IMG/VR virus record: IMGVR_UViG_3300025372_000001
DNA length: 64,000 nt
Source of the DNA: a virus
Taxonomy: Duplodnaviria; Caudoviricetes
Strand: one strand, 5' to 3'
In this document: positions 1 through 64,000 of the stretch, piece by piece
Layout of the letters: each line of letters starts with the position of its first letter
Position numbering within the stretch: position 1 is the first letter of the stretch
Notes under the pieces: generated by a model
What the model saw: only the letters and a program-made list of their open reading frames with translations
Database searches by the model: none
Told to the model about the DNA's origin: nothing
Program-made: the position numbers and the translations under genes

Positions 1-3000
1 ATTTAATAATTCCGCGACGTTCGCCATACCAACTTATATTATATTTCGGAAAAGTAGGATTAACAATCGTATGATTGTTGTTTAAGGTATTGAAATTATC
101 AAATACTTTATTAACTTGATTATTGAATGTGGAAGCGAATTGCCAATCATCTGCATTGATTCCAATGTTATTGAAAGGAAGAGTAATATTGTCAGGAATT
201 TCTCGGAATAAACCGGGATTATAATTTTCAAAAGAATCTTTAACAACTAATAGATCAGTATATTTCTTAGAAGATGGCGCATATAACCTATTGAAACTGG
301 TGACAGAAGGACTGTATGTTCCCGCAGAAAGATACCTAGCAGTAATAGTGGTATTATTTGTAAATGAATATAAATTACCTAATCCATCATCTAATCTATA
401 AGCATAATAATACCGAGATTGTGGAAAGTTTGTAGTTATATGAACTAATTCCCCGGAAGAAAGAAGATTCTTATTGACATAAATGTCCAATGATGGATAA
501 TCAAATGCAGAAATATTGATAGAATTTGTTAGGAAATTCTCTGCAATAGGACACATAGTTGAATTAGCCAGTTTCTTCAGAACTGTTCCACTTGCCCAAA
601 AAGTAAAGGATGTATCAGTATTTTCCTTAATAGATAAAACTCTGGTTGGATTAGAAGTAAACCTGGTGATATATGATTTATCATTTAAATGAACAGGATA
701 AGTCCGAGAACCATCATTGACCATTAAATCATAATCAATAGAAACGATTTCGAATGGATTATGTTCAATTTCAAAATCAACATAATCGAGTGTTCTATTG
801 ATGAAGAACCGATCAGCATTGGCTGATAAGGTTGCATTAAAAGGAGGAAGGTCTTCAAATCTTAATAATTGTTTATAGATTGAACTATCATCAGCAGATG
901 CAACATTATAAATGGTTAAGTAATCTTCTGGTCCAAAATATTGATTAAATGCTTTAATATTGATTGGAGAAGCAGATAATACAGATAAGGCATTATTATC
1001 AATAGGATAATAGAATAAGGAAGAGTTGGAGGTTAGAGAAGGGCCATTAGTTACTTCATAAACATATTGATCAAAGCCGGGAGCAGCAGAGAATACAATA
1101 GAATTGGTATAACAAGGAACATTATAAGAAGTTAATCCGCTAGAAGAAACAGCATAGTTACTAACATTTAATTCTATTTGAGGATCATAGGCATATTGCG
1201 GAAAGCTGATATAATCAAAGGGTTGAATTCCGGTTAGAAGGAATACACACATACTTTCTTCAAAGTTATATGCTTTAAAATTACCGAAGATAGGAGTTGC
1301 TCCGAAAGCAGTGACACTTGCACAAATGGAACTAACTAAAGGCATTGCCACGGATAATCCTGAATAGTTGACATTATTAATTGTCCAAAGAATATTAGAA
1401 GGAATAGAAGAAACCGCAGAGATACCAGTTGAGCCAAGGCTGGTGATTTGCCAATTAAGGGCGGCAATATCAGCAATAAGAACAATATCCGCCGTTGCAG
1501 GGAATACAGTATTGACGAAGTTTTTACTATTGATATAAACTCCATTATCAGCAGAAAGAATGATGGAAAAATTACAATCAGGGAATTGACGGAAATTAAA
1601 TAATTTATCCGTAGTCATATTGTAATATTTTTGAGAGATATTACAATCGACATTGAAGGGAATTAGATTCGGATCATTATGGGATTTGATTGTGGAGAAA
1701 ATAGGAACAATGTGGGAATCTTGATAAGAAGCAGGATGAATGACATTTTCGGTTAAATTGACACGGTTCCAATCTTGCAGATGGAAGATTCCTTTAGGAT
1801 TGTGAAGGGTTTCTTTCCATGAGATATGAGCATCAAGAGGAACACGATAATTGAGTTGATTATAAACACACCATGCAGAAATGGGCACATGATTAATATA
1901 ATTCATATCGTATACATTTCCTTGTAATGTTCTTATATCAGTTGTAAGAGTCAATCCTACATTCTGCCATATACCTGTTACAGGAGGATACCATGTAACT
2001 GCTCCTGATATATCATATTCTTGAGAATAAAGTGTAAGAGTAGTTCTATCTACGCCTAGTCTATCCACATAGACATTTAAAGGTCCAGCAGGAATTAATG
2101 TATTAGTGGGAACAAATTTAGTTGTGGAGGTTGGAGGAGGAATAGTTAATACCTTCCAGAATCCATTCCAACCAACAGAAACTCCTGGTTCAGTACCACC
2201 GACTGATACGCTTGGTCCATAAGAAGCAAAATTAGAATTTACACATTCATAAGTTACTCCATTATGAAATACTTGATAACCCCCTAAATCAACACCTACT
2301 TCATCACTGGCATTAGAGGTATATTCAATACCTGCGATCCAATCAGGTTTAGTTGAAGAAGTTGCATATCCAATCGTTCCTATTTTCCATGCATTTTGCC
2401 ATTGATTACCTACTTCAGGAGCATAATCACTGCCATAATGAGCATTAATACTTTCATATAATGTTCCATTATACATGACTTGTGAACCTCTTTGATAAAT
2501 TCCAACAGATGCGCCTTCCCCAAGATAAGGAGGAAAGGTAGGATCATATGGAGGAATATAACTACTTGCATTAGATACAAATTCGGTTGTTTCAGATAAT
2601 CTAACATTTTCTGGAGGAAATATATCCCAAGAAATATTCATATTAGGATCATAATTCGGAAACATTGATACATTTAAATAAATTTGTGTATCAGATAAGG
2701 ACGAAATAGCAAAACTAATAGATGCTAAATTTTTATTAAGAATAAAATTAAATTGATCAGAATAATAATAAGAACCTGTAAATGAACTTATTTCAAATAC
2801 AACTGTGTGATTATTTGCGACATGATTATTATATAAACTAATATTTTGATTTAAAGGAAACCATTCTCCTTGAAGATATAATTCATTAGTAACTAGGTTC
2901 TTAGCACTTAATGTAGGATCATTGGTTAGTTCTTGGAATTTGGCCCGAATTTTATCTGTTCCTTCTGTAATTGCAAAAGTATTTTGGAAATAATTATCCA

Positions 3001-4240
3001 TCATATATGCAGACAATTGAACAGAAGATAGATTAGAATTATAGATAGTAAAATCTGGCCGGAAATGAATAGAACAACCTGAATAACTTTTTCCTGTGAC
3101 ACTTAGAGCAGAGGTCGTGAAATCAAAAGTAGAGAAATAAATACTTTCCGCCGAACTTAATGTATAAACATTCGGACTGGTATTATTGATGGAGAACTTA
3201 GTAATATCTGTGGCAGATGTTCGGGTTTGATAAGTGACATGAACAGGAGTATTTCTTGTAATATAAACATTATTATCAAGGGCAATATTAACTAAACCAG
3301 TATTATAGTTAATATTACTAGCTGGATCAACATAAGGATAAGGGATATTATACCCTTCATTAGGATAAAGACTATTGGTTTGTTCCAATTGTCTTCCGAC
3401 TAATTGAGTGTTATTAGCAGGATTTCCCCATACTGTATAATCATATGTTCGAGCAGCCAGATAATTAAGATCGATGGGTAATCCTACGAAGAAGCTATTA
3501 TTTCCTTGTGAACCGGTATAAGGATCAATTCTATTGTACCAGCGATAGGTTTGATTGTATTGAACTGCACTTTGATATGCCCAATATGCTCCTGGTGCCA
3601 TATTCAATGCAGTAATAGTTTTAAATGAAATAGATAATGATTCAGGAATGATATTATTATCCAATTGTAATTGTAAAGTATTGGCAGGATTTTGCATATA
3701 ATATGCAACATAATCCTTCTTTAATGCTGAATAATAGGCAGAAGTACAAACAATCTGACAATTATAACTACTTGGAGCAATAAGAGTTGGACTGGTATTA
3801 AGTTTTCTAAATTGTTCTTTAGAAATATCATCATTAATAACGAAAGGGGGAAGGAAACCGGAACTGACAACGATGGAATGGTTATCTAGTTTAGTTATGG
3901 CAGGATGAACATGGGTGGGAAAGACGGTGAAGGCAGAAACACCCGCAGAGAAAGAACCGTACAGATATTGATCAGGAGATTTAACTGTCCATGTTAAAGG
4001 GAAATTATCAGGAAGATTAATGAAACAAGAAGGAGTGGTAAAAGTAGTGTACGGCGGATTAACATTTTGTAATCCATAAGTGGAATCGAGGCTGAAACGT
4101 TCCACCCCAACATCATAATTACTATTAAAGAAATAAAGGCCGAGACGTTCTTGAACGGCAGCAACATCAATAGGATTCAAAGTAATTTGTAATACTTCTG
4201 TCGGAAATCCACTTAAAGCTGAAACACTATTGATAATCAT
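1..4240 (-). CDS. Large (>1413 aa, runs off left edge) Asn/Ser/Thr-rich putative virion structural protein with two CBM5/12-like repeats
   Basis: ATG at 4240 after a TAAATA box; hand translation gives MIINSVSALSGFPTEVLQ...WYGERRGIIK with no stop seen; absent from the ORF track because the stop lies outside the window. Confidence 0.8.
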   Translation of the reverse strand, partial: MIINSVSALSGFPTEVLQITLNPIDVAAVQERLGLYFFNSNYDVGVERFSLDSTYGLQNVNPPYTTFTTPSCFINLPDNFPLTWTVKSPDQYLYGSFSAGVSAFTVFPTHVHPAITKLDNHSIVVSSGFLPPFVINDDISKEQFRKLNTSPTLIAPSSYNCQIVCTSAYYSALKKDYVAYYMQNPANTLQLQLDNNIIPESLSISFKTITALNMAPGAYWAYQSAVQYNQTYRWYNRIDPYTGSQGNNSFFVGLPIDLNYLAARTYDYTVWGNPANNTQLVGRQLEQTNSLYPNEGYNIPYPYVDPASNINYNTGLVNIALDNNVYITRNTPVHVTYQTRTSATDITKFSINNTSPNVYTLSSAESIYFSTFDFTTSALSVTGKSYSGCSIHFRPDFTIYNSNLSSVQLSAYMMDNYFQNTFAITEGTDKIRAKFQELTNDPTLSAKNLVTNELYLQGEWFPLNQNISLYNNHVANNHTVVFEISSFTGSYYYSDQFNFILNKNLASISFAISSLSDTQIYLNVSMFPNYDPNMNISWDIFPPENVRLSETTEFVSNASSYIPPYDPTFPPYLGEGASVGIYQRGSQVMYNGTLYESINAHYGSDYAPEVGNQWQNAWKIGTIGYATSSTKPDWIAGIEYTSNASDEVGVDLGGYQVFHNGVTYECVNSNFASYGPSVSVGGTEPGVSVGWNGFWKVLTIPPPTSTTKFVPTNTLIPAGPLNVYVDRLGVDRTTLTLYSQEYDISGAVTWYPPVTGIWQNVGLTLTTDIRTLQGNVYDMNYINHVPISAWCVYNQLNYRVPLDAHISWKETLHNPKGIFHLQDWNRVNLTENVIHPASYQDSHIVPIFSTIKSHNDPNLIPFNVDCNISQKYYNMTTDKLFNFRQFPDCNFSIILSADNGVYINSKNFVNTVFPATADIVLIADIAALNWQITSLGSTGISAVSSIPSNILWTINNVNYSGLSVAMPLVSSICASVTAFGATPIFGNFKAYNFEESMCVFLLTGIQPFDYISFPQYAYDPQIELNVSNYAVSSSGLTSYNVPCYTNSIVFSAAPGFDQYVYEVTNGPSLTSNSSLFYYPIDNNALSVLSASPINIKAFNQYFGPEDYLTIYNVASADDSSIYKQLLRFEDLPPFNATLSANADRFFINRTLDYVDFEIEHNPFEIVSIDYDLMVNDGSRTYPVHLNDKSYITRFTSNPTRVLSIKENTDTSFTFWASGTVLKKLANSTMCPIAENFLTNSINISAFDYPSLDIYVNKNLLSSGELVHITTNFPQSRYYYAYRLDDGLGNLYSFTNNTTITARYLSAGTYSPSVTSFNRLYAPSSKKYTDLLVVKDSFENYNPGLFREIPDNITLPFNNIGINADDWQFASTFNNQVNKVFDNFNTLNNNHTIVNPTFPKYNISWYGERRGIIK

Positions 4241-4294
4241 TACCTTTATTTATTAACGATAGAAACCGGAGATGGATTATGATATATAGTAATA

Positions 4295-4522
4295 ATGTTA
4301 TTCTGGATCATTTTATTAATTTTAATTTATTCTTTTGGCGGTTTTTATTTTATGCGGGATTACTATCAAAGATGTTATCTTTCAGGAAGTTTACCTTTTA
4401 ATGGTTCAATGATAAAATTCGTAGGATTTTCTTTGATGTTGGGAGTTTTCACGGCATATTTGTGTATTGTTTCGTTTGTTGTGATATTTTGGCGGTTGTT
4501 GAACGAAATTTGTAAAAAATAA
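4295..4522 (+). CDS. Small membrane protein (2 hydrophobic segments)
   Basis: 75-aa ORF, hydrophobic. Confidence 0.6.
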   Translation: MLFWIILLILIYSFGGFYFMRDYYQRCYLSGSLPFNGSMIKFVGFSLMLGVFTAYLCIVSFVVIFWRLLNEICKK

Positions 4523-4551
4523 TTGACATTGGATAATATAGGTGATATAGT
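4523..4551 (+). promoter_or_regulatory. sigma70-type promoter
   Basis: TTGACA-17-TATAGT. Confidence 0.8.
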
Positions 4552-4556
4552 GAATG

Positions 4557-4697
4557 GCACTGGTAAGCCTCTCTCATCAGGAGGCGGATGATGAAGAACA
4601 CTGAAAATATACAAAATTGTTAATTTGAAAACATAATAATCTAGTAAAAAGTTTTCCTTTTTGTAGAAAATAAGAGAATGTTCATCCAGTGTAACCA
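4557..4697 (+). ncRNA. Candidate structured small RNA
   Basis: Begins at predicted TSS; 5' GCACTGG pairs with CCAGTGT (4686-4692); internal GCCTC/GAGGC hairpin; no credible ORF. Confidence 0.35.
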
Positions 4698-4721
4698 TTT
4701 CAGAAAATAATTAAAAAATAA

Positions 4722-4749
4722 TTGACATGAAGAATAAATATGGTAACGT
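4722..4749 (+). promoter_or_regulatory. sigma70-type promoter (extended -10) upstream of tRNA-Met
   Basis: TTGACA-16-TAACGT with TG; shares TAAAAAATAATTGACAT with the 4523 promoter. Confidence 0.65.
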
Positions 4750-4910
4750 ATAGACGTTGTTAGTTGGTAGTAGTTCTTGATAAAGCATTCCTACGAGATG
4801 AACATCTGGCTAAAATAATCAAGAGGGTCTTGATGTTGATGCCGCTTAATTTGGACAAAAATAAGATGCTGTGAATGTTAGCAAAATTCGTAACAAAGGT
4901 AAATTTAAAT

Positions 4911-5002
4911 AGCAGGGTAGAGAAACAGTTGATCTCGTCGGGTTCATATTCCGAAGGCTACTCAAAAGCGCATAATTGGTGCAACACCAGCCCCTGCAAC
5001 CA
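4911..5002 (+). tRNA. tRNA-Met(CAT), initiator-like, atypical with 20-nt variable region
   Basis: AGCAGGG/CCCTGCA-A-CCA acceptor with 1:72 mismatch; GAGA/TCTC D stem; TCGGG-TTCATAT-TCCGA anticodon arm; weak T arm ATTGG-TGCAACA-CCAGC. Confidence 0.75.
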
Positions 5003-5850
5003 TTCAATAAAAATATCAAATTCTTTTTGGACAAATTTGGGATTAAATTTACCCATGTCTTTTATGGTGTACGCGGTATAACCAACCTTTTCTATTTCGC
5101 TAATTTTTATTTTATCTCTGTTTTGAACTTGAGCGACCGAATGTTTATCTTTAATTTTCTTATAGTGCCATGCTCCGTTCCATAGTATAGCGATTCCGTA
5201 GTATGGAATAATTACATCTGCGTCCCACCCATTAAAAATAGGTTGATTTGTTTTAATATGTAGTCCGACTTGTTCGCATTTCTCCGCAAAAAGCGTTTCA
5301 TTCTTGCTTCTTCTTGTGTGCTTTTGAGAAGCGGCAGAGTTTCGACCACCTCTTCGTGCTCCGTCTAACCTAATAGAATTAGTGCATTCTATGCTACAGG
5401 TTTTCTTTAAACGGGTAGTTGCGATAAAATCTTTCTTACAGCACTCGCATTTCTTAAGAATATTGAAAAACGAACTAGGTTTTTTATATAGAGGTTTGCA
5501 TTCGGTACAAACCCTGCCATTTTTTCGAGAATTTGGTGAAACAGTAATGTTATTATTACAGTTAACACAATTTGTTTCTATAAATTTACCCTTTAATGTA
5601 AATCCTTTTTTAATACGTTCCGCATTATTATGGATTGCTCCACAAGATAATGAACAAAATAAACTATTTTTATATTTAACGAGATAGGGGGTATTACATT
5701 GTTTACATTCTGCATATTTGTGTTCTTTTTAGGCGGAACATAATTTTTAAAATTACAATGAAATTTTCCATTACAGGATTTAGAACAAAATAAATTAGGT
5801 TGTCCAGGTTTATCAGAAAAGAAAGTATTACAGAATTTACAATTAGCCAC
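4958..5850 (-). pseudogene. Frameshifted multi-zinc-finger endonuclease (Vsr/DUF559-like, homing-endonuclease type)
   Basis: GTG start at 5850 (MANCKFC...); a -1 shift at CCT AAA AAG (~5726-5731) continues KEHKYAECKQC...RRSKNETLFAE...WDADVIIP...IAILWNGAWHY...IKDMGKFNPKFV to TAG at 4958. Confidence 0.7.
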
Positions 5851-5863
5851 AAAGATATTTACC

Positions 5864-5892
5864 TTGACATTTGGTTAAATCACTAGTATAGT
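5864..5892 (+). promoter_or_regulatory. sigma70-type promoter
   Basis: TTGACA-17-TATAGT. Confidence 0.8.
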
Positions 5893-5958
5893 TCTATTAA
5901 GTCAGTGCGATTCTGACACGTTTGCAACATCATTCAATAATAAATAATAATAAATAAT

Positions 5959-6369
5959 ATGAAAAAAGTATCATTGTTTTCGAATATTTCATCGAAAACA
6001 TTAACTAATTATGAATTACATAATAGAGCATTTAAACCTACTTTCTATCTTGAATTGGAAGGAGAAGAATTTAAGTCCCAATATAAATTAGAGGTTGAAT
6101 CTTTTTATACATTATATAATTCTTTTAAAAAATGTGCGGAAATATTTGAAAATTACGAGAGAAAATTATCCGATTATAATATCGCAAAAAATCTCGGAAA
6201 GAAATTTGAATATACTGGTGAAGTTGATTTTGGCGGAGGTATAGGAAGATATACAATAGTTTCTTCGGAAACTTCGGAAGAAGAAATTAATAAGTTGATT
6301 TTAGATGCAGCACATACCAATAGTCAAAGTGCATATGTGTCAAGATACAGTATTACCAATATTCAATAA
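5959..6369 (+). CDS. Hypothetical protein
   Basis: 136-aa ORF. Confidence 0.75.
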   Translation: MKKVSLFSNISSKTLTNYELHNRAFKPTFYLELEGEEFKSQYKLEVESFYTLYNSFKKCAEIFENYERKLSDYNIAKNLGKKFEYTGEVDFGGGIGRYTIVSSETSEEEINKLILDAAHTNSQSAYVSRYSITNIQ

Positions 6370-6388
6370 TAACCAATAATTAAAAAAT

Positions 6389-6823
6389 ATGTTTAATAAA
6401 ATCTTCAAATTCCTCGGAATTGGAAATAAACGATCTATGGGAGGACGGGTTAAACCCTCCAATATATACCCTGTCCCTCTTCCGCATGAATATGTTGAAC
6501 CGGAAAATACTACTTCTAAGTCTTTAACTGAAAAGGTTTTGAAGGATTTGGATGCTTGTCCAGCTTATCAGTGGAGTCGAGAACGTTTAAAGTATAATTA
6601 TTGGAGTTTTAACACATTACCATATTGTTTAGTAGTAGATGATGTTCAACGTTTAGCATTTCCGACTACTTTAGAATCTAAGTATAACTCTTTACAAGAA
6701 GTGTTGACCGAAAAACATCAGAAAGAGATTTATAAGAAATTCTGCGAACAACAGAGACAACACGAAACTACACTTTCCCTAAAAGAACAAAACGAACTAT
6801 TACAGCTTTTTAAGCTTAGGTAA
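6389..6823 (+). CDS. Hypothetical protein
   Basis: 144-aa ORF. Confidence 0.75.
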   Translation: MFNKIFKFLGIGNKRSMGGRVKPSNIYPVPLPHEYVEPENTTSKSLTEKVLKDLDACPAYQWSRERLKYNYWSFNTLPYCLVVDDVQRLAFPTTLESKYNSLQEVLTEKHQKEIYKKFCEQQRQHETTLSLKEQNELLQLFKLR

Positions 6824-6831
6824 ATAATTCT

Positions 6832-7443
6832 ATGAAGTTTAAAGATTTCTTTAACGAAAGAGAATTATTAGCAGAATATAAAGTTAATATAAGTAATGGA
6901 GCAGAATGGTCCAGGTTAATTCCTAAACAGTTAGACAATATTAGTAAATTGATTGGGCTTGAGCTTAATTCTAAATTTCCTTGGTTTATTTTTAATATTG
7001 ACGGACAAGAATATATTTGTGGTTATATTACCATTAATCATAATTTTACTTTCTTTAATTTGACTCAAGCAATAGAAGCGAGGGAAATATCCTTAGCCGA
7101 TCTTTCAGTATTATCTAAAAATAGTATAATTAAATTTATTAATACTATTTGTTCTATTTTAGAATGGTTAAGCCGAAAGAACATTAATAAATTTGTTTTT
7201 CAACATGACGATAAAAAACGAACAGATTTATATTTGAAATTCTTAGAAAAGAGTTTACCTTCATTTCTACCTGAGTTTAAGGTAATGAAGATGGATAAAA
7301 GAATTCTTTTATATAGGCCATTAGGAGATGATTTAAGATTAGATGAATCCTTTAAAGGTGAAATATTTAGACGAGACGAAGAAAGAGGATTAAGTATGTT
7401 TAGAAACTTTAAACCTTATACTTTTCAAAAATACAATTCATGA
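6832..7443 (+). CDS. Hypothetical protein, late-promoter-associated
   Basis: 203 aa; TAAATA at 6821; N-terminus MKFKDFFNE. Confidence 0.75.
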   Translation: MKFKDFFNERELLAEYKVNISNGAEWSRLIPKQLDNISKLIGLELNSKFPWFIFNIDGQEYICGYITINHNFTFFNLTQAIEAREISLADLSVLSKNSIIKFINTICSILEWLSRKNINKFVFQHDDKKRTDLYLKFLEKSLPSFLPEFKVMKMDKRILLYRPLGDDLRLDESFKGEIFRRDEERGLSMFRNFKPYTFQKYNS

Positions 7444-8159
7444 AATATCGAAGTTTATTTATTTCCGACGTTCATTTAGGCGTTCAGCATACTCATTTGG
7501 ATAAACTTTTAAAAGTTCTAAAAGATAATGAATTTGAATATTTGTATTTGGTTGGAGATATTGTTGATTTCTGGAAATTAAGAAGAAAACTAGAATGGGG
7601 AGAATTAGAAAACACTTTTATTCAAAAGATTTTCCGATTAGCCCGAAAAGGTGTTAAGATATATTATCAACCGGGGAATCATGATTGGGAAATGGAAAAA
7701 TTCCAAGATCAACATTTTGGTAATATTGAAATTCTAGAAAGAATTGTTCACACCACTTTACAAGGAGAAAAGATATTAATTCTTCATGGACATCAATTTG
7801 ATGGAATTGTGGAACATAATAAATGGATTCAACATTTAGGATCAGTGTTATATGAATGGCTACTGGTTTTCAATGTTAATTTCAATTGGATTAGATATAA
7901 ATTAGGATTAGGATATTGGTCTATCAGCAAATATCTTAAAAGTAAGACGAAGGAAGCAGTTAATTATGTTTCTAAGTATGAAGAAACTTTAATTGAATAT
8001 GCAAAAAGTCACCATGTTAATAGTATCATGTGCGGACATATTCATACCCCCGCTCTTAATAGAGGCACGATCAACTATTATAATACAGGCGATTGGGTTG
8101 AGAATTCTTCTTTTCTTGTTGAAGATTTGAATGGTAATGTTATATTGATGGAAGTCTAA
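7440..8159 (+). CDS. Calcineurin-like metallophosphoesterase (LpxH-like)
   Basis: Motifs SDVH, GDIVD, GNHD, HGH, GHIH. Confidence 0.85.
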   Translation: MKYRSLFISDVHLGVQHTHLDKLLKVLKDNEFEYLYLVGDIVDFWKLRRKLEWGELENTFIQKIFRLARKGVKIYYQPGNHDWEMEKFQDQHFGNIEILERIVHTTLQGEKILILHGHQFDGIVEHNKWIQHLGSVLYEWLLVFNVNFNWIRYKLGLGYWSISKYLKSKTKEAVNYVSKYEETLIEYAKSHHVNSIMCGHIHTPALNRGTINYYNTGDWVENSSFLVEDLNGNVILMEV

Positions 8160-8173
8160 TACAAAAATAATAA

Positions 8174-9343
8174 ATGAAATTTAAAACACTATATGCTCGC
8201 ACCAGCACAGGTGCCATCCAAGAATGGACAATTCTTGTCGAAGATAACTATTATTATACCATTTATGGTCAAAAAGATGGACAATTAGTTACTACGCTTC
8301 CTTCTTATTGCGAAGGAAAGAATATTGGTAAAAAGAACGAAACTTCTCCAAACGCCCAAGCTCTTAAAGAAGCAAAAGCAATTTATAATAAAAAACTAAA
8401 AGAAGGTTATAAAGAAAACGTAGAAGATATTGATGAAGAAACTTTCTTTCAACCAATGTTGGCAAAGAAATTCGTTGACTATCAACATAAAGTTGTTTAT
8501 CCGGTAATCGTAGACAATAAACTTAACGGTATAAGAATTATTCTTAAGAAAGATGGTGCATTTTCTCGAACAGGAGAAGAGTTTCATTGTCTTGATCATA
8601 TTAAAGAGGAATTAGCTCCTTTATTTGAAAGGTATCCTTCTCTTATTTTAGATGGAGAATTATATAATGAATCATTAAAAAATGAGCTTAATGCTATCGC
8701 TTCATTAGTAAGCGTTAATCGTAAAGAATTAGATGTTACAGAGGACGATAGAGAAAATGCAAAGAGGTTAGTTCAATTCCATGTATATGATGGATATAAT
8801 TTCTATGACACTGATCTTAATTATCGAGTCTTAAGAGAAACAGATCATGTTTTTCGTAGAATGGGTATTAGAACAATGTTTGAATCAATATCATTATCAT
8901 TAAAGTACACCTTTGCGCATCCTTATGCAATGGTTGATTCTTTTGAAGAAATTGCTGCAATGATGGAAGTGGTTAAACAAGAAAAACGAGAAGGCTTAGT
9001 TATTAAAAATCCTAATGCTCCTTATGAAAATAAACGTTCCAAACACATGCTTAAACTTAAAGTGTTTATGGATGAAGAATTTGAAGTAGTTGGCTTCTTA
9101 GAAGGAACTGGTAATTGGGCAGGAAAAGTTAAGAAAGTAGTTTGTAAGCTCAATGTTCCTGCTACTAATGGTAAAACTACATTTGAATCTAATATTAGAG
9201 GTTCCATGCCTCAATTAGAAGAATTATGGAATAACCGGGATCAACATATCGGTAAAAAAGTAACAGTTGACTTCCAAGAGTATTCGCCCTACTCGATTCC
9301 CCTTATTCCTTATTGTGAACCGTTTTTTAGAGATTATGAATGA
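8174..9343 (+). CDS. ATP-dependent DNA ligase
   Basis: KLNGIR, LDGELY, EGLVIK, KRSKHMLKLK motifs. Confidence 0.9.
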   Translation: MKFKTLYARTSTGAIQEWTILVEDNYYYTIYGQKDGQLVTTLPSYCEGKNIGKKNETSPNAQALKEAKAIYNKKLKEGYKENVEDIDEETFFQPMLAKKFVDYQHKVVYPVIVDNKLNGIRIILKKDGAFSRTGEEFHCLDHIKEELAPLFERYPSLILDGELYNESLKNELNAIASLVSVNRKELDVTEDDRENAKRLVQFHVYDGYNFYDTDLNYRVLRETDHVFRRMGIRTMFESISLSLKYTFAHPYAMVDSFEEIAAMMEVVKQEKREGLVIKNPNAPYENKRSKHMLKLKVFMDEEFEVVGFLEGTGNWAGKVKKVVCKLNVPATNGKTTFESNIRGSMPQLEELWNNRDQHIGKKVTVDFQEYSPYSIPLIPYCEPFFRDYE

Positions 9344-9767
9344 TATAGTCCGCATTTTCAAAAAAGATTTAGTTGATTTTGTTTTAAGACAAAACACCAA
9401 ACGTATTCGTCAAACTTCGATTGATTTCTATAGACATGCAGAAGATGAAAAAGACTTCATATCTCTTGGAATATATCAAGATAGTACTTTATTTGGAGTA
9501 ACCGCAGGAGAATTCAGTAATCAATTCGGTATTACTTTAATTGATGAACAATTTAGAAATAAAGGATATGGAACGCTTCTTTTACAACATAAAATAAACT
9601 TCTTTCGTGAGAAGAAAATATCTTATAGAACTTTAGTAGCAGAGGATAATCTTCAAAGTAGAAGAATGTGTGAAAAAGTGAAACTATCAATTGTTGATAT
9701 TACAGAAGGAATGCGCTCATCAGGAAAATATAACATATATCACTATATTGACAAAAATTATGAATAA
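9336..9767 (+). CDS. GNAT-family acetyltransferase
   Basis: FRNKGYGTLLL acetyl-CoA motif; start moved to the ATG overlapping the ligase stop. Confidence 0.7.
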   Translation: MNDIVRIFKKDLVDFVLRQNTKRIRQTSIDFYRHAEDEKDFISLGIYQDSTLFGVTAGEFSNQFGITLIDEQFRNKGYGTLLLQHKINFFREKKISYRTLVAEDNLQSRRMCEKVKLSIVDITEGMRSSGKYNIYHYIDKNYE

Positions 9768-9918
9768 AGAAACTTTCAATGACATAGATAAAGAACTTTT
9801 TAAGCAATGTAAAAAGTTCTTGCCTTCTCTCCAGAAAGATGATAGTTTGGTTGATACATTAAGTTTAATGTTAGACGAGATTAAAAAAGAAATGGAAAGA
9901 GTTAGAGGAAAAGTATGA
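9760..9918 (+). CDS. Small hypothetical protein
   Basis: ATG overlapping upstream stop. Confidence 0.55.
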   Translation: MNKETFNDIDKELFKQCKKFLPSLQKDDSLVDTLSLMLDEIKKEMERVRGKV

Positions 9919-10163
9919 TTACAGAAAAACAATTAATTGAATTACACAATAAAGGCACAGTTTCTAAATTTGAGAGTTTTTATTATGTTCTAATTGATAC
10001 AATTCCAACTTATTCAGATATTATGAAAGCCAATTCATTACAGATTGCATTATCTGAATGGATGGAAATTTATTATATCAGATATGGAAAATTGGTAAAA
10101 AAAGGAATTCCGTATGGTGTTCCTATTATTTCCGAAGAAGAATGTTATGCAATGGGATTATGA
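9915..10163 (+). CDS. Hypothetical protein
   Basis: 82 aa, ATGA coupling. Confidence 0.65.
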   Translation: MITEKQLIELHNKGTVSKFESFYYVLIDTIPTYSDIMKANSLQIALSEWMEIYYIRYGKLVKKGIPYGVPIISEEECYAMGL

Positions 10164-10471
10164 AAGCAGTTGATATTTATATTCATCCTTCTAATTTTAT
10201 GAAGGAAGGAACACCAGTAAAAACTCATATTCTTTCTTATTTGCCTAAGAAAGATATTCCTGTTAATTTTATAGTATCTAACAGAGATTTAAATAATTTA
10301 CAGCAGGCATTAGCTGAAATGAATATTCGTAACAAGTATGAATTTGATATTTATCAATCAGAAACACGGCAAGAAGCTTCTGATAGAGTTAAGAAGATTG
10401 TACCTAAAGGACGTGTTCCGTCTTGGATGATTGATGCAGCCTTGCGTCAATTCAATAAAGAATTGAAGTAA
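10160..10471 (+). CDS. Hypothetical protein
   Basis: Start moved to MKAVDIY (ATGA coupling). Confidence 0.65.
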   Translation: MKAVDIYIHPSNFMKEGTPVKTHILSYLPKKDIPVNFIVSNRDLNNLQQALAEMNIRNKYEFDIYQSETRQEASDRVKKIVPKGRVPSWMIDAALRQFNKELK

Positions 10472-10760
10472 ACAATATTATGAACGAAACCAATGAATAT
10501 TTGCTTAAAAAAGAAAAAGATTTTTATATTCTTAGAGATGCAATGATCGAATTGACGCTTGCTCCTTTTGATGATCCTGATTGGTTCAGACAAAGAGCAA
10601 GAGCAGTATTAATCGAAATTGGATATATTGTAGAATAATATGAACGACGATAGAACAGAAAATGAATTACCTATCCCTTTATGGGAACACATTATCTTAT
10701 TCACAGAGGAAGAAGTGAAATTGGTAAATTGGGATAAAGTTTTTGACGAATGGTAAAAAT

Positions 10761-10955
10761 ATGAATTTAGTAAAAATATTATCCTTATTAGGTCTTTCCA
10801 AGAAAGAGGCGGTTCTTCGTTTAAGAAATAATCAAATTCGAATCAATGGGGAAATACATAATCTTAACGATCTTCTGAAAGTAGAAGATAAATATATTGA
10901 TCCTCCTCATACAGCATATTGTCAGATTTGTTGGAAATTTTTATTTAAAAAATGA
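10761..10955 (+). CDS. Small protein, possible S4-like RNA-binding domain
   Basis: LGLSKKEAVLRLRNNQIRING resembles S4 motif. Confidence 0.4.
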   Translation: MNLVKILSLLGLSKKEAVLRLRNNQIRINGEIHNLNDLLKVEDKYIDPPHTAYCQICWKFLFKK

Positions 10956-11248
10956 ATACTTTAGTAGAACTATCTAGTTTTAAGAATGGGCTTCCTTATG
11001 CTTTTGATAAAAAAATGGTTTGCCCGTTATGTAGTATTTCGACTATCTCTAATTGGAAATCCGAAAGACAAATTAACGAACCCGTTTTTCTAATAATCAG
11101 AACGAATAAAACTACTAATCAGAAATTTTTAGGTTGTCCGAATTTTCCTAAATGTAAACATTCTGATGATATTCTTTCTATTAGAAAAGAGAAACAAGAA
11201 AATGAGAGATTTAATTTCGATTGGAATGATGAATTAAGAGATTTTTAA
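10952..11248 (+). CDS. Topoisomerase-type C4 zinc-ribbon protein
   Basis: CPLC...KFLGCPNFPKCK. Confidence 0.7.
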   Translation: MNTLVELSSFKNGLPYAFDKKMVCPLCSISTISNWKSERQINEPVFLIIRTNKTTNQKFLGCPNFPKCKHSDDILSIRKEKQENERFNFDWNDELRDF

Positions 11249-11318
11249 CTTGACTCAACTTCTTCTTGTGTTATTATACAAATATAACCTTCATTCCTTA
11301 CCAGTTTAAATAGAAAAT

Positions 11319-11501
11319 ATGGAACCATATAGATACTCACCTTTCGATAAAAATAGTTGTTTTCGATTACATAATCCTGAAAATAATGTAACACAACAAA
11401 ATACACAGTATCATCATAGAGATGAAGAATATTCTGAATGTGATATAGAAGAAGAGGCTAAGATGATGTTTTCGTGGTTTGGAATTAAGATAGAAACATA
11501 A
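11319..11501 (+). CDS. Small hypothetical protein
   Basis: 60 aa downstream of TTGACT-16-TATTAT. Confidence 0.55.
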   Translation: MEPYRYSPFDKNSCFRLHNPENNVTQQNTQYHHRDEEYSECDIEEEAKMMFSWFGIKIET

Positions 11502-11505
11502 TTTT

Positions 11506-11895
11506 ATGACTTATAAACAATGGTTTTTAGATAAATTTAAAGCCTATCCTGGTGCTTCTTGTCGTTTTGACTTCATTCTGGAAAGTTTAGTCAAAAGAAA
11601 AGGGTTTCATGGGTTTATTCCAAAATTAGAAGAACCTTGTTTCCGTTGTTCTGGTTATGGCGGTTATAAGGTTTCAAGTGGTCCATATGATTGTTGTGAT
11701 TGGGAAACTTGTGATTTATGTAAAGGATCAGGTAAGTTGCTTAAACATTATTATAAAACTTGGTTCAAGGAATTTAAAGAAAAAGAAAAAGAACGAAAAC
11801 TTAAAGAGAGAAATATTGCTAAGGAGTTGACCCGAATTAAATCGAAGATTACTAAAAAAGAATTAGAATTTTTATTGACCCATATCGAAAAATGA
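11506..11895 (+). CDS. Hypothetical protein with DnaJ-type zinc-finger motifs
   Basis: CFRCSGYG and CDLCKGSG. Confidence 0.65.
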   Translation: MTYKQWFLDKFKAYPGASCRFDFILESLVKRKGFHGFIPKLEEPCFRCSGYGGYKVSSGPYDCCDWETCDLCKGSGKLLKHYYKTWFKEFKEKEKERKLKERNIAKELTRIKSKITKKELEFLLTHIEK

Positions 11896-12080
11896 TTACG
11901 AAAGAACAATTAAGTTTTAGTTTTGATACGAGTCATTTGAAATGGACTCCTGTTCCTGATTATCCTTCCACTATTGACGAAAATGTAACAGAGGAAGATA
12001 TTCAAAAAGCCATTGATTTACATCGTTCAAAATGTAAAGAACGTTATGATGCTTATAGAGATTTGTTAGATTCCTTATGA
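11892..12080 (+). CDS. Small hypothetical protein
   Basis: 62 aa, coupled. Confidence 0.6.
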   Translation: MITKEQLSFSFDTSHLKWTPVPDYPSTIDENVTEEDIQKAIDLHRSKCKERYDAYRDLLDSL

Positions 12081-12266
12081 AACAAGAACACATTCAACAT
12101 TATTTGGAAGATTTAAAATCAACTTGGGATTTTACTCAGGAAGAATTAAATGATATTAGAGATAAAATGGCTAATTATGCATTAGCTGCTCTCATGGATT
12201 CAAAAGTGAGAGAAGAAGCATTTGAAATTTGTAAAGAATATTAACATGAAAAATTTGTAAAATAAT

Positions 12267-12527
12267 ATGGGATTCATGGCAGAACGATCCGAAGATAAAT
12301 GGTTAAATTTAACCTCAACAGAATCAATTATGAAAAATTTATTTTTAGTTGTATATGATAGTGACCAATCTCCTATTGGGATTTTTGATTATGCAACTTT
12401 ATGTATAGAGTTTAACATTTCTCGAACAGAAGAAGAATTAACTATGGTTTATCGTTGGTATCGAGAATATTACAATGAAACTTTGATTAATGTTATTCAT
12501 ATTAGAGGAAATAGATGGTTGCCTTAA
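12267..12527 (+). CDS. Hypothetical protein
   Basis: 86-aa ORF; start uncertain. Confidence 0.55.
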   Translation: MGFMAERSEDKWLNLTSTESIMKNLFLVVYDSDQSPIGIFDYATLCIEFNISRTEEELTMVYRWYREYYNETLINVIHIRGNRWLP

Positions 12528-12531
12528 TAAT

Positions 12532-12852
12532 ATGTTTTCTTTAAAAGCTATACCCCCTGAACATGAAGATACTTCAATTGTTCGTGTTAAAACATCTGCA
12601 TGGATTTCTGATAAAGGAATTATCTCTCTAAGAAAAGATATTATTCCCGTTAAACGAAAGTCTAAAGGTTATCAAATCTTACAAGAAGATGCGGCAAATA
12701 TTGGTGCATTGGATGTTGTCGATAAGATTATCAATCTAGATGAAATCTCTGATGGATTATATGAAGTAATAACTGTTAATGAATTTCGAGATTGGGAAAG
12801 CGGTTATATAGAAGATTATGACTATAAGTTAATTCCTTTCGATAATAAGTAA
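12532..12852 (+). CDS. Hypothetical protein
   Basis: Start moved to MFSLKA. Confidence 0.7.
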   Translation: MFSLKAIPPEHEDTSIVRVKTSAWISDKGIISLRKDIIPVKRKSKGYQILQEDAANIGALDVVDKIINLDEISDGLYEVITVNEFRDWESGYIEDYDYKLIPFDNK

Positions 12853-12858
12853 AATATT

Positions 12859-13458
12859 ATGAATAAAAGAACCTTTATTAAAAATTTATCATTAACAGTA
12901 TTAACAAGTTTATTACCTAATATTGCTATCTCTTCTCAATCATATAATGTTCCTACGAAAGAAATTATGACGAAGTGGTATCCTATATTAGCATTCAAAG
13001 ATAATACTATTAATCCCTTAGTTAAACTAGAAACAGCTATTCCTTTAAAGGATCAAGAGTATATCTATGATTATTCTTTCCTTATTCCAAAGGAACAAGT
13101 GTATCAATGTGTGAACGAAATGGAGACGCTTGAAATTAAATGTAAAGCTTTAGAGAAATTAGAATTATCCCGACAAATTAGAAGAGTACTACATTTAGGT
13201 ATTCCTTCAATTCGTCGTAGATTTGGTAAAAAAGATAATATAGAAACCGATTCTTTGATTCTTTTTAAAGAGGTAAACGAGAAAGGTATTTTAGTTAATT
13301 TAGAAAAATCTAAATGGGATGATCTTTTTATTAGTTGGAATGCATGGATACTCGCAAAAGATATTACTTCTTGGACTTCTATGCCATATGATACCGTCTT
13401 CGTTGATTATATCAGGGACGAACAATATCGGTTGACACCAGTGAATAAGGTGGTATAA
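12859..13458 (+). CDS. Hypothetical protein with Tat-like N-terminus
   Basis: MNKRTFIKNLSL... Confidence 0.7.
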   Translation: MNKRTFIKNLSLTVLTSLLPNIAISSQSYNVPTKEIMTKWYPILAFKDNTINPLVKLETAIPLKDQEYIYDYSFLIPKEQVYQCVNEMETLEIKCKALEKLELSRQIRRVLHLGIPSIRRRFGKKDNIETDSLILFKEVNEKGILVNLEKSKWDDLFISWNAWILAKDITSWTSMPYDTVFVDYIRDEQYRLTPVNKVV

Positions 13459-13464
13459 TCCTTC

Positions 13465-14025
13465 ATGAACCTTTCTGCTCTTCTAAAGAAACTTGCTATT
13501 TTTAATCATATTGAAGATAGTCCTTCTGAACAAAAATTTAAACCTGTGAAAACATCCACCCTCCGTGAATTAGTAGATAACTATCTAATTGCTGAAACCC
13601 TTGAAGATAAAGAGCGTCTTTTAAAGTTAATTAAAGATCGTTTGGAAGATTTTTTCGATAAAGTTTATCAGTTATATAAGGCTCATGGAGTTGTTCCGAT
13701 AAAATGGAATTTTTATCAGGGTAAACCTAGTTCCGCTTATTCCTCTTATGGATATGGTTATTGGACAAACCTTCATATCGGAATTAATAAAATTTATCAT
13801 GAACATCGTTCTGGTTACTCATATAATAATGTTATCGCTGAATGGTTTACTATTGATGAAGTAGATAATTTTGGTTCATGCGAATTACAAGTGGGACTTA
13901 AAAAGAAACAAATTGAGCTTCTTCAACAAGAAGTAGAGGAGATTAAAAGTAGATGTCCTGCCACTATCAAAGAAAAAGAACAAAAAATAGAGAAACTTAA
14001 AAAGGCGCTTGACACTGGTAAATAA
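13465..14025 (+). CDS. Hypothetical protein with C-terminal coiled coil
   Basis: 186-aa ORF. Confidence 0.75.
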   Translation: MNLSALLKKLAIFNHIEDSPSEQKFKPVKTSTLRELVDNYLIAETLEDKERLLKLIKDRLEDFFDKVYQLYKAHGVVPIKWNFYQGKPSSAYSSYGYGYWTNLHIGINKIYHEHRSGYSYNNVIAEWFTIDEVDNFGSCELQVGLKKKQIELLQQEVEEIKSRCPATIKEKEQKIEKLKKALDTGK

Positions 14026-14036
14026 AGTGGTATAAT
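14009..14036 (+). promoter_or_regulatory. sigma70-type promoter for tRNA-Glu
   Basis: TTGACA-16-TATAAT with extended TG. Confidence 0.85.
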
Positions 14037-14048
14037 AACTCTCATTAA

Positions 14049-14122
14049 GACGGTGTAGTTTATTGGTAAAACAGTCCCCTTTCACGGGACTGAACCGAGT
14101 TCGATTCTCGGCTCCGTCGCCA
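14049..14122 (+). tRNA. tRNA-Glu(TTC)
   Basis: Complete cloverleaf: GTCCC-CTTTCAC-GGGAC anticodon arm, CCGAG-TTCGATT-CTCGG T arm, G73, encoded CCA. Confidence 0.95.
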
Positions 14123-14140
14123 ATTTAAACAAATTCAATA

Positions 14141-14410
14141 ATGAATAGTAAAGAAACATTAGAACAAGTTCGTAATCTCTTATCCCGAATGTGGTTTCAC
14201 GATCAAGACGGTTCTACATTATATCCTGTTCCCGCTAGATATTGGGATTCCCCTACTCATTTCGATTGGGCGAAATATTCCCAAGCCCGTAATAGTTACG
14301 AAGAAATTCATAATAAAGAGGCTAATGAATCCTTTCTTTTTGAAATCATTCATAATGAAGTTCTACCTTTAATTGATAAACAACTTTCAAATTTGACTAA
14401 TAATGAATAG
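14141..14410 (+). CDS. Hypothetical protein
   Basis: 89 aa. Confidence 0.7.
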   Translation: MNSKETLEQVRNLLSRMWFHDQDGSTLYPVPARYWDSPTHFDWAKYSQARNSYEEIHNKEANESFLFEIIHNEVLPLIDKQLSNLTNNE

Positions 14411-14636
14411 TAAATTTGAAACCAATCATCCTGCTAAGTTTGGATATTACTGGATCAAGAAAAACGAAGATGCTTGTTTTGAGCTTTATAAATTAACTCC
14501 TTCAAAACAATTTACAAACGATAATAGAAGTGTCGAAATTTGGGAATGTCCCGGAATAGGGCGAACATATCTTGATTGGAATAATTTTCCTTCTTGGCAA
14601 TGGATTCCAATAGAATTGCCAGCTAACAGCTCCTAA
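14403..14636 (+). CDS. Hypothetical protein
   Basis: 77 aa. Confidence 0.7.
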   Translation: MNSKFETNHPAKFGYYWIKKNEDACFELYKLTPSKQFTNDNRSVEIWECPGIGRTYLDWNNFPSWQWIPIELPANSS

Positions 14637-14639
14637 TAT

Positions 14640-14864
14640 ATGATATTTCTACGAAAGAAAGATAATAGTGAAGTTATTCACAACATCTGGCGTGCCATTC
14701 ATACAGGAGAAGATGTTGTCATTGACGATTTAGATATTTTAGATACGATCATCTTTGATCCTGATTGCCCTTCTGATTTAAGATTTAAAGGTAGAAATGA
14801 ATATACTCTTGGACTTACCAGTGTTAAAGGTATGAGAGAGTTTGGATATGACGTTTTAGAATAA
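14640..14864 (+). CDS. Hypothetical protein
   Basis: 74 aa. Confidence 0.7.
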   Translation: MIFLRKKDNSEVIHNIWRAIHTGEDVVIDDLDILDTIIFDPDCPSDLRFKGRNEYTLGLTSVKGMREFGYDVLE

Positions 14865-14865
14865 A

Positions 14866-15312
14866 ATGAAAACTTTAATAACAGGACATAGATTACATAA
14901 ACTGTTATCGTATGATATTGAATGGATCAAACTGGCTATTGGAGAAGCATTAGATTCCACATTTCTTGATTATACAACTTATGGTCTATCAGGAATGGCA
15001 AGTGGCGTTGATTTATGGTTCTGCAAAGAATTAAAAGAAAGAGTGATACCTTATGCTGCCTGTATTCCATTTGAAGGGCAAGAGGAAACGATGGATGAAG
15101 AGTCTGCTACTTGGAGACGGATTTTAATCAAACGTGCAGCAGAAGTGCTTTCTATTAGAAATTCAGCCATGGTGGAGAAAGCTGATGCTGCCTTAGTAGT
15201 TTGGGATGGAAACAAAGGCGGAACACATAATGTTTTTCAACAATTGGTAGAACATAATAAACCTTTCGTTTGGATCAATCCTGTCGGAAAAAAGATTTTT
15301 GAAATAAGATGA
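14866..15312 (+). CDS. SLOG-superfamily protein (DUF1273/YspA-like)
   Basis: ITGHR, SGMASGVDLW, VWDGNKGGT motifs. Confidence 0.8.
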   Translation: MKTLITGHRLHKLLSYDIEWIKLAIGEALDSTFLDYTTYGLSGMASGVDLWFCKELKERVIPYAACIPFEGQEETMDEESATWRRILIKRAAEVLSIRNSAMVEKADAALVVWDGNKGGTHNVFQQLVEHNKPFVWINPVGKKIFEIR

Positions 15313-15491
15313 GAACCCAACGACAACTAGAAGCCATTGAAGAATTGAAACAATGGATTAAAAAATATGATGTGGAATTTGAAGCTGATGATCCTCTTTG
15401 TTCCGTATATGCAGTGTTTAATGGTATTGATGGGCCACATAGACTTCTTTGGTTAAAGAGAGAAATACTTTTTAAAGATGAAACAGAATAA
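15309..15491 (+). CDS. Small hypothetical protein
   Basis: 60 aa, coupled. Confidence 0.6.
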   Translation: MRTQRQLEAIEELKQWIKKYDVEFEADDPLCSVYAVFNGIDGPHRLLWLKREILFKDETE

Positions 15492-15514
15492 TCTTTGTGT
15501 TATATTAGTTCATC

Positions 15515-15730
15515 ATGAAAACAGAAAATGTTAAACTAACTGGCAATATCACCGCCGCTCATGGCAACGGTTTCTATCGTGTCCAATGTGATAAACTCCC
15601 CAATGGAGTTATTTGCACCCTTGCAGGTAAAATGTCTAAAGGTTACAATAAACCTGATGTAGGCGATAATGTCAAATTTGAAGTAAGTCCCACTGATGTA
15701 TCAAAAGGAAGAATCATTGCAAAATGGTAA
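15515..15730 (+). CDS. infA: Translation initiation factor IF-1 homolog
   Basis: 71 aa; FYRV...LAGKM...GDNVKFEVSPTDVSKGRI matches IF-1 pattern. Confidence 0.85.
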   Translation: MKTENVKLTGNITAAHGNGFYRVQCDKLPNGVICTLAGKMSKGYNKPDVGDNVKFEVSPTDVSKGRIIAKW

Positions 15731-15755
15731 TTCTTCCTTAAAGATAAATAAAGGT

Positions 15756-16490
15756 ATGAACTTCACAGAACATTTCCTTTTACACGAAAGACAACATTTT
15801 ATTAAACTTGCTAAACTTACTGAAATTATCATTTCTAAGTTAGAAGAGAAAATTCGTCAGAAGAAAAACGGTGTTCGTTCAGGAACAACTTTCACTATTC
15901 CTATTGGAAAATTTTATGACTTAGATATTAAGTTTTATAAAGGATATTCTAGGCGAACCCATGCACAAAGAAAAGAACATGCATGGGGAGATACTAATGT
16001 TCAAGCCATTTATTATCCCGAAACCACCGAAACCAATGGAACAATTGAAATTTATTTCAATCCTGCAAAATCAGGAGAATATTATTATAAAGATAAAAAA
16101 TTTGAAGACATTATAGATGGTTCTCTTCCTAAATTCATCAAAGATGCATTAAGACATGAAATTTCTCATGCATACGAAGATATAGTTAAAAACGTATCAA
16201 AATATAAAGAAAATGATTATTCCGTAACAAATGATTATTACAATCAAGATGAAGAATTAAATGCAAATCTAAGTCAATTCCTTAATTCTGAATTATCCGT
16301 TAATGCAGATATTATGTATAAAATTTCCGAAGGAGATATTAATGGAGCAGTAAATGCATATATCAGAAAACTTAAAACTTCTGAATTCATTAAACATGTT
16401 ACTCCGCAAAATAAAATTTGGATCATTAAAACCATTTATACTTTTGTAACAGGTTTAGTTGAACAAAGCAAAGCCAAATTACCTTCTTAA
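15756..16490 (+). CDS. Late protein with HExxH zinc-metalloprotease motif
   Basis: TAAATA 15745-15750; LRHEISHAYE. Confidence 0.65.
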   Translation: MNFTEHFLLHERQHFIKLAKLTEIIISKLEEKIRQKKNGVRSGTTFTIPIGKFYDLDIKFYKGYSRRTHAQRKEHAWGDTNVQAIYYPETTETNGTIEIYFNPAKSGEYYYKDKKFEDIIDGSLPKFIKDALRHEISHAYEDIVKNVSKYKENDYSVTNDYYNQDEELNANLSQFLNSELSVNADIMYKISEGDINGAVNAYIRKLKTSEFIKHVTPQNKIWIIKTIYTFVTGLVEQSKAKLPS

Positions 16491-16545
16491 TTGTCATAAT
16501 AAAGATTGAAAAATATCTAATTGTTGTTAATAAGTAGGAATTAAT

Positions 16546-17598
16546 ATGGCATTCCTCTCTGATATTCTTTTCATTCTAAAACGACGTGATGGTTATAATC
16601 CTCAAACAGATTACACCCATTCCTTAAGTACTGGACTTAGTAATTCTTGTTCTTTCATTGATACAATGTTGAAGAACAATGATGTTCTTTCTAATATTGA
16701 AATCGTCAATGATAATAATGATATTGACCGAGTTGTTACTCTTCATAAGCCAAGACGGGTTATTATAGAAGCCTTATGGGTTACGCCTGAAAAGTTTAAA
16801 GTTCTAAATAAACTACATCCAGATGTAATATGGGTTGTACGGCTTCATAGTGAAATTCCTTTCCTTGCCAATGAAGGTATTGCTATTCAATGGATCAATC
16901 AATATCTAACATATCCAAATGTCTATGTTGCTGCTAATTCAGATGTCATCTTTGAAGAACTTCAACATTATGTTAAATCATATAGAAAGGGATATAATAA
17001 AAAATTAGTTTATCTTCCTAATCATTATGAATTAAAAGATATAACAAAATATATTAAAATAATTGATAAAGATTGGATTGATGTTTCATGTTTTGGAGCA
17101 ATCAGACCTTTGAAGAATCATATGATTCAAGCATTAGCGGCTTTGAAGTTTGCTAATAAGATTGGTAAGAAATTGAGATTTCATATTAATTCGGAAAGAA
17201 CGGAACAAAAAGGTGATTCGATTTTAAAGAATTTGATTAGTTTCTTCGATGGATTAAAAGGGCAAGGGCATGAATTAGTGATGCATGAATGGAAGACTTA
17301 TGAAGAATTTTTAATTTTGTGTAGAAGTATGGATATAGGAATGCAATGTAGTTTTTCTGAGACATTTAATATTGTTGCAGCGGACCATATTAATATGGGT
17401 GTGCCCGTGGTTGTTACTGATGAAATTCCTTGGGCATGTTCCTTGTTTACTGCCAATGCAACTAATAGTGATGATATTTGTAAGAAATTAAGAAGAGCAT
17501 ATAAATGGGCAGATTACAATGTTTACTTTAATAAGAAAAATATTAAAAAGTATAATGAAGAAGCAGAAGAATATTGGATGAAGTTTCTCTTGCATTAA
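16546..17598 (+). CDS. Glycosyltransferase (GT-B / GT4-like)
   Basis: FGAIRPLKN...SFSETFNIVAADHINMGVPVV. Confidence 0.75.
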   Translation: MAFLSDILFILKRRDGYNPQTDYTHSLSTGLSNSCSFIDTMLKNNDVLSNIEIVNDNNDIDRVVTLHKPRRVIIEALWVTPEKFKVLNKLHPDVIWVVRLHSEIPFLANEGIAIQWINQYLTYPNVYVAANSDVIFEELQHYVKSYRKGYNKKLVYLPNHYELKDITKYIKIIDKDWIDVSCFGAIRPLKNHMIQALAALKFANKIGKKLRFHINSERTEQKGDSILKNLISFFDGLKGQGHELVMHEWKTYEEFLILCRSMDIGMQCSFSETFNIVAADHINMGVPVVVTDEIPWACSLFTANATNSDDICKKLRRAYKWADYNVYFNKKNIKKYNEEAEEYWMKFLLH

Positions 17599-17604
17599 GA
17601 GCGA

Positions 17605-17859
17605 ATGAGGTTATGTTTGTGTATGACTGCGGAAAATTTTGAACAAACGCGACAATTCTTACAAGAGAACACCCAAACATACGATCAAGTAATTGAGGAT
17701 ATGAAGCAGCATAAAGAGCAATATAGTCCTACGGAAGGAAATATTGTTAGTTTTCTTCCTATTCTACATAATAAAAACGTATTGTTAATGCAATTCTATG
17801 GATATTCTATTAACTTGAATGCAGATGGAACGTGGATTTTTGAGGATACTGCTGGATAA
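17605..17859 (+). CDS. Hypothetical protein
   Basis: 84 aa. Confidence 0.6.
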   Translation: MRLCLCMTAENFEQTRQFLQENTQTYDQVIEDMKQHKEQYSPTEGNIVSFLPILHNKNVLLMQFYGYSINLNADGTWIFEDTAG

Positions 17860-17862
17860 TAT

Positions 17863-18090
17863 ATGAAAAATCTTAAGAAAGTCGTGTGGTTCCATTACAA
17901 CAAGCCCTATTCTAGAAAATACGGTGTTGATAAATGGACGGTTCATTGGCAAGGAAGTTGTCACATTGTCGATCAAATTCATTGTTATATTCCCACCTTT
18001 TCTAAAAATAGAAAAACTCAACCAAAAGTAGTAATGCGAGGAATGGCATCAGAAGTCCTCATAGAAGATGGAATAATTACCATTCGTTAA
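17863..18090 (+). CDS. Hypothetical protein
   Basis: 75 aa. Confidence 0.7.
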   Translation: MKNLKKVVWFHYNKPYSRKYGVDKWTVHWQGSCHIVDQIHCYIPTFSKNRKTQPKVVMRGMASEVLIEDGIITIR

Positions 18091-18097
18091 CAATAAA

Positions 18098-18129
18098 AAA
18101 AAAGCCGGAAATTTCTTTCCGGCTTTTTT
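18098..18129. terminator. Bidirectional intrinsic terminator
   Basis: AAAAAAGCCGGAAA-TTTC-TTTCCGGCTTTTTT between convergent genes. Confidence 0.9.
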
Positions 18130-18150
18130 GTTTTTATATATTATAATTTA

Positions 18151-18825
18151 TTAAGGTGTAGTAATGCCACAATTAGTTCCACCAGTATTATTAAGAATAG
18201 TATTCTCATAACCAGCATATACTAGATCAGTAGTAGATAATGCACTAGTATCAATTGAACCACTATCAAAATTGAGAACGGGACGCCACATTTGATATTG
18301 TAATCCAACAGTAAATTGAGTCTTTTGAATTTCAGTTTGATCATATTCAATAGGACCAACACTTTGAGGGAATACCCCAATTAAACGATACACACGTATG
18401 ATTTTACACTGTGGAGACAGAACCGCTATGTCGATACTGGAAGAGTCACAAGGGAAGTTAAACTGCCCACAAGACGTATCCTCGTTGATGGTGGCAAAAG
18501 ACCAGCGTTCAAAGGCATTACGCACAAGATAGTCACCAGGAGTAGAGAAGGTGATTTGCCATGGATTAGGTTCATAACTGGCTTGACCTGGAATCTTAAA
18601 TTTAAATCCTTGATAAGGAATATCAATACTATCAATATTGCGACCTGGAATTGAGTAAGTGGTAGCATAAAGATAACCACCTGCTCCTACTGGATTATCA
18701 ATTAATTCTGCCCTGACATAAGCAGGAACCCCAGGACCGACATCAAGAATACGCACTTGATTCTGTCTAGAGAAATCGTGTTGTTGAAAAATCTGTTTTG
18801 CTTTTTGAATAGAACCGAGAGCCAT
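18151..18825 (-). CDS. Tail tube protein (T4 gp19-like)
   Basis: SIPGRNIDSIDIPYQG..FKIPG..SY..PWQITF...RNAFERW...GVFPQSVGPIEYD; TAAATA upstream. Confidence 0.8.
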   Translation of the reverse strand: MALGSIQKAKQIFQQHDFSRQNQVRILDVGPGVPAYVRAELIDNPVGAGGYLYATTYSIPGRNIDSIDIPYQGFKFKIPGQASYEPNPWQITFSTPGDYLVRNAFERWSFATINEDTSCGQFNFPCDSSSIDIAVLSPQCKIIRVYRLIGVFPQSVGPIEYDQTEIQKTQFTVGLQYQMWRPVLNFDSGSIDTSALSTTDLVYAGYENTILNNTGGTNCGITTP

Positions 18826-18868
18826 GATTATAATTATTTATCATGGTTTTCCTCATTTCAGAAAAAAC

Positions 18869-18908
18869 AAAAAAACCATAAGAGGAACTAGCCCCTTATG
18901 GTTTTTTT
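18869..18908. terminator. Intrinsic terminator downstream of hsp20
   Basis: AAAAAAACCATAAG...CTTATGGTTTTTTT. Confidence 0.8.
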
Positions 18909-18929
18909 GACTTATACTATTATCTGTTA

Positions 18930-19382
18930 TTAACCGATATTAATATTTGTTTTTGTTGATTTCTTTTCTTCTGGTTTTTTAACCGGAAGGGTGATCTTAA
19001 GTAAACCATCTTCAAATACTGAAGAGATTTTACTTTGTTCAAAATGGTCGTCGATATACCATTTCTGTGTAATAGCCTTCTTACGAATAGACTCTTTCAC
19101 ATATTGAACGTCTTTAACTTTGTCATGTTTCTTGACAGAGAGAACAAGAGAACCATCCTCAATTGAGAGAGAAATGTCTTCTTTCTTGTATCCTGCAAGA
19201 GGAACTTCGACAATAAGATTACCTTCTTTGTTGTAATATTGATCAGTTGGATAGGGATCAGTATTTAATGAATTGAAGATACTTTGAAAATCTGATCCAA
19301 ATAGATCAGAAACAAATTTATCTAATTCAGTTGTGCTTGTCCAAAATGGAAAAGCCCGATTTGTTAGGTTTAGTGTATTCAT
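18930..19382 (-). CDS. Small heat-shock protein (Hsp20 family)
   Basis: VEVPLAGYKKEDISL...FEDGLLKITLP. Confidence 0.9.
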   Translation of the reverse strand: MNTLNLTNRAFPFWTSTTELDKFVSDLFGSDFQSIFNSLNTDPYPTDQYYNKEGNLIVEVPLAGYKKEDISLSIEDGSLVLSVKKHDKVKDVQYVKESIRKKAITQKWYIDDHFEQSKISSVFEDGLLKITLPVKKPEEKKSTKTNINIG

Positions 19383-19452
19383 TTTTTGTTTGTTTTTGTT
19401 TATCAGATAATTTTCCCTTTCGGCAAAAATTATCCATAAAATCTTTTTTTAT

Positions 19453-19821
19453 TTATTCGCTTTGCCAAATTTTATTTTTAAACATTTGGCGATTTTCTAG
19501 GCATTTAAAATATTGATTATTAAAGTTATCTTTTAACTTTTGCTCCCATGTTTCGATTTCCTTATAAGTTTTAAACTTTTTACAGAATTCAACTAATTCA
19601 TTAAAATTATCAGATAAATGTGGTTGATTTATGCTCCATAATTCAGGAAATTGATTACCTGCCATAAAAGGATCAATAAAATTATGCCAAGACCATCCTT
19701 TATAATATTGAGCAATATAATAAAATTGTCCATATGCAATAACTCTAGTCTTCACCTTCGTCTCCTTCTCAGGAGGAACATAACCAACTACTTTCAATAA
19801 TGGTTTTAATAAATTATACAT
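19453..19821 (-). CDS. Hypothetical protein (paralog of 19824-20012)
   Basis: MYNLLK start shared. Confidence 0.7.
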   Translation of the reverse strand: MYNLLKPLLKVVGYVPPEKETKVKTRVIAYGQFYYIAQYYKGWSWHNFIDPFMAGNQFPELWSINQPHLSDNFNELVEFCKKFKTYKEIETWEQKLKDNFNNQYFKCLENRQMFKNKIWQSE

Positions 19822-19823
19822 AA

Positions 19824-20012
19824 TTAAATTTTAAAAATAAAAGAGTTACTGAACAATTTACTGAAATCTTTCGAATAGTGATAGTATTGAATATCAAAAT
19901 ATCCTTTACCTTTATTGACTACTCTACAATTCATTCTATTGTGAATATTTCCATCAGTGATATATCTTACGTCTGTAAAAAATTCTTTAAGCTGCTTTAA
20001 TAAATTATACAT
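19824..20012 (-). CDS. Hypothetical protein, possibly truncated paralog
   Basis: MYNLLK start shared. Confidence 0.55.
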   Translation of the reverse strand: MYNLLKQLKEFFTDVRYITDGNIHNRMNCRVVNKGKGYFDIQYYHYSKDFSKLFSNSFIFKI

Positions 20013-20013
20013 A

Positions 20014-20331
20014 TTAGGTTAAATGATAATCAATTTCCGTAATATTTCTCGCTTCTTCTTGTTCACATGATAATGAATATTTCATAGGAATACCATTATT
20101 AACCTTTAAACAGGATCGCATATCTCCCGAAACAGTTTGAACATAATTATATAATGCCTTATAAGGAATATCATTTTCCGTAACTTCTTCCTTGAACAAG
20201 TCTTCTCCTACGTTGACAAATTTAATTGCATTACAAAAAGCAAACCAAAGAGACAATTCAGTGTCATTCATTTCTTTTGCAGGTTTAGCATGAGAACTAT
20301 TCAAATTTAAGTCGAGAATTAACGGATTCAT
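20014..20331 (-). CDS. Hypothetical protein
   Basis: 105 aa. Confidence 0.65.
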   Translation of the reverse strand: MNPLILDLNLNSSHAKPAKEMNDTELSLWFAFCNAIKFVNVGEDLFKEEVTENDIPYKALYNYVQTVSGDMRSCLKVNNGIPMKYSLSCEQEEARNITEIDYHLT

Positions 20332-20851
20332 AGGGTTGTAAGGTTAGAGTTCCAATAAAGGGTAGATTACGTAGTTTTAGAGTTTTAACAAGGAATCCTC
20401 TAGCGGCTGGTTCCGTGCCATATTCAACAGTCCTTGGATCAATAAAAGCTTCTCCTAAGAAAGAATTGACCATGTTTTGAAGAGTAACTATTTCGGAATT
20501 ACCTCGATTAGAAGCATTAAAAACTTCAAATGCTGCCTTAATTTTACGAGTTAATGTTTGAAAAAGTTCTCCATGTTTTGCCCAAAATTTAAATTGGTTT
20601 TCTTTCATAGAGACTTCACAATCTTTACACATGAATTCTCTGGCAAGTTTTTCTTCATCTCCCCAATAATCAAACCGGGCTTGATATTGATCAGGATTAA
20701 GAATCTTTTCTGTTGCACAGAATGCACAAGGAATAGTTCTATTCGTTCTAGTTAAACGCGGGCGTTCTTCTAAAATCTGTTTTGGTTCTTTTTTCTCTTT
20801 TCTTTTTCGTTGTTTCATTTCAGGAACAACGAATTCGCTAGTGTTTTCCAT
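20297..20851 (-). CDS. Hypothetical protein with CxxC pairs
   Basis: CAFC...CKDC. Confidence 0.75.
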   Translation of the reverse strand: MENTSEFVVPEMKQRKRKEKKEPKQILEERPRLTRTNRTIPCAFCATEKILNPDQYQARFDYWGDEEKLAREFMCKDCEVSMKENQFKFWAKHGELFQTLTRKIKAAFEVFNASNRGNSEIVTLQNMVNSFLGEAFIDPRTVEYGTEPAARGFLVKTLKLRNLPFIGTLTLQPYESVNSRLKFE

Positions 20852-20856
20852 AAATT

Positions 20857-21102
20857 TTATAATTGTTCAAAGAATTGAAGATGAGCAAAATTGTTTTCGT
20901 CTTTATCGTCAATTGGTGGATATTCTTCTAACCAGACTGCGCACCAAGAACCATACACTTCACATTTAGAAACTGTATAAATTTCTCCTACTTTAAAATA
21001 ATTTTTTACTCGTTCAATAATATTAGTAAAGTGAGGATAAACAAAGGCAGGAATGCCTTTAAATTTAAGTTTATCACCGGGTTTGGGCCAATTAGTTTTC
21101 AT
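20857..21102 (-). CDS. Hypothetical protein
   Basis: 81 aa. Confidence 0.7.
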   Translation of the reverse strand: MKTNWPKPGDKLKFKGIPAFVYPHFTNIIERVKNYFKVGEIYTVSKCEVYGSWCAVWLEEYPPIDDKDENNFAHLQFFEQL

Positions 21103-21106
21103 ATTG

Positions 21107-21775
21107 TTAGTGTAAATCGTTCATGGGATAATCGTTAGCATCATTACATCCACAATTCCCACTACAACACGGGTTTTCCTTTGAAACTGAAGGAAATTTC
21201 AAAATATTATCAGTACGTTCTAGATAATCTTGATCTGTTTCATACCCTTTACTAGTGGGATTTTGGCACCATGTTGGACCCATTCCACAAGGGCAATTAC
21301 TATTCGGACAAGAATAACACATGACCCCAGATAATTCTAATCCACATTTACTACATCCGGCTAATGTATGAGGTCGGGGAATTTCTACAGGAGGGCGGAA
21401 AGGAAAAGCTTTCATATGGTCATTCTTTTCTTTTTCGTGTTTCTTAAAAGCCTCTTGAATTTTTCTTGCTATTTCCGCTTGTGCATTATGCACTTCCGAA
21501 CCATTATAATCTGCAATCATCTTTATTTCAGGAACAACCGTTTCAATGACAAACAACAAAACAATATCAGTATTAATATTCAACCACTGACTACTATGTT
21601 CGTCCTTAACTTTGATATAATAACTAAATGCATCAGTTACTTTCCATTGTTCCTTATAAAATGTTGGGTCGTTTTTACGATAAAATACCACTTCATGTCC
21701 TACTAATTTAGCAGTTTCTAAATTGACAAGACTTCCTGTATAATACTCTTCAATTGCTCTCTTTATATTGCTCAT
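21107..21775 (-). CDS. Hypothetical protein with Cys-rich C-terminus
   Basis: 222 aa. Confidence 0.7.
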   Translation of the reverse strand: MSNIKRAIEEYYTGSLVNLETAKLVGHEVVFYRKNDPTFYKEQWKVTDAFSYYIKVKDEHSSQWLNINTDIVLLFVIETVVPEIKMIADYNGSEVHNAQAEIARKIQEAFKKHEKEKNDHMKAFPFRPPVEIPRPHTLAGCSKCGLELSGVMCYSCPNSNCPCGMGPTWCQNPTSKGYETDQDYLERTDNILKFPSVSKENPCCSGNCGCNDANDYPMNDLH

Positions 21776-21780
21776 AATTA

Positions 21781-22200
21781 TTATAAAATACCTTCTAGTA
21801 TTCCCAGAAGATATACCAAGAACACAGTATTGTCAACGGATTCTTTGTTAAATTGTGACACATCGACACTCTTCAATTGCTCAATTGTGCCAACAATATC
21901 AATATCTCTTCCTCCTGACACATTAGTCATTGCCTGAATAAAGAAATCTCTCACTAATTCCCAATGATGAATAATATCTCTATTATTTTTACAAGTCTTA
22001 GCAGTAATATTTGCCAATTTATATTTCTTAATATCTTCTGGCTTAAAGTTTAAAGAAAATTTCCGAATAGTTTCTTTTAGTTGTTCTAGACTTGCCGATT
22101 CTTCTGCAACAGGAACTTCTGCTTGAATAGCAGAATTAGGTCGAAAATAGTGGATAGAACTATTTTGAATAGGATTAAAGTCTGGAATCAATCGAGACAT
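21781..22200 (-). CDS. Hypothetical protein
   Basis: 139 aa. Confidence 0.75.
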   Translation of the reverse strand: MSRLIPDFNPIQNSSIHYFRPNSAIQAEVPVAEESASLEQLKETIRKFSLNFKPEDIKKYKLANITAKTCKNNRDIIHHWELVRDFFIQAMTNVSGGRDIDIVGTIEQLKSVDVSQFNKESVDNTVFLVYLLGILEGIL

Positions 22201-22595
22201 TATAATGCATTAGTGTTGACCGGAGTTTGAACAGCAGCAGTAAGAAAAGTCACATGTACTGCATTTCTTTTCCCACAATTGCCACATTGATATTCCGTAT
22301 CATTTAAATCTAAATTCATTGTTGCCACATTTCCACAATGCTGACATGCTGTATCAATAGCATATTGCTTAAAAGGCTTGCTATTATATTCATCTAATAC
22401 TTTCTTAATCGTATATTTCTCGTAAAAGAAATTACTAATTTTAGGAAGTATTAGTTGTAGACCAATTAAGGAATAGAAAATGTGCCAAAAGGGATATGCA
22501 AGAAAATACTGTAATCCTAATGCTAATGATGCTGCGATTAATGCAACAAGACACAAGGATACTAATACTATTAATATTCTTTTAGAGGTTTTCAT
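22200..22595 (-). CDS. Membrane protein with zinc ribbon
   Basis: Two hydrophobic segments; CQHC...CGNC. Confidence 0.7.
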   Translation of the reverse strand: MKTSKRILIVLVSLCLVALIAASLALGLQYFLAYPFWHIFYSLIGLQLILPKISNFFYEKYTIKKVLDEYNSKPFKQYAIDTACQHCGNVATMNLDLNDTEYQCGNCGKRNAVHVTFLTAAVQTPVNTNAL

Positions 22596-22598
22596 GAA

Positions 22599-22781
22599 TT
22601 ACTTGGATGGTTCAGAGAGGATTTGAGTAACTCCTTGTTTACAGAAAGAACCGCAATTGGTGCAGCGCCATGTACAATTCATTACTTTCTTTCCAGAGGA
22701 TTCAGTGACTGATTGTTCTCTGCCGTACACCGTACCGCTACAACTTTGACATCTAATGGGGACATTTCTAATAAGGTTCAT
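22599..22781 (-). CDS. Small zinc-ribbon protein
   Basis: CQSC...CTNC. Confidence 0.65.
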   Translation of the reverse strand: MNLIRNVPIRCQSCSGTVYGREQSVTESSGKKVMNCTWRCTNCGSFCKQGVTQILSEPSK

Positions 22782-22787
22782 ATTTTT

Positions 22788-23114
22788 CTATTTATTATCG
22801 AATGGCTCGAATATCTTCTTCAATCTGACATAGTCAGCATATTGTTGTTTTCTGCGTTTTTCTTCTTGCCATTTATATACATCCGTTCGTTTAAGGAATT
22901 CCTCATCTGTTTCTTTTCGATGTCCCACAAATATTAATTTGAGAGATTCGTAATCATAGCTTAACTTAATCTTATTAAGACCTTGTTTTGCTCCTTGTCT
23001 CGCCGCTTTTTCAAAAAGATTTCGCAATAAAGAAACTGCTTCTTCTTCATATACATCATCAAATTCAAAATTGTTTAGTTCACAAATTTCAAGTTGTTTA
23101 ATTTCTTTTTCCAT
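22788..23114 (-). CDS. Hypothetical protein
   Basis: 108 aa. Confidence 0.7.
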   Translation of the reverse strand: MEKEIKQLEICELNNFEFDDVYEEEAVSLLRNLFEKAARQGAKQGLNKIKLSYDYESLKLIFVGHRKETDEEFLKRTDVYKWQEEKRRKQQYADYVRLKKIFEPFDNK

Positions 23115-23120
23115 ATTTTT

Positions 23121-24041
23121 TTATAGTGAAAGGTTATCTATCCAATTCTCGCAATCTTGATCATTGGTGATTTTAGAGAATAATTGTTGCCAAGAACCAA
23201 TTTGTCTTAATACACTTGTTCCGCCATATTCATTCATCAAATCAATAAATTCTTTACGATTGAATTTACTATCTCTCTGTTCGTTGATCTGTTGTTCCGC
23301 ATGAAGCATATCATCTGAACAATTCTTCATTCCGTAAGAAATGTCAACGACCTTTAAATTATTTCTAATTAATTCTTTCTGTTCGTCCGTCAGTTTATCA
23401 TATTCTTCTAAAGAACTTTTATTAATTTCTTCTGCAAGGGTACATGCTCTCTTATCCCCAAATTTAGGCAATCCTTCAATGTTATCGGAAACATCTCCTT
23501 TAATTGCTTTGAATAGAATATAACTTTCCAAAGAACAACCTGCAAACTCCACAAAATTATTAATATCAACTATTCCTCGATTAGGAAGCAATTGATCAGT
23601 TTTATGAGAAACTAATTGTAATAAATCTCTATCCGAAGAAACAATTAAATTATTTCCTTCTAATACAGAACAAAGATAATAAATGACATCGTCTCCTTCC
23701 AGACTATATGGTAATATAGTTTTAATTCCAAGGGTATTACAAATATTAATTATAATAGGGAAATACGTGTGAATCTGTCTAGTATCGTCTGATTCAACAC
23801 GTTGTTCTTTGTAAGAGGAAACTAAGGTTCTACGAAAGTTAACGGCATCTGGATTGGAACGTTTATCCCATGTGATATAAACATTGTTTGGGGTATATTC
23901 TTCCATGAGATTCTTAAGCATTGTTAAGAATTTATGAATTGGGGCAATATTTAAACCATTATGAAATTTAGGATATTTCTTTTGAGCAAAATATGCACGA
24001 TATAAAAAATTGTTTCCATCTATGATAAGATTGTTATACAT
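23121..24041 (-). CDS. 5'-3' exonuclease / RNase H (T4 rnh / FEN family)
   Basis: IIDGNN, YKEQR, EGDDVI, SSDRDLLQL, GDVSDNIEG. Confidence 0.9.
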   Translation of the reverse strand: MYNNLIIDGNNFLYRAYFAQKKYPKFHNGLNIAPIHKFLTMLKNLMEEYTPNNVYITWDKRSNPDAVNFRRTLVSSYKEQRVESDDTRQIHTYFPIIINICNTLGIKTILPYSLEGDDVIYYLCSVLEGNNLIVSSDRDLLQLVSHKTDQLLPNRGIVDINNFVEFAGCSLESYILFKAIKGDVSDNIEGLPKFGDKRACTLAEEINKSSLEEYDKLTDEQKELIRNNLKVVDISYGMKNCSDDMLHAEQQINEQRDSKFNRKEFIDLMNEYGGTSVLRQIGSWQQLFSKITNDQDCENWIDNLSL

Positions 24042-24057
24042 GGAGACAACTTACTCT

Positions 24058-24342
24058 TTAGTTTGGGTTTTGCAATTTATTATTTTCCCAAACGGCATGC
24101 ATTTCTTGAACAATATTATGTGGTAAAATCTCAATAAAAACTATATCTTTTTCTTTAATTCGTTTATCCAATTCGGATTTTGGTAAGGAGAAATTGATAT
24201 TTCCATCAATTAAAAGTTTTACTCCTTCGATATTTTTGTCATTTTCTTCTAAACAAATTAGGCCAACTCCTCTTTGGTGAATATCTTCGTTTAAATTGAC
24301 GGTTATACCGTAAGCAACATTTTTGTATTTCGAGCGAAACAT
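24058..24342 (-). CDS. Hypothetical protein
   Basis: 94 aa. Confidence 0.7.
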   Translation of the reverse strand: MFRSKYKNVAYGITVNLNEDIHQRGVGLICLEENDKNIEGVKLLIDGNINFSLPKSELDKRIKEKDIVFIEILPHNIVQEMHAVWENNKLQNPN

Positions 24343-24385
24343 ATTGTTTTATTATTTATTTAAAGATTGAAAAGAGGTAAAGGAA

Positions 24386-24589
24386 GTGATAAAGTACTAC
24401 TCTATGTATAATACTATAGCAGGCAATTATGTCAAGGTAACAGTGGGAAATCAAGTATTTGAAATTCCGTCCGATAAAGCACAAGAAGTATTTTCCTTAC
24501 TATCAAGGTTACAAAGTATTTCTATTCATTCAGAAAACAATCCTTCCCCGGTTCTATCGTATCAAGGAAAATCGTTAATTTGTGGTTAA
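24386..24589 (+). CDS. Small hypothetical protein
   Basis: 67 aa; start may be the internal ATG. Confidence 0.55.
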   Translation: MIKYYSMYNTIAGNYVKVTVGNQVFEIPSDKAQEVFSLLSRLQSISIHSENNPSPVLSYQGKSLICG

Positions 24590-24683
24590 TATGAAACAAT
24601 TATATAAAGTTGGGGGATGGTCATGCTTACTGGTGGGTTTGTGGAGTATTTGGGGATTTGGAGCAGCAGCAATCTTTATTGGC

Positions 24684-24712
24684 TTGACATTGTTTGTCAT
24701 CGGTGCTACATT
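24684..24712 (+). promoter_or_regulatory. sigma70-type promoter giving a leaderless clamp-loader mRNA
   Basis: TTGACA-17-TACATT; ATG ATG at 24715/24718. Confidence 0.6.
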
Positions 24713-24714
24713 AG

Positions 24715-25638
24715 ATGATGCAAAATGCTACAAGTGAACAGTTACTATCTAATGTTTGGACATTAAAATATGCACCAACAACTATTGACGATCTTCTTCT
24801 ATCCGAGGAAAATCGTCAATTTTTTTCATCCCTTACCGGATTAAATAATAATTTATTGTTCATCTCTAGCCCAGGAGGAGGGAAAACTTCCACAGCCAAA
24901 ATTCTATCTAAGAAATTTTCTCCCTTCTCTTACATTTATATCAATGCATCAGAAGAAAATGGAATTGATGTAGTACGAACTAAGATTAGTAATTTCATTT
25001 CTATTCAATCATTCGATGGTAATCCTAAAGTGGTTATCCTTGATGAAATTGATGGAGCAACTACAAACTTTCAACAAGCATTGAGAGGCGTAATGGAAGA
25101 ATACCTAGAAGATGTTAAATTTATTCTTACCGGAAACTTTAAACATAAAATTTTAGAAGCCATTCAAAGCAGATGTCAAACCTTTGATTTTTCTTTGAAT
25201 ATTAAAGACGTTTTTGCTCGAATGATTTATATTCTTAAGCAAGAAAAGATTACTATTCTTGAAGAAGATAAGAAAGCTCTTGTAACTCTTCTCAAGTCTC
25301 ATTTTCCTGATATTCGTAAGACTATCAATGAATTACAAAAATGTTGTATTACAGGTAAATTCATTCCTAATATCAAGAAAGAAGAAACCCTTTCTTCTAC
25401 TATTGTGGAAAGATTAAAAAATAAAACAAATGTGTGGGAAATTAGGAAATACGTGCTTGCGCATGAACAAGATTTCAATAGTGATTATCATTTCTTAATG
25501 AAGAAATTGTTTGATCATTATGTCTTAGAAGAGAATGCAGGAAAGGTATTATTGATTGTTGACGCCATGTATAAACACAGTATTGTTGCAGATGCAGAGG
25601 TAAACTTTGCAGGTCTTTTAATCAATTTAGCAAAATAA
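24715..25638 (+). CDS. Clamp loader AAA+ subunit (T4 gp44 / RFC-like)
   Basis: WTLKYAP, GGGKTS Walker A, LDEID Walker B, IQSRC motif. Confidence 0.9.
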   Translation: MMQNATSEQLLSNVWTLKYAPTTIDDLLLSEENRQFFSSLTGLNNNLLFISSPGGGKTSTAKILSKKFSPFSYIYINASEENGIDVVRTKISNFISIQSFDGNPKVVILDEIDGATTNFQQALRGVMEEYLEDVKFILTGNFKHKILEAIQSRCQTFDFSLNIKDVFARMIYILKQEKITILEEDKKALVTLLKSHFPDIRKTINELQKCCITGKFIPNIKKEETLSSTIVERLKNKTNVWEIRKYVLAHEQDFNSDYHFLMKKLFDHYVLEENAGKVLLIVDAMYKHSIVADAEVNFAGLLINLAK

Positions 25639-25641
25639 AAT

Positions 25642-26022
25642 ATGAAAGTTATTATCATTAATAATCCTGAAATTCTCTCTTCTATTAAGAACAATGTTGA
25701 ACAGCTTCTTCTTGATATTGAAGAAGGAAAAGTTGCTCGATTAAAACATGCTCAAGATGATTGGAATAATTTATCTAGATTTGGGCAATGGTGGGATGAA
25801 AATTTTACCGCTACGTTTAAATCTAAAAAATATAAACTAATTTTGACTCAAAAATCAAATGATATGTGGTGTTTGGGTCAAAAGTTGATTTGTTTGGATT
25901 TTCTTAAGAAATTGAATTCAGGAAAAACGTCCTTTCAGTTTTCAGAAAGTGATTGTGAAAAATTATCAATTATGGATTTGTGGGAAAAGTATCCTGCCAA
26001 AACCGTTAAGAGGGATCATTAA
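25642..26022 (+). CDS. Hypothetical protein
   Basis: 126 aa. Confidence 0.7.
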   Translation: MKVIIINNPEILSSIKNNVEQLLLDIEEGKVARLKHAQDDWNNLSRFGQWWDENFTATFKSKKYKLILTQKSNDMWCLGQKLICLDFLKKLNSGKTSFQFSESDCEKLSIMDLWEKYPAKTVKRDH

Positions 26023-26023
26023 T

Positions 26024-26275
26024 ATGCAAGAATTAAAATTATATTTTTTAAACCGGGTCAAATTTCTGTCTATTTTCGGTGGATTATCTGATGAAGAAGC
26101 ATTGAAACTTTGGGAAAGTCCGTTAGAGTGGTGGAACCGAAACAACGATTATTCACAAAATATTTTACGGGATAATCTGAACACATTAAACACTATCAAA
26201 GAATTGATTAGAATTCTTCGAGACAAGAATGATCCTGAATTAAATGCAATCATTAAGAAATTAATAGATGTTTAA
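26024..26275 (+). CDS. Hypothetical protein
   Basis: Start moved to MQELKL. Confidence 0.65.
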   Translation: MQELKLYFLNRVKFLSIFGGLSDEEALKLWESPLEWWNRNNDYSQNILRDNLNTLNTIKELIRILRDKNDPELNAIIKKLIDV

Positions 26276-26288
26276 TAAAAAATAATAT

Positions 26289-26672
26289 ATGGAAAATTAT
26301 TTCATTTTTGTAGAACACCACGGATTTGATAAACTTAAATTTTATAAAATCCCATCCTCTATTCCGTATAGACAGTTAATTTCTTTAGGAGGATTTCGGA
26401 ATCGGCAGCATCTCTTTATAAGGGAAACATGGTTTTACCATCTATTCCAAAATGAATATGAGGAAATGGTGCAAGGATTTAATAAGGCTGATAAGAATCA
26501 TACATTATATACATTGTATCAAAATTATTTGAGTCTTCCTATTATTGATTGTATTGATCTTTATGATTTCTATGACAAAGTAGGATGGGATAAGAAAAAG
26601 AAGAAATTTATCAATCCTCAAAAATTATTTGCTCGCGCAGTAAATATGTATTATGAGACGTGTTACCCCTAG
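26289..26672 (+). CDS. Hypothetical protein
   Basis: 127 aa. Confidence 0.7.
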   Translation: MENYFIFVEHHGFDKLKFYKIPSSIPYRQLISLGGFRNRQHLFIRETWFYHLFQNEYEEMVQGFNKADKNHTLYTLYQNYLSLPIIDCIDLYDFYDKVGWDKKKKKFINPQKLFARAVNMYYETCYP

Positions 26673-26955
26673 CTTTGTAGAAAATAATGAAAGAAATATT
26701 GCCATTTGGACAGAAATGCAAGTAGGCGGCATGGGCTTCGATATTATCAATGACACGAATTTTCATACAGGAAATTATTATGAAATAATTCCTCTTAGTA
26801 CTACTGCTACAGTTGCATCTGCCACATTCTATCCAGGCTATTCAGGGAGTCCGTTACTTTCTGCTGTTCCTCTTCCTCAAGGACTTCGTTTTAAAGCAGA
26901 TTTCACCGGGATTAAACTATCTTCGGGTTCAGTTGTAGGTTATTACCTGTACTAA
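26653..26955 (+). CDS. Small putative virion protein
   Basis: TAAATA at 26641; beta-rich composition. Confidence 0.6.
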   Translation: MRRVTPSFVENNERNIAIWTEMQVGGMGFDIINDTNFHTGNYYEIIPLSTTATVASATFYPGYSGSPLLSAVPLPQGLRFKADFTGIKLSSGSVVGYYLY

Positions 26956-27124
26956 TTTTATATAAGGAATAGAAGTATTGGGGATATTCATTACTTCCTC
27001 CACAACGTATTTTTTGAAACGGATACAAAATCCGATTTTCTTCTTGTTTAAATTGATATTTTCCTTCAAAAATATCTTCAGATTTTTCGATAAAGCCTGT
27101 TAAGTTTTCCCATTCGGTTTCCAT
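26912..27124 (-). CDS. Small hypothetical protein
   Basis: 70 aa. Confidence 0.5.
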   Translation of the reverse strand: METEWENLTGFIEKSEDIFEGKYQFKQEENRILYPFQKIRCGGSNEYPQYFYSLYKISTGNNLQLNPKIV

Positions 27125-27170
27125 TTACATAATTTAGCATCTTGCCGAGCCAAAGTAAATAGTAATAATA

Positions 27171-28280
27171 ATGGCGAATCAAGAAATTAAAATCTCTGCA
27201 CTTTCTGCGAATAATAATTTAAATCAACAACACTCTTATTTTGTGATGTTGGATACTGGAAACACTACGCAAAGTGTTAGTGGTTCAACCATGAAAACTC
27301 CTGGTAGTGCTCTATCTACAATGGTTTGGAGTAATTCTAGTCATTATGGATTAGATAGTTTAAAAGAAGTAACTAATGTTGTACAGACCTATAGTGGAAA
27401 TACAAATCTCATTAGAAATGACATTTGGGGTTATCCTAATGATGCAGTGCGGATGACTCCTTATGAATGGGGTCAAGCTATTATAATGGCATCCAGTTCT
27501 AATAGCATTGTTAGATGGCATGCAAGAGAATCTTCATATGGAAACACTAATATATTAGGTGTTATTAATATTGTTACGGATGGATATACTTGGGTAACAT
27601 ATAATATAGGTCCACAAGAATATCCATTGCCTACTGGTTATCATTATTATGTTTATGCCGACAATAGTGATTATTCAGGATATGTATATGCTACCGATTC
27701 TGATATTTCTACTATTACGTTACGTTATAGTAGTGCTCCTCCTAGCGAGTTTTCCGGGGGAGGATATATTAGTGTTCCTTCATTATACAATCAAGTTCAA
27801 GCACAATCTAATGGTGTTTATATCAAAGCAGCTAACTGGACAGAAACACCAACATATAGCTATAATTGGTTGTTTGGCACGGATGGAACATTCAAGGTTC
27901 CTGCTCCTGGTATTATTGATCATAACAATAAACCAATTGGAAAAAGGACTTCCACTGTTTATGAAAACATAAACGAATCAGGAAATATTGGAGTAGATGC
28001 ATCATCTTATGATGAATATGTCATTCCTTTGAGTGCATCGGGATTATCGGCTAATTTTCTTCCTCCTTCTAATGCATATGATTCACAAATAATTATGTGG
28101 AATATTCGGTATTTACATAATACGGATTCTGTAACTCTTGATTCACATTTCAGAGTACCAATGACGACCTTAAATTGGTCATTATCGGCAGGGCGAATGG
28201 ATATTTTTGCGGCTAAGTATAATGGGCCTGATAATAAATGGGATGTAATTAGTTTTGCTCCTGGATATATTATTTTTTAA
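27171..28280 (+). CDS. Putative tail fibre / virion surface protein
   Basis: TAAATA 27156; Ser/Asn/Tyr-rich; MANQEIKISAL. Confidence 0.6.
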   Translation: MANQEIKISALSANNNLNQQHSYFVMLDTGNTTQSVSGSTMKTPGSALSTMVWSNSSHYGLDSLKEVTNVVQTYSGNTNLIRNDIWGYPNDAVRMTPYEWGQAIIMASSSNSIVRWHARESSYGNTNILGVINIVTDGYTWVTYNIGPQEYPLPTGYHYYVYADNSDYSGYVYATDSDISTITLRYSSAPPSEFSGGGYISVPSLYNQVQAQSNGVYIKAANWTETPTYSYNWLFGTDGTFKVPAPGIIDHNNKPIGKRTSTVYENINESGNIGVDASSYDEYVIPLSASGLSANFLPPSNAYDSQIIMWNIRYLHNTDSVTLDSHFRVPMTTLNWSLSAGRMDIFAAKYNGPDNKWDVISFAPGYIIF

Positions 28281-28284
28281 TTAA

Positions 28285-29781
28285 ATGGCAGATTTTTATT
28301 TTTATAATAATGGAAGCGGTGACACTGATTGGAACAATCCCAACAATTGGTGGCTGGATAGAGCTTATAGTAATCCAGTGGGAAGTGTTCCTACCCCTTC
28401 TTCCGGGCAACTAGTCGAAATTGATTCTAATTTAGATACCAATATTCCAAATTGGACGTTTGATGTATATATCGGCGTTGCATACGTTACTTTAACATTA
28501 GATGTTGGAAGTTTTGGTACAGTAACTTTGGGAGCTAATTCGGTGCTAACAATTCAGAGCGGAACGCTTACATTAGGCGGTAATCTTTCTAATGGGGGAA
28601 CCATAGATTTAATTGGAGGGAATATTAGTATTCTAGAAGGTAGTATTAGTAATACATATAGTATCAATATATCTGTAGGAACAACACTATTGAATTATGG
28701 AGGAATATTAGATAATAGTGCAGGTTATCTGGTTAACTACGGAACCTTTAATAATTCAGGATTTTTTGCACAAGGCAACTTTTTTAATTATGGAACATAT
28801 ATTAACAACTATTATTATTACAATAATTTAGGAGAAACCGGTTGGAATGCGGGAAACTCTTGGTGGTTCGACCCTTCTTATAGTTTTCCAGTTGATGAAG
28901 TTCCTACTTTTATTCCAAATCAAGATGTTGCTAACATATATTCTAATATTGATACCAATATTCCACAAACATTAAATATTCCTGTCAATCTTTATGCAAA
29001 TTTTACTATAGACACTAGCTTATGTTATATTTCTAGTGTTATTAATGTTTATAACTATAGTTTATTCATTATAAACAATTATGTGAATAATACAGGAACT
29101 ATTAATTTATATAATTATTCTCAATTACAAAATTTTAGTCTTATAGAAAACAATAATAGTTTAATTGTTAATAACAATGGAACTTTTACTAATAATGGTA
29201 AGCTACAAAATAATCAATCAATACAGATATTAGATAATGGAACATTGACGAGCACGTCAGGATATTTTAATAATCTCGGTGTATTTTCTATATCTTGGGG
29301 AGCATTAATTTATATAGATCAAACAAAATATTTAGGAAATTTATTTTGTAATGGCGTATTTTCGGCATCATACATTTTTTATGACAATACTCTACAACAA
29401 GAGATTGCTTCCTTGGATTATGTGTCATATAATCCAGGTATATTTCTTAATATAGTTGCTCCTAGTACTTTAGGTAGTACCATATGTCCCATTATTAATT
29501 ATAGTGCCTTAACATATACAGGGGATCAAGTGTTTTATCCTTTGATTAATAATGGTACTTTAACTACAACTAATACAGTGAATTTAAATCAACCGTTCAC
29601 TAACAATGGTTCTGTTATCAACAACGGTTCTCTTACAATATCCAGCACATTTACTACAGTGCCCTCTGCAACCCTTATTAATAATGGAACATTTGCTTAT
29701 GGAAGTTATACAACAAATTTTAAAGGACCGATTTATCCACAAGTTCCTTCTTCTGCATCATGGGGGAATATTTTCATCTAA
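28285..29781 (+). CDS. Asn/Gly-rich beta-helix-like putative virion adhesin with internal duplication
   Basis: Repeated NNGT/NYGT motifs; duplicated W..WW.D..YS.PV..VP...SN.DTNIP. Confidence 0.6.
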   Translation: MADFYFYNNGSGDTDWNNPNNWWLDRAYSNPVGSVPTPSSGQLVEIDSNLDTNIPNWTFDVYIGVAYVTLTLDVGSFGTVTLGANSVLTIQSGTLTLGGNLSNGGTIDLIGGNISILEGSISNTYSINISVGTTLLNYGGILDNSAGYLVNYGTFNNSGFFAQGNFFNYGTYINNYYYYNNLGETGWNAGNSWWFDPSYSFPVDEVPTFIPNQDVANIYSNIDTNIPQTLNIPVNLYANFTIDTSLCYISSVINVYNYSLFIINNYVNNTGTINLYNYSQLQNFSLIENNNSLIVNNNGTFTNNGKLQNNQSIQILDNGTLTSTSGYFNNLGVFSISWGALIYIDQTKYLGNLFCNGVFSASYIFYDNTLQQEIASLDYVSYNPGIFLNIVAPSTLGSTICPIINYSALTYTGDQVFYPLINNGTLTTTNTVNLNQPFTNNGSVINNGSLTISSTFTTVPSATLINNGTFAYGSYTTNFKGPIYPQVPSSASWGNIFI

Positions 29782-29816
29782 AAGTTAAAACGAAATGATA
29801 AATAGATACTAAGATC

Positions 29817-30092
29817 ATGGCTCAAATTACTTCTTCAACTCCTATCAGTGCTGCTCCTTTTAATCAATATTGGGTTCAGTCTTTAAACATCAATGGTTCT
29901 CCTGCCGGTAAAACAACTGCAACTGTTATGCTTAAACCCTTCAATGGTACATTAACTCTTGATTCTTTCAAGGTTCTAAACATTCCTGATGTATTTGGGC
30001 TTGCTGCCACTGATCCAACTTTTGCTGCCGTAGTTACTAGCTTAATCAACGAAATTGAACGTCAGGCAAAACTTAAAGGTGTAATTTCTTAA
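29817..30092 (+). CDS. Small late protein
   Basis: TAAATA 29799; 91 aa. Confidence 0.7.
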   Translation: MAQITSSTPISAAPFNQYWVQSLNINGSPAGKTTATVMLKPFNGTLTLDSFKVLNIPDVFGLAATDPTFAAVVTSLINEIERQAKLKGVIS

Positions 30093-30349
30093 ACAGCAAC
30101 AGGCATTGTTACTTTGCCCAAAGATTGATAGTTTTCTAAAATAGAATCAGAATATTGCCAATCAAAAATGTTAGTAAAATTCGGAGTTTGAATTCGTGGT
30201 AATTCAAACTCCGTTTTTCTTTTTAAGATTTCTTCAACTCCATCCAATTGATTTTCATAGATATGAACATTGGAAAGAAATCCGGTTAACATACCTTCTT
30301 CCAGGCATGATTCTTTTGCAAGAATATTTCATTTATTAAAGGGAATACC
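30089..30349 (-). pseudogene. thyA: 3' remnant of thymidylate synthase thyA
   Basis: In-frame GIPFNK*NILAKESCLEEGMLTGFLSNVHIYENQ...MPVAV: ThyA PFN and HIY motifs and C-terminus; N-terminal part with catalytic Cys missing. Confidence 0.8.
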
Positions 30350-30361
30350 ATAAATATAATC

Positions 30362-31126
30362 ATGGACAAGATAAAAGGAATATATGCAATAGTTAATATA
30401 GTAAATCATAAAAAATACATAGGTAGTTCGAAAAATATTAAGAAAAGATGGACTTCGCACAAAACTCGCCTCAATAGTAATATACATCATTCGGATTTCA
30501 TGCAAAGAGCATGGAACAAATACGGTAAAGACAATTTCAAGTTAACGATATTGGAAGTTTTAGATGTAGAAAGTAGTGCTAATGATTTGTTTGCTAAAGA
30601 ACAAGAATGGATTAATAAGTTAAATCCAGAATATAATGTAGGATCAGTTGGCGGGGGAGATAATTTGACTAATCATCCTCGTCGAGAGGAAATTATTGAA
30701 AAAATAACTAAATCTTCTCAAGAAAGAATGGATAATATGACCGAAGAGGATAAAGAGAAAATGCGTCAAAATTCTTTAGGTGATAAAAATCCTAATTGGA
30801 GAGGTGGAATATCAAAGATTAAAGGAGCATGTGTGGATTGCGGAACAGAAATTTGGAAAGATCGTATAAGATGTGTTCTATGTTCAAAAAAAGGAACAAA
30901 TAACCCTTTTTTCGGAAAACAGCATTCTGAAGAAACAAAAAAGAAAATGACAGATTCCCATAAAGGTAAACCTAATATTGCACAACGTAAAGCAATTATT
31001 ATAGATGGTGTATATTACGCATCATATAATGATGCAGCGTTAGCATTAGGAGTAACGGGTGCTATGATTACATATAGAGTGAAAAAGAATACACCTGGTT
31101 ATATAACCGTTCCCAATAAGTCATAA
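30362..31126 (+). mobile_element. Free-standing GIY-YIG homing endonuclease with NUMOD3-like motifs
   Basis: GIYAIVNIVNHKKYIGSS...RW..H; NPFFGKQHSEETKKKM; TAAATA at 30351. Confidence 0.9.
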
Positions 31127-31807
31127 TTTAAATGCTTCGATGCTATATTGAAACGGGTTTCCATTAATCTGCTTAACAAGATTAAGCATTTCTTCAGCAA
31201 TTTCCCTAATTTCTAATTGGGCATCTAATTTATTACGTAATCCTTGAAAATGTATAAATGATCGCCAGTTAAACATTACGTCAATTTGTATTTGACTGTT
31301 ATATGTTTTGAAAAAACGAGCTGATTCTTTTGCACGTTTTCGCCCTATTACAGGTTCTAAATCTTTTAATGCTGAATGATATAATCTATTACTTAATTCA
31401 GTGTATTCTTGAAGAAGAGTTGCCCAGTCCTTATTTTCAAAAGTATCATTGGTGGTATCATCTGAATTTATATGAAAATATGACGATGATTGAACATTTT
31501 TCCAATCATTAGGAATATAGAATTTATCTTCTTTCAATTCTTTATATCTAGCACTTTCGCCATTTATAGAAACTCCGATTCTATGTTTAAGAAAATGAAT
31601 ATGAGAAGCAATATCGCTATCTACAAGAAAATGTAAAGAACTCTTTTCAAAAGGAGTATGATGCCCTTTTTCCGCTAACATTTTTAAAATAGCAGGGATT
31701 CTTTCCTTTTTTTCATTTGTTAAATTACGTGTAGTACTAGTCCATGCCGAACAAGCATGACTTTCATCCCCGCCATAATACCCAATTAATTCTACTTTAT
31801 TATTCAT
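31121..31807 (-). CDS. thyX: Flavin-dependent thymidylate synthase
   Basis: HHTPFE, HFLKHRIGVSINGESARY, AQLEIREIA motifs. Confidence 0.9.
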   Translation of the reverse strand: MNNKVELIGYYGGDESHACSAWTSTTRNLTNEKKERIPAILKMLAEKGHHTPFEKSSLHFLVDSDIASHIHFLKHRIGVSINGESARYKELKEDKFYIPNDWKNVQSSSYFHINSDDTTNDTFENKDWATLLQEYTELSNRLYHSALKDLEPVIGRKRAKESARFFKTYNSQIQIDVMFNWRSFIHFQGLRNKLDAQLEIREIAEEMLNLVKQINGNPFQYSIEAFKL

Positions 31808-32010
31808 TTGTTATTTTTCTGTCTTACTTTTTCTCGATGAAGATTGAAACATTCTGCGCATCTCCAATTACGAATACCATTATAAGGCAAGGTATCCTTG
31901 TTTTCAACAACTACATGAAAAGGAGGTTTTTTATGACACGGTTCTTCATTTGGAAGAATACCTGATCCTACACAAATTTTCCAAACCTCTTTCATAATAT
32001 TATCCTTCAC
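31804..32010 (-). CDS. Small Cys-containing hypothetical protein
   Basis: 68 aa. Confidence 0.55.
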   Translation of the reverse strand: MKDNIMKEVWKICVGSGILPNEEPCHKKPPFHVVVENKDTLPYNGIRNWRCAECFNLHREKVRQKNNK

Positions 32011-32212
32011 ACTTCTTAATAGTTATTTTACAATGTTCGCACCATGAACACCCACATTTCATACACTCTGGCCCATTATGGGGTTCTACATATAGGCGGA
32101 ACATATCGATACCTTCCCCATATTCCGGGTCTTTTTTATAAAGAACATGCCCCACTTTTTCTAGTTCAGAAATAAAATCAAGACGTGATTGGTCAAATGT
32201 ACTCCAACTCAT
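32000..32212 (-). CDS. Small zinc-binding hypothetical protein
   Basis: CMKC..WCEHC. Confidence 0.6.
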   Translation of the reverse strand: MSWSTFDQSRLDFISELEKVGHVLYKKDPEYGEGIDMFRLYVEPHNGPECMKCGCSWCEHCKITIKKCEG

Positions 32213-32399
32213 AATATTATCCTCTTACGTATCTCCCTTTACCATTCTCTTGCATCTGATAGATAGCAATTCCACCATAATAAGGAACTTCATGAAACTC
32301 GCTATTATCATCTGCATCAATATGGATTTCTGCACCACATAATGGACCACCAACTAGTTCTACAGGTATTAACGTTGCATTCATTATTTTTTTTATTAA

Positions 32400-32675
32400 T
32401 TATTCGTAGTCTGATTCATCGTCGCCGTTTTCTTCTTTTTCGTCAAAAACGAACAAGGCACATTCGTCTATAAAGTTATTCCAGTCAACTTCTTTTTGAA
32501 ATCTAACAGGAATAGTTTCTAGTAATTCTTCTTTAATATCATCTAAAGTGAAATCACTTTCTTTTTCTAATTCTTTAGCACGTCTAGCAATCTTACTAAG
32601 CGCACTATCAGTAATAGCTAAATCCGCATCTTCTGCAAAAGTTTCAAATTGTGTTTTATATTCTTCTAAAGTCAT
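32400..32675 (-). CDS. Acidic hypothetical protein
   Basis: 91 aa. Confidence 0.7.
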   Translation of the reverse strand: MTLEEYKTQFETFAEDADLAITDSALSKIARRAKELEKESDFTLDDIKEELLETIPVRFQKEVDWNNFIDECALFVFDEKEENGDDESDYE

Positions 32676-32704
32676 AATTAATTTTTATTTAGTAGAAACG
32701 AAAG

Positions 32705-32744
32705 AAAAGGGAAAATGAAATAACCTTTTCATTTTCCCTTTTTT
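32705..32744. terminator. Intrinsic terminator
   Basis: AAAAGGGAAAATGAAA...TTTCATTTTCCCTTTT. Confidence 0.8.
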
Positions 32745-32748
32745 AGAA

Positions 32749-33165
32749 TTAAGCAACAATTACTAATTCTTCTTCATCTTCCATAACTGATCCAGTTTGA
32801 ACCTGTTCTGTTTCCTCATTAGAATTAGTTTCTACGGGCGCAATAGCATTTTCTGCTACGTTGATACTCATATCAGTTTCAACAGGCTTAGAAACGGCTT
32901 TAATTGGCTTAGAACGCAATGCTCGTAATGCATTAGCAATATTGGGATGAAGGTTATATTTCTCCATTGCAGAAGCAACTGTTTCTTTATCAAAGACAAG
33001 TTTGTTACGGCCTCCTTGACCGACATAACTGGCTTTTAGTTCTTCTGCTGTTACGTTGTAACGGGTTTGAAGTTCGCGAAATTGTTTAGGATTGGTATGA
33101 AGGGGTTCGCCTGTTACAGCATCCTTTAGTTCATAATTATTTTCTGGATTTTTTGGACGACTCAT
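32749..33165 (-). CDS. Hypothetical protein with acidic tail
   Basis: 138 aa; own TTGACA promoter near 33221-33248. Confidence 0.75.
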   Translation of the reverse strand: MSRPKNPENNYELKDAVTGEPLHTNPKQFRELQTRYNVTAEELKASYVGQGGRNKLVFDKETVASAMEKYNLHPNIANALRALRSKPIKAVSKPVETDMSINVAENAIAPVETNSNEETEQVQTGSVMEDEEELVIVA

Positions 33166-33257
33166 ATATTTTTGTTTTCTATTATTTTATTGTTATTAAA
33201 CTTCCGTTTTGGAATTACTGCATCTTAATGCATTATTTTTCATTGTCAAACGATATT

Positions 33258-34070
33258 TTAAATATATTTGGTTACGTCTGCTGCATCTTCAATATTAAAT
33301 TCGCCATAATACTCTCTTGCATCTCTTAATACGAAATTAACAAAATCTAAATGATATTTTCTATATTCTGTTTGTGGTAATTCTTTTAAGAATTTCAATT
33401 TTTCAAATATCTGCTGTTCTTCACTATATTCTTTTAAAGAACTTTCATAGTTTTCCCAAGATGCTTTTCCGTCTTTTTGAAATTCCACGGGAAGGGAAGA
33501 CCATTCATAAGCAGGTTTTACTGGCGGATTTTCCTTATAATTTCTACGTATTGACATATCATTAACAAAATGAATACACCAATTAACTAATTCTGTATAA
33601 GATTTTATGGAAAAATACTCAATTCCGTAATGATGTTTATAAAGAATAATTTTATTTAATGTTTTATAATTTAATTCTTCTGACCATCCACCTGTTATAT
33701 GTTCTATTAAGAGTGTTAATGCCTGCGCTTTATTTACCGTAGAATATGAAGCAACACAATCGTTTAAAATTTCTTGGGCATCTGCTTTATCTCTTACCAA
33801 ATAAAGCATTTTATAGCTAGATGATCCTTCGATTCGGACAAAAATGCCCCATCCAAAACCACTATAAGGTGTTCCTATTTTAAATTTATAGCCTTTTTCT
33901 GCTATTTCATCTTTTTCTTTCTGCCAGTCATGGGCAGACCAACTATAGATAAATTTCTGTCCACTTGGACTTTCCCATTTATATTGTCCTTCGTTGATTT
34001 GTTTATAGTTCCTGGAAAGAAGAAAGTTTTCTTCTTGCTTTGTTTTTTCAAGTTCAGCTTGTTCAGTCAT
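33258..34070 (-). CDS. Hypothetical protein (leaderless mRNA predicted)
   Basis: 270 aa; TTGACA-16-GATAAT then 6 nt to ATG. Confidence 0.75.
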   Translation of the reverse strand: MTEQAELEKTKQEENFLLSRNYKQINEGQYKWESPSGQKFIYSWSAHDWQKEKDEIAEKGYKFKIGTPYSGFGWGIFVRIEGSSSYKMLYLVRDKADAQEILNDCVASYSTVNKAQALTLLIEHITGGWSEELNYKTLNKIILYKHHYGIEYFSIKSYTELVNWCIHFVNDMSIRRNYKENPPVKPAYEWSSLPVEFQKDGKASWENYESSLKEYSEEQQIFEKLKFLKELPQTEYRKYHLDFVNFVLRDAREYYGEFNIEDAADVTKYI

Positions 34071-34216
34071 ATTGGTATTATCGCAAAAACTTTTCTTTTG
34101 TCAACTGAAAAATTTCTCTTGCAATGGGAAGTTTTTACCGTTATCCTGTCGGTCTTCCGGCGCTTCCAAAACAATTCAAACCAAAAATTAAATGAATATA
34201 ACAATATATAAATTAT

Positions 34217-34513
34217 ATGAAAACTAATAATATATTTAATAAAGGTGATAGTGTTCAATCTTTATATAGAGCACATTGGCACGGAATTGTATTAGGTGTA
34301 AATCATTGGTCAACCTACGAAAATAAATATTATCCTTGTTATGACGTTCTGGCATTAGAATCTGTGGATGGAAGGAAACATAGAAAACCACAAATTCATG
34401 TCTTATCAGAAAAATGGTTAATCACCTCTCCTAGAAAATGCAATATTCCTGAAAATTATAAAAATTATAAGATAATATATCCTACAGAAATATACGAAAC
34501 TTTATTCCAATGA
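34217..34513 (+). CDS. Hypothetical protein
   Basis: 98 aa. Confidence 0.7.
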   Translation: MKTNNIFNKGDSVQSLYRAHWHGIVLGVNHWSTYENKYYPCYDVLALESVDGRKHRKPQIHVLSEKWLITSPRKCNIPENYKNYKIIYPTEIYETLFQ

Positions 34514-34947
34514 ATATACAAATACATAAATTTAAAACTATTACAGAATTATTATTGTATACTTTTGATTATAATGAATATAGTAACACTTTTACATATT
34601 CGGGATTTCAAATTTCACGAAGAAATGACATTTATGATGTTTGGGGCCATAAATGGTTAAAACATTTTGCTAAACAAAAACTTAAAGAAGAACAAGAATA
34701 TGAAGCAAAATTTGACTATTATCCTGATGGATATGATTATAATCCGTTAGATGAAGGATATAATGTCATTGCGAAAAAATATAATCCATTTTTGAATAAA
34801 ACAAATACTGGAAAACCTTATTTGGAAGGCATAGCTTCATATAATACTAAGCATCTCCCTGTTCCAGAATTTACCAAAGAAGAATTATTGGAACAATTGA
34901 AGAAAGCAGTTGCAATGAAATTAAAAACTGCTACTTTACGGCTATGA
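34510..34947 (+). CDS. Hypothetical protein
   Basis: 145 aa. Confidence 0.7.
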   Translation: MNIQIHKFKTITELLLYTFDYNEYSNTFTYSGFQISRRNDIYDVWGHKWLKHFAKQKLKEEQEYEAKFDYYPDGYDYNPLDEGYNVIAKKYNPFLNKTNTGKPYLEGIASYNTKHLPVPEFTKEELLEQLKKAVAMKLKTATLRL

Positions 34948-35396
34948 CACTACAATTAGAAATTAACAAACAAATTAAACAAGCAATGATTGCCAAAGAT
35001 CAATCCCGTGTTGATGTTCTTCGACAAGTCAAAACAGCAATCACCAATGCTGCGCTTGCTTCCGGTAATGCAAGTAACACTCTTACTGATAATGAAGTAA
35101 TTGGAATTATTCGTAAGCAAATTAAACAAAGAGAAGATTCTTCCGAACAATTTTTTAAAGGCAATCGTCTTGAACTTGTTGAAAAAGAACAATTAGAAAT
35201 TAACATTCTGAAACAATATCTTCCCAGTGAATTATCTCAAGAAGAATTTGATAATTTGATTCAACTTGCTATTGCTGAAACCAATGCAATTACTAAGAAA
35301 GATATGGGAAAGGCTATTAAGCGGGCCGTTGAATTGGCAGAAGGACGAATTGACAATAAGAGTATTTCTCAAGAAATCGCAAAATATTTAAAATAA
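34944..35396 (+). CDS. GatB/YqeY domain protein
   Basis: KQAMIAKD..RVDVLR...KQIKQREDS..QF..GNRLELVEKE..EI.IL..YLP..LS..KDMGK. Confidence 0.9.
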   Translation: MTLQLEINKQIKQAMIAKDQSRVDVLRQVKTAITNAALASGNASNTLTDNEVIGIIRKQIKQREDSSEQFFKGNRLELVEKEQLEINILKQYLPSELSQEEFDNLIQLAIAETNAITKKDMGKAIKRAVELAEGRIDNKSISQEIAKYLK

Positions 35397-35401
35397 TACA
35401 G

Positions 35402-35836
35402 ATGACACTTAAATCTCTCATTGAACAATATCTAGCAACTGATTCTATTCGATTATCCGAATCTTTGGAAAATCAAATTATTTCTCTTATTGATGAACAT
35501 GTTAAGCAACAATTTGAGATTTATAAGAAATGGGACATGCTCGTTGGAGATACTGATTATGATGGTTACGATTCCGAAAAAGGAACGTGGATATTTAAAA
35601 CTTGTTTACCAGATGAAGTTTATCTAGAACATATTGTCTATTATGGAGCATGTGGTTGTGAAGGATTTTCTAAATATTTCAAATATAATGAAATTGATAA
35701 TTTTGATTGGAAAGCATTTGAAGAAAAAGTCAAAGCTAATTGCATTAAACAATTGACCGCCCAACATAAAAGCCTTATAGATAAAGCGGATAAAATCTCT
35801 AAACAAATAGAAGAATTACAAAAGAATGAAACCTGA
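35402..35836 (+). CDS. Hypothetical protein
   Basis: 144 aa. Confidence 0.7.
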   Translation: MTLKSLIEQYLATDSIRLSESLENQIISLIDEHVKQQFEIYKKWDMLVGDTDYDGYDSEKGTWIFKTCLPDEVYLEHIVYYGACGCEGFSKYFKYNEIDNFDWKAFEEKVKANCIKQLTAQHKSLIDKADKISKQIEELQKNET

Positions 35837-36503
35837 AAATATCTTCCTAGTACGTCATGGTCAAAGCGAAGGCAATGTTGATAAAGAAATTTATAAAACA
35901 AAGCCAGATTACACTTTACAATTAACTGACCTGGGAAAAGAACAAGCCAGAGATGTTGGAAGTAAGTTGAAAGAAATTATTGGAGAGAAGAATGTTTGTT
36001 TTTATATTTCTCCTTATTGGAGAACTAGGCAAACAGCAGAACAGATTAAGAAAGCATTCACTTATTCTAATCAAATTTGGCATTCTTTTGAGGATGTTAG
36101 GTTACGGGAACAAGAGTGGGGGAACCACATCTCTTCTGGATTTAATGAGAAGTATGAAGAGATGCGAGAAGCATACGGATCATTTTATTGGAGTTTTCCT
36201 AATGGGGAAAGTTGTGCAGCAGTATTTGATCGTACTTCGGATTTCCTTTCGACAATGTATCGGGATTTTGACAAATTTAATTTCCCTAGAAATGCTATTA
36301 TTGTAACGCATGGAATGACGATGCGGGTGTTTCTGATGCGTTGGTTTCATATGACAGTGGAAGATTTTGAATTATTGGCTAATCCTGATAATTGTGATTA
36401 TTATCATTTACAACTACAAAGTGATGGCAAATATAAGTTGTTGACAGAACCAAAAAAGTATGATAAACATACGCACAATTATCAATATCGAGCCGAGGAA
36501 TAA
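35826..36503 (+). CDS. Histidine phosphatase (phosphoglycerate mutase family)
   Basis: LVRHGQS, RTRQTA, LREQEWG, IVTHG. Confidence 0.9.
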   Translation: MKPENIFLVRHGQSEGNVDKEIYKTKPDYTLQLTDLGKEQARDVGSKLKEIIGEKNVCFYISPYWRTRQTAEQIKKAFTYSNQIWHSFEDVRLREQEWGNHISSGFNEKYEEMREAYGSFYWSFPNGESCAAVFDRTSDFLSTMYRDFDKFNFPRNAIIVTHGMTMRVFLMRWFHMTVEDFELLANPDNCDYYHLQLQSDGKYKLLTEPKKYDKHTHNYQYRAEE

Positions 36504-36679
36504 TCATGAAAAAGAAATATACTCAAGATGAATTATGGGAAGCATATCAAGCAGGTAAACAGATAGAAGTTAGTTGTCCTTGGTGGCCTAAAGATCATTG
36601 GGAAATTAAAGACAATGTTAAAACAAAATATTCTTTCTTCGTTGAAGAGTGTGAGTATAGAATTACAGAATAAACTATT

Positions 36680-36904
36680 ATGAATAAGAATATACATCAA
36701 AAATTTCTTGATAGCCTGAAAGGCATGACAAAGAGGGATGCTATCGATGAAGTTAGTAAAGCATTAAACATGACATGTGATTGTTTTTTGTATGGAACGG
36801 TTATTTCTCGTGTTGCAAGAGATAGTATCATATTATGGCTATTAGATGGTATTGTGCAACAAGCCAATGCGGGGGACCCTAGTCGTTTACATAAAGAAAG
36901 TTAA
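36680..36904 (+). CDS. Hypothetical protein
   Basis: 74 aa. Confidence 0.6.
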   Translation: MNKNIHQKFLDSLKGMTKRDAIDEVSKALNMTCDCFLYGTVISRVARDSIILWLLDGIVQQANAGDPSRLHKES

Positions 36905-36924
36905 ACAATAAAATAAAAAAAAAT

Positions 36925-37851
36925 ATGAATTGGAAAGACACTGTAAACGAATCAATTTTGGCATATCCAACGCTTTATTTGAAAAATAGCTGGGAAGCAA
37001 GTGAATTTGCTGTTGCGCATCATTTCTTTATTGTTCTAGGAAATGGATTGGAATGGGCAGAAACTAAAGACCCTTTGAAAGGTGGTTATTTAACTTCCCC
37101 TAAATCATATAAACGCAATGGGGAATGGAAGAGAAAGATGGATCGTCCTTATCGAAAGAAAAGTGTAATTTCTTTAAATCCTGAGATTTTTAATCCCAAA
37201 GTTAAAAAGTATCAAGTGGGACAAGTTGATCATGAATACTCTCTAGTAACTGGACGAATTGAAATGAAAAGAAATTTTCGTTCTCGTTGCGGAAGGTCTA
37301 AACTTCTTACAGAAGAAGAATTAACTATTTTAAATGGTTTCAAGGTATTGGTTTTAAATGGAGACAAGGTTTATCTTACGAGTTATAAGAAAGATAAACA
37401 TAAGGATTACGAATATGTAGCAGAAGAAATTACTAAGTGGGATTCTCTTAATGGAGGAGATGTTGCACCATATCCTAATTTCCAGAAAACTTATTCATGT
37501 TTTTGGGAGATTGAACCGGAACTGATTAAACCAGATTGGAAAGAAGCAGGATTAAGACATTTGAAATATTGGCAAGAATGGTTTAACAATAAAGATAATC
37601 ATAAGAAATATAGTTATTGTCCTGAGAATCCCATTAATCAAAGAGAGGATAAATTGGTAGATACTCTTAAGAAATGGCATTCCGAATGGTTTAAACTTCC
37701 ATCTGATGAGTTCGTGAAGAAAATACAAAAGGAATATAATTGTCCTATTTTTACTGGTGATAATTGGGACGAAATGGAAGAATATAATTGGCAAAAACAT
37801 TTAGACGGTATAAAGTCTTTCTTGACAGAAACAATTGATAGGTTATCATAA
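36925..37851 (+). CDS. Hypothetical protein
   Basis: 308 aa. Confidence 0.8.
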   Translation: MNWKDTVNESILAYPTLYLKNSWEASEFAVAHHFFIVLGNGLEWAETKDPLKGGYLTSPKSYKRNGEWKRKMDRPYRKKSVISLNPEIFNPKVKKYQVGQVDHEYSLVTGRIEMKRNFRSRCGRSKLLTEEELTILNGFKVLVLNGDKVYLTSYKKDKHKDYEYVAEEITKWDSLNGGDVAPYPNFQKTYSCFWEIEPELIKPDWKEAGLRHLKYWQEWFNNKDNHKKYSYCPENPINQREDKLVDTLKKWHSEWFKLPSDEFVKKIQKEYNCPIFTGDNWDEMEEYNWQKHLDGIKSFLTETIDRLS

Positions 37852-37854
37852 GAA

Positions 37855-38049
37855 ATGATAGATGAATATCTAGTTAAAGTTAATGACAAATATCAATGTT
37901 ATTGCGGCCTTGGTTATGTAAACCATGTATATGCTGATAAAACATGGTTCAGTAGTGGTTGTCGAAAACGTGCAAAGGTTTTCACTAAAGCAGAAGCATT
38001 GGAATTATTCGGTAATAAGCAGAAACATTTTAAGATTGTGAAGAAATGA
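37855..38049 (+). CDS. Small hypothetical protein
   Basis: 64 aa. Confidence 0.6.
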   Translation: MIDEYLVKVNDKYQCYCGLGYVNHVYADKTWFSSGCRKRAKVFTKAEALELFGNKQKHFKIVKK

Positions 38050-38237
38050 ATCATAATTCAACAGATTGTAGAACAAAAGAAGGAATTGCAGTCGGTCTAA
38101 TTGACGGAATTATTGCAATGTCAAGAGCACTTCGACGAATGGATGTAGATTTAACTGTTCCTATTAATGAAGCATTTATTGATTTACATTCTGATGAAGA
38201 TGTGAAATGGTTGATGAACGTTAGTACCTTATCATGA
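38046..38237 (+). CDS. Small hypothetical protein
   Basis: 63 aa, coupled at both ends. Confidence 0.6.
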   Translation: MNHNSTDCRTKEGIAVGLIDGIIAMSRALRRMDVDLTVPINEAFIDLHSDEDVKWLMNVSTLS

Positions 38238-38875
38238 AACTTATCGGAATAACCGGAAATATTGCAAGTGGTAAATCTACCATTTCTAAAATGATTGCCG
38301 AACATTATAATCTACCATTAATTAATGTTGATGATTTTTCTAGGAATTGGATAAATTTATATCCTCTAAAGGTTGCAACTGCTCTTGAATGCTTTGGTTT
38401 CCGAGATTCCAGTATGAATGTACTTGATAATCTTATGAAAGTGGTTTTTACAAAGGAAGCCAACTACGTTGATCCTGAATTTAAAAATAGTTCAAGGAGT
38501 TTTAAACAATTTTTTGAAGATTTAGTCGCAGATGATTTCTGGAATTATGTTAATCATTTTATGATTCCTGAATTTTATGATGCAATGATTATTGAACATC
38601 CAATTCTATTTGAAAAAGCAGATCAAGATAAATTCGATTTCATTATCGGTGTTGATGCAACAGATGATATTCGTGTTGACAGAATGAAGAAAAGAGGTTA
38701 TAGTCCTGCAACAACAAGGCAACGCTTAAATAATCAAATTCCTCTTTATCAAAATAAAGATAATATTGATCTTATTTTAGATAATAATATTCCCCTTACC
38801 AAAGAAGAAATCATAAATGAACTATCAAATTCCAGAGAGTTTAAAGCCCTTATATCCCAAGGTTCCTTATCATAA
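38234..38875 (+). CDS. coaE: Dephospho-CoA kinase
   Basis: IGITGNIASGKST P-loop; IEHPILFE; R..RM.KR; DLILDN. Confidence 0.8.
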   Translation: MKLIGITGNIASGKSTISKMIAEHYNLPLINVDDFSRNWINLYPLKVATALECFGFRDSSMNVLDNLMKVVFTKEANYVDPEFKNSSRSFKQFFEDLVADDFWNYVNHFMIPEFYDAMIIEHPILFEKADQDKFDFIIGVDATDDIRVDRMKKRGYSPATTRQRLNNQIPLYQNKDNIDLILDNNIPLTKEEIINELSNSREFKALISQGSLS

Positions 38876-39773
38876 TCTTGCTCATACAGAATCATTTGAT
38901 TGGGAATCCTGCCCTTCCGGTAATGCATATTGGGCAGCAGTATTCCATGACTTTGTTTATAATCCTAAAGTAAAAGGATTGGAAGGTAATGAGTTAGCTT
39001 CTTATAAAGCTTTTGAATCATATATGCGTAATAAAGGGGATTATTATCTCGCTTTTCCTAATTACGATCAAGTTAAGAAACTAATTATGTCAACAATGGA
39101 TCATGTGAAATATTTTGATCCAGATGATGAGGATATGGTTTGGCTTCACACCAATGATTTATTTTGTTTTCGAGATGGGGCAAATGTATATGAAAATGAA
39201 TTGAAAATCTTCAAAGAATATCAATTCACTAAATTTGATTTCTATAAGGAACGTAGATTAGAATTGTTGAAATATTATCGAAAACACCCTCTTGTTCACT
39301 CAGAAAAGATAGATGAAATTGAAAATTATTTTAGTAATTTTATTCCTCATATTGGGTTATTCGTGGGAAGCTTCAATCCGTTCACCCGTGGGCATTTTGA
39401 CATTCTTCAACAAGCAGAAAAGGTATTTGATAAGGTTATTATTGCTCAAGGACAAAATGAAGAAAAGGAAACCAATAATTATTCTCTTCATAATGTAAAG
39501 GCATTGGAATATCATGAATTGGATAGTTATGAAGGAAGTTTATTTTCTTATGTGGATAGAAAGAAAAAAGAACTCGGTAATATCACATTGGTTAGAGGAT
39601 TGAGGAATTATCATGACTTACATGATGAAAGCAATCTATTTAATTTTGCCAAAGATTATACTGATGTTCCTTTTGCCTACTTTATTTCTAAATCAGAAAA
39701 TCTACATATTAGTAGTGGAGCCGTGAGGAAATTAATATCATTAGGAAAAGACGTAAAGGAATATCTACCATGA
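38817..39773 (+). CDS. coaD: HD-like domain fused to phosphopantetheine adenylyltransferase
   Basis: N-term PYHNLAH...FHDFVY; C-term GSFNPFTRGH, LVRGLR, ISSGAVR. Confidence 0.8.
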   Translation: MNYQIPESLKPLYPKVPYHNLAHTESFDWESCPSGNAYWAAVFHDFVYNPKVKGLEGNELASYKAFESYMRNKGDYYLAFPNYDQVKKLIMSTMDHVKYFDPDDEDMVWLHTNDLFCFRDGANVYENELKIFKEYQFTKFDFYKERRLELLKYYRKHPLVHSEKIDEIENYFSNFIPHIGLFVGSFNPFTRGHFDILQQAEKVFDKVIIAQGQNEEKETNNYSLHNVKALEYHELDSYEGSLFSYVDRKKKELGNITLVRGLRNYHDLHDESNLFNFAKDYTDVPFAYFISKSENLHISSGAVRKLISLGKDVKEYLP

Positions 39774-40222
39774 TCGATTTTTTAACAAAACATAATACTA
39801 GAGTTAATTTTCTAGGATCAGGGAAATCTCCCGAAGAAATTTTCGAAAATATTAAAGTATATGCACGGGAATTTACTTCTATTTCTAAACAGGAACGCAT
39901 TCAAGAAGCATTAGATCAAATGGTTCGTTATAGAAATGCTTATCATTTACAAGCAATTGATTCAGTTGATATTGAAAGTTCAACAGAGCAAACCTTAAAA
40001 AGATATGATGATTATGTGAAAATGATTTCTTATTCAATTGAAGAATGGTATGATTTACGTAATAGTATCACATGTGATATTACAGGTAAGAATATCCCTT
40101 ATGACACTAATTATTTTATTTTGAATATTGATGATGGACATGATGATTGTCGTGATTTGGTTTTATCTGTTGACGGATTGAAACAGTTGTGCGAATCTGC
40201 CTCAGAACTATTAACTAATTAA
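39770..40222 (+). CDS. Hypothetical protein (paralog of next gene)
   Basis: CDITGKNIPYDTNY. Confidence 0.75.
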   Translation: MIDFLTKHNTRVNFLGSGKSPEEIFENIKVYAREFTSISKQERIQEALDQMVRYRNAYHLQAIDSVDIESSTEQTLKRYDDYVKMISYSIEEWYDLRNSITCDITGKNIPYDTNYFILNIDDGHDDCRDLVLSVDGLKQLCESASELLTN

Positions 40223-40226
40223 TTTT

Positions 40227-40655
40227 ATGAAACCGATTTTTAAAAAGCAGAATAGTAAGTTTACTCCTTATTGGAATTATTCAATAGAGGAAGAATATAA
40301 AAATAGCATGAATCGAATTGAGAAACATTTATCTATTTCTCTAGAAGAACATATTCAGCGTGCTATAGACTTCGCGAAGTTATACTTCGTAACACCTAAT
40401 ATTGATCAAATTCGGGAAAATCAATCGAATCATTATCTAAGACAGCAACAACTATCGACTGCTTCTTTAGTGGAATATTATAATGCATTTTTATGCAACG
40501 TATGTAGTGTCACTGGTGAGAAAATTCCTTATGACACTGATTATTATATTCAAGTAATTCAAGAAGATGAAAATGATCCTGAATATCTGCTTTATTCTTT
40601 GGAAGGAATGAAAGTGATGCAAAATGAAATCGACGAAATTATTAATGCCTTATAA
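40227..40655 (+). CDS. Hypothetical protein (paralog of previous gene)
   Basis: CSVTGEKIPYDTDY. Confidence 0.75.
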   Translation: MKPIFKKQNSKFTPYWNYSIEEEYKNSMNRIEKHLSISLEEHIQRAIDFAKLYFVTPNIDQIRENQSNHYLRQQQLSTASLVEYYNAFLCNVCSVTGEKIPYDTDYYIQVIQEDENDPEYLLYSLEGMKVMQNEIDEIINAL

Positions 40656-40794
40656 AGAACTTATTAAAAGTTTTAAAGAAGGAAGAGAATTGCTGTATAA
40701 GTTACAAGGCCCGATTACTGATAAAATGATTGAGGATTTAGAGAATAGTCGAAAATATACATCAATTCCCTCTCGAAAGAAAACATAAAACCTC

Positions 40795-40823
40795 TTGACT
40801 TAACTCTACTTTTGAAGTAAACT
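40795..40823 (+). promoter_or_regulatory. sigma70-type promoter for DUF2828 gene
   Basis: TTGACT-17-TAAACT, ATG 10 nt later. Confidence 0.65.
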
Positions 40824-40833
40824 CCTGACTACT

Positions 40834-42552
40834 ATGTTCAATACAAAGAAAACCCAACTATTCGTTCCTCCTGCAAAGACTCCAAAATTTAAGTCTGTTG
40901 CAGAAATTACCTCATCTCCTTCAGCAAAAACTCCTTTGCCTATTTTTGTACAATCTGCTCAAAAGAAATCATTTGAAATTCTATCTGGCAACGGAGCCTT
41001 GAAGTACTCTTCAACTGGTAATGAAGGAGTAAATCAATTCGCTAAAGTAGGATCATATAAAAAGCCTCGGCCTTTTAACGAAATTGAAAAAGATTGTGAA
41101 CTTCTTTGGGCAGAAGACCCTCTTAATTCTGTTAAATTTATTCATTATCTTCGCACTATCACTCGAAAAGTTCAACTCATTGATGGTTCTGTAACTGCTG
41201 AACCTCAAAAGGGAGGAGAACTTAAACACGAAGCAATCATGCGTATGATTTGGCTTTTCACTAAAAGCCCCGACACCTTTTGGAAGAATATTGGCTGGTT
41301 TATTGCTCTTGGTTCTTGGCACGACATCTTTACCATGTTGCAATATGATCTGGTTTATAATGGATGGGAAAGTCGTGTTTTAGATTGGAACAAGATGGGA
41401 AACGTTATTCTGGTTGGTCTTGCTGATTCTCATACCTCTGAACTGGTTAAGAAGTACCTTCCACAAATTAAAGCTAGGTCTGATTGTAAGACGGTCGAAA
41501 GTCAAGCTAATACTACAATTGGAAAGTGGATTTGTTCTCTTCTGTTTGGTCCAAAGGAAACATCTTATAATTATAAGACTTATCGTAAACTTAAATCAGG
41601 CGGTACTGCCCATCAGTGGCAACAATTGATTTCTCAAAAGAAGTTTGATCAAATTGATTTTGGTGCAATTCATGGACGAGCATTACATCTACTTGTTCGT
41701 AGTAAGTTCCTTAAGAATCAGAATTTATCAGATAAGTTTGCTACATGGGTCAAGAAACCGGATACAGTAGTAAGATATACTGGTTTCGTTCATGAATTAT
41801 TCACTAATATTCCTACTGCATTATCTGGAATGGCAGCACATGTTCGGGATACCGTGAATAAACAATTTGATACTCTTGTTGCTAAGGGGAAAAGTGAAAC
41901 AAAAGAAGATTCTTGTACTTGGCTACCTGTGCTAGACACATCTGGCTCAATGGGAGCACAATGTACAGGAACTAATGCTTCTTGTTTAACTGTTGCTAAG
42001 TCACTGGCATTATATTTCTCAGAATTCTTGACTGGAAAGTTTATGAATTCATTTGTTGAATTTAATACAAAGGCAAAGATGCATACGTGGCAAGGTGCTA
42101 CTCCAATTGAAAAATGGTATAATAATCGTTGTTCTCATGTAGGAAGTACTAATTTCCAAAGTGTAATTGATTTGTACGTTGATTTAAAGAATCAAGGAAT
42201 TGAAGAAGCAGAGTTTCCTACAGGAATTTTAGCAATTTCCGATTCTGAATTTAATCCTACATCTTTAGGTAAAACTAATGTGGAAGTGGCAAGGGCCAAA
42301 CTTCGTCAAGCCGGTTTTTCTGATACTTTTGTAGATAAGTTCCAGATTGTTCTTTGGAATTTACAAAGTGGATATTATGGTGCAAGTACTGGGAAGAAGT
42401 TTGAAACTGGGGCAACCGAGAAAGGTACTTATTATTTTGGGGGTTTCAATGGTTCAGTTATTTCGTTCTTAACTAATCATGAAGTTAAGACACCTGCTCA
42501 ATTGTTCTTACAAGCATTAGATCAGCAAGTTTTAAATTATATTGAATTGTAA
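40834..42552 (+). CDS. DUF2828-type protein with C-terminal vWA domain (TROVE/Ro60-like architecture)
   Basis: Helical N-term (YSSTGN, GSWHD, KKYLP) plus MIDAS-like VLDTSGSM, STNFQSVID, ISDSEFN, IVLWNL. Confidence 0.75.
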   Translation: MFNTKKTQLFVPPAKTPKFKSVAEITSSPSAKTPLPIFVQSAQKKSFEILSGNGALKYSSTGNEGVNQFAKVGSYKKPRPFNEIEKDCELLWAEDPLNSVKFIHYLRTITRKVQLIDGSVTAEPQKGGELKHEAIMRMIWLFTKSPDTFWKNIGWFIALGSWHDIFTMLQYDLVYNGWESRVLDWNKMGNVILVGLADSHTSELVKKYLPQIKARSDCKTVESQANTTIGKWICSLLFGPKETSYNYKTYRKLKSGGTAHQWQQLISQKKFDQIDFGAIHGRALHLLVRSKFLKNQNLSDKFATWVKKPDTVVRYTGFVHELFTNIPTALSGMAAHVRDTVNKQFDTLVAKGKSETKEDSCTWLPVLDTSGSMGAQCTGTNASCLTVAKSLALYFSEFLTGKFMNSFVEFNTKAKMHTWQGATPIEKWYNNRCSHVGSTNFQSVIDLYVDLKNQGIEEAEFPTGILAISDSEFNPTSLGKTNVEVARAKLRQAGFSDTFVDKFQIVLWNLQSGYYGASTGKKFETGATEKGTYYFGGFNGSVISFLTNHEVKTPAQLFLQALDQQVLNYIEL

Positions 42553-42567
42553 TAAGTTAAAGTTTAA

Positions 42568-42594
42568 ACTTTCCTACGAGGTACGTAGGAAAGT
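42568..42594. other. Perfect 11-bp hairpin between the DUF2828 gene and the RNA-array promoter
   Basis: ACTTTCCTACG-AGGTA-CGTAGGAAAGT; no U-tract on + strand. Confidence 0.6.
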
Positions 42595-42605
42595 GAAGAA
42601 AAGAG

Positions 42606-42634
42606 TTGACAATGATAGTATGATGGGTTAAGTT
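42606..42634 (+). promoter_or_regulatory. sigma70-type promoter for ncRNA array
   Basis: TTGACA-17-TAAGTT. Confidence 0.75.
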
Positions 42635-42640
42635 AGTATC

Positions 42641-43056
42641 AAGACAAGAGTTCTTACAGCAAATTATAAATTCTGCTTTATAGAAAACAAAAGAACTCTG
42701 AAAAAGAGACGCACAGCAAACCAATTTACCTTTGTATTCGGCACAAACAAGTAAACGTCTCTTGAACAAGAAATCAAACTGCAAAACAAAAATTTATTGG
42801 CAAAATAAAACAAACGATTTCTGATAAGAAGACAGTCCCGCAAATATAACAAAAAATCTATGTTCAAACAGAACCGAGAGCGTTCGATTCGCTCAACTTT
42901 ATAACTTGGTGTTTGGTAAAGGTCAAAAAGTTAGTCTTCTGAAAAGGTTTTATACTGCAAATTAAAAAGCATTTCAAGCCGTTGGTCGAAGGTTCAAGTC
43001 CTTCCTCTCTATTTTAGAGAGTAGCTCAGTTGGTAGAGCAACGTAAACAAAACCTG
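42641..43056 (+). ncRNA. Array of five tandem Y-RNA-like cassettes
   Basis: Five units, each a 7-bp closing stem followed by C(A/T/C)GCAAA: 42647-42699, 42705-42762, 42769-42822, 42827-42940, 42945-43055. Confidence 0.7.
42978..43043 (+). ncRNA. Circularly permuted tRNA-like module (YrlA-like) inside cassette 5
   Basis: T arm GAAGG-TTCAAGT-CCTTC, acceptor hairpin CTCTCTA-TTT-TAGAGAG, D arm GCTC-AGTTGGTA-GAGC, flanked by CGT/ACG. Confidence 0.8.
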
Positions 43057-43064
43057 TTAAAACG

Positions 43065-43094
43065 AAAACCGACAAGTAAAGTTGTCGGTTTTTT
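43065..43094 (+). terminator. Intrinsic terminator ending the ncRNA array
   Basis: AAAACCGACAA-GTAAAG-TTGTCGGTTTTTT. Confidence 0.9.
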
Positions 43095-43167
43095 GTTGTC
43101 GAAAAAGTGGAAACAGGATGACGAAAGTGTTACAGTATCAGTCACCTGTGACTAAATAAACAAACAG

Positions 43168-45417
43168 ATGACGAATAACTCTAATATGGAAATACTTGTT
43201 AAAAAAAGGGACGGAAGAACAGAAAAATTTGATGCGGAGAAAGCTAATAGGATTATTAAATGGGCATGTGAAGGAGTGCGAGATGTCGAAGAAGATACCA
43301 TTGGTTTAGCATTTCATACTAATATCAAAAATGGTATTTCTACTAAACAAATTCATAGAGGCTTAATCGAAGCAACTGTTTCTTTAATTACAGAGAATAC
43401 TCCTAATTATGAAATTGTTGCTGCAAATCTTCTTAATTATGAATTGAGAAAACATGTATGGGGAGGAACAGAACCCCCTAACTTTCTGACATTTATTAAA
43501 AATAATGTTAAACATAAAAGATATACTGATGAAATTTTAGAATGGTTTTCTGAAAAAGAAATCAACGATTTTGGAGAATATATTGATCATGATAGAGATT
43601 TTCTATTCAAATATTCAGGATTATCACAAGTTATTGACAAATATCTCGTTAAGAATGTAATTGATAAAACTGTATTCGAGACTCCTAATTTTGCTTATAT
43701 GCTTATTGCAATGACTCTCTTTCATAAAGAGAAAGAGATGATTAAAGAAGCATATGATGCATTTTCGACACATAAAATTTCTCTGCCTACACCTGTTTTT
43801 GCAGGTGTTAGAACTAATTTAAAATCATTTGCAAGTTGTTGTCTGTTAGATGTAGGAGATAGTATTCCTGAGATTACAACTGCATTTGAAGTGATTGCGA
43901 AAGCCACGGCTAAAAGATATGGGATTGGCGTTAACATGACTAAAATGCGGCCCATTGGTGCTCCAATTAAAGGAGGAGAGAATGCTCATACTGGTAAAGT
44001 AGGATTTCTTAGAATTATTCAAGATACTATCAAAGCATGGCTTCAAAGTTCAACCCGCTCAGGCGCAGCAACAGTGAATCTACCTATTTGGGATTATGAA
44101 ATCGAAGAAATCGTTCAATTAAAAGACCCCATGCGTCCCCCTGAAAATCGGGTAGGAGACATTGATTATTGTGTTGCATTCAGTAAAATATTCTATGATC
44201 GATATAAAAATAATGGAGTAATTACCTTATTTAACCCTCATGAGGTTCCCGAATTAGAACAAACGTATGGTTTACCTGAATTCGATGAACTTTATATCCG
44301 AGCAGAGAATAATCCTAAAATTAAAATGAAAAAAACGGTAAAGGCTCGCGAGTTTTTCACTTTATTTAATAAGTTTCGTGTTGAAACTGGTAGATTATAC
44401 ATTCTTAATATTGATCATGCCAATACTCATAGCTCTTTCTTGGAAAGAGTAGGAATGGGAAATCTTTGCCTTGAGGTTACTCACCCGACAGTTCCCATGC
44501 AACACCTGAACGATCCAGAAGGATTGATGGGTATTTGTATTCTCTGTGCAGTCAATCCTATTAATATTAAGACAGACGAAGAATTATATAATATTTGTAA
44601 GATTTCAGTTAAAATGTTAGATCATTTAATTGATTATCAAGATTATTTTTGTGAACCGGCTGAACGATTTGCTACAAAATATCGCTCATTAGGAATAGGT
44701 ATTACTAACTTTGCTGCATGGCTAGCTAAAAAAGGTTTGAAATATTCTTCGGAAGAAGCAAGAGAAGAATCCCATACCTTCTTTGAAAAGTTTCAATTCT
44801 TTTTATTGAAGGCATCTAACGAATTAGCAAAAGAAAAAGGTAAATGTGAATATTTTGATAAAACCAAATATTCCAAGGGTATTTTACCGATTGACACTTA
44901 TGTAAAAGAAATCGATAATTTTATTCCTAATAATTTACAAATGGATTGGGAATGGTTGAGAAGAGGAATTAAAGAACACGGTTTACGACATTCCACCTTA
45001 ACGGCATATATGCCGTGTGAGGCCAGTAGTTTATGTACTAATTCAACCAATGGTATTGAGCGTCCTCGTTCTAAATTTTTGGTCAAGAGTAACAAAAGCA
45101 AAGATTTCCCTATTATTATTCCTAATCATAAACGTTGGAATTATGAATATGCTTTTGAAAAATCTGATAATACGGATCATCTTAAAATGATGGCGATTAT
45201 TCAGAAATTCTGTGATATGTCCATTTCAACTAATCTTTATTATAATTATTCTTTATATCCAGATGGTAAAATACCTGCTATTACTATTTTGAAGGATATG
45301 GCAAATGCTCATAAATGGGGTATTAAGACGATTTATTATACTAATTCAGACGATGGCAACCAACATAATCTTTCTGATGTGTCTAGTAGTTGCAGTAGTG
45401 GTGCTTGCGCAATTTAA
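43168..45417 (+). CDS. nrdA: Class Ia ribonucleotide reductase alpha subunit with ATP cone
   Basis: VKKRDG ATP cone; SLPTP; FASCCL; NLCLEV; C-terminal CSSGACAI. Confidence 0.95.
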   Translation: MTNNSNMEILVKKRDGRTEKFDAEKANRIIKWACEGVRDVEEDTIGLAFHTNIKNGISTKQIHRGLIEATVSLITENTPNYEIVAANLLNYELRKHVWGGTEPPNFLTFIKNNVKHKRYTDEILEWFSEKEINDFGEYIDHDRDFLFKYSGLSQVIDKYLVKNVIDKTVFETPNFAYMLIAMTLFHKEKEMIKEAYDAFSTHKISLPTPVFAGVRTNLKSFASCCLLDVGDSIPEITTAFEVIAKATAKRYGIGVNMTKMRPIGAPIKGGENAHTGKVGFLRIIQDTIKAWLQSSTRSGAATVNLPIWDYEIEEIVQLKDPMRPPENRVGDIDYCVAFSKIFYDRYKNNGVITLFNPHEVPELEQTYGLPEFDELYIRAENNPKIKMKKTVKAREFFTLFNKFRVETGRLYILNIDHANTHSSFLERVGMGNLCLEVTHPTVPMQHLNDPEGLMGICILCAVNPINIKTDEELYNICKISVKMLDHLIDYQDYFCEPAERFATKYRSLGIGITNFAAWLAKKGLKYSSEEAREESHTFFEKFQFFLLKASNELAKEKGKCEYFDKTKYSKGILPIDTYVKEIDNFIPNNLQMDWEWLRRGIKEHGLRHSTLTAYMPCEASSLCTNSTNGIERPRSKFLVKSNKSKDFPIIIPNHKRWNYEYAFEKSDNTDHLKMMAIIQKFCDMSISTNLYYNYSLYPDGKIPAITILKDMANAHKWGIKTIYYTNSDDGNQHNLSDVSSSCSSGACAI

Positions 45418-45422
45418 TTCAT

Positions 45423-46505
45423 ATGACAACCATATTTAATTTTAAACCTCGTAAAAACAATATTCTTTTCTTAGGTGATCCTCTAGGAATTCAAAGATAC
45501 GATAATCCAAAATATCCTATTTTTGCTGATCTTGCTCGCAAACAATTACAGTTCTTATGGATGCCAGAGCGAATTTCTTTAATTGAAGATAAAGCCAAGT
45601 ATAGAGCATTATCTGAAACCGAAAGATTTATTTTTGATACTAACTTAAGAGTTCAAACTCTCATTGATTCATTACTAATGAGAGGGTTAGATGTATTGAA
45701 GCAAAATGTAACTAATGAAGAATTAGAGAATTCATTATCAGTGCATTCAATGGTTGAAACATCTATCCATAGTTTCTCTTATACTCATATCCTTAAATCT
45801 CTTATGGAAAAGAATATGACTCAATTCTTCGATTCTATTTTAGAAGATGAAAATATTACTAAACGTGCTCAAACTATTGTTGAGGCATATGATAAATTAT
45901 TCGATCCCAATGCTGATGATATTAAAGAGATTATTTTGAATACTATTATTCAGAATTATATTACGGAAGGGGTACTATTCTATACCAGTTTTGTAACTAG
46001 TTTCTATTTCGGTTCAAAGTTTGGATTTAAGGCGGCAGATGTAGTTAAGGAAATTGCTCGTGATGAAAACTTACACGTAGCTAATTTTCAAAACATGTTC
46101 ACTATTCTTAAGAAGAATGAGGATGAAGGTTTTTCGCATTTGATTAATTGTCCTGAATTTGAGAAAAAGGTATATGCGGCATTTACTCATGCAGTTCAAT
46201 CCGAAAAAGAATGGTCGTCGTATATTTTTTCTAAGGGAGATATGATTGGATTGAATGCAGAAATTCTAGATGCATATATTGAATGGATTGCAAACAATCG
46301 ACTTCAATCTATAGGATATAGAAAGATTTTTGAAACTAAGCGTAACCCTTTAGGATCATGGATCAATCCTTATTTCGGAATTGATGGAGATGGTAACGAA
46401 GTTAAAACACAAGTTGCCCCCCAAGAATCAAATACCATTACTAGTTATAAACTTAACTCCATTAATCATGAAATAAGTGATGCCGACTTGTCTGATATTT
46501 TTTAG
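45423..46505 (+). CDS. nrdB: Class Ia ribonucleotide reductase beta subunit
   Basis: WMPERI, VETSIHSFSY, TEGVLFY.SF, IARDENLH. Confidence 0.95.
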   Translation: MTTIFNFKPRKNNILFLGDPLGIQRYDNPKYPIFADLARKQLQFLWMPERISLIEDKAKYRALSETERFIFDTNLRVQTLIDSLLMRGLDVLKQNVTNEELENSLSVHSMVETSIHSFSYTHILKSLMEKNMTQFFDSILEDENITKRAQTIVEAYDKLFDPNADDIKEIILNTIIQNYITEGVLFYTSFVTSFYFGSKFGFKAADVVKEIARDENLHVANFQNMFTILKKNEDEGFSHLINCPEFEKKVYAAFTHAVQSEKEWSSYIFSKGDMIGLNAEILDAYIEWIANNRLQSIGYRKIFETKRNPLGSWINPYFGIDGDGNEVKTQVAPQESNTITSYKLNSINHEISDADLSDIF

Positions 46506-46517
46506 TAAGTAATTATT

Positions 46518-46775
46518 ATGGCTATCTTCGATTCTCTTCTTGCTCTTATCCAATTAGGAATTCAATATCTTAAATTGAAGAATCAAACCGTTTTCTTTGA
46601 TCTTTGTGATAGTTTTGAATCTCAATTAGATAAATTGTCAGCAAGAAGAGAATCCTTAAGAAAAGAAACTTCTTCGGAAGCACAACAAAAAGCAGATGAT
46701 ATTATGGACCAAATTTTAGAAATTCAAAAAAGAAAGAAACTCTTTCTAGCCGATTGGAAAAATAATAAATTATGA
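46518..46775 (+). CDS. Small protein with N-terminal hydrophobic helix and coiled coil (possible i-spanin)
   Basis: 85 aa; overlaps next gene. Confidence 0.5.
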   Translation: MAIFDSLLALIQLGIQYLKLKNQTVFFDLCDSFESQLDKLSARRESLRKETSSEAQQKADDIMDQILEIQKRKKLFLADWKNNKL

Positions 46776-46999
46776 ATAAAACTATTTTAACTCTTTTATT
46801 AATCTGGAATGTTTGTGTGTTTTCCTCTTGTGAAAACCATAAAGCAGTTCAAAATATTTATCAACCCAAAGTTCTAATTCTGAAACCTAATTCTATTATT
46901 GAAACCAAAGAAGGTGTTTATTCTTCTTCGGATAAAGAAGAAATTTGGTATAGCCGAGAATCAATTTCTAAGCTGGAAAAACAACTTTCTCAGTTTTAG
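46772..46999 (+). CDS. Small lipoprotein (possible o-spanin)
   Basis: Signal peptide with lipobox-like FSSC. Confidence 0.55.
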   Translation: MNKTILTLLLIWNVCVFSSCENHKAVQNIYQPKVLILKPNSIIETKEGVYSSSDKEEIWYSRESISKLEKQLSQF

Positions 47000-47001
47000 G
47001 T

Positions 47002-47030
47002 TTGACAAAGGAGGGAAGATGGGTTAAGGT
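47002..47030 (+). promoter_or_regulatory. sigma70-type promoter, leaderless
   Basis: TTGACA-17-TAAGGT, ATG 5 nt later. Confidence 0.65.
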
Positions 47031-47035
47031 GACGC

Positions 47036-47392
47036 ATGCACCCCATCTTAATTATTCCCCTGATTCTTTTAATTGTTTGTATTTTTGCTGCCTATTATTA
47101 TAATATGGTAGATCGTAACGAATCGGTAGGTGGTATATTTTTAATCATAGTGCTAAGTATGATAGCAGTAACAAATAACTATATTATTAAACAGTGGCCT
47201 GTTGAATATACTACGGAATCAATTACTTCTAAAATTTTTGTTCATACAAAATATGGTGAATTTGAGTCGGATAAGAAAATTGATTATGATAATTGGTCGA
47301 AGAATCTCCCTGGTTACATTATTCAAAATTGTAATGCATTTGGTAAGGTAAACAACTCTTATTTCACCACTGAACCTGTTGTTGAAAAATGA
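47036..47392 (+). CDS. Membrane protein
   Basis: Two hydrophobic segments. Confidence 0.7.
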   Translation: MHPILIIPLILLIVCIFAAYYYNMVDRNESVGGIFLIIVLSMIAVTNNYIIKQWPVEYTTESITSKIFVHTKYGEFESDKKIDYDNWSKNLPGYIIQNCNAFGKVNNSYFTTEPVVEK

Positions 47393-47739
47393 TTCGATCA
47401 TATCACTCTCCTGAACGTATTAAAAAGATTTGTCGCCAATTAATACTTCAAAAAGTTTATTCTGAATACGGAACAATGATTTCGTGGTATAACCATCCTG
47501 ATAGAATCAAAAATATTTTTGTTCATTTTAATGATGATGGCACTATTTCCGGTGCATTTGTGATTCTTCATAAAAGAGATATTTTCGAAGGTTATAATTG
47601 TGGAACATTTGTTAAACCTGATTTTCGAAGAGCCGGAATTGGACGGAAATTAATCGAAAGAGCCAAGCAATTAAACCTTGACATTTATCCTTGGAAGGGC
47701 AATTATACTGCCAGAAGTTTTTATCAAAAAGTAATTTAA
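47389..47739 (+). CDS. GNAT-family acetyltransferase
   Basis: FVKPDFRRAGIGRKLI. Confidence 0.8.
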   Translation: MIRSYHSPERIKKICRQLILQKVYSEYGTMISWYNHPDRIKNIFVHFNDDGTISGAFVILHKRDIFEGYNCGTFVKPDFRRAGIGRKLIERAKQLNLDIYPWKGNYTARSFYQKVI

Positions 47740-47742
47740 TTT

Positions 47743-48456
47743 ATGAATAAATTTATCATTTCCTTGGATTATAACCAAGATCGTCCCTATTATATTCAAT
47801 TCAATTTTGAATCAAAAACGTGGAACGAAATTTACAATCCTTTCGCTGCCACTCTCTTTAAAACTGAACAAGAAGCCTTAGAAACTATTAAGAAATATGC
47901 TGATGTTTCGGATTATGTGAAAATTGTTGTATCACAAGATGCATTTGATGATTGGCAAGAATGGGTTCTTACTGGCGGAGTTCGCCGGACTTTTACTTTT
48001 ACAGAAGATAATATCTATAATTCGACTAAACACTCTAAGCAAGACGTTCTTGATTTTTGGCTCACCCGACATTTGACCAATGTTAAGTATGATCATTATA
48101 AAACTTGGCCGCAATTATGGCAAACCTTTAAACACTTACATGGTGTTGGAAGGTATCAAGGAAACGGAAATGATAAATCTTTTTATATTTCTATGGAAAT
48201 GAAGGTTCGTAGCAATTCTAATATTAATGCATTTAAAACCGAATTAGATTTGGTTAAAGACCGTTGTGATTGGGAAGAGGATGGCTACAAGAAGTTTTAT
48301 ATATTTGATCATGAATTAAGTGAATTTACTAATTATTATTTTCTGTATAAGAATGATGATGATTGTAAAATTATTACTACTTTTTCTACTAAATGTGAAG
48401 GAAATCTAGAAAAAGTCTTTGACTATTGGAAGAAAGAGCGTTATTATGAAGTGTAA
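47743..48456 (+). CDS. Hypothetical protein
   Basis: 237 aa. Confidence 0.8.
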   Translation: MNKFIISLDYNQDRPYYIQFNFESKTWNEIYNPFAATLFKTEQEALETIKKYADVSDYVKIVVSQDAFDDWQEWVLTGGVRRTFTFTEDNIYNSTKHSKQDVLDFWLTRHLTNVKYDHYKTWPQLWQTFKHLHGVGRYQGNGNDKSFYISMEMKVRSNSNINAFKTELDLVKDRCDWEEDGYKKFYIFDHELSEFTNYYFLYKNDDDCKIITTFSTKCEGNLEKVFDYWKKERYYEV

Positions 48457-48480
48457 TTTAACCATAGAATAATCAATAAA

Positions 48481-48819
48481 ATGTACTCCAAAGGCGATAA
48501 GCTCTGTTGTTTGGATGATAAATTTCATCCAGAAATTTCTTACTTGTATAAGAATCTTCCTGTTAAAAATCAAGTATACGTTTGTAGGGATTGTACTCTA
48601 GGTACAACTAATGTAGGAGCGGCAGATCAAAATCCCACCTTCCTTGTTTTATTGGAAGAATTGATTAACGACATTGATCCTCATACAGTAATGTCTTCTT
48701 GTCCGCAAGAACTAGGTTTTCGTTCAGATAGATTTGCTCCTGTTGAAGAAATTTCCGAAGAAGAGGAAGATGCTGTTTTAATTGGAGTAGGAACAGAAAA
48801 TAAACCTCATTGGTTATAA
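48481..48819 (+). CDS. Hypothetical protein
   Basis: 112 aa. Confidence 0.75.
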   Translation: MYSKGDKLCCLDDKFHPEISYLYKNLPVKNQVYVCRDCTLGTTNVGAADQNPTFLVLLEELINDIDPHTVMSSCPQELGFRSDRFAPVEEISEEEEDAVLIGVGTENKPHWL

Positions 48820-48820
48820 T

Positions 48821-49198
48821 ATGAACGATTACAATACTATTCCTTATGATCCTGATATTTTACATCGTTTAAGACATCATGATAAAGTTCCGGCTGCTAT
48901 CAGAGAATTAGATAATATCTCTAATATTATTCGGCAAAACATGAGTCAAGCAGCAGACGAAATCGAAAATTTGCGAAAAGAAAACGCAGATTTAGCAAAA
49001 GAACATAACTATTATGTTGCTGCATTGGGACGAGGCGCAAAAACAAATGATATTTGGCCTTTCTACCAAAAAGAACAAATTCGTAATAACGAGATCAAGG
49101 AATCTCTACGAAAAGCTATTCTAGCACAAGTTAAAGCAGAATTTCCCGATAATAAAGAGCTTATTGCTTTTTGGGATGTTGACAACGATCAAAAATAA
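48821..49198 (+). CDS. Hypothetical protein
   Basis: 125 aa. Confidence 0.7.
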   Translation: MNDYNTIPYDPDILHRLRHHDKVPAAIRELDNISNIIRQNMSQAADEIENLRKENADLAKEHNYYVAALGRGAKTNDIWPFYQKEQIRNNEIKESLRKAILAQVKAEFPDNKELIAFWDVDNDQK

Positions 49199-49217
49199 CG
49201 TATAATAAGACCACCAT

Positions 49218-50129
49218 ATGCTAAAAGAACTAAATAAAACTGAGTCGGGAGCCGTGATTTGCAGATTTCAATGTCATGTGCTTCATGCTGCACATATCGA
49301 CCTAATCAACACTGTCTTGGCTAAACATAGTCGAGTATTTGTTTTTCTAGGTTGTTCTCCTCTTCGTAATACTCCTAGAGCACCTTTAGATTTCAAACAT
49401 AGAAAGGCTATGTTGGAAGAACAATTTGGTGATAAGCTAGAAATTCATCCTATCCATGATAATCGTAGTGATGAAGTTTGGAGTAAAAATCTAGATCGAG
49501 AAATTATTCGTCTTCTTCCTCCTGGGCAAAGTACTACTCTTTATGGTTCCCGTGATTCATTCATTGGACATTATAAAGGTAAATTTCCCACTTGTGAACT
49601 TGAATCCGAATCCTTTATTTCTGCTTCACAAGTAAGAAAAGAAATTATTACTAATTATCCTTCTTCTAAAGATTTTCGAGCAGGAATGATTGCAGCAACG
49701 GGGCAACATTATCCAACAGCATATCAAACCGTAGATGTTGCCGTAGTTAATGAAACAAATGATAAAGTTCTATTGGTTAAGAAACCGGGAGAAGATAAAT
49801 GGCGTTTCATTGGAGGTTTCAGTGATCCATCGTCTAATTCTCTTGAAGATGATGCAAAACGTGAAGTAATGGAAGAAACAGGAGTGGAAATTTCTGAACC
49901 GGTTTATCTAGGTAGTTCCTTAATTAAAGATTGGAGGTACCGTAGTTGTACAAATAAGATAAAAACCGCATTATTCATGGCAACATATAAATCAGGAACA
50001 CCAGAAGGAGCAGATGATGTAGAAGCTGCAAAATGGTTTAATTTAAATGATTTAAACGAAAGTAATGTTGTGGAAGAACATCATGTTCTCCTTAACTTAT
50101 TCTTTAAAAAGGTTAAGGTGAAGGCGTAA
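49218..50129 (+). CDS. Bifunctional NMN adenylyltransferase / Nudix ADP-ribose pyrophosphatase (NadM-Nudix, NatV-like)
   Basis: RFQCHVLHAAH nucleotidyltransferase motif; Nudix box GGF..P...LEDDAKREVMEETG. Confidence 0.9.
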   Translation: MLKELNKTESGAVICRFQCHVLHAAHIDLINTVLAKHSRVFVFLGCSPLRNTPRAPLDFKHRKAMLEEQFGDKLEIHPIHDNRSDEVWSKNLDREIIRLLPPGQSTTLYGSRDSFIGHYKGKFPTCELESESFISASQVRKEIITNYPSSKDFRAGMIAATGQHYPTAYQTVDVAVVNETNDKVLLVKKPGEDKWRFIGGFSDPSSNSLEDDAKREVMEETGVEISEPVYLGSSLIKDWRYRSCTNKIKTALFMATYKSGTPEGADDVEAAKWFNLNDLNESNVVEEHHVLLNLFFKKVKVKA

Positions 50130-50160
50130 CCAATCAATAACATATATAGAAAATAATATA

Positions 50161-51552
50161 ATGAAAAAAGGTAATTTAATTCTGGCATGTGATTTATATA
50201 AAGTAGTTCATTGGCGACAAGTTCCAAAAAAAATTTCTTATATGCACTCTTATATTGAGGCAAGAGGAACAGAACTACCTAATGTAAATTATGTTCGTCC
50301 TTTTGGCATTCAGGGATTTATTAAAGATTATTTAGAAGGTGTTGTTATTGAACAATGGATGATTGACGAAGCAAAGGAAATTCTAGGGGAAGTATTTCAA
50401 ACTCATGAATACTTCAATGAAAAAGGATTTAGCGAAATTATTCGTCAATATAATGGGCGTTTACCTATTACCATTAAAGCCGTAGAAGAAGGTAAGAAAG
50501 TAGGATTGAAAAATGTACTGGTTACGGTAGAAGCATGGGGCGAGTTTGCATGGTTAGCCACATGGATTGAAACTATGCTGCTTAGGGCAGTTTGGTACGG
50601 CACTGCGGTATGTACTTTTAGTAGTGCATTGAAAGATATTGAACGTAAATATGCAAATCTCTGTGGATGTCCCATGAATCCATTCTTTATTTGTGACTTC
50701 GGTGGTCGCTCAGTTTCTAGCCACGAATCGGCAGGTATTGGTGGAGCAGCACATTTAGTTAATTATCTAGGCTCTGATACTGTTGAAGGTATTGTTTGGG
50801 CAAAACGTAATTACGGTCCTACTGCGACAGGTTATAGTGTGTACGCTTCGGAACACTCAACTAGTACTATTTACGGTAGGGAACATGAAATTGATGCATA
50901 TCGTCATTTCTTAAATGACGCACCAATGGATAAGATTGTCTCTATTGTAACTGATTCTTATAGCCATGAAAATGCTGTTCGTAATATTCTTGGAAAAGAA
51001 TTGAAAGAAGTTATTTTAGCAGGACATGCTAAAACTGTTATTCGTGGAGATTCTGGTGATCCACTTGATGTATCGCTTAAAACTTTGCAATGGTTGTGGG
51101 AAGATTTTTCGGGCGAAATCAATCCTCGTGGATTTAAAGTTCTTAATCCTAAAGTGCAATTACTTTGGGGTGACGGAGTAGATATAAACTCTTACGATGC
51201 TATTTTAAATTACATTACTTCTAATGGTTTTAGTTCTGAAAATATGTTTTTTGGAATGGGTGGTGAGCTTTTACAGAAAGCAAATCGTGATCGTTTTAAA
51301 TTCGCTTGCAAACTATCTCATGCTATTGTAGATGGTGTTCCAACGGACATCTTTAAAGACCCTGAAGGCGATCATTCTAAACGTTCTAAAGCAGGTATCC
51401 TTAAACTTATTTATGAAAATGGACAATATCAAACAGTTCAAGCTCATGAACGACCTGACCTTAAAGATGAATTAGAAGTAGTCTTTAAAGATGGTTATCT
51501 AATGAAAGAACTTACCTTTGAACAAATTCGCCAAAATGCAGCCAATACTTAA
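50161..51552 (+). CDS. nadV: Nicotinamide phosphoribosyltransferase (NAMPT)
   Basis: CDLYKVVH, DFGGRSVS, GSDT, ASEHST, IRGDSGD, GDG, FGMGG. Confidence 0.9.
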   Translation: MKKGNLILACDLYKVVHWRQVPKKISYMHSYIEARGTELPNVNYVRPFGIQGFIKDYLEGVVIEQWMIDEAKEILGEVFQTHEYFNEKGFSEIIRQYNGRLPITIKAVEEGKKVGLKNVLVTVEAWGEFAWLATWIETMLLRAVWYGTAVCTFSSALKDIERKYANLCGCPMNPFFICDFGGRSVSSHESAGIGGAAHLVNYLGSDTVEGIVWAKRNYGPTATGYSVYASEHSTSTIYGREHEIDAYRHFLNDAPMDKIVSIVTDSYSHENAVRNILGKELKEVILAGHAKTVIRGDSGDPLDVSLKTLQWLWEDFSGEINPRGFKVLNPKVQLLWGDGVDINSYDAILNYITSNGFSSENMFFGMGGELLQKANRDRFKFACKLSHAIVDGVPTDIFKDPEGDHSKRSKAGILKLIYENGQYQTVQAHERPDLKDELEVVFKDGYLMKELTFEQIRQNAANT

Positions 51553-51563
51553 TTAATAAAATT

Positions 51564-51932
51564 ATGAAAGACTTATCTTATCGGGAACGCTTTTTCCTGG
51601 TGCTTTCTTTCGTTGCATTAATCGGAGGATTCTACCAACTTGCTTCTCCTGAAAAGGACTCAACTAGTTATAATATTCCTGTTAATTCAGAAGTATGGAA
51701 ATTACAAGTCGGTAATGAGTTACCGGATTTGTCGAAGTTCAATGATAAAAATCCGATTACTTTGGAACAATTCTTAGCTATTGTTAAGAGTTTACCAGAA
51801 GGAGCATTTAAGAGTAATTTGCTTTTTATTGTTGCAGCAGATTATAATGGTGATAGTATCAAGTTGAACGAAATTCTTCAAGCCTATGGTAAGTTGTTAC
51901 AGGCCCAATTGAAATCTAAAAATACTTTATAA
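51564..51932 (+). CDS. Membrane-anchored hypothetical protein
   Basis: N-terminal hydrophobic helix. Confidence 0.7.
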   Translation: MKDLSYRERFFLVLSFVALIGGFYQLASPEKDSTSYNIPVNSEVWKLQVGNELPDLSKFNDKNPITLEQFLAIVKSLPEGAFKSNLLFIVAADYNGDSIKLNEILQAYGKLLQAQLKSKNTL

Positions 51933-52223
51933 TATGAAACTAACTGAACAAGAAGCAACCGAGTTTTGGATGGATATTATCGGATATGGTGATATATGTT
52001 CAGAATTAGGAGGAGAAGGAAATTCTGGCGAGTTTCACAGTCCAAGAGAATATAATAGACTAGTTAAAGAACTTAAACAGAAACAAGAACAATTAAGTAA
52101 AACGTTTGCCGTTCAAACGGGATGGCTACCAGTTTTTGTAGAAGGAACTAGGAAAAATAACTATACCGATATTTGGAAATTTACCCCTTATGAAACTAAC
52201 TGAACAAGAAGCAACAGAGTTTT
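51933..52223 (+). repeat. 35-bp near-identical direct repeat forming the 5' ends of two adjacent genes
   Basis: TATGAAACTAACTGAACAAGAAGCAAC(C/A)GAGTTTT at 51933 and 52189. Confidence 0.9.
51934..52203 (+). CDS. Hypothetical protein
   Basis: MKLTEQEATEF start. Confidence 0.7.
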   Translation: MKLTEQEATEFWMDIIGYGDICSELGGEGNSGEFHSPREYNRLVKELKQKQEQLSKTFAVQTGWLPVFVEGTRKNNYTDIWKFTPYETN

Positions 52224-52417
52224 CTCAAGCATTTCGGAAATATATTAGTCAGCGAGATAAAGCCATTGATTTAATGGATTGTCTTACCCATAATAAACAG
52301 ATTAGGTCAAAAGCTGAAATAGATTATTGGCGAAACGAAAAAGAATTTTACGATACCTTTGAATGTTTTACAGGACACAAACCTTCATTTATTGACCCTT
52401 ATGAACCGTCAAATTGA
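52190..52417 (+). CDS. Hypothetical protein
   Basis: MKLTEQEATEF start. Confidence 0.7.
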   Translation: MKLTEQEATEFSQAFRKYISQRDKAIDLMDCLTHNKQIRSKAEIDYWRNEKEFYDTFECFTGHKPSFIDPYEPSN

Positions 52418-52739
52418 ATTCCGTGTTTGGGATAAACTCCTAAACAAAATGATGAAGGATCAACCTTATATTTCTTTTGATAATCCTGAATATATTTTCT
52501 CTCAATTTACAGGGTTATTTGATTCTCAAGGAAATAAGATTTTTGAAGGAGACATTTTGGAAATGCGAGGCACTAAAAGTCAATATACTGTTTACTTTGA
52601 TAAATTTTCAGCAGGATTTAAACTTACCGGAACTTATGGTAAACATGTTGCCCGATTCACTCTAAACGACCATGTTCATGCAAAAGATTTAACTGTAGTA
52701 GGAAATATTTTTGAAAATCCTGAAGTATTAATAAAATGA
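52401..52739 (+). CDS. YopX-family protein
   Basis: IEFRVWD...QFTGLFDSQGNKIFEGDIL...VVGNIFENPE. Confidence 0.85.
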   Translation: MNRQIEFRVWDKLLNKMMKDQPYISFDNPEYIFSQFTGLFDSQGNKIFEGDILEMRGTKSQYTVYFDKFSAGFKLTGTYGKHVARFTLNDHVHAKDLTVVGNIFENPEVLIK

Positions 52740-53215
52740 AACAATTGAAATTTCGTGTTTGGCTTCCTGATTATCAACAAATGATTTATCCTCATTTGGA
52801 TGATTTTATTCGAGATAAAGAAGGAATGGTTATTGGTAAATTAAACATTGGACTAAAATATAATTTTGGTTTGGAATTTGATATGATTAAAGCAATTCCT
52901 CCTTTTTATAAAGATCAAATGGGAGAAATTGATGAAGAATCATATGAGGTTAATCATGTAATTCAACAATTTACCGGACTAAAAGATGTAAGTTTCCAAG
53001 AAATATATGAAGGAGATTTAATTGATGGTAAATTTTGGATTAATGATTTAAACGAAAAAATTAAAAGTGGATTTACTGAAATCACCTCTAGAGAAGTATT
53101 TTTAACAAGTGGTGAATTTCGGTGTAAGCCCACAGAAAGACTATCACAAATTTATAAACCAAAAATTGTCGGAAATATCTTTGCAAATCTTCAATTAATT
53201 TCCCCCAAAACTTGA
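52736..53215 (+). CDS. YopX-family protein
   Basis: LKFRVW...QFTGLKD...EIYEGDL...IVGNIF. Confidence 0.85.
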   Translation: MKQLKFRVWLPDYQQMIYPHLDDFIRDKEGMVIGKLNIGLKYNFGLEFDMIKAIPPFYKDQMGEIDEESYEVNHVIQQFTGLKDVSFQEIYEGDLIDGKFWINDLNEKIKSGFTEITSREVFLTSGEFRCKPTERLSQIYKPKIVGNIFANLQLISPKT

Positions 53216-53249
53216 TTCGCTCTGACCAACATGTTATCTTACTATCCTT

Positions 53250-53567
53250 ATGGCAAAAACACAAACAAAACAAAAAACAAACAGTAATCGTCTAACCGTT
53301 AATCAAAATGTAGCAGGTGCTGCTCGTCGCCGTCTTCCTGAAATTCAGGATGCAGTAGAAGGTATTAGCCGTCTTCGTGCAAACCGTTGGCCGGGACAAA
53401 CCAGTCTATATGACACTAATCGTCTCCAAAGTCTAGTTGAAGACCTTGCATTCTCTGAATCCATTTCAAAGAGTCGCATTCTCTCACTTCAATCAGAAGT
53501 CAAGTCTTTTAGTGCTGTACTTGGTCCTCAACTGACCCGTTCAATGCAAGCAGCAAAGATTATCTAA
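53250..53567 (+). CDS. Basic hypothetical protein
   Basis: 105 aa; own promoter and terminator. Confidence 0.75.
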   Translation: MAKTQTKQKTNSNRLTVNQNVAGAARRRLPEIQDAVEGISRLRANRWPGQTSLYDTNRLQSLVEDLAFSESISKSRILSLQSEVKSFSAVLGPQLTRSMQAAKII

Positions 53568-53590
53568 TAGAGATAATAAAATAAAAATAG

Positions 53591-53625
53591 AAGAAACGCA
53601 AGTTAGTTAATAACTTGCGTTTCTT
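53591..53625 (+). terminator. Intrinsic terminator
   Basis: AGAAACGCAAGTTA-GTTAA-TAACTTGCGTTTCT-TTGTTTT. Confidence 0.85.
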
Positions 53626-53649
53626 TGTTTATTGATCTATAGTAAAAGA

Positions 53650-54492
53650 ATGAAAATCGCAATTATTGGAGATGGTTATATTGGTCAAGCATTTAAAGAC
53701 GTTGGAACAATCATTCCTGCTAAACTGCTTGATATTTCTTTTGATCAATTACATTCATATGATGTAATAATTAATACACATGAAATACAAGATACTTCTA
53801 CCTATACATATGATTATATCTGGTGGCAAAATGCTGATCTAGTAAAGCAACTTTCTGTTGAATGTGAATATTCCGGTAAGAAATTTGTCCAAATTAGCAC
53901 TGCCGATCTTTATGGTAATTATACGAAATGGGCTAATGATATTGAAACCTCGACTCATTTAGATGTTGGAACGGATTATCGTTTCACCAAATTAGCCGCA
54001 GAAAAGTTTTGTAATCCAAATGATTTGATTCTTCGTATTAGGAATCCATTTGATAATCGGGTACACCCCGATAATGCGATTATAAAGGGGTATAAAGCTC
54101 CTAGAATGTATGCATGGGCCGATACATGGTCTTATCTTCCCGACGTGGTAAATGCCACTCTAAAGCTCTTAGAAAGGCAAGAGAGCGGAATTTGGAATAT
54201 TGTTAATTTTGAATGTTCTAGTTTATTTTATTGTTTGAAAACTGCTATTGGTGTTCCGTTCTTTAAGAGCATTGATCCTATTAAAGAAGATATGCCTAAT
54301 TTCCTATTAAAGGAGATGGATAATGAAAGGATTCATAATGATGTAAATGGATCAAAAATTAAACAGATTTATGAAATGACACCATTAGATGCTGCCATGA
54401 TCATTTCTTGGCAAAAAGGTGTTAAAGAAGATTTTGAACAGTATTTTAATGAGAGAAAGTTCTTGCAAAAGTTAGAAGGGGTGGTAGAATGA
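53650..54492 (+). CDS. Extended SDR sugar-nucleotide reductase/epimerase (RmlD-like)
   Basis: IIGDGYIG, QISTADLYG, YRFTKLAAE (YxxxK). Confidence 0.75.
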   Translation: MKIAIIGDGYIGQAFKDVGTIIPAKLLDISFDQLHSYDVIINTHEIQDTSTYTYDYIWWQNADLVKQLSVECEYSGKKFVQISTADLYGNYTKWANDIETSTHLDVGTDYRFTKLAAEKFCNPNDLILRIRNPFDNRVHPDNAIIKGYKAPRMYAWADTWSYLPDVVNATLKLLERQESGIWNIVNFECSSLFYCLKTAIGVPFFKSIDPIKEDMPNFLLKEMDNERIHNDVNGSKIKQIYEMTPLDAAMIISWQKGVKEDFEQYFNERKFLQKLEGVVE

Positions 54493-54495
54493 GCC

Positions 54496-55023
54496 ATGAA
54501 CATTCTACAACGAATTATCAATACGAAACCAAAATCTACAATCAACGATACTGATCCGGTTTTTTCAGAAGATCAATATCTAGGAAATCCAGTTTATATG
54601 TCTTATTTCAATCCTTCCACTGAAAAATTCCTAACAGGAGTTCCCCAAGAACCTATCAATGTTTCTTTTTCCGATTATTGTAATAAACTATATGAAAAAT
54701 GGTTGAAATTTGAATATGTAGTTTCAAATGTTTGGGATGCATTAAAATATATGTTTGTTTATCGAAAGGATATTAAGTGTGCCAAGGAACTTGCAAAGAT
54801 GCATGAAGAAAAAAAGAAATTGTTTATTTCTCATCAAGTGAAAGCAATGGTTGGACATATTATTGATTTTAATACAGAGAATACTTGTTGGAAAGCGGAG
54901 GGGAAAGATAAGATTCTTTGTTTCCGAACTTTCCATAATCATCATCATAAACATGATATGATTGTTAATAGAAATATTTCTCGTCATTGGAATAAAAACG
55001 TTGAACAATCAGTAATTTCTTAA
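54496..55023 (+). CDS. Hypothetical protein
   Basis: 175 aa. Confidence 0.7.
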   Translation: MNILQRIINTKPKSTINDTDPVFSEDQYLGNPVYMSYFNPSTEKFLTGVPQEPINVSFSDYCNKLYEKWLKFEYVVSNVWDALKYMFVYRKDIKCAKELAKMHEEKKKLFISHQVKAMVGHIIDFNTENTCWKAEGKDKILCFRTFHNHHHKHDMIVNRNISRHWNKNVEQSVIS

Positions 55024-55027
55024 TTTT

Positions 55028-55426
55028 ATGAGTATTATATGCGCAGTTATAGTTACTACAATATTATTGGTATTGTTTTTCCTAGCAGTTTGTTTCGATG
55101 ATACGTGTGACGAGGCTTTAATAGGAATATCATTGTCAATTTTATTTCTTTGGGTAATACTAGGAGGAATCGTAGCTAGTGTAGGAGATTGTCCCGATTA
55201 CCCTCATACTTTTCAACAAGTAAAAGTACAACATGTAGTGGATATTCCTAATAAAGAATTTGTACTTTGTTTGGAAAATGGTCAAGTTGTTTCATTTAAA
55301 CAGTTTTCTGATATGCCATTTCATGATGTGAAATTTGTTATCTATGAAACATGGTATAATACATGGCACTTTCCAGTTAATACCTTTATCAATATTTCTA
55401 AAACTTTAGAAGAAAATAAGAAATGA
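55028..55426 (+). CDS. Membrane protein
   Basis: Two hydrophobic segments. Confidence 0.7.
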   Translation: MSIICAVIVTTILLVLFFLAVCFDDTCDEALIGISLSILFLWVILGGIVASVGDCPDYPHTFQQVKVQHVVDIPNKEFVLCLENGQVVSFKQFSDMPFHDVKFVIYETWYNTWHFPVNTFINISKTLEENKK

Positions 55427-56034
55427 ATATCTTAGACTTCAAACATAGTTTCATTTATTTGTCAGGCGCAATGTCCGGTTTGCCTGAATATAATTATCCT
55501 GCCTTTCAGGCCATGGAGGAAAGATTAATCCAACAAGGATTAACCTTTATCCTTAATCCTGCTAAAATTGCTAATGGTGATACTACTAAATCTTATGGTT
55601 TTTATATTCGGGAATCATTGAAAATGGTGGCAGAAGCAGAAGCAATGATTATGTTAAATGGCTGGGAAAAAAGTAAAGGTGCTAATCTTGAATATCAAGC
55701 AGCAAGAGCAATGGGTATTCCTATCTTTAATTCAGATTTTGAATTGATTCCTGAAACCTTAACAACTCAAGATGAAGACATATTAGTTAAGGCTAATGAA
55801 TTGATTCACGGAGAAAGACAAAAATCTTATGGTTCTCCCAAGAGTAATTTTACAAAGATTGGAAGGATTTGGGGAGCAATCAATGATATTCCTGATATTG
55901 AACCGGAAAAAGTAGCATTAATGATGGCAGGATTAAAGATTGCCAGAGAATCACATGCTCATACCCAAGATAATTTAGTTGACGGCGCAGCATACTTTGC
56001 TACTATTCCAATGATTAAAAAAGATTTACCTTAA
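55423..56034 (+). CDS. DUF4406 (deoxyribosyltransferase-like) fused to DUF6378-like domain
   Basis: IYLSGAMSG..YNYPAF...NPA...GWEKSKGA.LE; GERQKSYGSP..NF..I...LKIAR....DN.VD.AAY. Confidence 0.75.
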   Translation: MNILDFKHSFIYLSGAMSGLPEYNYPAFQAMEERLIQQGLTFILNPAKIANGDTTKSYGFYIRESLKMVAEAEAMIMLNGWEKSKGANLEYQAARAMGIPIFNSDFELIPETLTTQDEDILVKANELIHGERQKSYGSPKSNFTKIGRIWGAINDIPDIEPEKVALMMAGLKIARESHAHTQDNLVDGAAYFATIPMIKKDLP

Positions 56035-56046
56035 CCTGTTATAAAA

Positions 56047-57246
56047 ATGAGACTTACTGAACGACAAAAGAATGATATTATTCATAGTATCAATACTAAA
56101 TTTCTTAAACGAGAAATTAATAGTTCTGATGCATTAAATCAATTAAAAGATAATTTTCCTCGGACAAAATTCGTTCTTTGCACTGATACAGGAAAGTTTC
56201 ATCGACAATTAGATGCAACATTATCCCTTCCTTCTGGAAATTGGTATGCCTCAAGAAGAAACTTTCATTATGTTCGTTTTAAAACAACAATATCTAGTTT
56301 TTGTCATGCAGATGATGTCAAGACAATAGGCTTTCTTTGTGATTATACTTTTCAATATTTTAATAATCAGGAATATACCCAAGTAAAATGTGAAGGAGAT
56401 TTGGTATGTAAAGATTATTGTGTAGATAATGATATTATTGAATTAGTTGACGGCGAATGGTTTTATAAAATAGAAGATAGTGGTATTGATGATACGGGCA
56501 GGGCAGATTATCATTCTACTCGTCGTTTAAATAAAAACCAAAAAGGAATGGGAGTCGAATTGGAAATCTTCTGCGAAGGAGAAATGTATGATTTCTGTGC
56601 TATTGCTCGAAAGAACAATATTCTTACAGAATATGATGGTTCTCTTGACGATATTTATGGTGTTGAACTAATTGGTAAAGTTCTTACTTTTGATGATTAT
56701 CAGAAGATGAAAGATTGGGGAAAGGTGTTCGAAGTATTTCCTGAATATAAATGTATCGGGCATGATGCCGGAACAAAATACGGAATGCATGTTTCTCTAT
56801 CCTTATCTTTATTCTCTGAATTAGAACTATCCAAGTTTGTGTTGTTCATGAACTCTTGTTCTAAACTATGTAAAGTAGTGGCACAAAGACAAACCTTTTA
56901 TAAGGGCAAATATGGTGTTCATGACAAACATAAAAAGTTTAAGAAAACACAAACGGGAAAATATGAAGCAGTACGAGTAGATGATGTAAGAGCAGAAGTT
57001 CGTATCTTTCGTTCTACTGTTCGGAAAGACAGGTTCCTTAAGAATATCGAGTTTTGTGAAGCAGTTCGCCAAGCAACAAAAGAAATGACTGCTCAAGAAG
57101 TCCTTAAAGAAACTTCTGCAACAGATTTGTTCCTTCTATTTGTTAATAAACATCGTAAAACTTATCCTAATCTTTATACTTTCTTAGTAGAAGAAAAATT
57201 ACTAATGAAACGGATTATTCCTAAAGAATATATTACTAACGAATAA
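56047..57246 (+). CDS. Putative amidoligase (COOH-NH2 ligase type)
   Basis: GVELEI, YDGSL, GVELI, GMHVSLS, EVRIFR. Confidence 0.75.
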   Translation: MRLTERQKNDIIHSINTKFLKREINSSDALNQLKDNFPRTKFVLCTDTGKFHRQLDATLSLPSGNWYASRRNFHYVRFKTTISSFCHADDVKTIGFLCDYTFQYFNNQEYTQVKCEGDLVCKDYCVDNDIIELVDGEWFYKIEDSGIDDTGRADYHSTRRLNKNQKGMGVELEIFCEGEMYDFCAIARKNNILTEYDGSLDDIYGVELIGKVLTFDDYQKMKDWGKVFEVFPEYKCIGHDAGTKYGMHVSLSLSLFSELELSKFVLFMNSCSKLCKVVAQRQTFYKGKYGVHDKHKKFKKTQTGKYEAVRVDDVRAEVRIFRSTVRKDRFLKNIEFCEAVRQATKEMTAQEVLKETSATDLFLLFVNKHRKTYPNLYTFLVEEKLLMKRIIPKEYITNE

Positions 57247-57250
57247 AAAT

Positions 57251-57955
57251 ATGAATATCGAAACAATGTTTCCTATTAAATGCCCGAGAAACGGTATTGA
57301 TTTTTATAATTGGCTTAAATCCCATCCAGAAAATAATATAGCATATACTGATTGTGATGACGGTGGTTGTGCATTCATTGAAAGTATGTTATCTGCTCAT
57401 ATTTGGAGCTATCGTTCATATTTTCATAATTGGTGCTTGAATCTTCGTAAACGTTTTAATGACAAAAAAATTAAAGACGAATGGTATGGCGATATGGATT
57501 TGGTTATTAAATTGATCCATCAAACCGATGATAAAACAGTTTTTCATTTAAAAGATAATTCTTCTTATGCAGATATTAATAATTGGATCATCATTCATGA
57601 TTTTTCGGATACTTATTATTCAGTACATATTCGACAATTACATGAAAAAGGGGATTACCCAAAAAGTGCATATCCCAAAAAATTAAATAAGAAATTTTGG
57701 AAAGATAGAAATTATATTTGTGATTATGTTGAGAAATATCACATGACAAAGTTGGGAAGTGTATATGGTGATATTCGTGATATAGGTTATGTAGTTTCTT
57801 ATAAAGATGTATGGCTTGCTGAATCACGTTTTCCATCATTTGATGGTGATTATTGGCAGCGATATTATTTCTATAGCCAATTTAAAGAAATTTGCTTTAA
57901 GTTACATATTATTGAATCTCAAATAAACGAAGAATCAGAAGATAAGAAGGAATAA
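57251..57955 (+). CDS. Hypothetical protein
   Basis: 234 aa. Confidence 0.75.
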   Translation: MNIETMFPIKCPRNGIDFYNWLKSHPENNIAYTDCDDGGCAFIESMLSAHIWSYRSYFHNWCLNLRKRFNDKKIKDEWYGDMDLVIKLIHQTDDKTVFHLKDNSSYADINNWIIIHDFSDTYYSVHIRQLHEKGDYPKSAYPKKLNKKFWKDRNYICDYVEKYHMTKLGSVYGDIRDIGYVVSYKDVWLAESRFPSFDGDYWQRYYFYSQFKEICFKLHIIESQINEESEDKKE

Positions 57956-57960
57956 AAAAT

Positions 57961-58170
57961 ATGTGGATAAATGGTAAACAATGGTTTCCGGCAAAATACC
58001 TAAATGATAGATATTTTGTTCAAGGACAAGAAGGAAGATTACATAAATTAGTTCATAGTTCTAATTTTGGTTTATTCGTTCCTTATGATAATAAAGTGAA
58101 AAGTTCGGGATTTATTGGATATTTGTTTCCCTTGAATTGGTTTGAAGTAGTAATTGACAATAACGAATAA
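57961..58170 (+). CDS. Small hypothetical protein
   Basis: 69 aa. Confidence 0.6.
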   Translation: MWINGKQWFPAKYLNDRYFVQGQEGRLHKLVHSSNFGLFVPYDNKVKSSGFIGYLFPLNWFEVVIDNNE

Positions 58171-58186
58171 AAGGTTACTATGAGGT

Positions 58187-59035
58187 ATGAGATTTAGAAC
58201 CGTTCCCGAATCAAATTATCGATCAATCTTTACCAAAGATGGTAAAACATTAAGGTATAAATTAGATAAAAGTAAACCTTTTGGCCATCTTAAGAATCCT
58301 GACCTAGAAGATATTTCTATAAATTCACGCTGCTATGGCCGTTGCCCGGAATGCTATACTTCTGCTCTGTCCACAGGTAGTAATTTTCCTAATATTGTTG
58401 AACGATTCCGAAATTTCTTTGAACCATTGGAGGAGCATAGACCTTATCAAGTAGCAATTGGAGGAGCAGGAGAACCAACATTACACCCTGATTTTTGTGA
58501 AGTATTAAAGACTTCTAGAGAATTAGATATTATGCCTAACTATACTACTAATGGCATGCATTTAAGTGATAAGATTTTATATGCAACTAAAGAGTATTGT
58601 GGTGGAGTTGCCGTATCTACTCATAAACATCTTAAATGGGGAAAAGCAGTAGAGAAATTATTGAATAAGAAAATTAGAACTAATCTTCATGTTATTGTCG
58701 GAGAAGAAGGTAGTTTTGATTATATGAAAGCATGTTGGGAAACTTTTCCTGAAGTTGAAACGGTTGTTATTCTACCTTATCAAGCACAAGGACGAGGAAA
58801 AGCTATTGATGAGAAAATAAAGGTTGAAGAATGGCAAAAGTGTGCTAAATTGGTTCAAGAGCATAAAGGCTTTAAATTTGCATTTGGTGCATTATTTTAT
58901 CCGTTTATGTTAGAACATCCAGAATTGTTTCCTGATGTTAAAGTTTATGAACCGGAAGTTTTTTCTGGTTATGTTATGTTTGATGAAGAGAAACCGTTTG
59001 TAAGAAAATCTAGTTATAATTTAGAACCGAAATGA
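58187..59035 (+). CDS. Radical SAM enzyme
   Basis: CYGRCPECY (CxxxCxxC), GGAGEPTLH, TTNG. Confidence 0.9.
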   Translation: MRFRTVPESNYRSIFTKDGKTLRYKLDKSKPFGHLKNPDLEDISINSRCYGRCPECYTSALSTGSNFPNIVERFRNFFEPLEEHRPYQVAIGGAGEPTLHPDFCEVLKTSRELDIMPNYTTNGMHLSDKILYATKEYCGGVAVSTHKHLKWGKAVEKLLNKKIRTNLHVIVGEEGSFDYMKACWETFPEVETVVILPYQAQGRGKAIDEKIKVEEWQKCAKLVQEHKGFKFAFGALFYPFMLEHPELFPDVKVYEPEVFSGYVMFDEEKPFVRKSSYNLEPK

Positions 59036-59439
59036 AAAAAGGTGATCCATCTAATCCAAAAGTAGGCGATAGTTTTTACTATATCCCCGTTGGAGCATTA
59101 TTTATTATTCCGATTACTATTGAAGAAGTTTATACTCAAGATGGGTGGGATATTGAATGTTATTGGATTGATGAGCCTGTTGGGCATGCATTGTATGAAG
59201 CATGGGAATGGTATAAAACCTTAGCAGGAGCAAAAAGCGGCTTAAGAGCCAAGAAACGCGAAATCAAAAAACTATTACCTGATAATATTATCAACGATAA
59301 GGTTCATGGCTATTCGTTAACATTGGATATTTGGAGAAATCCCAAAATTGAATTTTTCAGAAAACAACACGAAATATATAAACAAGAAGGAGAGGAAGAA
59401 TTCTCTCTACAATACAAAGAAAAGCCTTTTTACACCTAA
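59032..59439 (+). CDS. Hypothetical protein
   Basis: 135 aa. Confidence 0.7.
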   Translation: MKKGDPSNPKVGDSFYYIPVGALFIIPITIEEVYTQDGWDIECYWIDEPVGHALYEAWEWYKTLAGAKSGLRAKKREIKKLLPDNIINDKVHGYSLTLDIWRNPKIEFFRKQHEIYKQEGEEEFSLQYKEKPFYT

Positions 59440-59440
59440 T

Positions 59441-60046
59441 ATGAAAACTATTTTTATTCCCCAAATCCCTGAAAGCATTACTGATATTACTACTAATAGT
59501 AGTTCTGAAATCTTTGTCATTGGTAAAGATAAAGAAATTGAATTAGTTGATGGTTTGATTGATGAAAAGAAATGGCGTTGGTGGTTTGGTGAAAAGAAAC
59601 GATTTAACAACGTAGATGATGTTAAACATTTGATGAAGCAATATCCACATGCAATTGAAAGTTTATTTGGATTAACTGGTATTCCTGATGATAATCCACA
59701 TTCAAGGTGTTATATCAGCGATAGCGGAGAACTGGTTGAAGAACCTTCTAGGATGTCCCCGGCATTGCGCGCATTAAAGAATGCAAACGAAAAGATTGCT
59801 CAAGACTTCTTTAGAAATAGAGGTAAACGCGGTGATCCTTCTTGGGATGAAGCACATAAGAAATATATGGATTCTTATGACGCAGAACGAGATTTTCTTA
59901 ATCAAGAAATTGATGAATGGATGAATACCCAAAATCTAGAACAATTTGTTGGTGCATTTTATTATGAATGCGGAGAAGACAATGAATTATCTGATTGGGA
60001 AGAAGTACATAACACTATTCCTGGAAATTTTTGTCGATTGAGTTAA
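59441..60046 (+). CDS. Hypothetical protein with N-terminal TNSSSE motif
   Basis: DITTNSSSEIFVI; start moved to MKTIF. Confidence 0.7.
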   Translation: MKTIFIPQIPESITDITTNSSSEIFVIGKDKEIELVDGLIDEKKWRWWFGEKKRFNNVDDVKHLMKQYPHAIESLFGLTGIPDDNPHSRCYISDSGELVEEPSRMSPALRALKNANEKIAQDFFRNRGKRGDPSWDEAHKKYMDSYDAERDFLNQEIDEWMNTQNLEQFVGAFYYECGEDNELSDWEEVHNTIPGNFCRLS

Positions 60047-60062
60047 TTCATAAATAGGTAAA

Positions 60063-61046
60063 ATGGATGATCAATATCTTTTACCTAAATTCAAATTCCA
60101 TGCAGAAGGAGATATTCAAACTCTTTCCGAAATTTATCCATCCCAAATAAGAAGATATAATATTCCTAAAATTTGGGCGACAACACAAGGTAAAGGTGTA
60201 ACTATTGCTGTTCTTGATTCGGGTATTCAATTACATGATGATCTAATTAAGAATATTGATGTTGGTAAATGTAGATCATTCATTGATGGAGAAGACATTT
60301 TTGATAGAGATATTTTCCATGGTACTCATGTAAGTGGAATATTAGCCGCTTGTCTAAACAACTATGGCGTTGTAGGCGTTGCTCCTCAATCTACTATTGT
60401 TTCTATCAAAGTTCTAAATAAGAATGGATTTTCACAGAATAACAGTGTTTTGAAGGGATTAGAATATTGTTTAAGTTTAAAGCCTGATATTATTAATATT
60501 TCATTAGGTGGTTCTGCTCCCATGCCGGAAATTCAACCTATTCTTAAACAATTAATTAAACAGAATATTGTGGTTGTTTGTAGTGCCGGAAATAATGGTG
60601 AGACAGATAAGCCTGATGTAGTCTATCCTGCTCAATATGACGAGTGTATAGCGGTTGGTTCTTGTTCAGATAGTCTGATGCAAGATAGATCATTGTTTTC
60701 GTCTTGGGGCGAGACTATTGATTTCCTTGCTCCTGGGGAGAATATTTTATCGACTTATAGAGATAATGGTTATGGTGTCTTAAGTGGTAGCTCGCAGTCT
60801 GCTCCTTTCCTTTCCGGTTTAATTGCATTAATTATTTCTTATTATAAGAAACAAAATAGAATTATATCAGTTCAAGATATTAGACAATTATTAGTTCAAA
60901 CTGCTGATGATATTGGAGAGAAAGGGTTTGACAAACAGAGTGGTAATGGTATAGTGAATCCTATCAAAGTTTTCTCTAAAATTGATACGAAAGATTTTTC
61001 AATCAAAGAGAGCTTTTGGCAAAAAATTAAAAACATATTTAAATGA
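60063..61046 (+). CDS. Subtilisin-like S8 serine protease
   Basis: VLDSG, HGTHVSG, SAGN, GSSQSAP triad motifs; TAAATA at 60051. Confidence 0.9.
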   Translation: MDDQYLLPKFKFHAEGDIQTLSEIYPSQIRRYNIPKIWATTQGKGVTIAVLDSGIQLHDDLIKNIDVGKCRSFIDGEDIFDRDIFHGTHVSGILAACLNNYGVVGVAPQSTIVSIKVLNKNGFSQNNSVLKGLEYCLSLKPDIINISLGGSAPMPEIQPILKQLIKQNIVVVCSAGNNGETDKPDVVYPAQYDECIAVGSCSDSLMQDRSLFSSWGETIDFLAPGENILSTYRDNGYGVLSGSSQSAPFLSGLIALIISYYKKQNRIISVQDIRQLLVQTADDIGEKGFDKQSGNGIVNPIKVFSKIDTKDFSIKESFWQKIKNIFK

Positions 61047-61294
61047 AAAAGTCAAAACCGAGAAAACCTTTTGATTCCAAGGGTATTGATATTTTAGCAA
61101 TCGGAACCTTTGTCCAAACCAAACAAGGGCAAAGAGGAATCATTACTGATTCGCCTGATCAATATGGACAATATGAAGTGTATTATCGTTATGGACGCGG
61201 TAGTCACACTCTTCGTATCAGAGAAGATATGCGTCCTATTACCAGAGAAGAATTTTTCACTTATCATAAAAACACGGTAATACTGGATTATTAA
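61043..61294 (+). CDS. Hypothetical protein
   Basis: 83 aa. Confidence 0.65.
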   Translation: MKKSKPRKPFDSKGIDILAIGTFVQTKQGQRGIITDSPDQYGQYEVYYRYGRGSHTLRIREDMRPITREEFFTYHKNTVILDY

Positions 61295-61312
61295 TGTCAA
61301 TATCATAATATT

Positions 61313-61591
61313 ATGAATAATTTAAAAGAAATTGAAGAAAAGAAAGAGGATTATTATACTCTAGGGGATTCTTGTTTTTATATTGTCCTTAGTTTTGCTA
61401 TAATCGGAATGGTTTTTATTATTTTAGATTTAGCTCTTTTAGGATATAGTTTTCTATTATTGGAACTATTAGTAGTTGGCATTCAAGCCTTTGCTTTTTA
61501 TCAGACTCAAGTTTGTCGAAACAAATATTGGGATTTGTATAATAAAATTGAAGATGAGAAGCGTTCATTGAAATATTGTGAAGGAAAATGA
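61313..61591 (+). CDS. Membrane protein
   Basis: Two hydrophobic segments. Confidence 0.65.
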   Translation: MNNLKEIEEKKEDYYTLGDSCFYIVLSFAIIGMVFIILDLALLGYSFLLLELLVVGIQAFAFYQTQVCRNKYWDLYNKIEDEKRSLKYCEGK

Positions 61592-61953
61592 AAATTCTTA
61601 AATTAAAAGAAGAAGTTTACAATTCTGGATCATTTAAGCAGTATTGTACGGTTGAATGGGATGAATCATGTAAATCTATTTTAGAACCTTCTGAGGTAAA
61701 AGGAAGATATAAAAAAGCAATATGTGGGTGTTGTGAATGTAATTATGCTCAACAACCTTCTCAAAACGTTGCTATCCGAGATAACGGTTATTGTGATTTT
61801 TGTGCATTGTATCATTTGGGTAAAATACGATATATCGTTAAATTACGAGAAGCAACGGTTGAAGAAATTGAACAAGAATATAACAAACACCCAAACTCTT
61901 CTTCTAAAGAAGTTGGGATTTTGTTAAGAAAAATTAAAGAATTGACTAAATGA
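61588..61953 (+). CDS. Cys-rich hypothetical protein
   Basis: 121 aa. Confidence 0.7.
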   Translation: MKILKLKEEVYNSGSFKQYCTVEWDESCKSILEPSEVKGRYKKAICGCCECNYAQQPSQNVAIRDNGYCDFCALYHLGKIRYIVKLREATVEEIEQEYNKHPNSSSKEVGILLRKIKELTK

Positions 61954-62492
61954 AAAAATACGTTAAATTTACAGGTAATTTCCGAGACTTAAAACCTAAT
62001 GGATGGAGGTTTTGGAAAGCATCTGCACGAAACCATCGTGTTTATACAAAAGAATGTGACGGCGAATATTCACAGAGTTGTTCTATTTGGCAGCATCTAG
62101 GTGGATATATGGAAATTGAAGATTATTATTCTAATTCTTATATTCTTGTAGAAAAAATTGCTAAAGGCGAAATTGATGAGTGGATTACCGATCAATCATG
62201 TATCTTTACTAAAAAACCGGAGAAAATTTGTTGGGTATATTATGATTTACAAGAAAAAACGTTTCATCCATATCACTCAGAAGAATATCGTAATATTAGG
62301 AATTCTAAATGGGATAAGTGGAAAGAATTAGAAGAGAAGAAAATATCAGATGAAGATTATGATAAATGGAATCGTGCTTTCCATGAACGCTATCGGGATC
62401 GTGATTTCGATTTAGAGCTATTTGATATGATCAAAGATTTGGTTGATAAAGGATGGATTGAAGTAGCAGAGGACAATCGTAAACGTAGATAA
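61950..62492 (+). CDS. Hypothetical protein
   Basis: 180 aa. Confidence 0.75.
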   Translation: MKKYVKFTGNFRDLKPNGWRFWKASARNHRVYTKECDGEYSQSCSIWQHLGGYMEIEDYYSNSYILVEKIAKGEIDEWITDQSCIFTKKPEKICWVYYDLQEKTFHPYHSEEYRNIRNSKWDKWKELEEKKISDEDYDKWNRAFHERYRDRDFDLELFDMIKDLVDKGWIEVAEDNRKRR

Positions 62493-62541
62493 TTAATATT
62501 ATGGATTATTTATTCTTATTCAGGAAAGAGATAATAAATTT

Positions 62542-63474
62542 ATGAAAGTATCAGAAGTTTTAGAACTATTTAAAAGCGGGGAGATTTCTCTTGATCTTTG
62601 TGGACATGTATATCGCGATGATCTTAAAGATGAAATTATTAAAAAAACTGACCATCAAATAGCATATGCTAATGGTGCAAATGATAATAAATGGAATAGC
62701 ATTGAAAGAGGCGAAGACCCCGAAAAAGTCAATGCTGATATGCGAAAATTCTATCAATGTAGGCTTGATGATGAAGTAGTTGAAAATGAACATTGTTTTG
62801 GATTATCCGAAATTATCAAAATTCATTGTTTTTGTTGTGGAGAAGATGTTCATCCCACTTTATCGGGAAACATCTTGAAATTTAATTGTTGTTTTACAAG
62901 AAGCGATGATAAAAGTTCTAAATGGCGTTATTACTATGATGCTGATTATAACTGTCCCTTAGAATATGGATTACCTTTAAAAGGAGTAATTAATATTTCG
63001 GAAAAGATGGTTCTTGCCAATTTTATTCCGACAAAGAAAGCAGATTGTCCCGAAGATGAAAACCGATACGATAGCTATTCTTTGAATAATTATTTAGGAA
63101 GAAAGAATATTACTGAATGGAAAGCAAAAGCTCAAAATGTTGCATACGGACAAACAGGTAGTTGTGGAAGTACTACAGTTTGGCTTAATAAAGCCAAAGA
63201 TCATGTAATTATTTCAGAACATTGGTGGGACGAAGAAGATAAGCCTAAAGAATTAGAAGGGTTTAAAGATATTGGAAGTACTGAAGTAGCAGTTTGGAGG
63301 TTTGAAGCCACTGATACTGCTACAACAGATATGGTTGAATGTAAGAAGGTTTGGAAAGAAATGAATCAGGATTATGTGATTGCCAAAGTGAAACCGGGTA
63401 AATGGGAATTTACAACTTATTATGATCAAGAAGGGAAAATCCTTGCGGAATTAAAATTGATGAAAGATAATTAA
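62542..63474 (+). CDS. Hypothetical protein
   Basis: 310 aa. Confidence 0.8.
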   Translation: MKVSEVLELFKSGEISLDLCGHVYRDDLKDEIIKKTDHQIAYANGANDNKWNSIERGEDPEKVNADMRKFYQCRLDDEVVENEHCFGLSEIIKIHCFCCGEDVHPTLSGNILKFNCCFTRSDDKSSKWRYYYDADYNCPLEYGLPLKGVINISEKMVLANFIPTKKADCPEDENRYDSYSLNNYLGRKNITEWKAKAQNVAYGQTGSCGSTTVWLNKAKDHVIISEHWWDEEDKPKELEGFKDIGSTEVAVWRFEATDTATTDMVECKKVWKEMNQDYVIAKVKPGKWEFTTYYDQEGKILAELKLMKDN

Positions 63475-63478
63475 TAAT

Positions 63479-63787
63479 ATGGATTATTTTTTCTTGTACC
63501 TCATTTCTACATCTATCACATTTATTTTATGCCATTCAGAAATCTTAGACATTTTGAAAATTCGACCATTTTTATTCAAATGGGAATTTTTCCGAAAGTT
63601 ACTTAAATGTGCCTTTTGTACTTCGTTTTACGTAGGAATATTTCTTACATTATTGTTTATTCCATTTGGGAAAATGTGGATTTTATTTCCTTTAACGGTT
63701 TGTCCTATTGTTTTTCTTTGGGATAGAATTGTAATCTATCTTGATGAAAGAATTATTGAATTGGAAAATAAAAGGAACGGAAAATAA
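63479..63787 (+). CDS. Small membrane protein with CxxC (DUF1360-like)
   Basis: LLKCAFCTSFYVG plus hydrophobic segments. Confidence 0.6.
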   Translation: MDYFFLYLISTSITFILCHSEILDILKIRPFLFKWEFFRKLLKCAFCTSFYVGIFLTLLFIPFGKMWILFPLTVCPIVFLWDRIVIYLDERIIELENKRNGK

Positions 63788-63824
63788 TGGTTGACAATAA
63801 CTGGATAAGGGCTAATATACTGGC

Positions 63825-64000
63825 ATGAAACTACCTGGAATTTGGACTGAATGGTCACATGATGAAGCACTTGCAGAAATTCAACAACCTCAATGGATGT
63901 TGATTGATGATAGCGGATTCAATTATTGGAATATCAATAATGGTGAATTACTCAAGATTGGTTACAATCAATTTGGGAAATATGTTCATGGTAAAGCATA
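63825..64000 (+). CDS. Partial hypothetical protein (runs off right edge), leaderless
   Basis: TTGACA-16-TAATAT, 6 nt, then ATG MKLPGIWTEW..., open to end. Confidence 0.65.
   Translation, partial: MKLPGIWTEWSHDEALAEIQQPQWMLIDDSGFNYWNINNGELLKIGYNQFGKYVHGKA

Follow-up and report, generated by a model that had tools for sequence, protein, structure and literature searches.

This locus raises the question of how a phage comes to carry an intact gene for one thymidylate synthase, ThyX, beside the end of a gene for another, the non-orthologous ThyA, with a homing endonuclease gene (HEG) between the two. It lies in a 64 kb stretch of DNA (the window) from a freshwater jumbo phage with a genome of ~262 kb; a phage DNA search found no close relative among GenBank phages. 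The arrangement given in the preliminary description, an intact thyX, a GIY-YIG gene in the opposite orientation and then a 3' remnant of thyA, is confirmed by Pfam, PDB and tblastn matches (Table 1). The junction and the stop codon are identical, with zero differences, in contigs from two further freshwater runs, so that the junction is no assembly artefact. We consider, with a probability of about 0.68, that a group of freshwater jumbo phages shares a polymorphic thymidylate synthase slot and that the window has its derived allele, in which a composite of thyX and HEG has replaced approximately the first two-thirds of thyA and has been spread by homing.

Table 1. Features of the thymidylate synthase slot in the window (coordinates are those of the window).
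Feature	Coordinates	Strand	Evidence or remark
p68 (small Cys-rich protein)	31804..32010	-	conserved left flank of slot; presumed left homology arm
thyX (flavin-dependent thymidylate synthase), 228 aa	31121..31807	-	Pfam Thy1
free-standing I-TevI-type GIY-YIG HEG, 254 aa	30362..31126	+	Pfam, PDB and PHROG matches
thyA relic (active-site / td homing-site region)	30324..30361	-	codons D-Y-I-Y-G-I-P-F-N-K, TGA
thyA tail (presumed right homology arm, or leftover of resident thyA), last 77 codons (LAKES...PVAV) and stop	30089..30322	-	Pfam Thymidylat_synt
terminator-like hairpin, 13 bp stem and T-run	30182..30223	+	pattern scan; antisense within thyA tail
p91, convergent gene	29817..30092	+	conserved right flank; stop overlaps thyA-tail stop

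The thyX gene is complete, its product matching Pfam Thy1 over the full length (E 1.6e-30, profile positions 2-188 of 191), and its dN/dS of 0.14 relative to L032, one of the other cassette-bearing phages, indicates purifying selection. The conserved xHR...S...S.RY block is present. The canonical ThyX motif is RHR; Lys replaces its first residue throughout this group, and K74-H75-R76, S85, R87 and Y88 are invariant in 28 ThyX homologues. The thyX ATG overlaps the stop codon of the upstream p68 by 4 nt, as the thyA ATG does in relatives, and the last sense codon of thyX overlaps the HEG stop codon, giving a 6-nt tail-to-tail overlap that is present in all three phages checked (window, L088 and L089). 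None of the ThyX loci L001-L028 is syntenic with the window.

The HEG product has a catalytic domain, a Zn-finger/NUMOD3 linker and a C-terminal DNA-binding domain. Pfam identifies the GIY-YIG catalytic domain (PF01541, 2.2e-14) and, in the linker and C-terminus, NUMOD3 (1.6e-11) and I-TevI_DNA-bd (5e-7). The N-terminus matches the I-TevI catalytic domain structures 1MK0 and 1LN0, with R, H and E opposite R27, H31 and E75, and residues 139-244, CxxC...CxxC included, match the I-TevI DNA-binding domain 1I3J (E 3.5e-11); the PHROG 'homing endonuclease' is matched at 1e-40, and dN/dS is 0.22. The best phage match is a free-standing HEG located right after td in T5-like phages (39%, 4e-54), and the I-TevI-like HEG of the td intron of the T4-like phage Melville is 38% identical; both of these nearest relatives of characterised context are thyA-associated. 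An RNA fold of the HEG 5' region gave no special structure (z-score 0.27), and a scan for sigma-70 promoters gave hits no more numerous than in shuffled sequence. Shine-Dalgarno sites are nearly absent from the phage (8/57), so that start signals cannot be judged.

The thyA remnant (30092-30361, minus strand) corresponds in tblastn (E 2e-9) to residues 180-277 of a phage ThyA of full length. Similarity begins, as described earlier, with the GIPFN codons at 30349, and the preceding D codon at 30361 directly adjoins the HEG start codon (30362-30364), placing the relic immediately upstream of the HEG ATG on the opposite strand. The in-frame stop and the deletion of ~6 codons noted before were found as a TGA at 30329-30331 and a 6-residue gap. 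A functional ThyA requires a complete fold of ~265-300 aa with the catalytic Cys of the PCH motif; with these interruptions, and with only profile positions about 180-266 represented, the remnant does not amount to a functional ThyA gene, and there are no other pieces of thyA, N-terminal part included, in the 64 kb window. The break had been placed at the td-intron-site motif, and it does lie there, 15 nt short of the classic insertion point of the td intron, whose equivalent in the relic falls between 30347 and 30346. A break at this motif could be what is left of a td-type group I intron that has decayed. Alternatively, thyA might be a gene in pieces, with its N-terminal half located at another site and joining up with the tail in the manner of Aeh1 nrdA, which mobE splits; free-standing HEGs are known to create split genes (PMC2988022). 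Either history is highly improbable: no Rfam group I intron is matched at E up to 5 (29500-32500), the HEG is antisense to thyA, exon 1 is absent, and N-terminal coding sequence of thyA is found neither in the window nor within 6 kb in any relative.

The preliminary description proposed looking for intact thyA at this locus in related phages, and the syntenic relatives do carry it: precisely this slot encodes a ThyA of 298-316 aa in them, and thyX is absent from its vicinity. In L130 the order is p68, a 187-aa ORF, ThyA and the convergent genes, without thyX, and amino acid identity in the flanking genes is 58-74%. In U__21Gea p68 directly precedes a ThyA of 298 aa, followed by convergent genes of 90, 534 and 367 aa that correspond to p91, p498 and p369 of the window, and the 90-aa gene overlaps the end of the intact thyA. 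In the cassette-bearing relatives, homologues of p68 precede thyX instead. We infer from equal lengths in bp that p68 and ThyA also reside together on four further contigs (262,243, 511,690, 21,131 and 1,793 bp). Scans of IMG/VR with the flank proteins p270 and p498 returned no relatives, p68 scans of metagenome and viral contigs gave no additional contigs, and the distant p68 homologues L126 and L128 share too little synteny to be informative. One locus therefore shows a presence/absence polymorphism, with the cassette in seven phages and intact thyA in L130 and U__21Gea.

The thyA tail of the window belongs with these intact alleles. It is identical to the intact ThyA P0193 at 72/77 residues, about 94-96% (95.7%), and to the intact ThyA P0176 at 70/77 (92.9%), and shares only 61-75% identity with the tails of other cassettes, so that the composite adjoins differing, locally derived tails. 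The p68 of the window is only 68% identical to the p68 on a contig of the same length as that of P0193, and the P0193 phage is thus not a close relative throughout. The representative search also gave short ThyA C-terminal ORFs, most of them singletons from very small contigs; these were left out.

The composite of thyX, HEG and thyA tail is found in six other phages (L032, L086/87, L088, L089, L092 and L090/91), and two diverged lineages share its junctions; the junction of HEG ATG and relic is the same in every HEG-bearing copy, and in L088 the tail is followed by a p91 homologue (69%). L090/91 is a HEG-deleted derivative in which HEG and relic are lost and the tail is kept 23 nt after thyX. 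The composites are mosaic, near-identical HEGs lying beside diverged tails, and the HEG and tail trees disagree. Between L032 and L089 the HEG has a dS of 0.00 and the tail a dS of 0.60: identity is 100% across the HEG and its junction, drops to 85-95% and, over the last ~85 nt of the tail, to 50-57%, and the DNA beyond is unrelated. L086 and L092 differ similarly (HEG dS 0.03, tail dS 0.87). These HEG-centred tracts of identity, ending in the flanks, are the signature of co-conversion. Compared with the other lineage, the window has a HEG and a thyX that have diverged to a dS of at least 1, and a donor for them was not found. Shared junctions and a locally matching window tail are expected under homing, or under recombination by way of the tail, and the window tail could derive from ordinary recombination with a thyA-bearing relative instead of from homing of the cassette. 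L086 offers a recent parallel, in which a gene for an HNH endonuclease occurs together with a chimeric thyX and with a remaining 3' fragment of the native thyX that is 50/51 identical to L090.

The mobility of HEGs is known to drag flanking DNA along (PMC2988022), and a foreign piece of thyA might in this way have hitch-hiked with the HEG, by co-conversion or by illegitimate insertion beside a resident thyX. The HEG-proximal 41-60 nt do travel with the cassette in all lineages, and in ThyX trees the clade does not come out as a single group. However, syntenic relatives have an intact thyA in the slot that ends at the same convergent gene, the slot is without thyX wherever thyA is intact, and the closest match to the window tail is thyA from within the group of phages to which the window belongs. 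On these sequence comparisons, hitch-hiking of this kind appears largely refuted already and is very unlikely.

It is also conceivable that the HEG was inserted only once, long ago, and inherited vertically, and that the tail was domesticated as a selected mini-gene of 67-79 aa, encoding, for instance, a protein that binds ThyX or host ThyA. In the window the tail contains an ATG-initiated ORF of 67 aa (30089-30292) that matches Pfam Thymidylat_synt at 202-266/266 (E 1.3e-11), and gene callers list thyA tails as ORFs. Seventy-one codons are without stops or indels in 7 phages, with pairwise dN/dS of 0.10-0.33 in all 21 pairs and substitutions distributed 39/23/76 over the codon positions (p = 1e-7), and interruptions of the frame occur only upstream of LEEG. 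If the tail itself had a function, this conservation in all seven tails, and the upkeep of the tail in L090/91 after loss of HEG and relic, would be explained equally well. Against this, the disagreement of the HEG and tail trees and the recombination breakpoints located inside the tail do not fit vertical inheritance, and the tails lack a consistent start codon, beginning with ATG, TTG or CTG at differing places. The C-terminal third of ThyA is without the catalytic Cys and in the complete enzyme contributes to the core fold, which also counts against an independent role. The low dN/dS can moreover be inherited from functional thyA, since the window tail is so close to the intact ThyA of relatives; with that match and the intact alleles in hand, a mini-gene is now the weaker explanation, and we think it unlikely. 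Prediction of a complex between ThyX and the tail gave no answer (score 0.00) and weighs neither for nor against. The terminator-like hairpin within the tail, recognised by its sequence pattern, probably ends the convergent structural operon and would shield the HEG from read-through.

Conservation along the locus is highest (0.96-0.98) in the short relic at the HEG start. In a 41-nt block that includes the HEG start codon (30324-30364), only 3 positions vary among 6 phages and only 1 differs between the window and L032, while synonymous sites of the HEG are near saturation (dS about 1). I-TevI cuts at a CNNNG located at -27..-23, and the T4 operator, which is not cut, has CNNNG at -19..-15 (PMC2988022). 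The intact thyA of L130 has CAAAG at -27..-23 from the equivalent of the insertion site, matching the geometry of I-TevI, and agrees with the relic at 15/17 nt around this point. In the cassette the sole CNNNG is a CCATG at -19..-15, and there is none at -27..-23, because the HEG's own start codon occupies that place. The thyA breakpoint at -15 is 8-10 bp from the predicted cut. By analogy with I-TevI (PMC2988022), the relic is probably a regulatory or operator site of the HEG, a predicted binding site combined with a 5' control region.

A plausible scenario, in which cleavage specificity, repair route and autoregulation are modelled on I-TevI, is that the ancestral allele would be an intact thyA with p68 on one side and the convergent structural genes on the other. 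In a co-infecting relative with this allele, the C-terminal domain of the HEG product would bind the DNA encoding the conserved stretch G-(I/L)-P-F-N of the active site, and the catalytic domain would cut about 23-25 bp upstream, at CNNNG. The break would be repaired from the genome carrying the cassette, with homology supplied by the p68 side and by the thyA tail. Homology directly beside the break is poor (D-Y-I-Y versus D-V-P-L or D-L-A-L), and is useful only from LAKE onwards. Repair would copy thyX and HEG into the recipient and destroy its thyA; since the incoming non-orthologous ThyX is supplied at the same time, dTMP synthesis would not be lost. Upstream of -15 the cassette consists of the 5' end of the HEG, so that the cut motif at the right distance would be gone and the cassette would be immune to its own enzyme, and the binding half-site would survive in front of the HEG start codon, most likely as operator or 5' control region. 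A more tentative reading, which we hold to be less likely than not, is that the HEG overwrites its target and carries the analogue thyX as compensation, so that an essential function is targeted with no harm to the carrier, the surviving half-site being both operator and immunity determinant. The earlier proposal that a thyA-targeting endonuclease drove replacement by thyX appears largely supported by these genome comparisons.

The HEG resembles I-TevI of the T4 td group I intron in its three-part architecture with aligned R27/H31/E75, in its association with thyA and the same region of that gene (..D.(F)LG^LPFN..), and in the CNNNG at -27..-23 of relatives' intact alleles. Unlike I-TevI, it is without an intron, is inverted relative to thyA, adjoins it at -15 and shares only about 36-38% identity with I-TevI-like enzymes, so that its target and cut distance are extrapolated. 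At td the gene is spliced together, whereas here thyA is destroyed and a linked thyX supplies the function. The HEGs that follow td in T5-like phages (Escherichia phage SelmaRatti bas34_0063; IMG/VR L097), which include the best matches, are likewise free-standing and tied to thyA; however, their thyA is intact, the HEG follows it in the same orientation and overlaps its stop, and there is no thyX. I-TevI represses itself through an operator (Edgell et al. 2004, as reviewed in PMC2988022). Like that operator the relic is a homing-site-like sequence upstream of the HEG with CNNNG only at -19..-15, but it is itself a remnant of the target gene and has the orientation opposite to that of the HEG, and as an operator it is putative, identified from its sequence. 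HEGs that split phage genes are represented by mobE in Aeh1 nrdA and mobA in T4 gene 39/60 (PMC2988022). These too are free-standing HEGs inside a critical coding region of a nucleotide-metabolism gene, but there both halves survive and reassemble, whereas here the N-terminal two-thirds are gone and the gene for an analogous enzyme is present instead.

Non-orthologous gene displacement is a pattern otherwise known chiefly from the way genes are distributed. That of ThyA and ThyX was reportedly set out by Myllykallio et al. 2002, and as in that general pattern the analogous enzymes alternate here between related genomes; in contrast, the exchange here concerns one locus in close relatives and is coupled to a HEG, which offers a mechanism. 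The locus provides a concrete and testable route from thyA to thyX, for which natural intact and replaced alleles both exist, and if the scenario is correct, HEG homing would be a direct mechanism for the patchy distribution of thyA and thyX. HEGs on essential genes are thought to persist through self-splicing introns, inteins or intergenic sites, and this locus suggests a further solution, in which the target is destroyed and an analogous enzyme is brought along. Homing of this kind could also push phage thyA to vary at its P-F-N codons as a means of escape; natural variants of these codons, encoding P-L-N, G-W-N and C-L-N, exist and may be resistant targets. Finally, a leftover gene tail can look selected merely because recombination renews it from functional alleles, which calls for caution with pseudogene and mini-ORF calls in mosaic phage genomes.

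The GIY-YIG homing endonuclease gene (HEG) of the window lies between an intact thyX and a thyA 3' remnant, and is transcribed opposite to both. Domain matches and tblastn alignments agree on this order, which the preliminary description had read from the sequence alone.

Features of the thyX and thyA remnant locus in the window
Feature	Position	Strand	Description
thyX	31121-31807	-	228 aa; Pfam Thy1, E 1.6e-30
HEG	30362-31126	+	254-aa ORF; GIY-YIG, NUMOD3 and I-TevI DNA-binding domains
thyA 3' third	30361-30092	-	full-length phage ThyA aligned from residue 180 to end (tblastn E 2e-9)
Terminator-like hairpin, 13-bp stem	30182-30213; to 30223 including T-run	+	antisense inside the thyA tail

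Apart from a single TGA in frame and a gap of 6 residues, which match the stop and deletion of about six codons reported earlier, the remnant aligns with ThyA, and tblastn with full-length phage ThyA revealed no further thyA-like sequence in the 64 kb window. Its G-I-P-F-N motif begins at 30349, which places the equivalent of the T4 td intron insertion point (FLG^LPFN) at 30347|30346, and the earlier D codon (30361-30359) abuts the HEG start codon (30362-30364). The break thus falls at the td intron site motif as proposed, with the remnant beginning at -15 from the insertion point equivalent. The junction is identical base for base in contigs of two other freshwater runs. No group I intron was found at the locus using Rfam, and thyX and HEG overlap tail to tail by 6 nt.

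The phage of the window recurs in several freshwater metagenomes. A Shine-Dalgarno-like motif is present in only 8 of its 57 larger ORFs and the sequence upstream of start codons is A/T-rich, a context that we take to resemble Bacteroidota-type translation initiation. The canonical ThyX motif is RHR, with Arg as the first residue; that residue is Lys in all 28 aligned ThyX homologues of this group (K74-H75-R76 in the window).

The HEG product can be aligned with the two I-TevI halves of known structure and has counterparts of R27, H31 and E75. Among deposited phages, the best-matching genes are of two kinds: free-standing ones that immediately follow td in T5-like phages (39%, E 4e-54), and I-TevI-like genes of the td intron in T4-like phages (38%). 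Because both kinds are td-linked, the HEG lineage is thyA-associated. Between relatives HEG has a dN/dS of 0.22.

Further relatives were retrieved with a profile of p68, the small Cys-rich gene upstream of thyX. In contig L130, p68 is followed by a 187-aa ORF, then by an intact thyA coding for 298 aa when counted from the first Met, and then by convergent structural genes; the contig lacks thyX at this slot, and its flanking genes are 58-74% identical to those of the window. Contig U__21Gea has the p68 closest to that of the window (76%), and its gene table, the only source here, gives a 298-aa ThyA overlapping the preceding p68 by 4 nt, then convergent genes of 90, 534 and 367 aa that mirror p91, p498 and p369 on the other side of the slot in the window. 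Four further ThyA-bearing contigs match p68-bearing contigs in exact size, from which we infer that p68 and ThyA reside together; one is 262,243 bp, and the longest contig with the window's own p68 is 262,045 bp. Since syntenic relatives carry it there, intact thyA is the alternative allele of the slot, and probably the ancestral one. The earlier proposal that a thyX-endonuclease cassette replaced thyA called for comparison of synteny, and L130 and U__21Gea support it.

The order of thyX, opposed HEG and thyA tail (the last ~71-77 codons) is common to L032 (IMG/VR) and metagenome contigs L086/87, L088, L089 and L092. All are syntenic with the window, with flanking genes of roughly 45-75% amino acid identity, and share the junction of the HEG ATG with the relic, the short thyA active-site piece adjoining it; the 6-nt overlap was confirmed in the two checked, L088 and L089. 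L090/91 is a derivative from which HEG and relic are cleanly deleted, leaving the tail and the last 25 nt of HEG. HEG and thyX of the window are 64-74% identical to those of the other cassette phages (dS at least 1), and the stretch from P-F-N to LAKE is disrupted differently, by the TGA in the window and by a 1-nt loss in L032, L088 and L089, the frame being open in L086 and L092. ThyX trees are poorly resolved. The gene thyX is at the slot in 7/7 cassette or derivative loci and missing from 2/2 thyA-intact loci with readable context, its overlap with HEG is homologous across both lineages, and its start, overlapping the p68 stop, occupies the position of the thyA start in relatives. These sequence comparisons argue for a composite that arose once and acts as one allele.

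A T4 review (PMC2988022) describes I-TevI as binding a 20-bp stretch with the insertion site at its centre and cutting 23/25 nt upstream of that site, preferring CNNNG; its operator is like the homing site, with the sole CNNNG at -15 to -19, and is inefficiently cut. In L130, CAAAG lies at -27 to -23 of the intact thyA, whose sequence around the insertion site equivalent is identical to the window relic at 15/17 nt; L120 and L121 have CAAAG/CAACG in that position. In both cassette copies examined (window and L086) the sole CNNNG is CCATG at -19 to -15, whose ATG is the HEG start codon. An I-TevI-like enzyme would break thyA, and repair after short resection would leave the breakpoint at -15, which is 8-10 bp from the predicted cut and so fits this scheme. 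Cassette carriers would be immune, the CNNNG at cut distance being gone, with both cut site and immunity extrapolated from enzymes ~38% identical to the HEG product. The L-P-F-N codons at the presumed binding site, as a rule conserved, vary widely among 122 related phage ThyAs (PLN, GWN, CLN, GYN, PAN, PQN and others), including P0176, P0193, P0224 and P0294. The variants include the intact alleles nearest the window's tail, and the variation may represent target-site escape.

The 71 tail codons from LEEG to the stop are open in all seven phages, with pairwise dN/dS of 0.10-0.33 and substitutions of 39/23/76 by codon position, as expected of a selected mini-gene with a function of its own. However, the window's tail shares 67/70 residues (72/77 from LAKES) with the C-terminal end of the intact ThyA P0193 and is 92.9% identical to P0176, whereas its identity to the tails of other cassette-bearing phages is only 61-75%. 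Its junction, LAKESCLEEG, looks like a mixture of LAKESGYEEG, the intact form, and LAKEAGLEEG, that of the cassette, which puts a crossover ~50-60 nt away from the start of HEG. In the other lineage, the HEGs of L032 and L089 are identical (dS 0.00), yet their tails have diverged to dS 0.60, the final ~85 nt being only 50-57% identical with unrelated DNA beyond, and L086 and L092 differ similarly (HEG dS 0.03, tail dS 0.87). Since HEG and tail histories disagree and the window's tail matches intact ThyA, low tail dN/dS can be inherited from functional thyA genes via repeated homing or recombination, and a mini-gene, now the less likely reading, is no longer needed to account for it.

Across the whole 1.7 kb, conservation is highest at the relic (0.96-0.98, sliding window). 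The 41-nt block that runs from the HEG start codon into it has three variable positions across six phages, and one difference between the window and L032, a pair whose HEG synonymous sites are near saturation. The hairpin, which overlies tail codons K-T-E-F-E-L-P-R-I-Q-T-P, is likely the terminator of the convergent structural operon; it would shield HEG from upstream transcription, so that HEG control signals are expected in the relic stretch. From this conservation we propose that the relic is a HEG operator or 5' control region, although RNA folding and a promoter scan of the region yielded no fold or promoter consensus supporting such a role.

Endonuclease genes, remnants or interruptions also occur at other thymidylate synthase genes. 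In L086 (3627-5214) a full-length thyX with a foreign 3' end and divergent C-terminus is immediately followed, on the opposite strand, by an HNH/EndoVII-type endonuclease ORF (197 aa, PHROG 1035). Next to this ORF remains a native thyX 3' fragment of 51 aa that matches L090 at 50/51 residues; this is a recent parallel, in which HEG-associated replacement of part of a gene has left a 3' remnant. L032 has a second HNH-type ORF (181 aa, 6424-6969) between p68 and thyX; in alignment with L089, about 50 nt from the 5' end of thyX seem to be repeated on the far side of this ORF. A LEM-3-like GIY-YIG ORF (256 aa) overlaps the thyX 3' end in the same orientation in L025 (5983-7366), and in L024 a duplicated 3' fragment of thyX lies 1.6 kb downstream of the gene; thyX itself is a frequent HEG neighbour. 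L029, which has a few other genes in common with the window, carries a thyX N-terminal remnant (6001-6171) that comprises the first 34 residues, with 71% identity to those of the window, and is followed by unrelated genes. Environmental phage thyA is interrupted at several sites: ThyAs P0007 and P0008 (locus L120) have in-frame insertions of ~200-240 aa after the GPIYG motif, and the thyA genes of L101 and L115 (loci L101 and L115/L116) have 600-770-nt gaps at other positions. In an unrelated IMG/VR phage (L102:4280-6198, also L103) a 65-aa thyA C-terminal ORF directly follows IS200/IS605-type TnpB (419 aa) and TnpA (141 aa) genes, with no thyA N-terminus nearby; one 60-aa member of this remnant family is on 13 contigs.

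A full-text literature search found no published link of thyX, thyA, homing endonuclease and phage. The comparisons support a variant of the free-standing homing endonuclease gene in which the target is destroyed and its loss would be offset by a linked non-orthologous analogue, thyX.

What the first reader, a model, noticed from the sequence alone, without database searches (positions are those of the whole stretch)
40834..42552. DUF2828/vWA protein as the likely Ro60-type partner of the RNA array
Seen: 572 aa with a helical N-terminal region and a C-terminal vWA domain bearing a MIDAS-like DTSGS motif, its own promoter, and the ncRNA unit ~90 nt downstream. Known: Ro60/Rsr is a TROVE helical ring closed by a vWA domain, binds Y RNAs and in Deinococcus is tethered to PNPase; bacterial rsr loci often include rtcB. 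No RNA ligase gene is visible in this window. Inference: the adjacency suggests DUF2828 proteins are a divergent Ro60 branch with their own RNA family.
Basis: inference. Interest (0 to 1): 0.7.

Follow-up and report, generated by a model that had tools for sequence, protein, structure and literature searches.

The report
Phage Ro60-like protein with partner RNAs
This freshwater jumbo-phage gene encodes a protein predicted to fold like the RNA-binding ring Ro60, and the five small RNAs right after it share one conserved "handle" that follows this protein family through very different phages and bacteria, so the two most likely form a divergent, apparently undescribed type of Ro/Y-RNA particle.

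Summary
ORF 40834-42552 encodes 572 aa with a helical N-terminal part, a C-terminal vWA domain and a DTSGS MIDAS motif. The first RNA unit starts 89 nt downstream.

- **Fold:** the AlphaFold model (pLDDT 93) matches every solved Ro60 over its whole length (Z up to 18.4). vWA-only proteins score 10.9 or less. Pfam's TROVE model does not detect the protein, so this is a separate sequence family (DUF2828/DUF7788) with the Ro60 fold.
- **RNA partner:** 42641-43066 holds five modules sharing a handle (AAG, a 7-bp covarying stem, ACAGCAA, an A-rich stretch, CUG). The last module is a YrlA-type permuted tRNA mimic.
- **Linkage:** handle RNAs lie beside the gene in at least 60 of 80 related phage loci, in isolated phages at about 23% protein identity, and in bacterial loci. 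All 164 hits are on the gene's strand.
- **Context:** in 9 of 42 bacterial loci an RtcB ligase gene is adjacent, as in rsr operons. In at least 12 phage relatives a handle covers the gene's own start codon.

Binding itself is untested. This scan has already noted the same pairing on other DNA many times. The handle also resembles Dictyostelium Class I RNAs, which remains speculative.

The parts
40795..40823 (+). Promoter-like site TTGACT-17 nt-TAAACT. Its second hexamer ends 10 nt before the ATG, so the leader would be very short and there is no visible Shine-Dalgarno sequence.
   Evidence: 9 of 12 matches; such sites are not enriched over shuffles. Similar boxes precede the gene in relatives L001, L004, L005 and L010.
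40834..42552 (+). Gene for a 572-aa Ro60-fold protein of the DUF2828/DUF7788 family (PHROG 850).
40942..41889 (+). Helical repeat part (residues 37-352), the counterpart of the Ro60 TROVE/HEAT ring.
   Evidence: helices, pLDDT above 90; model residues 44-551 align to Xenopus Ro60 residues 11-537, with 429 residues at 4.2 A and Z 18.4.
41905..42549 (+). vWA domain (residues 358-572), which closes the ring in Ro60.
   Evidence: The family profile matches the vWA domain of human and Xenopus Ro60 by sequence (E 6.8e-4 and 2.2e-3).
41935..41949 (+). MIDAS motif DTSGS (residues 368-372), followed by M373. Ro60 has DVSASM at the aligned place.
42568..42594 (+). Perfect 11-bp hairpin just after the stop codon, with no U tract. 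It may be a transcript end or a stability element.
   Evidence: inverted repeat I5.
42606..42634 (+). Promoter-like TTGACA-17 nt-TAAGTT in front of the RNA array.
   Evidence: Read from the sequence. The scan does not list it; the scan requires T at the last position of the second hexamer, which is present, but only 4 of 6 positions there match TATAAT.
42641..42707 (+). Handle RNA module 1: AAG, stem GAGUUCUU/AAGAACUC, ACAGCAA, CUG.
   Evidence: R2 62.7 bits, E 3.6e-10; R1 40.4 bits; Rfam Class I RNA model 33.9 bits.
42698..42771 (+). Handle RNA module 2: stem GAGACG/CGUCUC, ACAGCAA.
   Evidence: R2 40.1 bits when searched alone. In the full search it is masked because it shares linkers with its neighbours.
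42763..42830 (+). Handle RNA module 3: stem GAAAUC/GAUUUC, ACUGCAA.
   Evidence: R2 49.6 bits, E 3.1e-7.
42821..42947 (+). Handle RNA module 4: stem GAAGAC (42828-42833) with GUCUUC (42934-42939), CCCGCAA. Its body holds a T-arm-like hairpin at 42878-42894.
   Evidence: Read by eye. The model aligned it differently and scored only 12.2 bits, so this is the weakest module.
42934..43066 (+). Handle RNA module 5: a YrlA-type permuted tRNA mimic (anticodon-like stem, T arm, acceptor stem closed by a loop, D arm) on the same handle.
   Evidence: Rfam YrlA 46.4 bits, E 4.7e-9, below the gathering score of 69. R1 112.3 bits. Five-helix covariation.
43065..43098 (+). Intrinsic terminator (11-bp stem followed by a U run) that ends the array, 70 nt before nrdA.
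   Evidence: inverted repeat I7.

Best explanation
The gene encodes a divergent Ro60-type protein: a ring of helical repeats closed by a vWA/MIDAS domain. The five RNAs transcribed just downstream are its Y-RNA-like partners.

Each RNA module has a common handle. The 5' and 3' ends form a 7-bp stem flanked by AAG and CUG, with ACAGCAA next to the 5' strand and an A-rich stretch before the 3' strand. The bodies differ: plain hairpins, a T-arm hairpin, and a full permuted tRNA mimic.

By analogy with Ro60 and Y RNA, the protein most likely grips the handle on its outer surface. The variable body would recruit other factors, such as enzymes that recognise tRNA, or host PNPase as shown for Thermus phage phiLo Ro60. 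The central hole would take the ends of damaged or misfolded RNA. The particle therefore probably acts in RNA (very likely tRNA) surveillance or repair, or in hijacking host RNA enzymes during infection.

Shown here: the fold, the RNA structures, the conserved gene-RNA linkage, and the RNA-repair neighbours in bacteria. Inferred: that the protein binds the handle, where it binds, and what the particle does.
For: - **Fold.** The model has pLDDT 93 and pTM 0.91. The top 12 Foldseek PDB hits are all Ro60/TROVE (E 9e-7 to 1e-3, 540-600 aligned columns). VIA-align gives Z 18.4 to 2i91_B, with every Ro60 chain above the vWA-only hits at 10.9 or less. Swiss-Prot models of Ro60 from five species and Tetrahymena p80 lead that list.
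- **Sequence.** The family profile's best PDB sequence hits are human and Xenopus Ro60 across the MIDAS region.
- **RNA structure.** YrlA model E 4.7e-9. In the five-helix structure 90.8% of cells are paired against 65.8% in shuffles, with 147 double changes against 45. The handle stem is 100% paired, with 54 double changes against 14.6.
- **Linkage in phages.** All 101 R1 hits and all 164 R2 hits are on the gene's strand. At least 60 of 80 IMG/VR loci have a hit, and in the 64-kb window the only hits lie next to the gene.
- **Whole genomes.** In two complete relatives (391 kb and 212 kb), 8 of 9 hits lie within 2 kb downstream of the gene.
- **Distant phages.** Handles also flank the gene in Leptolyngbya, Klebsiella, Staphylococcus, Bacillus and Enterococcus phages; all but the Leptolyngbya phage (41.8%) share only about 23% protein identity.
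- **Bacteria.** About 15 of 42 chromosomal loci have handles.
- **Own mRNA.** In at least 12 relatives a handle spans the gene's own start codon, with AUG inside the stem. This is what an autoregulating RNA-binding protein would show.
- **Neighbours.** RtcB lies within 4 kb on the same strand in 9 of 42 bacterial loci, once with Band-7. There is an Rnl2-type ligase directly upstream in L006/L010/L042, an RNA ligase near the gene in Salmonella phage Munch, and tRNA arrays around it in Nate, KP2025 and EF1.
- **Precedent.** A canonical phage Ro60 binds adjacent Y-like RNAs and host PNPase (PMC12135203). YrlA RNAs sit next to Ro60 in more than 250 bacteria and 22 phages (PMC4201824).
Against: - There is no direct evidence of binding.
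- Pfam TROVE (PF05731) does not detect this protein or its relatives in five phage records. Membership of the TROVE family therefore rests on fold plus a weak profile hit in the vWA part.
- The handle does not resemble the bulged-helix Ro site of animal Y RNAs or the YrlA consensus outside the tRNA-like core.
- About 20 of 80 related loci show no handle within 3 kb. Fragmented contigs and diverged handles could explain this.
- One relative (G005) has three handle copies far from the gene on the other strand.
- This window has no RtcB or RNA ligase and no start-codon handle.
Confidence: 0.85

Rival explanations
1. The protein is Ro60-like, but the neighbouring handle RNAs are not its ligands. 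They would be tRNA-like decoys or processing substrates handled by host or other phage factors. They would sit near the gene only because both belong to the phage's tRNA/RNA-metabolism region.
For: In many isolated phages the gene lies inside tRNA arrays. tmRNA and tRNA genes neighbour it in IMG/VR relatives. One relative has handle copies far from the gene.
Against: In this window the array has no tRNA neighbour; the tRNAs are at 4911 and 14049. The array still abuts the gene. The linkage persists across phages of unrelated hosts and into bacterial chromosomes, always on the same strand. A handle over the gene's own start codon in at least 12 relatives is hard to explain without the gene product binding it.
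Confidence: 0.08
2. The protein is a vWA/MIDAS adaptor for protein-protein work, for example a MoxR/ViaA-type cochaperone partner. Its likeness to Ro60 would be only a shared helical-repeat-plus-vWA arrangement.
For: ViaA and other vWA proteins appear lower in the fold lists. The TROVE sequence model does not match. Helical repeats can give middling Z scores by chance (note).
Against: Ro60 chains align over about 430 residues across both domains at Z 12.9-18.4, well separated from the next class. No AAA+ MoxR partner gene is adjacent. The RNA and RtcB context points to RNA.
Confidence: 0.04
3. The 42606-43098 array is a cis-acting leader or regulatory region for the ribonucleotide reductase genes that follow (43168 onward), unrelated to the upstream protein.
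For: The array ends 70 nt before nrdA, on the same strand.
Against: The array has its own promoter-like site and a strong terminator. In relatives the array keeps its place beside the Ro-like gene, upstream or downstream, while the other neighbours change.
Confidence: 0.03

Closest known systems
Ro60 (Rsr) with Y RNAs in bacteria: Deinococcus Rsr-Yrn1-PNPase, and the Salmonella and Mycobacterium rsr-yrlA/yrlB loci with rtcB (Chen et al. 2014, PMC4201824)
   Same: A ring of helical repeats closed by a vWA/MIDAS domain. Small RNAs are encoded beside the gene, their 5' and 3' ends form a closing stem, and at least one carries a permuted tRNA-like domain (T arm, closed acceptor, D arm). Several different RNAs accompany each protein. 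RtcB is a neighbour in the bacterial members.
   Different: Pfam TROVE does not detect the protein, which shares 9-14% identity with solved Ro60s. The RNA handle (AAG, stem, ACAGCAA, A-rich stretch, stem, CUG) is a different motif. The RNAs come as a tandem array of up to five or more units. YrlA scores below Rfam's gathering score.
Thermus phage phiLo Ro60 with Yrl1 and Yrl2 (PMC12135203; PDB 9kop, 9l5y)
   Same: A phage-encoded Ro60-fold protein with Y-like RNAs encoded next to the gene. It is among the best structural matches (Z 14.5-15.4). It offers a tested mechanism: binding the RNAs and host PNPase.
   Different: phiLo Ro60 is a canonical TROVE protein. Its RNAs were identified through a CGAA motif, not the ACAGCAA handle, and no tRNA mimic was described.
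Pfam DUF2828 (PF11443) plus DUF7788 (PF25043), PHROG 850 'RNA-binding protein'
   Same: This is the sequence family of the protein. It occurs in 411 isolated phage records, in Bacteroidota, Myxococcota and other bacteria, and in eukaryotes.
   Different: These entries carry no function, no fold assignment to Ro60 and no RNA partner. Only five papers in the searched library mention DUF2828, and none discusses this.
Class I RNAs of Dictyostelia (Rfam RF01414; Kjellin et al. 2021, PMC7919456)
   Same: The same architecture: an AAG start, a 6-7-bp end-to-end stem beginning with G-C, (C)UUACAGCAA directly after the 5' strand, a variable body, an A-rich 3' part and a CUG(U) end. The Rfam model hits the phage modules repeatedly and only on the gene strand, at 27-36 bits.
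   Different: They are eukaryotic, single genes with their own promoter element, and reported as unique to Dictyostelia. Their known binder is the RRM protein Rnp1A. All phage hits fall below the gathering score of 41.5. I could not test whether Dictyostelia encode a DUF2828 protein.

Membership tests
Ro60 / Rsr (TROVE + vWA) | Ring of HEAT-like helical repeats (TROVE fold) | tested here: met
   Model residues 44-551 align to Xenopus Ro60 residues 11-537 (Z 18.4, 429 aa, 4.2 A). All Ro60 entries rank first.
Ro60 / Rsr (TROVE + vWA) | C-terminal vWA domain with a MIDAS motif | tested here: met
   D368, S370, S372, T439 and D470 are conserved in 106 relatives. The profile aligns DTSGSM to the DVSASM of Ro60.
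Ro60 / Rsr (TROVE + vWA) | Match to the Pfam TROVE model PF05731 | tested here: not met
   No hit at E up to 1. None of 5 related phage records match, while the Deinococcus and Bacteroides control genomes do.
Ro60 / Rsr (TROVE + vWA) | Y RNA genes encoded beside the gene | tested here: met
   Five modules at 42641-43066. The linkage is conserved and always on the gene's strand.
Ro60 / Rsr (TROVE + vWA) | Physical binding of the Y RNA stem on the outer surface and of RNA ends in the central hole | not testable with these tools
This needs gel shift, RIP-seq or cryo-EM.
Ro60 / Rsr (TROVE + vWA) | Link to RNA-repair genes (rtcB) in bacterial operons | tested here: inconclusive
   Absent from this window and from five related phage records. 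Present within 4 kb on the same strand in 9 of 42 bacterial loci of the family.
DUF2828 / DUF7788 (Pfam), PHROG 850 | Scores above the curated cut-offs | tested here: met
   DUF7788 scores 37.5 bits against a cut-off of 27.1. PHROG 850 matches at 1e-33 over residues 45-564. DUF2828 itself scores 22.8 bits against a cut-off of 29 in this protein, but relatives carry it.
YrlA Y RNA (Rfam RF02553) | Rfam gathering score | tested here: not met
   46.4 bits against 69, with E 4.7e-9. No relative reaches the gathering score either.
YrlA Y RNA (Rfam RF02553) | Permuted tRNA-like core (T arm, acceptor closed by a loop, D arm) on an end-to-end stem | tested here: met
   Five helices with compensatory changes in 23 sequences. 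The window copy scores 112 bits with model R1.
Dictyostelid Class I RNA (Rfam RF01414) | Rfam gathering score, and occurrence in Dictyostelia with the DUSE promoter element | tested here: not met
   The best window hit scores 33.9 bits against 41.5. There are 15 sub-threshold hits in 9 relatives. This is phage DNA, not a dictyostelid genome.

The most novel reading that the evidence does not exclude
The ACAGCAA handle is the recognition element of a second, ancient Ro-like ribonucleoprotein lineage (DUF2828/DUF7788) that spans phages, bacteria and eukaryotes. The orphan Class I RNAs of Dictyostelia, which share the AAG-stem-(C)UUACAGCAA...stem-CUG architecture, would then be its eukaryotic Y-RNA equivalents, bound by a DUF2828-type protein. 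The family does occur in eukaryote entries of AlphaFold DB. Close homologues turn up in four amoebozoan transcriptomes, though these could be bacterial prey contamination.
Probability: 0.1. Interest if true: 0.85.

Novelty: new variant of a known kind. Interest (0 to 1): 0.62.

Why it matters
Ro60 and its Y RNAs are a classic but still poorly understood RNA-surveillance system.

- **A second family.** This result identifies a second protein family with the same fold, invisible to the TROVE sequence model, together with its own RNA family. Rfam-based annotation misses that RNA family entirely.
- **Many testable systems.** The family is common: 411 isolated phage genomes, including Felix O1-type coliphages and Staphylococcus, Klebsiella, Bacillus and Enterococcus phages. 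Tractable systems therefore exist to ask what a Ro particle does during infection. Candidates are tRNA repair after host nuclease attack, capture of PNPase, and decoy functions.
- **Annotation fixes.** It corrects tiny 'hypothetical proteins' and an aberrant 432-nt 'tRNA' that overlie these RNAs.
- **Regulation.** It suggests a translational autoregulation device in relatives, with a handle over the start codon.
- **A lead on Class I RNAs.** If the Dictyostelium link held, it would give a candidate function and partner to an RNA class that has lacked an explanation since its first description in 2004.

Tried and rejected
- **DNA similarity.** Megablast of 40000-44000 against isolated phages gave no match.
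- **PDB by sequence.** The single protein against PDB sequences gave nothing. Only the family profile reached Ro60.
- **Locus search.** The search for related loci with the wide alignment A1 failed for lack of a conserved stretch. The narrower A2 worked.
- **Whole genome.** None is held for the window, so RtcB, PNPase and further handle copies elsewhere in this 262-kb phage could not be searched.
- **Rfam at gathering threshold.** It finds only tRNA and tmRNA in the window and in 19 relatives, neither YrlA nor Class I RNA.
- **Expression.** No RNA run was listed for the array or the gene; only freshwater DNA metagenomes hold the stretch.
- **Start-codon handle in this window.** Nothing scored above 4.7 bits.
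- **Module 4.** Model R2 did not recover it (12.2 bits with a different pairing). It rests on reading the sequence.
- **Avesson et al. 2011.** This paper names the four Class I RNA-binding proteins but is not held. I also could not query eukaryotic genomes for DUF2828 in Dictyostelia.
- **Burroughs & Aravind 2016** (Rot/TROVE scaffolds in RNA repair, recalled from memory). I could not find it in the library, so I cannot say whether it already places DUF2828 with TROVE.
- **Complex prediction.** Not used, because it does not handle protein-RNA pairs.
Full report
**What is there**

The ORF at 40834-42552 (+) is intact and encodes 572 aa.
- Pfam sees only DUF7788 at residues 365-553 (37.5 bits, above its cut-off) and a sub-threshold DUF2828 match at 53-157.
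- PHROG 850, labelled 'RNA-binding protein', matches over residues 45-564 at 1e-33.
- The DTSGS motif is at residues 368-372. In an alignment of 106 relatives down to 27% identity, D368, S370, S372, T439 and D470 are invariant or nearly so. That is a complete MIDAS signature.
- A promoter-like TTGACT-17-TAAACT ends 10 nt before the ATG. Alone it is no better than chance, but close relatives carry similar boxes.
- After the stop codon come an 11-bp hairpin (42568-42594), a TTGACA-17-TAAGTT box (42606-42634), about 430 nt without an ORF, and a strong terminator at 43065-43098. The class I ribonucleotide reductase genes follow.
- The window comes from a large T4-like freshwater phage. It carries a clamp loader, RNR, NAD salvage genes and a DNA ligase, the protein occurs on a 262-kb contig, and the runs that hold this DNA are freshwater metagenomes.

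**The fold**

- An AlphaFold2 model built on the 106-sequence alignment is confident (pLDDT 93, pTM 0.91). It shows helices from 37 to 352 and an alpha/beta domain from 358 to 572.
- In Foldseek against the PDB, the twelve best hits are all Ro60/TROVE structures, aligned over 540-600 columns.
- VIA-align gives Z 18.4 to Xenopus Ro60 (2i91_B): 429 residues at 4.2 A, model 44-551 against chain 11-537. Human Ro60, Thermus phage phiLo Ro60 and Deinococcus Rsr follow at Z 12.9-17.4. The next class, vWA-only proteins, stops at 10.9.
- Among Swiss-Prot models, Ro60 from five species and the TROVE protein p80 of Tetrahymena telomerase lead.
- Among AlphaFold DB clusters the nearest are DUF7788/DUF2828 proteins, with one 'Trove-domain-containing protein' further down.
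- By sequence, the family profile's best PDB hits are again human and Xenopus Ro60 (E 6.8e-4 and 2.2e-3), across the MIDAS strand, where DTSGSM aligns with DVSASM.
- The Pfam TROVE model does not detect this protein. It also finds nothing in five related phage records, while it does find the Deinococcus and Bacteroides control genomes.

The protein therefore has the Ro60 architecture but belongs to a separate sequence family.

**The RNA next door**

- A permissive Rfam scan finds YrlA, the bacterial tRNA-like Y RNA, at 42960-43066 (46.4 bits, E 4.7e-9, below the gathering score of 69). The T arm, an acceptor stem closed by a loop, and the D arm are plain in the sequence.
- The rest of the intergenic region consists of four more stem-loop modules. 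All five share one handle: AAG, a 6-8-bp stem formed by the two ends of the module, (A)C(A/U)GCAA directly after the 5' strand, an A-rich run before the 3' strand, then CUG. UGAnnAAG linkers join the modules.
- I fetched 80 related loci from IMG/VR at 42-66% protein identity and built two covariance models.
- R1 models the handle plus tRNA mimic, from 23 sequences. 90.8% of cells are paired against 65.8% in shuffles, and there are 147 double changes against 45.
- R2 models the short handle module, from 25 sequences. The closing stem is 100% paired, with 54 double changes against 14.6, and pairing collapses to 32-46% when the partner is slid.
- In the window R2 scores modules 1, 3 and 5 directly (62.7, 49.6 and 37.4 bits). 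Module 2 scores 40.1 bits when searched alone, because neighbours share linkers and overlapping hits are dropped.
- Module 4 is supported only by a perfect GAAGAC/GUCUUC stem read by eye. It carries a T-arm-like hairpin, as described for YrlB (PMC4201824).

**Is the RNA tied to the gene?**

- All 101 R1 hits and all 164 R2 hits across 0.64-0.68 Mb searched on both strands lie on the strand of the Ro-like gene.
- At least 60 of the 80 loci have a handle within the 3-kb flanks, directly downstream or directly upstream of the gene.
- Within the 64-kb window the only hits are those next to the gene.
- In two complete related genomes of 391 kb and 212 kb, 8 of 9 hits lie within 2 kb downstream of the gene. 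Over five records, 17 of 21 hits lie within 4 kb. One record has three distant copies.
- The family is widespread in isolated phages: 411 records, mostly annotated as hypothetical, DUF2828 or 'RNA-binding protein'.
- Handles flank the gene even at about 23% protein identity. Examples are Leptolyngbya phage Lbo-JY46 (41.8% identity), Klebsiella phage KP2025 (which also has a tRNA mimic at 76.5 bits), Bacillus phage Nate and Enterococcus phage EF1. Staphylococcus phage S-CoN_Ph10 has three tandem units lying under two tiny annotated CDSs.
- Chromosomal members in Saprospiraceae, Myxococcota, Chitinophagales, Alistipes and others also have same-strand handles or tRNA mimics in about 15 of 42 loci.

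**Two further lines of support**

- *A handle on the gene's own mRNA.* In at least 12 phage relatives a handle lies over the start of the Ro-like gene itself: AAG-AUGUUU-AACAGCAA...AAACAU-CUG, with the AUG inside the 5' strand of the closing stem. This is the arrangement expected if the protein represses its own translation by binding a copy of its RNA ligand. It also explains the conserved MF(N/D)SK N-terminus. This window lacks it.
- *Gene neighbours.* In bacteria an RtcB RNA ligase gene, canonical or divergent, lies within 4 kb on the same strand in 9 of 42 loci, once with a Band-7/SPFH gene between. This echoes the rsr-yrlBA-rtcBA operon of Salmonella. Among phages, three near-identical relatives have an Rnl2-type ligase directly upstream, and Salmonella phage Munch has an RNA ligase two genes upstream. 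In several phages the gene sits inside the tRNA array. One homologue, from an amoeba transcriptome that clusters with Bacteroidota proteins, is fused to a 2H phosphoesterase domain. RtcB itself is absent from five related phage records and from the window ORFs I scanned.

**Mechanism**

- Shown: the Ro60 fold, structured RNAs with a conserved handle, tight conserved linkage, and RNA-repair or tRNA context.
- Inferred: the protein binds the handle as Ro60 binds the conserved end-to-end helix of Y RNAs. The variable bodies, including the tRNA mimic, act as adaptors for other enzymes. The particle works on damaged or misfolded RNA, or captures a host enzyme.
- Precedent: the canonical Ro60 of Thermus phage phiLo binds two adjacent Y-like RNAs and host PNPase and slows the nuclease (PMC12135203).
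- I put 0.85 on 'Ro60-type protein partnered with these RNAs' and much less on any particular downstream function.

**Comparison and novelty**

- Ro60-Y RNA pairs in bacteria and phages are known (PMC4201824, PMC12135203). A review of jumbo phages notes ROT/TROVE proteins with a tRNA-like partner in a small subset (PMC7824862).
- New relative to those papers: the protein family (DUF2828/DUF7788, not found by the TROVE model), the handle motif, and the tandem array. I found no paper on any of these. DUF2828 occurs in five unrelated papers. I could not read Burroughs & Aravind 2016, which may touch on the family.
- I class it as a new variant of a known kind.
- Earlier notes of this scan describe the same pairing in many other genomes, and in this window's RNA array. 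My models and counts were made independently and agree with them.

**A speculative extension**

- The Rfam model for Dictyostelium Class I RNAs hits module 1 at 33.9 bits (E 2e-4). It hits 15 more modules in nine relatives, all on the gene strand and all below the gathering score of 41.5.
- The published description of Class I RNAs matches the phage handle point for point: AAG start, 6-bp end-to-end stem, an 11-nt CCUUACAGCAA next to the 5' strand with C6, C9, A10 and A11 most conserved, and a CUGU end (PMC7919456).
- The same paper reports them as unique to Dictyostelia and bound by the RRM protein Rnp1A plus three other proteins.
- I could not test whether dictyostelids encode a DUF2828 protein. 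Homologues in four amoebozoan transcriptomes may be prey contamination.
- I give this reading about 0.1.

Noticed in passing
L008, L048, L050, L007, L066, L026, L024, L020, L053 at about 2993-3068; L013 and L041 at 2984-3062; L049 at 20-83: A handle module overlaps the start codon of the Ro-like gene in at least 12 relatives (AAG-AUGUUU-AACAGCAA...AAACAU-CUG). This is probably translational autoregulation. It is not present in this window (best score 4.7 bits).
   Followed up: partly
window 42648-42700, 42770-42823, 42828-42941; nine related loci: Rfam's Dictyostelium Class I RNA model (RF01414) hits the handle modules repeatedly, below threshold (27-36 bits), and only on the gene strand. The published Class I architecture matches the handle.
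   Followed up: partly
L082 (Staphylococcus phage S-CoN_Ph10) 4017-4238: Three tandem handle modules lie under two tiny annotated 'hypothetical protein' CDSs (4010-4099 and 4162-4263). These are likely mis-annotations of RNA genes.
   Followed up: no
L085 (Klebsiella phage KP2025) 2357-2788: A 432-nt 'tRNA-Arg-TCT' is annotated across the start of the DUF2828 gene. It is probably a tRNA-finder artefact. A handle (4080-4147) and a tRNA mimic (4148-4286, 76.5 bits) lie downstream.
   Followed up: no
L090, L091, L098, L099, L101, L103, L113 (upstream); L100, L121 (downstream): Bacterial DUF2828 genes have RtcB next door on the same strand. Seven of the nine are a divergent RtcB of about 455 aa that matches only model positions 135-424. 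L121 also has a Band-7/SPFH gene in between. L090 has a 1.5-kb ORF-free gap between RtcB and the gene where my phage-trained models found nothing.
   Followed up: partly
protein P0222 (EukProt, Rhizamoeba saxonica transcriptome): An 843-aa homologue carries a C-terminal 2H phosphoesterase (PF13563) domain. Its nearest relatives are Bacteroidota proteins, so it may be bacterial contamination. Three other amoebozoan transcriptomes hold similar sequences.
   Followed up: partly
L045 5922-6281; L048 5806-6208: A phage-encoded tmRNA lies just after the handle RNA array in two relatives. tRNA clusters flank the gene in L013, L024 and L041.
   Followed up: no
window 4911-5002: ARAGORN calls a 92-nt tRNA-Met (CAT) that Rfam's tRNA model does not report at its gathering score. 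It may be an intron-containing or otherwise atypical tRNA, or a false call.
   Followed up: no
window 34944-35396, 35826-36503, 38234-39773, 49218-51552: Auxiliary genes surround the locus: a YqeY-like protein, a histidine phosphatase, a CoaE-like kinase plus a cytidylyltransferase-like protein, an NMNAT-Nudix fusion and a nicotinamide phosphoribosyltransferase (NAD salvage).
   Followed up: no
G005 (contig of L010) 19816-19886, 70699-70764, 70883-70955, minus strand: One relative has three handle copies far from the Ro-like gene and on the other strand, so the RNAs are not always clustered with the gene.
   Followed up: no

What the first reader, a model, noticed from the sequence alone, without database searches (positions are those of the whole stretch)
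42606..43094. Self-contained operon of five tandem Y-RNA-like cassettes next to a Ro60-like gene
Seen: a sigma70 promoter (42606-42634) and a strong terminator (43065-43094) bracket ~415 nt with no credible ORF. It splits into five back-to-back units: 7-bp strand, 2-4 nt, C(A/T/C)GCAAA, variable A-rich interior, exact complement of the strand, usually G. Stems are AGAGTTC/GAACTCT, AGAGACG/CGTCTCT, AGAAATC/GATTTCT, AGAAGAC/GTCTTCT and AGGTTTT/AAAACCT. All differ in sequence yet all pair, which amounts to covariation within the array. Known: Y RNAs have a terminal stem with a conserved Ro60-binding element and a variable effector loop, and bacterial Y RNA genes lie beside rsr. Inference: a polycistronic phage array processed into five small RNAs that share a protein-binding handle (stem + CWGCAAA) for the adjacent DUF2828 protein and carry different effector modules. 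This may be an undescribed phage RNP system for RNA decay, tRNA-nuclease decoying or anti-defence.
Basis: partly seen in the sequence, partly recalled or inferred. Interest (0 to 1): 0.95.

Follow-up and report, generated by a model that had tools for sequence, protein, structure and literature searches.

The report
Phage Ro60-like protein, five partner RNAs
A freshwater phage carries, right after a gene for a ring-shaped protein that folds like the RNA-binding autoantigen Ro60, a small self-contained operon of five structured RNAs sharing one "handle" (a closing stem plus a CAGCAA-type motif). The same protein-plus-RNA pairing recurs beside this protein family in phages of very different bacteria, and I found no published description of it.

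Summary
Window 42606-43094 holds a promoter, five back-to-back units and a terminator. Each unit is a 7-bp stem, 2-4 nt, C(A/T/C)GCAAA, a variable body, then the complement of the stem followed by G or T.

- **RNA conservation.** A covariance model built from short units finds 181 matches in 80 related viral loci, all on the strand of the protein gene. The stems are 99.8% paired, with 300 double-sided changes.
- **Location.** In three whole genomes of cultured phages, matches lie only beside the gene.
- **Protein.** The adjacent 572-aa protein (Pfam DUF7788/DUF2828) is predicted to fold like Ro60 (Z 13-17.7 over 400-440 residues) but has no TROVE sequence match.
- **tRNA-like bodies.** Unit 5 is a permuted tRNA mimic like YrlA (46.4 bits, below Rfam's cut-off of 69). 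Unit 4 carries a T arm.
- **Link to experiment.** Homologues include E. coli phage Bas63 gp130, shown experimentally to counter the Ppl defence. I found four unannotated units beside that gene.

Best reading: a Y-RNA-like ribonucleoprotein system built on a different protein family and a different RNA handle. Binding, processing and function are inferred, not shown. No RNA data exist for this phage.

This scan has noted the same pairing on many other genomes. I found no published description. The short units also resemble Dictyostelium Class I RNAs, below Rfam's threshold.

The parts
40795..40823 (+). Promoter-like site of the protein gene (TTGACT, 17 nt, TAAACT)
   Evidence: Consensus scan, 9 of 12 matches. 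Consensus match only.
40834..42552 (+). Gene for a 572-aa Ro60-like protein: helical ring plus a vWA domain with a DTSGS MIDAS motif. Pfam DUF7788/DUF2828, PHROG 850 'RNA-binding protein'.
   Evidence: Pfam DUF7788 at 37.5 bits (cut-off 27.1); DUF2828 at 22.8 bits (below 29). phrog_850 at 1e-33. AF2 model has pLDDT 81.8 and pTM 0.82. The top PDB matches are all Ro60: Foldseek E 2e-7 and VIA-align Z 13-17.7 over 400-440 residues. D368, T369, S370 and S372 are invariant or nearly so in 24 homologues.
42606..42634 (+). Promoter of the RNA operon (TTGACA, 17 nt, TAAGTT)
   Evidence: Read from the sequence. Identical in L086. The same layout stands before the arrays of L001 and KP2025. The -10 is weak, so the scan did not list it.
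42647..42700 (+). Unit 1: short unit, stem AGAGTTC/GAACTCT, linker and motif TTA-CAGCAAA, small inner hairpin, 3' G
   Evidence: R1 53.5 bits, but it is in the seed. Rfam Dicty_Class_I 33.9 bits, E 0.0011, below the cut-off of 41.5. Stem present in the MFE fold. Absent from the close relative L086.
42705..42764 (+). Unit 2: short unit, stem AGAGACG/CGTCTCT, linker and motif CA-CAGCAAA, inner hairpin
   Evidence: R1 24.9 bits, E 0.0087, not in the seed. Identical in L086.
42769..42823 (+). Unit 3: short unit, stem AGAAATC/GATTTCT, linker and motif AAA-CTGCAAA
   Evidence: R1 45.9 bits, in the seed. In L086 the handle is identical while the interior has diverged.
42827..42941 (+). Unit 4: long unit, stem AGAAGAC/GTCTTCT, motif CCGCAAA, body with a tRNA T-arm (42878-42894) and a conserved YTTGGTG...GG segment
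   Evidence: Orthologue in L001 7173-7285 has the stem swapped to AGAGCA/TGCTCT over a conserved body. T arm covaries in 11 units of this type and between the window and L086. The rest of the body is not resolved.
42945..43056 (+). Unit 5: long unit, stem AGGTTTT/AAAACCT, motif CTGCAAA. The body is a permuted tRNA mimic: T arm 42988-43004, closed acceptor-like hairpin 43005-43021, D arm about 43022-43040.
   Evidence: Rfam YrlA 46.4 bits, E 2.6e-8, below the cut-off of 69. RNAalifold on 18 units of this type gives a 5-bp T arm, an 8-bp hairpin and a 4-bp D arm, with 12 of 17 pairs showing compensatory changes.
43065..43094 (+). Intrinsic terminator (11-12 bp hairpin, then a T run)
   Evidence: Read from the sequence. 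Hairpin present in the MFE fold. Not listed by the simple scan. L086 has a different terminator hairpin at the end of its array.

Best explanation
Window 42606-43094 is a separately transcribed operon of five small non-coding RNAs. They belong to a widespread family that travels with DUF2828/DUF7788 proteins, which are structural look-alikes of Ro60.

Each RNA has a handle. It consists of a 7-bp terminal stem whose two outermost pairs are nearly always A-U and G-C, a 2-4 nt linker, a single-stranded C(A/U/C)GCAA(A) motif, an A-rich tract before the 3' strand, and a 3' CU-G end. Each RNA also has a variable body: a small hairpin in units 1-3, a T-arm body in unit 4, and a complete permuted tRNA mimic of the YrlA type in unit 5.

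Inferred mechanism:
1. The roughly 450-nt transcript is cut in the 4-6 nt spacers (most often GAUA in relatives) into single units.
2. The adjacent ring-shaped protein binds the handle.
3. The bodies bring tRNA-binding or RNA-decay enzymes of the host to the particle, or decoy them. Canonical Y RNAs tether Ro60 to PNPase in the same way.
4. The likely pay-off is control of RNA turnover or counter-defence during infection.

Shown: sequence anatomy, covariation, co-occurrence with the gene, and the predicted protein fold. Inferred: transcription, processing, binding and function.
For: RNA anatomy and covariation:
- All five stems pair and all differ.
- R1 finds 181 matches with E at or below 0.01 in 80 viral loci, all on the gene strand.
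- On 144 distinct sequences the stem is 99.8% paired, with 300 double-sided changes. Versions with the 3' partner slid by 1-3 columns pair at only 31-49%.
- In the test not selected for pairing, 381 of 613 CAGCAA sites are closed by a helix, against 84 expected.

Link to the protein gene:
- Units lie beside the gene in the following phages. Leptolyngbya phage Lbo-JY46: 5 units. Klebsiella phage KP2025: its own promoter plus 5 units, two of them YrlA-like. Listeria phage P100: 2 model matches and a third CAGCAA site upstream of the gene. Felixounaviruses allfine and Bas63: 4 units among the tRNA genes. Mycobacteriophage Whirlwind: 3 CAGCAA sites in the gap after the gene.
- Protein identity to the window's protein falls to 23-26% in these phages.
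- Whole-record scans of three phage genomes find units only next to the gene.
- In a subclade of relatives a unit-like element overlaps the gene's own start codon. It combines AG-ATGTT, ACAGCAA at codons 3-5, and RAYATCUG 48-66 nt downstream. Twelve of 14 loci with AG before the ATG have the 3' strand, against 1 of 19 without it, whose single complement (L079) has no motif or AUCUG end. This would fit the protein recognising the handle and regulating itself.

Protein fold:
- Full-length Ro60 structures top both structure searches. They include Thermus phage Ro60 and Deinococcus Rsr.

Modularity:
- The 82%-identical relative L086 lacks unit 1, keeps the handles, changes the bodies with compensatory substitutions, and has an extra sixth YrlA-like unit.

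tRNA mimicry:
- 75 of 123 long units contain a T-loop motif, against 3 of 170 short ones. Twenty of 23 units with both arms have the T arm before the D arm, the YrlA order.

Function lead from the literature:
- Bas63 gp130 counters the Ppl defence (PMC11482910). I checked that bas63_0130 is a homologue, with E 4e-19 to the window's protein.
- Canonical phage Ro60 binds adjacent Y-like RNAs and host PNPase (PMC12135203).
Against: - There is no expression, processing or binding data for this phage or for any member of the RNA family. No RNA run was listed.
- In PMC11482910, gp130 alone restored plaquing on Ppl hosts, whether expressed from a plasmid or from the T7 genome. The phage RNAs are therefore not needed for that phenotype.
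- The handle is not the canonical Ro60-binding helix. The protein has no TROVE sequence match and no PDB sequence match.
- The window's own gene lacks the start-codon element.
- Units 4 and 5 are not picked up by model R1 and were assigned by pattern.
- Many of the 80 loci are related to each other, so counts of covarying cells overstate the number of independent events.
Confidence: 0.72

Rival explanations
1. The units are stand-alone tRNA-mimic decoys or sponges for host tRNA-cleaving or tRNA-modifying enzymes or ribonucleases. They act without the neighbouring protein and are merely co-located with it in the phage's tRNA/RNA region.
For: Many long units carry T arms or whole tRNA-like bodies. 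In relatives the arrays sit in tRNA clusters and next to tmRNA genes. gp130 works against Ppl without the phage RNAs (PMC11482910).
Against: The conserved part of every unit is the handle, not the tRNA-like body, and three of the five units here have no tRNA-like part. The handle follows the protein gene across host phyla and is found nowhere else in three whole phage genomes. A handle-like element overlaps the gene's start codon in a subclade. In this window no tRNA gene lies in or near the operon.
Confidence: 0.12
2. The stem plus CAGCAA element is a processing or punctuation signal for a nuclease that matures polycistronic tRNA/RNA transcripts. It is not a ligand of the Ro60-like protein.
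For: The spacers are regular, with GAUA in 22 of 61 back-to-back junctions. In Felixounaviruses the units are interleaved with tRNA genes. Some units enclose a full tRNA.
Against: Here the operon contains nothing except the units, so nothing needs punctuating. A punctuation signal would not need a conserved single-stranded motif plus conserved body types. The linkage to one protein family is left unexplained.
Confidence: 0.08
3. The region is a long structured 5' leader or attenuator that controls the downstream ribonucleotide reductase genes (43168 onward).
For: It lies directly upstream of nrdA on the same strand and ends in a terminator-like hairpin. The same order, protein gene then gap then RNR, is kept in close relatives.
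Against: In more distant relatives the arrays are followed by unrelated genes, by tRNAs or by a reverse-strand ORF, or they lie upstream of the protein gene. Unit number changes between close relatives. None of the units matches a riboswitch or leader family.
Confidence: 0.04

Closest known systems
Ro60 (Rsr, TROVE + vWA) with Y RNAs: bacterial Rsr-YrlA/YrlB/Yrn1 (Chen et al. 2014, PMC4201824) and Thermus phage phiLo Ro60 with Yrl1/Yrl2 (PMC12135203)
   Same: A ring of helical repeats closed by a vWA domain (Z 13-17.7 to these very structures). Small RNA genes lie beside the protein gene. Each RNA has a terminal stem with a conserved element and a variable effector part. At least one RNA per locus is a permuted tRNA mimic with a T arm, a closed acceptor and a D arm.
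   Different: The protein has no TROVE (PF05731) sequence match and belongs to DUF7788/DUF2828. The conserved RNA element is a single-stranded ACAGCAA next to the stem, not the bulged helix with GNCGAA. The RNAs come in arrays of 2-9, most of them short and without any tRNA-like part. YrlA scores stay below Rfam's cut-off (46.4 against 69).
Bas63 (Felixounavirus) gp130, a counter of the Ppl defence (PhageMaP preprint, PMC11482910)
   Same: Same protein family: bas63_0130 aligns to the window's protein over 379 residues at 26% identity, E 4e-19. Four units with the same handle lie just downstream, one of them YrlA-like.
   Different: In Bas63 the units are scattered among tRNA genes rather than forming their own operon. 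The authors guessed that some annotated tRNA genes might be Y RNAs, but the units I see are unannotated intergenic elements. The anti-Ppl effect was obtained with the protein alone.
Class I RNAs of Dictyostelia (Rfam RF01414; Kjellin et al. 2021, PMC7919456)
   Same: Length of about 55-65 nt. A short stem joins the 5' and 3' ends. The 5' stem strand begins with a conserved G. ACAGCAA (within CCUUACAGCAA) lies directly after the 5' strand. An A-rich tract precedes the 3' strand. The 3' end is CUG(U). The Rfam model hits units specifically: u1 at 33.9 bits, and 10 hits in 7 loci, all on units.
   Different: All scores are below the gathering score of 41.5. Class I RNAs are eukaryotic, probably Pol III products with their own promoter element, and are reported as unique to Dictyostelia. 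Their known direct binder is an RRM protein. Whether Dictyostelia encode a DUF2828/DUF7788 protein could not be tested here.

Membership tests
Ro60 / TROVE protein family | TROVE domain (PF05731) recognisable by sequence | tested here: not met
   Pfam gives only DUF7788 (37.5 bits) and DUF2828 (22.8 bits, below cut-off). A profile search of PDB sequences finds no Ro60.
Ro60 / TROVE protein family | Helical-repeat ring closed by a C-terminal vWA domain with a MIDAS motif | tested here: met
   In the AF2 model (pLDDT 81.8), the ten best PDB matches are all Ro60 proteins, Z 13-17.7, with 396-442 residues aligned across residues 42-570. vWA-only matches come next, at Z 11.3 or lower. DTSGS is conserved.
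Ro60 / TROVE protein family | Binds a Y RNA through a conserved bulged helix | not testable with these tools
   No binding assay or protein-RNA modelling is available. The conserved RNA element here is different: a stem plus single-stranded ACAGCAA.
YrlA (Rfam RF02553) | Score at or above the gathering score of 69 bits | tested here: not met
   Unit 5 scores 46.4 bits, E 2.6e-8. KP2025 units score 40.1 and 34.3 bits.
YrlA (Rfam RF02553) | Permuted tRNA-like domain: T arm, closed acceptor-like hairpin, D arm | tested here: met
   Present in unit 5. In 18 units of this type, 12 of 17 predicted pairs show compensatory changes.
YrlA (Rfam RF02553) | Encoded next to a TROVE-type rsr gene | tested here: not met
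   The neighbour is a DUF7788/DUF2828 protein.
Dictyostelium Class I RNA (Rfam RF01414) | Score at or above the gathering score of 41.5 bits | tested here: not met
   Unit 1 scores 33.9, unit 4 20.3 and unit 3 19.7 bits. The best score in relatives is 37.3 bits.
Dictyostelium Class I RNA (Rfam RF01414) | Short stem joining the ends, a conserved 5' G, the 11-nt motif CCUUACAGCAA after the 5' strand, and a 3' CUGU | tested here: inconclusive
   Unit 1 has CUUACAGCAA and a 3' CUG. Units 2-5 keep only C-N-GCAA(A). The consensus of 300 related units is (U/A)(U/A)ACAGCAA(A/U), with a G at the second stem position and CU-G at the 3' end.
DUF7788 / DUF2828 protein family (PHROG 850) | Pfam or PHROG profile match over the full length | tested here: met
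   DUF7788 is above its cut-off. phrog_850 scores 1e-33 over residues 45-564. There are 1728 homologues.
Handle RNAs that accompany DUF2828/DUF7788 genes (not a published family; defined here by model R1) | Terminal 7-bp stem, C(A/U)GCAA after a 2-4 nt linker, same strand as the protein gene and within a few kb of it | tested here: met
   All five units meet this by pattern. By model R1, u1 and u3 are in the seed and u2 matches at 24.9 bits, E 0.0087. The array starts 54 nt after the gene's stop codon.

The most novel reading that the evidence does not exclude
The handle (end-joining stem, ACAGCAA, A-rich tract, 3' CUG) may be the recognition element of the whole DUF2828/DUF7788 protein family, which also has many eukaryotic members. 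On this reading the enigmatic Class I RNAs of Dictyostelia, thought to be unique to social amoebae, would be the eukaryotic branch of the same RNA family and would partner with a DUF2828/DUF7788-type protein there. My evidence does not exclude this, but it rests only on sub-threshold Rfam matches and shared architecture. An earlier report of this scan that drew the same parallel was later given low odds for its bold reading.
Probability: 0.1. Interest if true: 0.9.

Novelty: new variant of a known kind. Interest (0 to 1): 0.78.

Why it matters
Ro60-Y RNA particles are a classic but narrow paradigm: one protein family, TROVE, and one kind of RNA handle. This locus belongs to what looks like a second and much larger branch. 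A different protein family with the same predicted fold has hundreds of homologues in cultured phages of E. coli, Salmonella, Klebsiella, Vibrio, Listeria, Enterococcus, Staphylococcus, Bacillus, Campylobacter and Mycobacterium. It is paired with its own family of small RNAs, which are unannotated in every record I examined.

One member of the protein family already has an anti-defence phenotype (Bas63 gp130 against Ppl), and cultured E. coli phages carry the RNAs. The biology is therefore directly testable.

The arrays also show cassette-like gain and loss of tRNA-mimicking bodies on a constant handle. This suggests a modular way for phages to present different RNA baits on one protein platform.

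Tried and rejected
- **Nucleotide search of cultured phages** with the gene plus array found only a 70-nt tRNA-like hit in Vibrio phage BONAISHI. No close cultured relative exists.
- **PDB sequence search** with the family profile found nothing relevant.
- **Expression data.** The only holders of this DNA are freshwater and lake metagenomes read as DNA, and no RNA run was listed, so I did not lay reads. No whole genome is held for the window.
- **Rfam at gathering thresholds** on 15 related loci gave only tRNAs and tmRNAs, with no family covering the units.
- **The genome-contig scan** returned only ten MAG contigs, probably binned phage DNA, so no host could be named.
- **The Dictyostelium link.** Avesson et al. 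2011 is not held, and nothing is written about the pulled-down protein DDB_G0281243. Searches for DUF2828, DUF7788 and UCP015417 found no relevant paper. The AlphaFold cluster search hides organisms. Whether Dictyostelia have a DUF2828/DUF7788 protein therefore stays open.
- **A weak unit-like match at window 16251-16291** (R1 16 bits, E 0.62) lies inside a 264-aa ORF. I treated it as chance.
- **Rejected readings.** Protein-coding: only short frames, broken by indels in L086. CRISPR-like or simple tandem repeat: the units share only the handle, not their sequence.
Full report
**1. What is in the sequence**

Window 42553-43167 is the gap between a 572-aa ORF (40834-42552, + strand) and the large subunit of ribonucleotide reductase (43168-45417). 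Read directly, the gap contains the following.

- A promoter-like site: TTGACA at 42606-42611, 17 nt, then TAAGTT at 42629-42634.
- Five units placed back to back:
  - u1: 42647-42699, stem AGAGTTC/GAACTCT.
  - u2: 42705-42762, stem AGAGACG/CGTCTCT.
  - u3: 42769-42822, stem AGAAATC/GATTTCT.
  - u4: 42827-42940, stem AGAAGAC/GTCTTCT.
  - u5: 42945-43055, stem AGGTTTT/AAAACCT.
- A terminator hairpin at 43065-43092 followed by a T run.

In every unit the 5' strand is followed, after 2-4 nt, by CAGCAAA, CTGCAAA or CCGCAAA. The 3' strand is followed by G, except in u2 where it is T then G. The spacers between units are 4-6 nt: GAAAA, TGAACA, GATA and GAAA.

An unconstrained fold of the 460 nt finds the five closing stems and the terminator. 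ARAGORN finds no tRNA gene here. Only 30-75 aa frames overlap the region, and single-base indels in a close relative break them.

The simple promoter scan did not list the promoter, because its -10 is weak. The same layout precedes the arrays of three relatives, and one of them (L086) has the identical sequence.

**2. Is it more than chance?**

I built a covariance model, R1, from 23 short units: u1 and u3 from the window and 21 from related loci, with the 7-bp stem as the only structure. Scanning the whole 64-kb window with filters off gives three matches with E below 0.01. They are u1, u3 and u2, and u2 was not in the seed. The next match has E 0.62.

I also ran a test that does not select for pairing. 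On the gene strand of 80 related viral loci there are 613 CAGCAA sites. Of these, 381 are closed by a 7-bp helix within 170 nt, against 84 expected from shuffled downstream sequence. On the opposite strand there are 243 sites and 25 are closed, against 34.5 expected.

**3. Conservation and covariation**

The protein has 1728 homologues in the large protein collection. Most come from metagenomic contigs of up to about 290 kb.

Eighty viral contigs carrying a homologue (42-66% identity) were fetched with flanks. R1 finds 181 matches in them with E at or below 0.01, and every one lies on the strand of the protein gene. On 144 distinct matched sequences the stem is 99.8% paired, with 300 cells changed on both sides. 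When the 3' partner is slid by 1-3 columns, pairing falls to 31-49%. The two outermost pairs are nearly fixed (A-U in 136 of 144, G-C in 123 of 144), while the inner five vary freely. That alignment was fitted to the model, so the independent test carries more weight.

The consensus of about 300 units is (U)A, then A-G plus five variable stem bases, then (U/A)(U/A)A-CAGCAA-(A/U), then the body, then an A-rich tract ending in C, then the 3' strand ending CU, then G(A/U). Back-to-back units are most often separated by GAUA.

**4. A close relative shows cassette behaviour**

L086 is a 262-kb contig whose protein is 82% identical, with the same gene order of CoaE, cytidylyltransferase-like gene, protein gene, gap and RNR. 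Aligned to the window, it differs as follows.

- The promoter is identical.
- u1 is missing.
- u2 is identical.
- u3 keeps its handle but has a diverged interior.
- The T arm of u4 carries compensatory changes (GAGCG/CGCTC becomes GAGGG/CCCTC).
- The acceptor-like hairpin of u5 is replaced by a different hairpin.
- A sixth unit of the YrlA type is added before a different terminator.

In L001 (63% identical) the array is split by a reverse-strand ORF with a GIY-YIG-like N-terminus, read by eye. It resumes behind a second promoter. There the orthologue of u4 has a different stem (AGAGCA/TGCTCT) around an almost unchanged body.

Units therefore behave as independent modules on a constant handle.

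**5. The bodies**

Of 123 distinct long units (80 nt or more), 75 contain a T-loop motif, against 3 of 170 short units. Twenty-three contain both T-arm and D-arm motifs. In 20 of these the T arm comes first, which is the YrlA order, and in 3 the order is that of a normal tRNA.

RNAalifold on 18 units of the u5 type predicts a 5-bp T arm, an 8-bp closed acceptor-like hairpin with a loop of variable length, and a 4-bp D arm. Twelve of the 17 pairs show compensatory changes.

Rfam's YrlA model matches u5 end to end at 46.4 bits, E 2.6e-8. That is below the gathering score of 69. For the u4 type only the T arm is supported by covariation.

**6. The protein**

Pfam gives DUF7788 above its cut-off and DUF2828 below it, and no TROVE domain. 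PHROG 850, 'RNA-binding protein', matches at 1e-33.

An AlphaFold2 model built with 24 homologues has pLDDT 81.8 and pTM 0.82. The N-terminal tail, residues 12-33, is disordered. Foldseek against the PDB puts eight Ro60 entries on top, with E from 2e-7 to 5e-5. The second-look aligner gives Z 13-17.7 over 396-442 residues for Xenopus, human, Deinococcus and Thermus-phage Ro60. vWA-only matches follow at Z 11.3 or lower. The MIDAS motif DTSGS is conserved.

The protein therefore has the predicted Ro60 architecture but is not a member of the TROVE family by sequence.

**7. Cultured phages carry the same pair**

tblastn finds the family in 411 to 711 phage records, depending on the query. I inspected six.

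- **Leptolyngbya phage Lbo-JY46:** five units directly after the gene.
- **Klebsiella phage KP2025:** its own promoter and five units after the gene, two of them YrlA-like at 40.1 and 34.3 bits.
- **Listeria phage P100:** two model matches and a third CAGCAA site upstream of the gene.
- **Felixounaviruses allfine and Bas63:** four units between tRNA genes just downstream.
- **Mycobacteriophage Whirlwind:** three CAGCAA sites in the gap after the gene.

The proteins of these phages are only 23-42% identical to the window's. Whole-record scans of Lbo-JY46, KP2025 and P100 (125-150 kb each) find R1 matches only next to the gene. None of the units is annotated in these records. In Bas63, two small reverse ORFs (bas63_0137 and bas63_0138) are annotated over part of the stretch holding the last two units.

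**8. What the literature says**

Canonical Ro60 with adjacent Y-like RNAs is known in bacteria, in some mycobacteriophages (PMC4201824) and in Thermus phage phiLo. In phiLo the protein binds two neighbouring Y-like RNAs and host PNPase (PMC12135203).

A 2024 preprint (PMC11482910) found that Bas63 gp130 counters the Ppl defence. It noted gp130's structural likeness to Ro60 and guessed that some neighbouring 'tRNA genes' might be Y RNAs. I verified that bas63_0130 is a family member. The same paper shows that the protein alone, from a plasmid or from T7, is enough against Ppl.

The homologue in mycobacteriophage LeBron is moderately toxic when overexpressed (PMC13148394).

I found no paper that describes the handle RNAs or links DUF2828 to an RNA. 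This scan, however, has reported the same protein-RNA pairing on many other genomes. Within the scan this window is one more instance. It stands out for its clean stand-alone operon.

**9. The resemblance to Dictyostelium Class I RNAs**

The best Rfam match for the short units is RF01414. u1 scores 33.9 bits (E 0.0011), and u4 and u3 score about 20. In seven related loci there are ten hits with E at or below 1, all on units and all on the gene strand, the best at 37.3 bits. All are below the gathering score of 41.5.

The published description of Class I RNAs matches the phage consensus closely: 42-65 nt, a short stem joining the ends, a conserved 5' G, CCUUACAGCAA after the 5' strand, and a 3' CUGU (PMC7919456). 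Those RNAs are reported as unique to Dictyostelia. Their known direct binder is an RRM protein. One pulled-down protein, DDB_G0281243, has no known function (bioRxiv 10.1101/2020.04.05.026054).

I could not test whether Dictyostelia encode a DUF2828/DUF7788 protein. I treat the resemblance as a lead with low odds. An earlier report of this scan that drew the same parallel was later given 6 in 100 for its bold reading.

**10. A further hint that the protein reads the handle**

In 14 of 33 loci with a complete N-terminus, the start codon is preceded by AG. In 12 of those 14 the sequence RAYATCUG lies 48-66 nt downstream and can pair with AG-AUGUU. In 9 of them codons 3-5 read ACAGCAA. Among the 19 loci without the AG, none has the motif, and only one (L079) has any downstream complement to its own start region, without the AUCUG end.

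R1 scores several of these start regions at 30-44 bits. The 3' strand falls in the variable, disordered N-terminal tail, so protein constraint alone is an unlikely cause. This looks like a handle mimic over the ribosome-binding region, which would allow the protein to regulate its own translation. The window's own gene does not have it.

**11. Verdict**

The most likely mechanism is a Y-RNA-like ribonucleoprotein. The Ro60-like protein binds the shared handle, and the variable bodies, two of them tRNA mimics, engage host RNA enzymes or defence factors. Transcription, processing, binding and function are all inferred.

Relative to published knowledge this is a new variant of the Ro60/Y-RNA kind: a different protein family, a different handle, and an array organisation.

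Noticed in passing
L007 3997-4059, L008 3997-4059, L044 3997-4056, L020 3997-4062, L026 3997-4062, L040 3997-4059 (relatives; absent at window 40828-40900): A unit-like element overlaps the start codon of the Ro60-like gene in a subclade. It combines AG-AUGUU, ACAGCAA at codons 3-5, and RAYAUCUG 48-66 nt downstream. Twelve of 14 loci with AG before the ATG have the 3' strand, against 1 of 19 without (L079, with no motif or AUCUG end). It is a candidate site for translational self-regulation.
   Followed up: partly
L001 6520-7095 (reverse strand), with a second promoter at about 7130-7160: A reverse-strand ORF whose N-terminus looks like a GIY-YIG homing endonuclease (read by eye, no profile search) splits the RNA array. 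The third unit before it is truncated and ends in a terminator, and the array resumes behind a new promoter.
   Followed up: no
L086 5027-5700: The closest relative with DNA available (82% protein identity) lacks unit 1 and has an extra sixth YrlA-like unit, so whole units are gained and lost between near relatives.
   Followed up: yes
L043 2935-3050, L020 6989-7102, L022 3787-3901, L033 6235-6358: Some units enclose a tRNA-like body in normal order (D arm before T arm). For three of them (L043, L020, L033) the body passes Rfam's tRNA gathering score (33-53 bits). A handle can therefore be wrapped around an ordinary tRNA shape.
   Followed up: partly
L037 6922-7281, L040 6806-7208; tRNA clusters in L013, L033, L082, L083: In relatives the arrays lie next to phage tmRNA genes and large tRNA clusters. 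In the window the array stands alone, and the only tRNA genes are at 4911-5002 and 14049-14122.
   Followed up: partly
L100 2949-3223 (Bas63, MZ501086 82748-83022): Two small reverse-strand ORFs, bas63_0137 and bas63_0138, are annotated in the stretch that holds the last two handle units. They are probably spurious calls over RNA genes.
   Followed up: no
window 49218-51552: A NUDIX protein and a nicotinamide phosphoribosyltransferase (NAMPT) lie side by side, which looks like an NAD salvage pair. Klebsiella phage KP2025 also has a NAMPT gene about 3 kb upstream of its Ro60-like gene.
   Followed up: no
window 16251-16291: A weak unit-like match (AGAATTA ... TAATTCT with GCAAA; R1 16 bits, E 0.62) lies inside a 264-aa ORF. 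It is probably chance.
   Followed up: partly
L044 5777-5836: A sub-threshold match to Rfam 'freshwater-1 RNA' (31.2 bits against a cut-off of 72) lies between the Ro60-like gene and the first unit.
   Followed up: no
L082 4857-5288 (KP2025, PP919962 140087-140518): The record annotates a 432-nt 'tRNA-Arg' that runs into the start of the DUF2828 coding sequence. This is either an annotation artefact or an interrupted tRNA gene.
   Followed up: no
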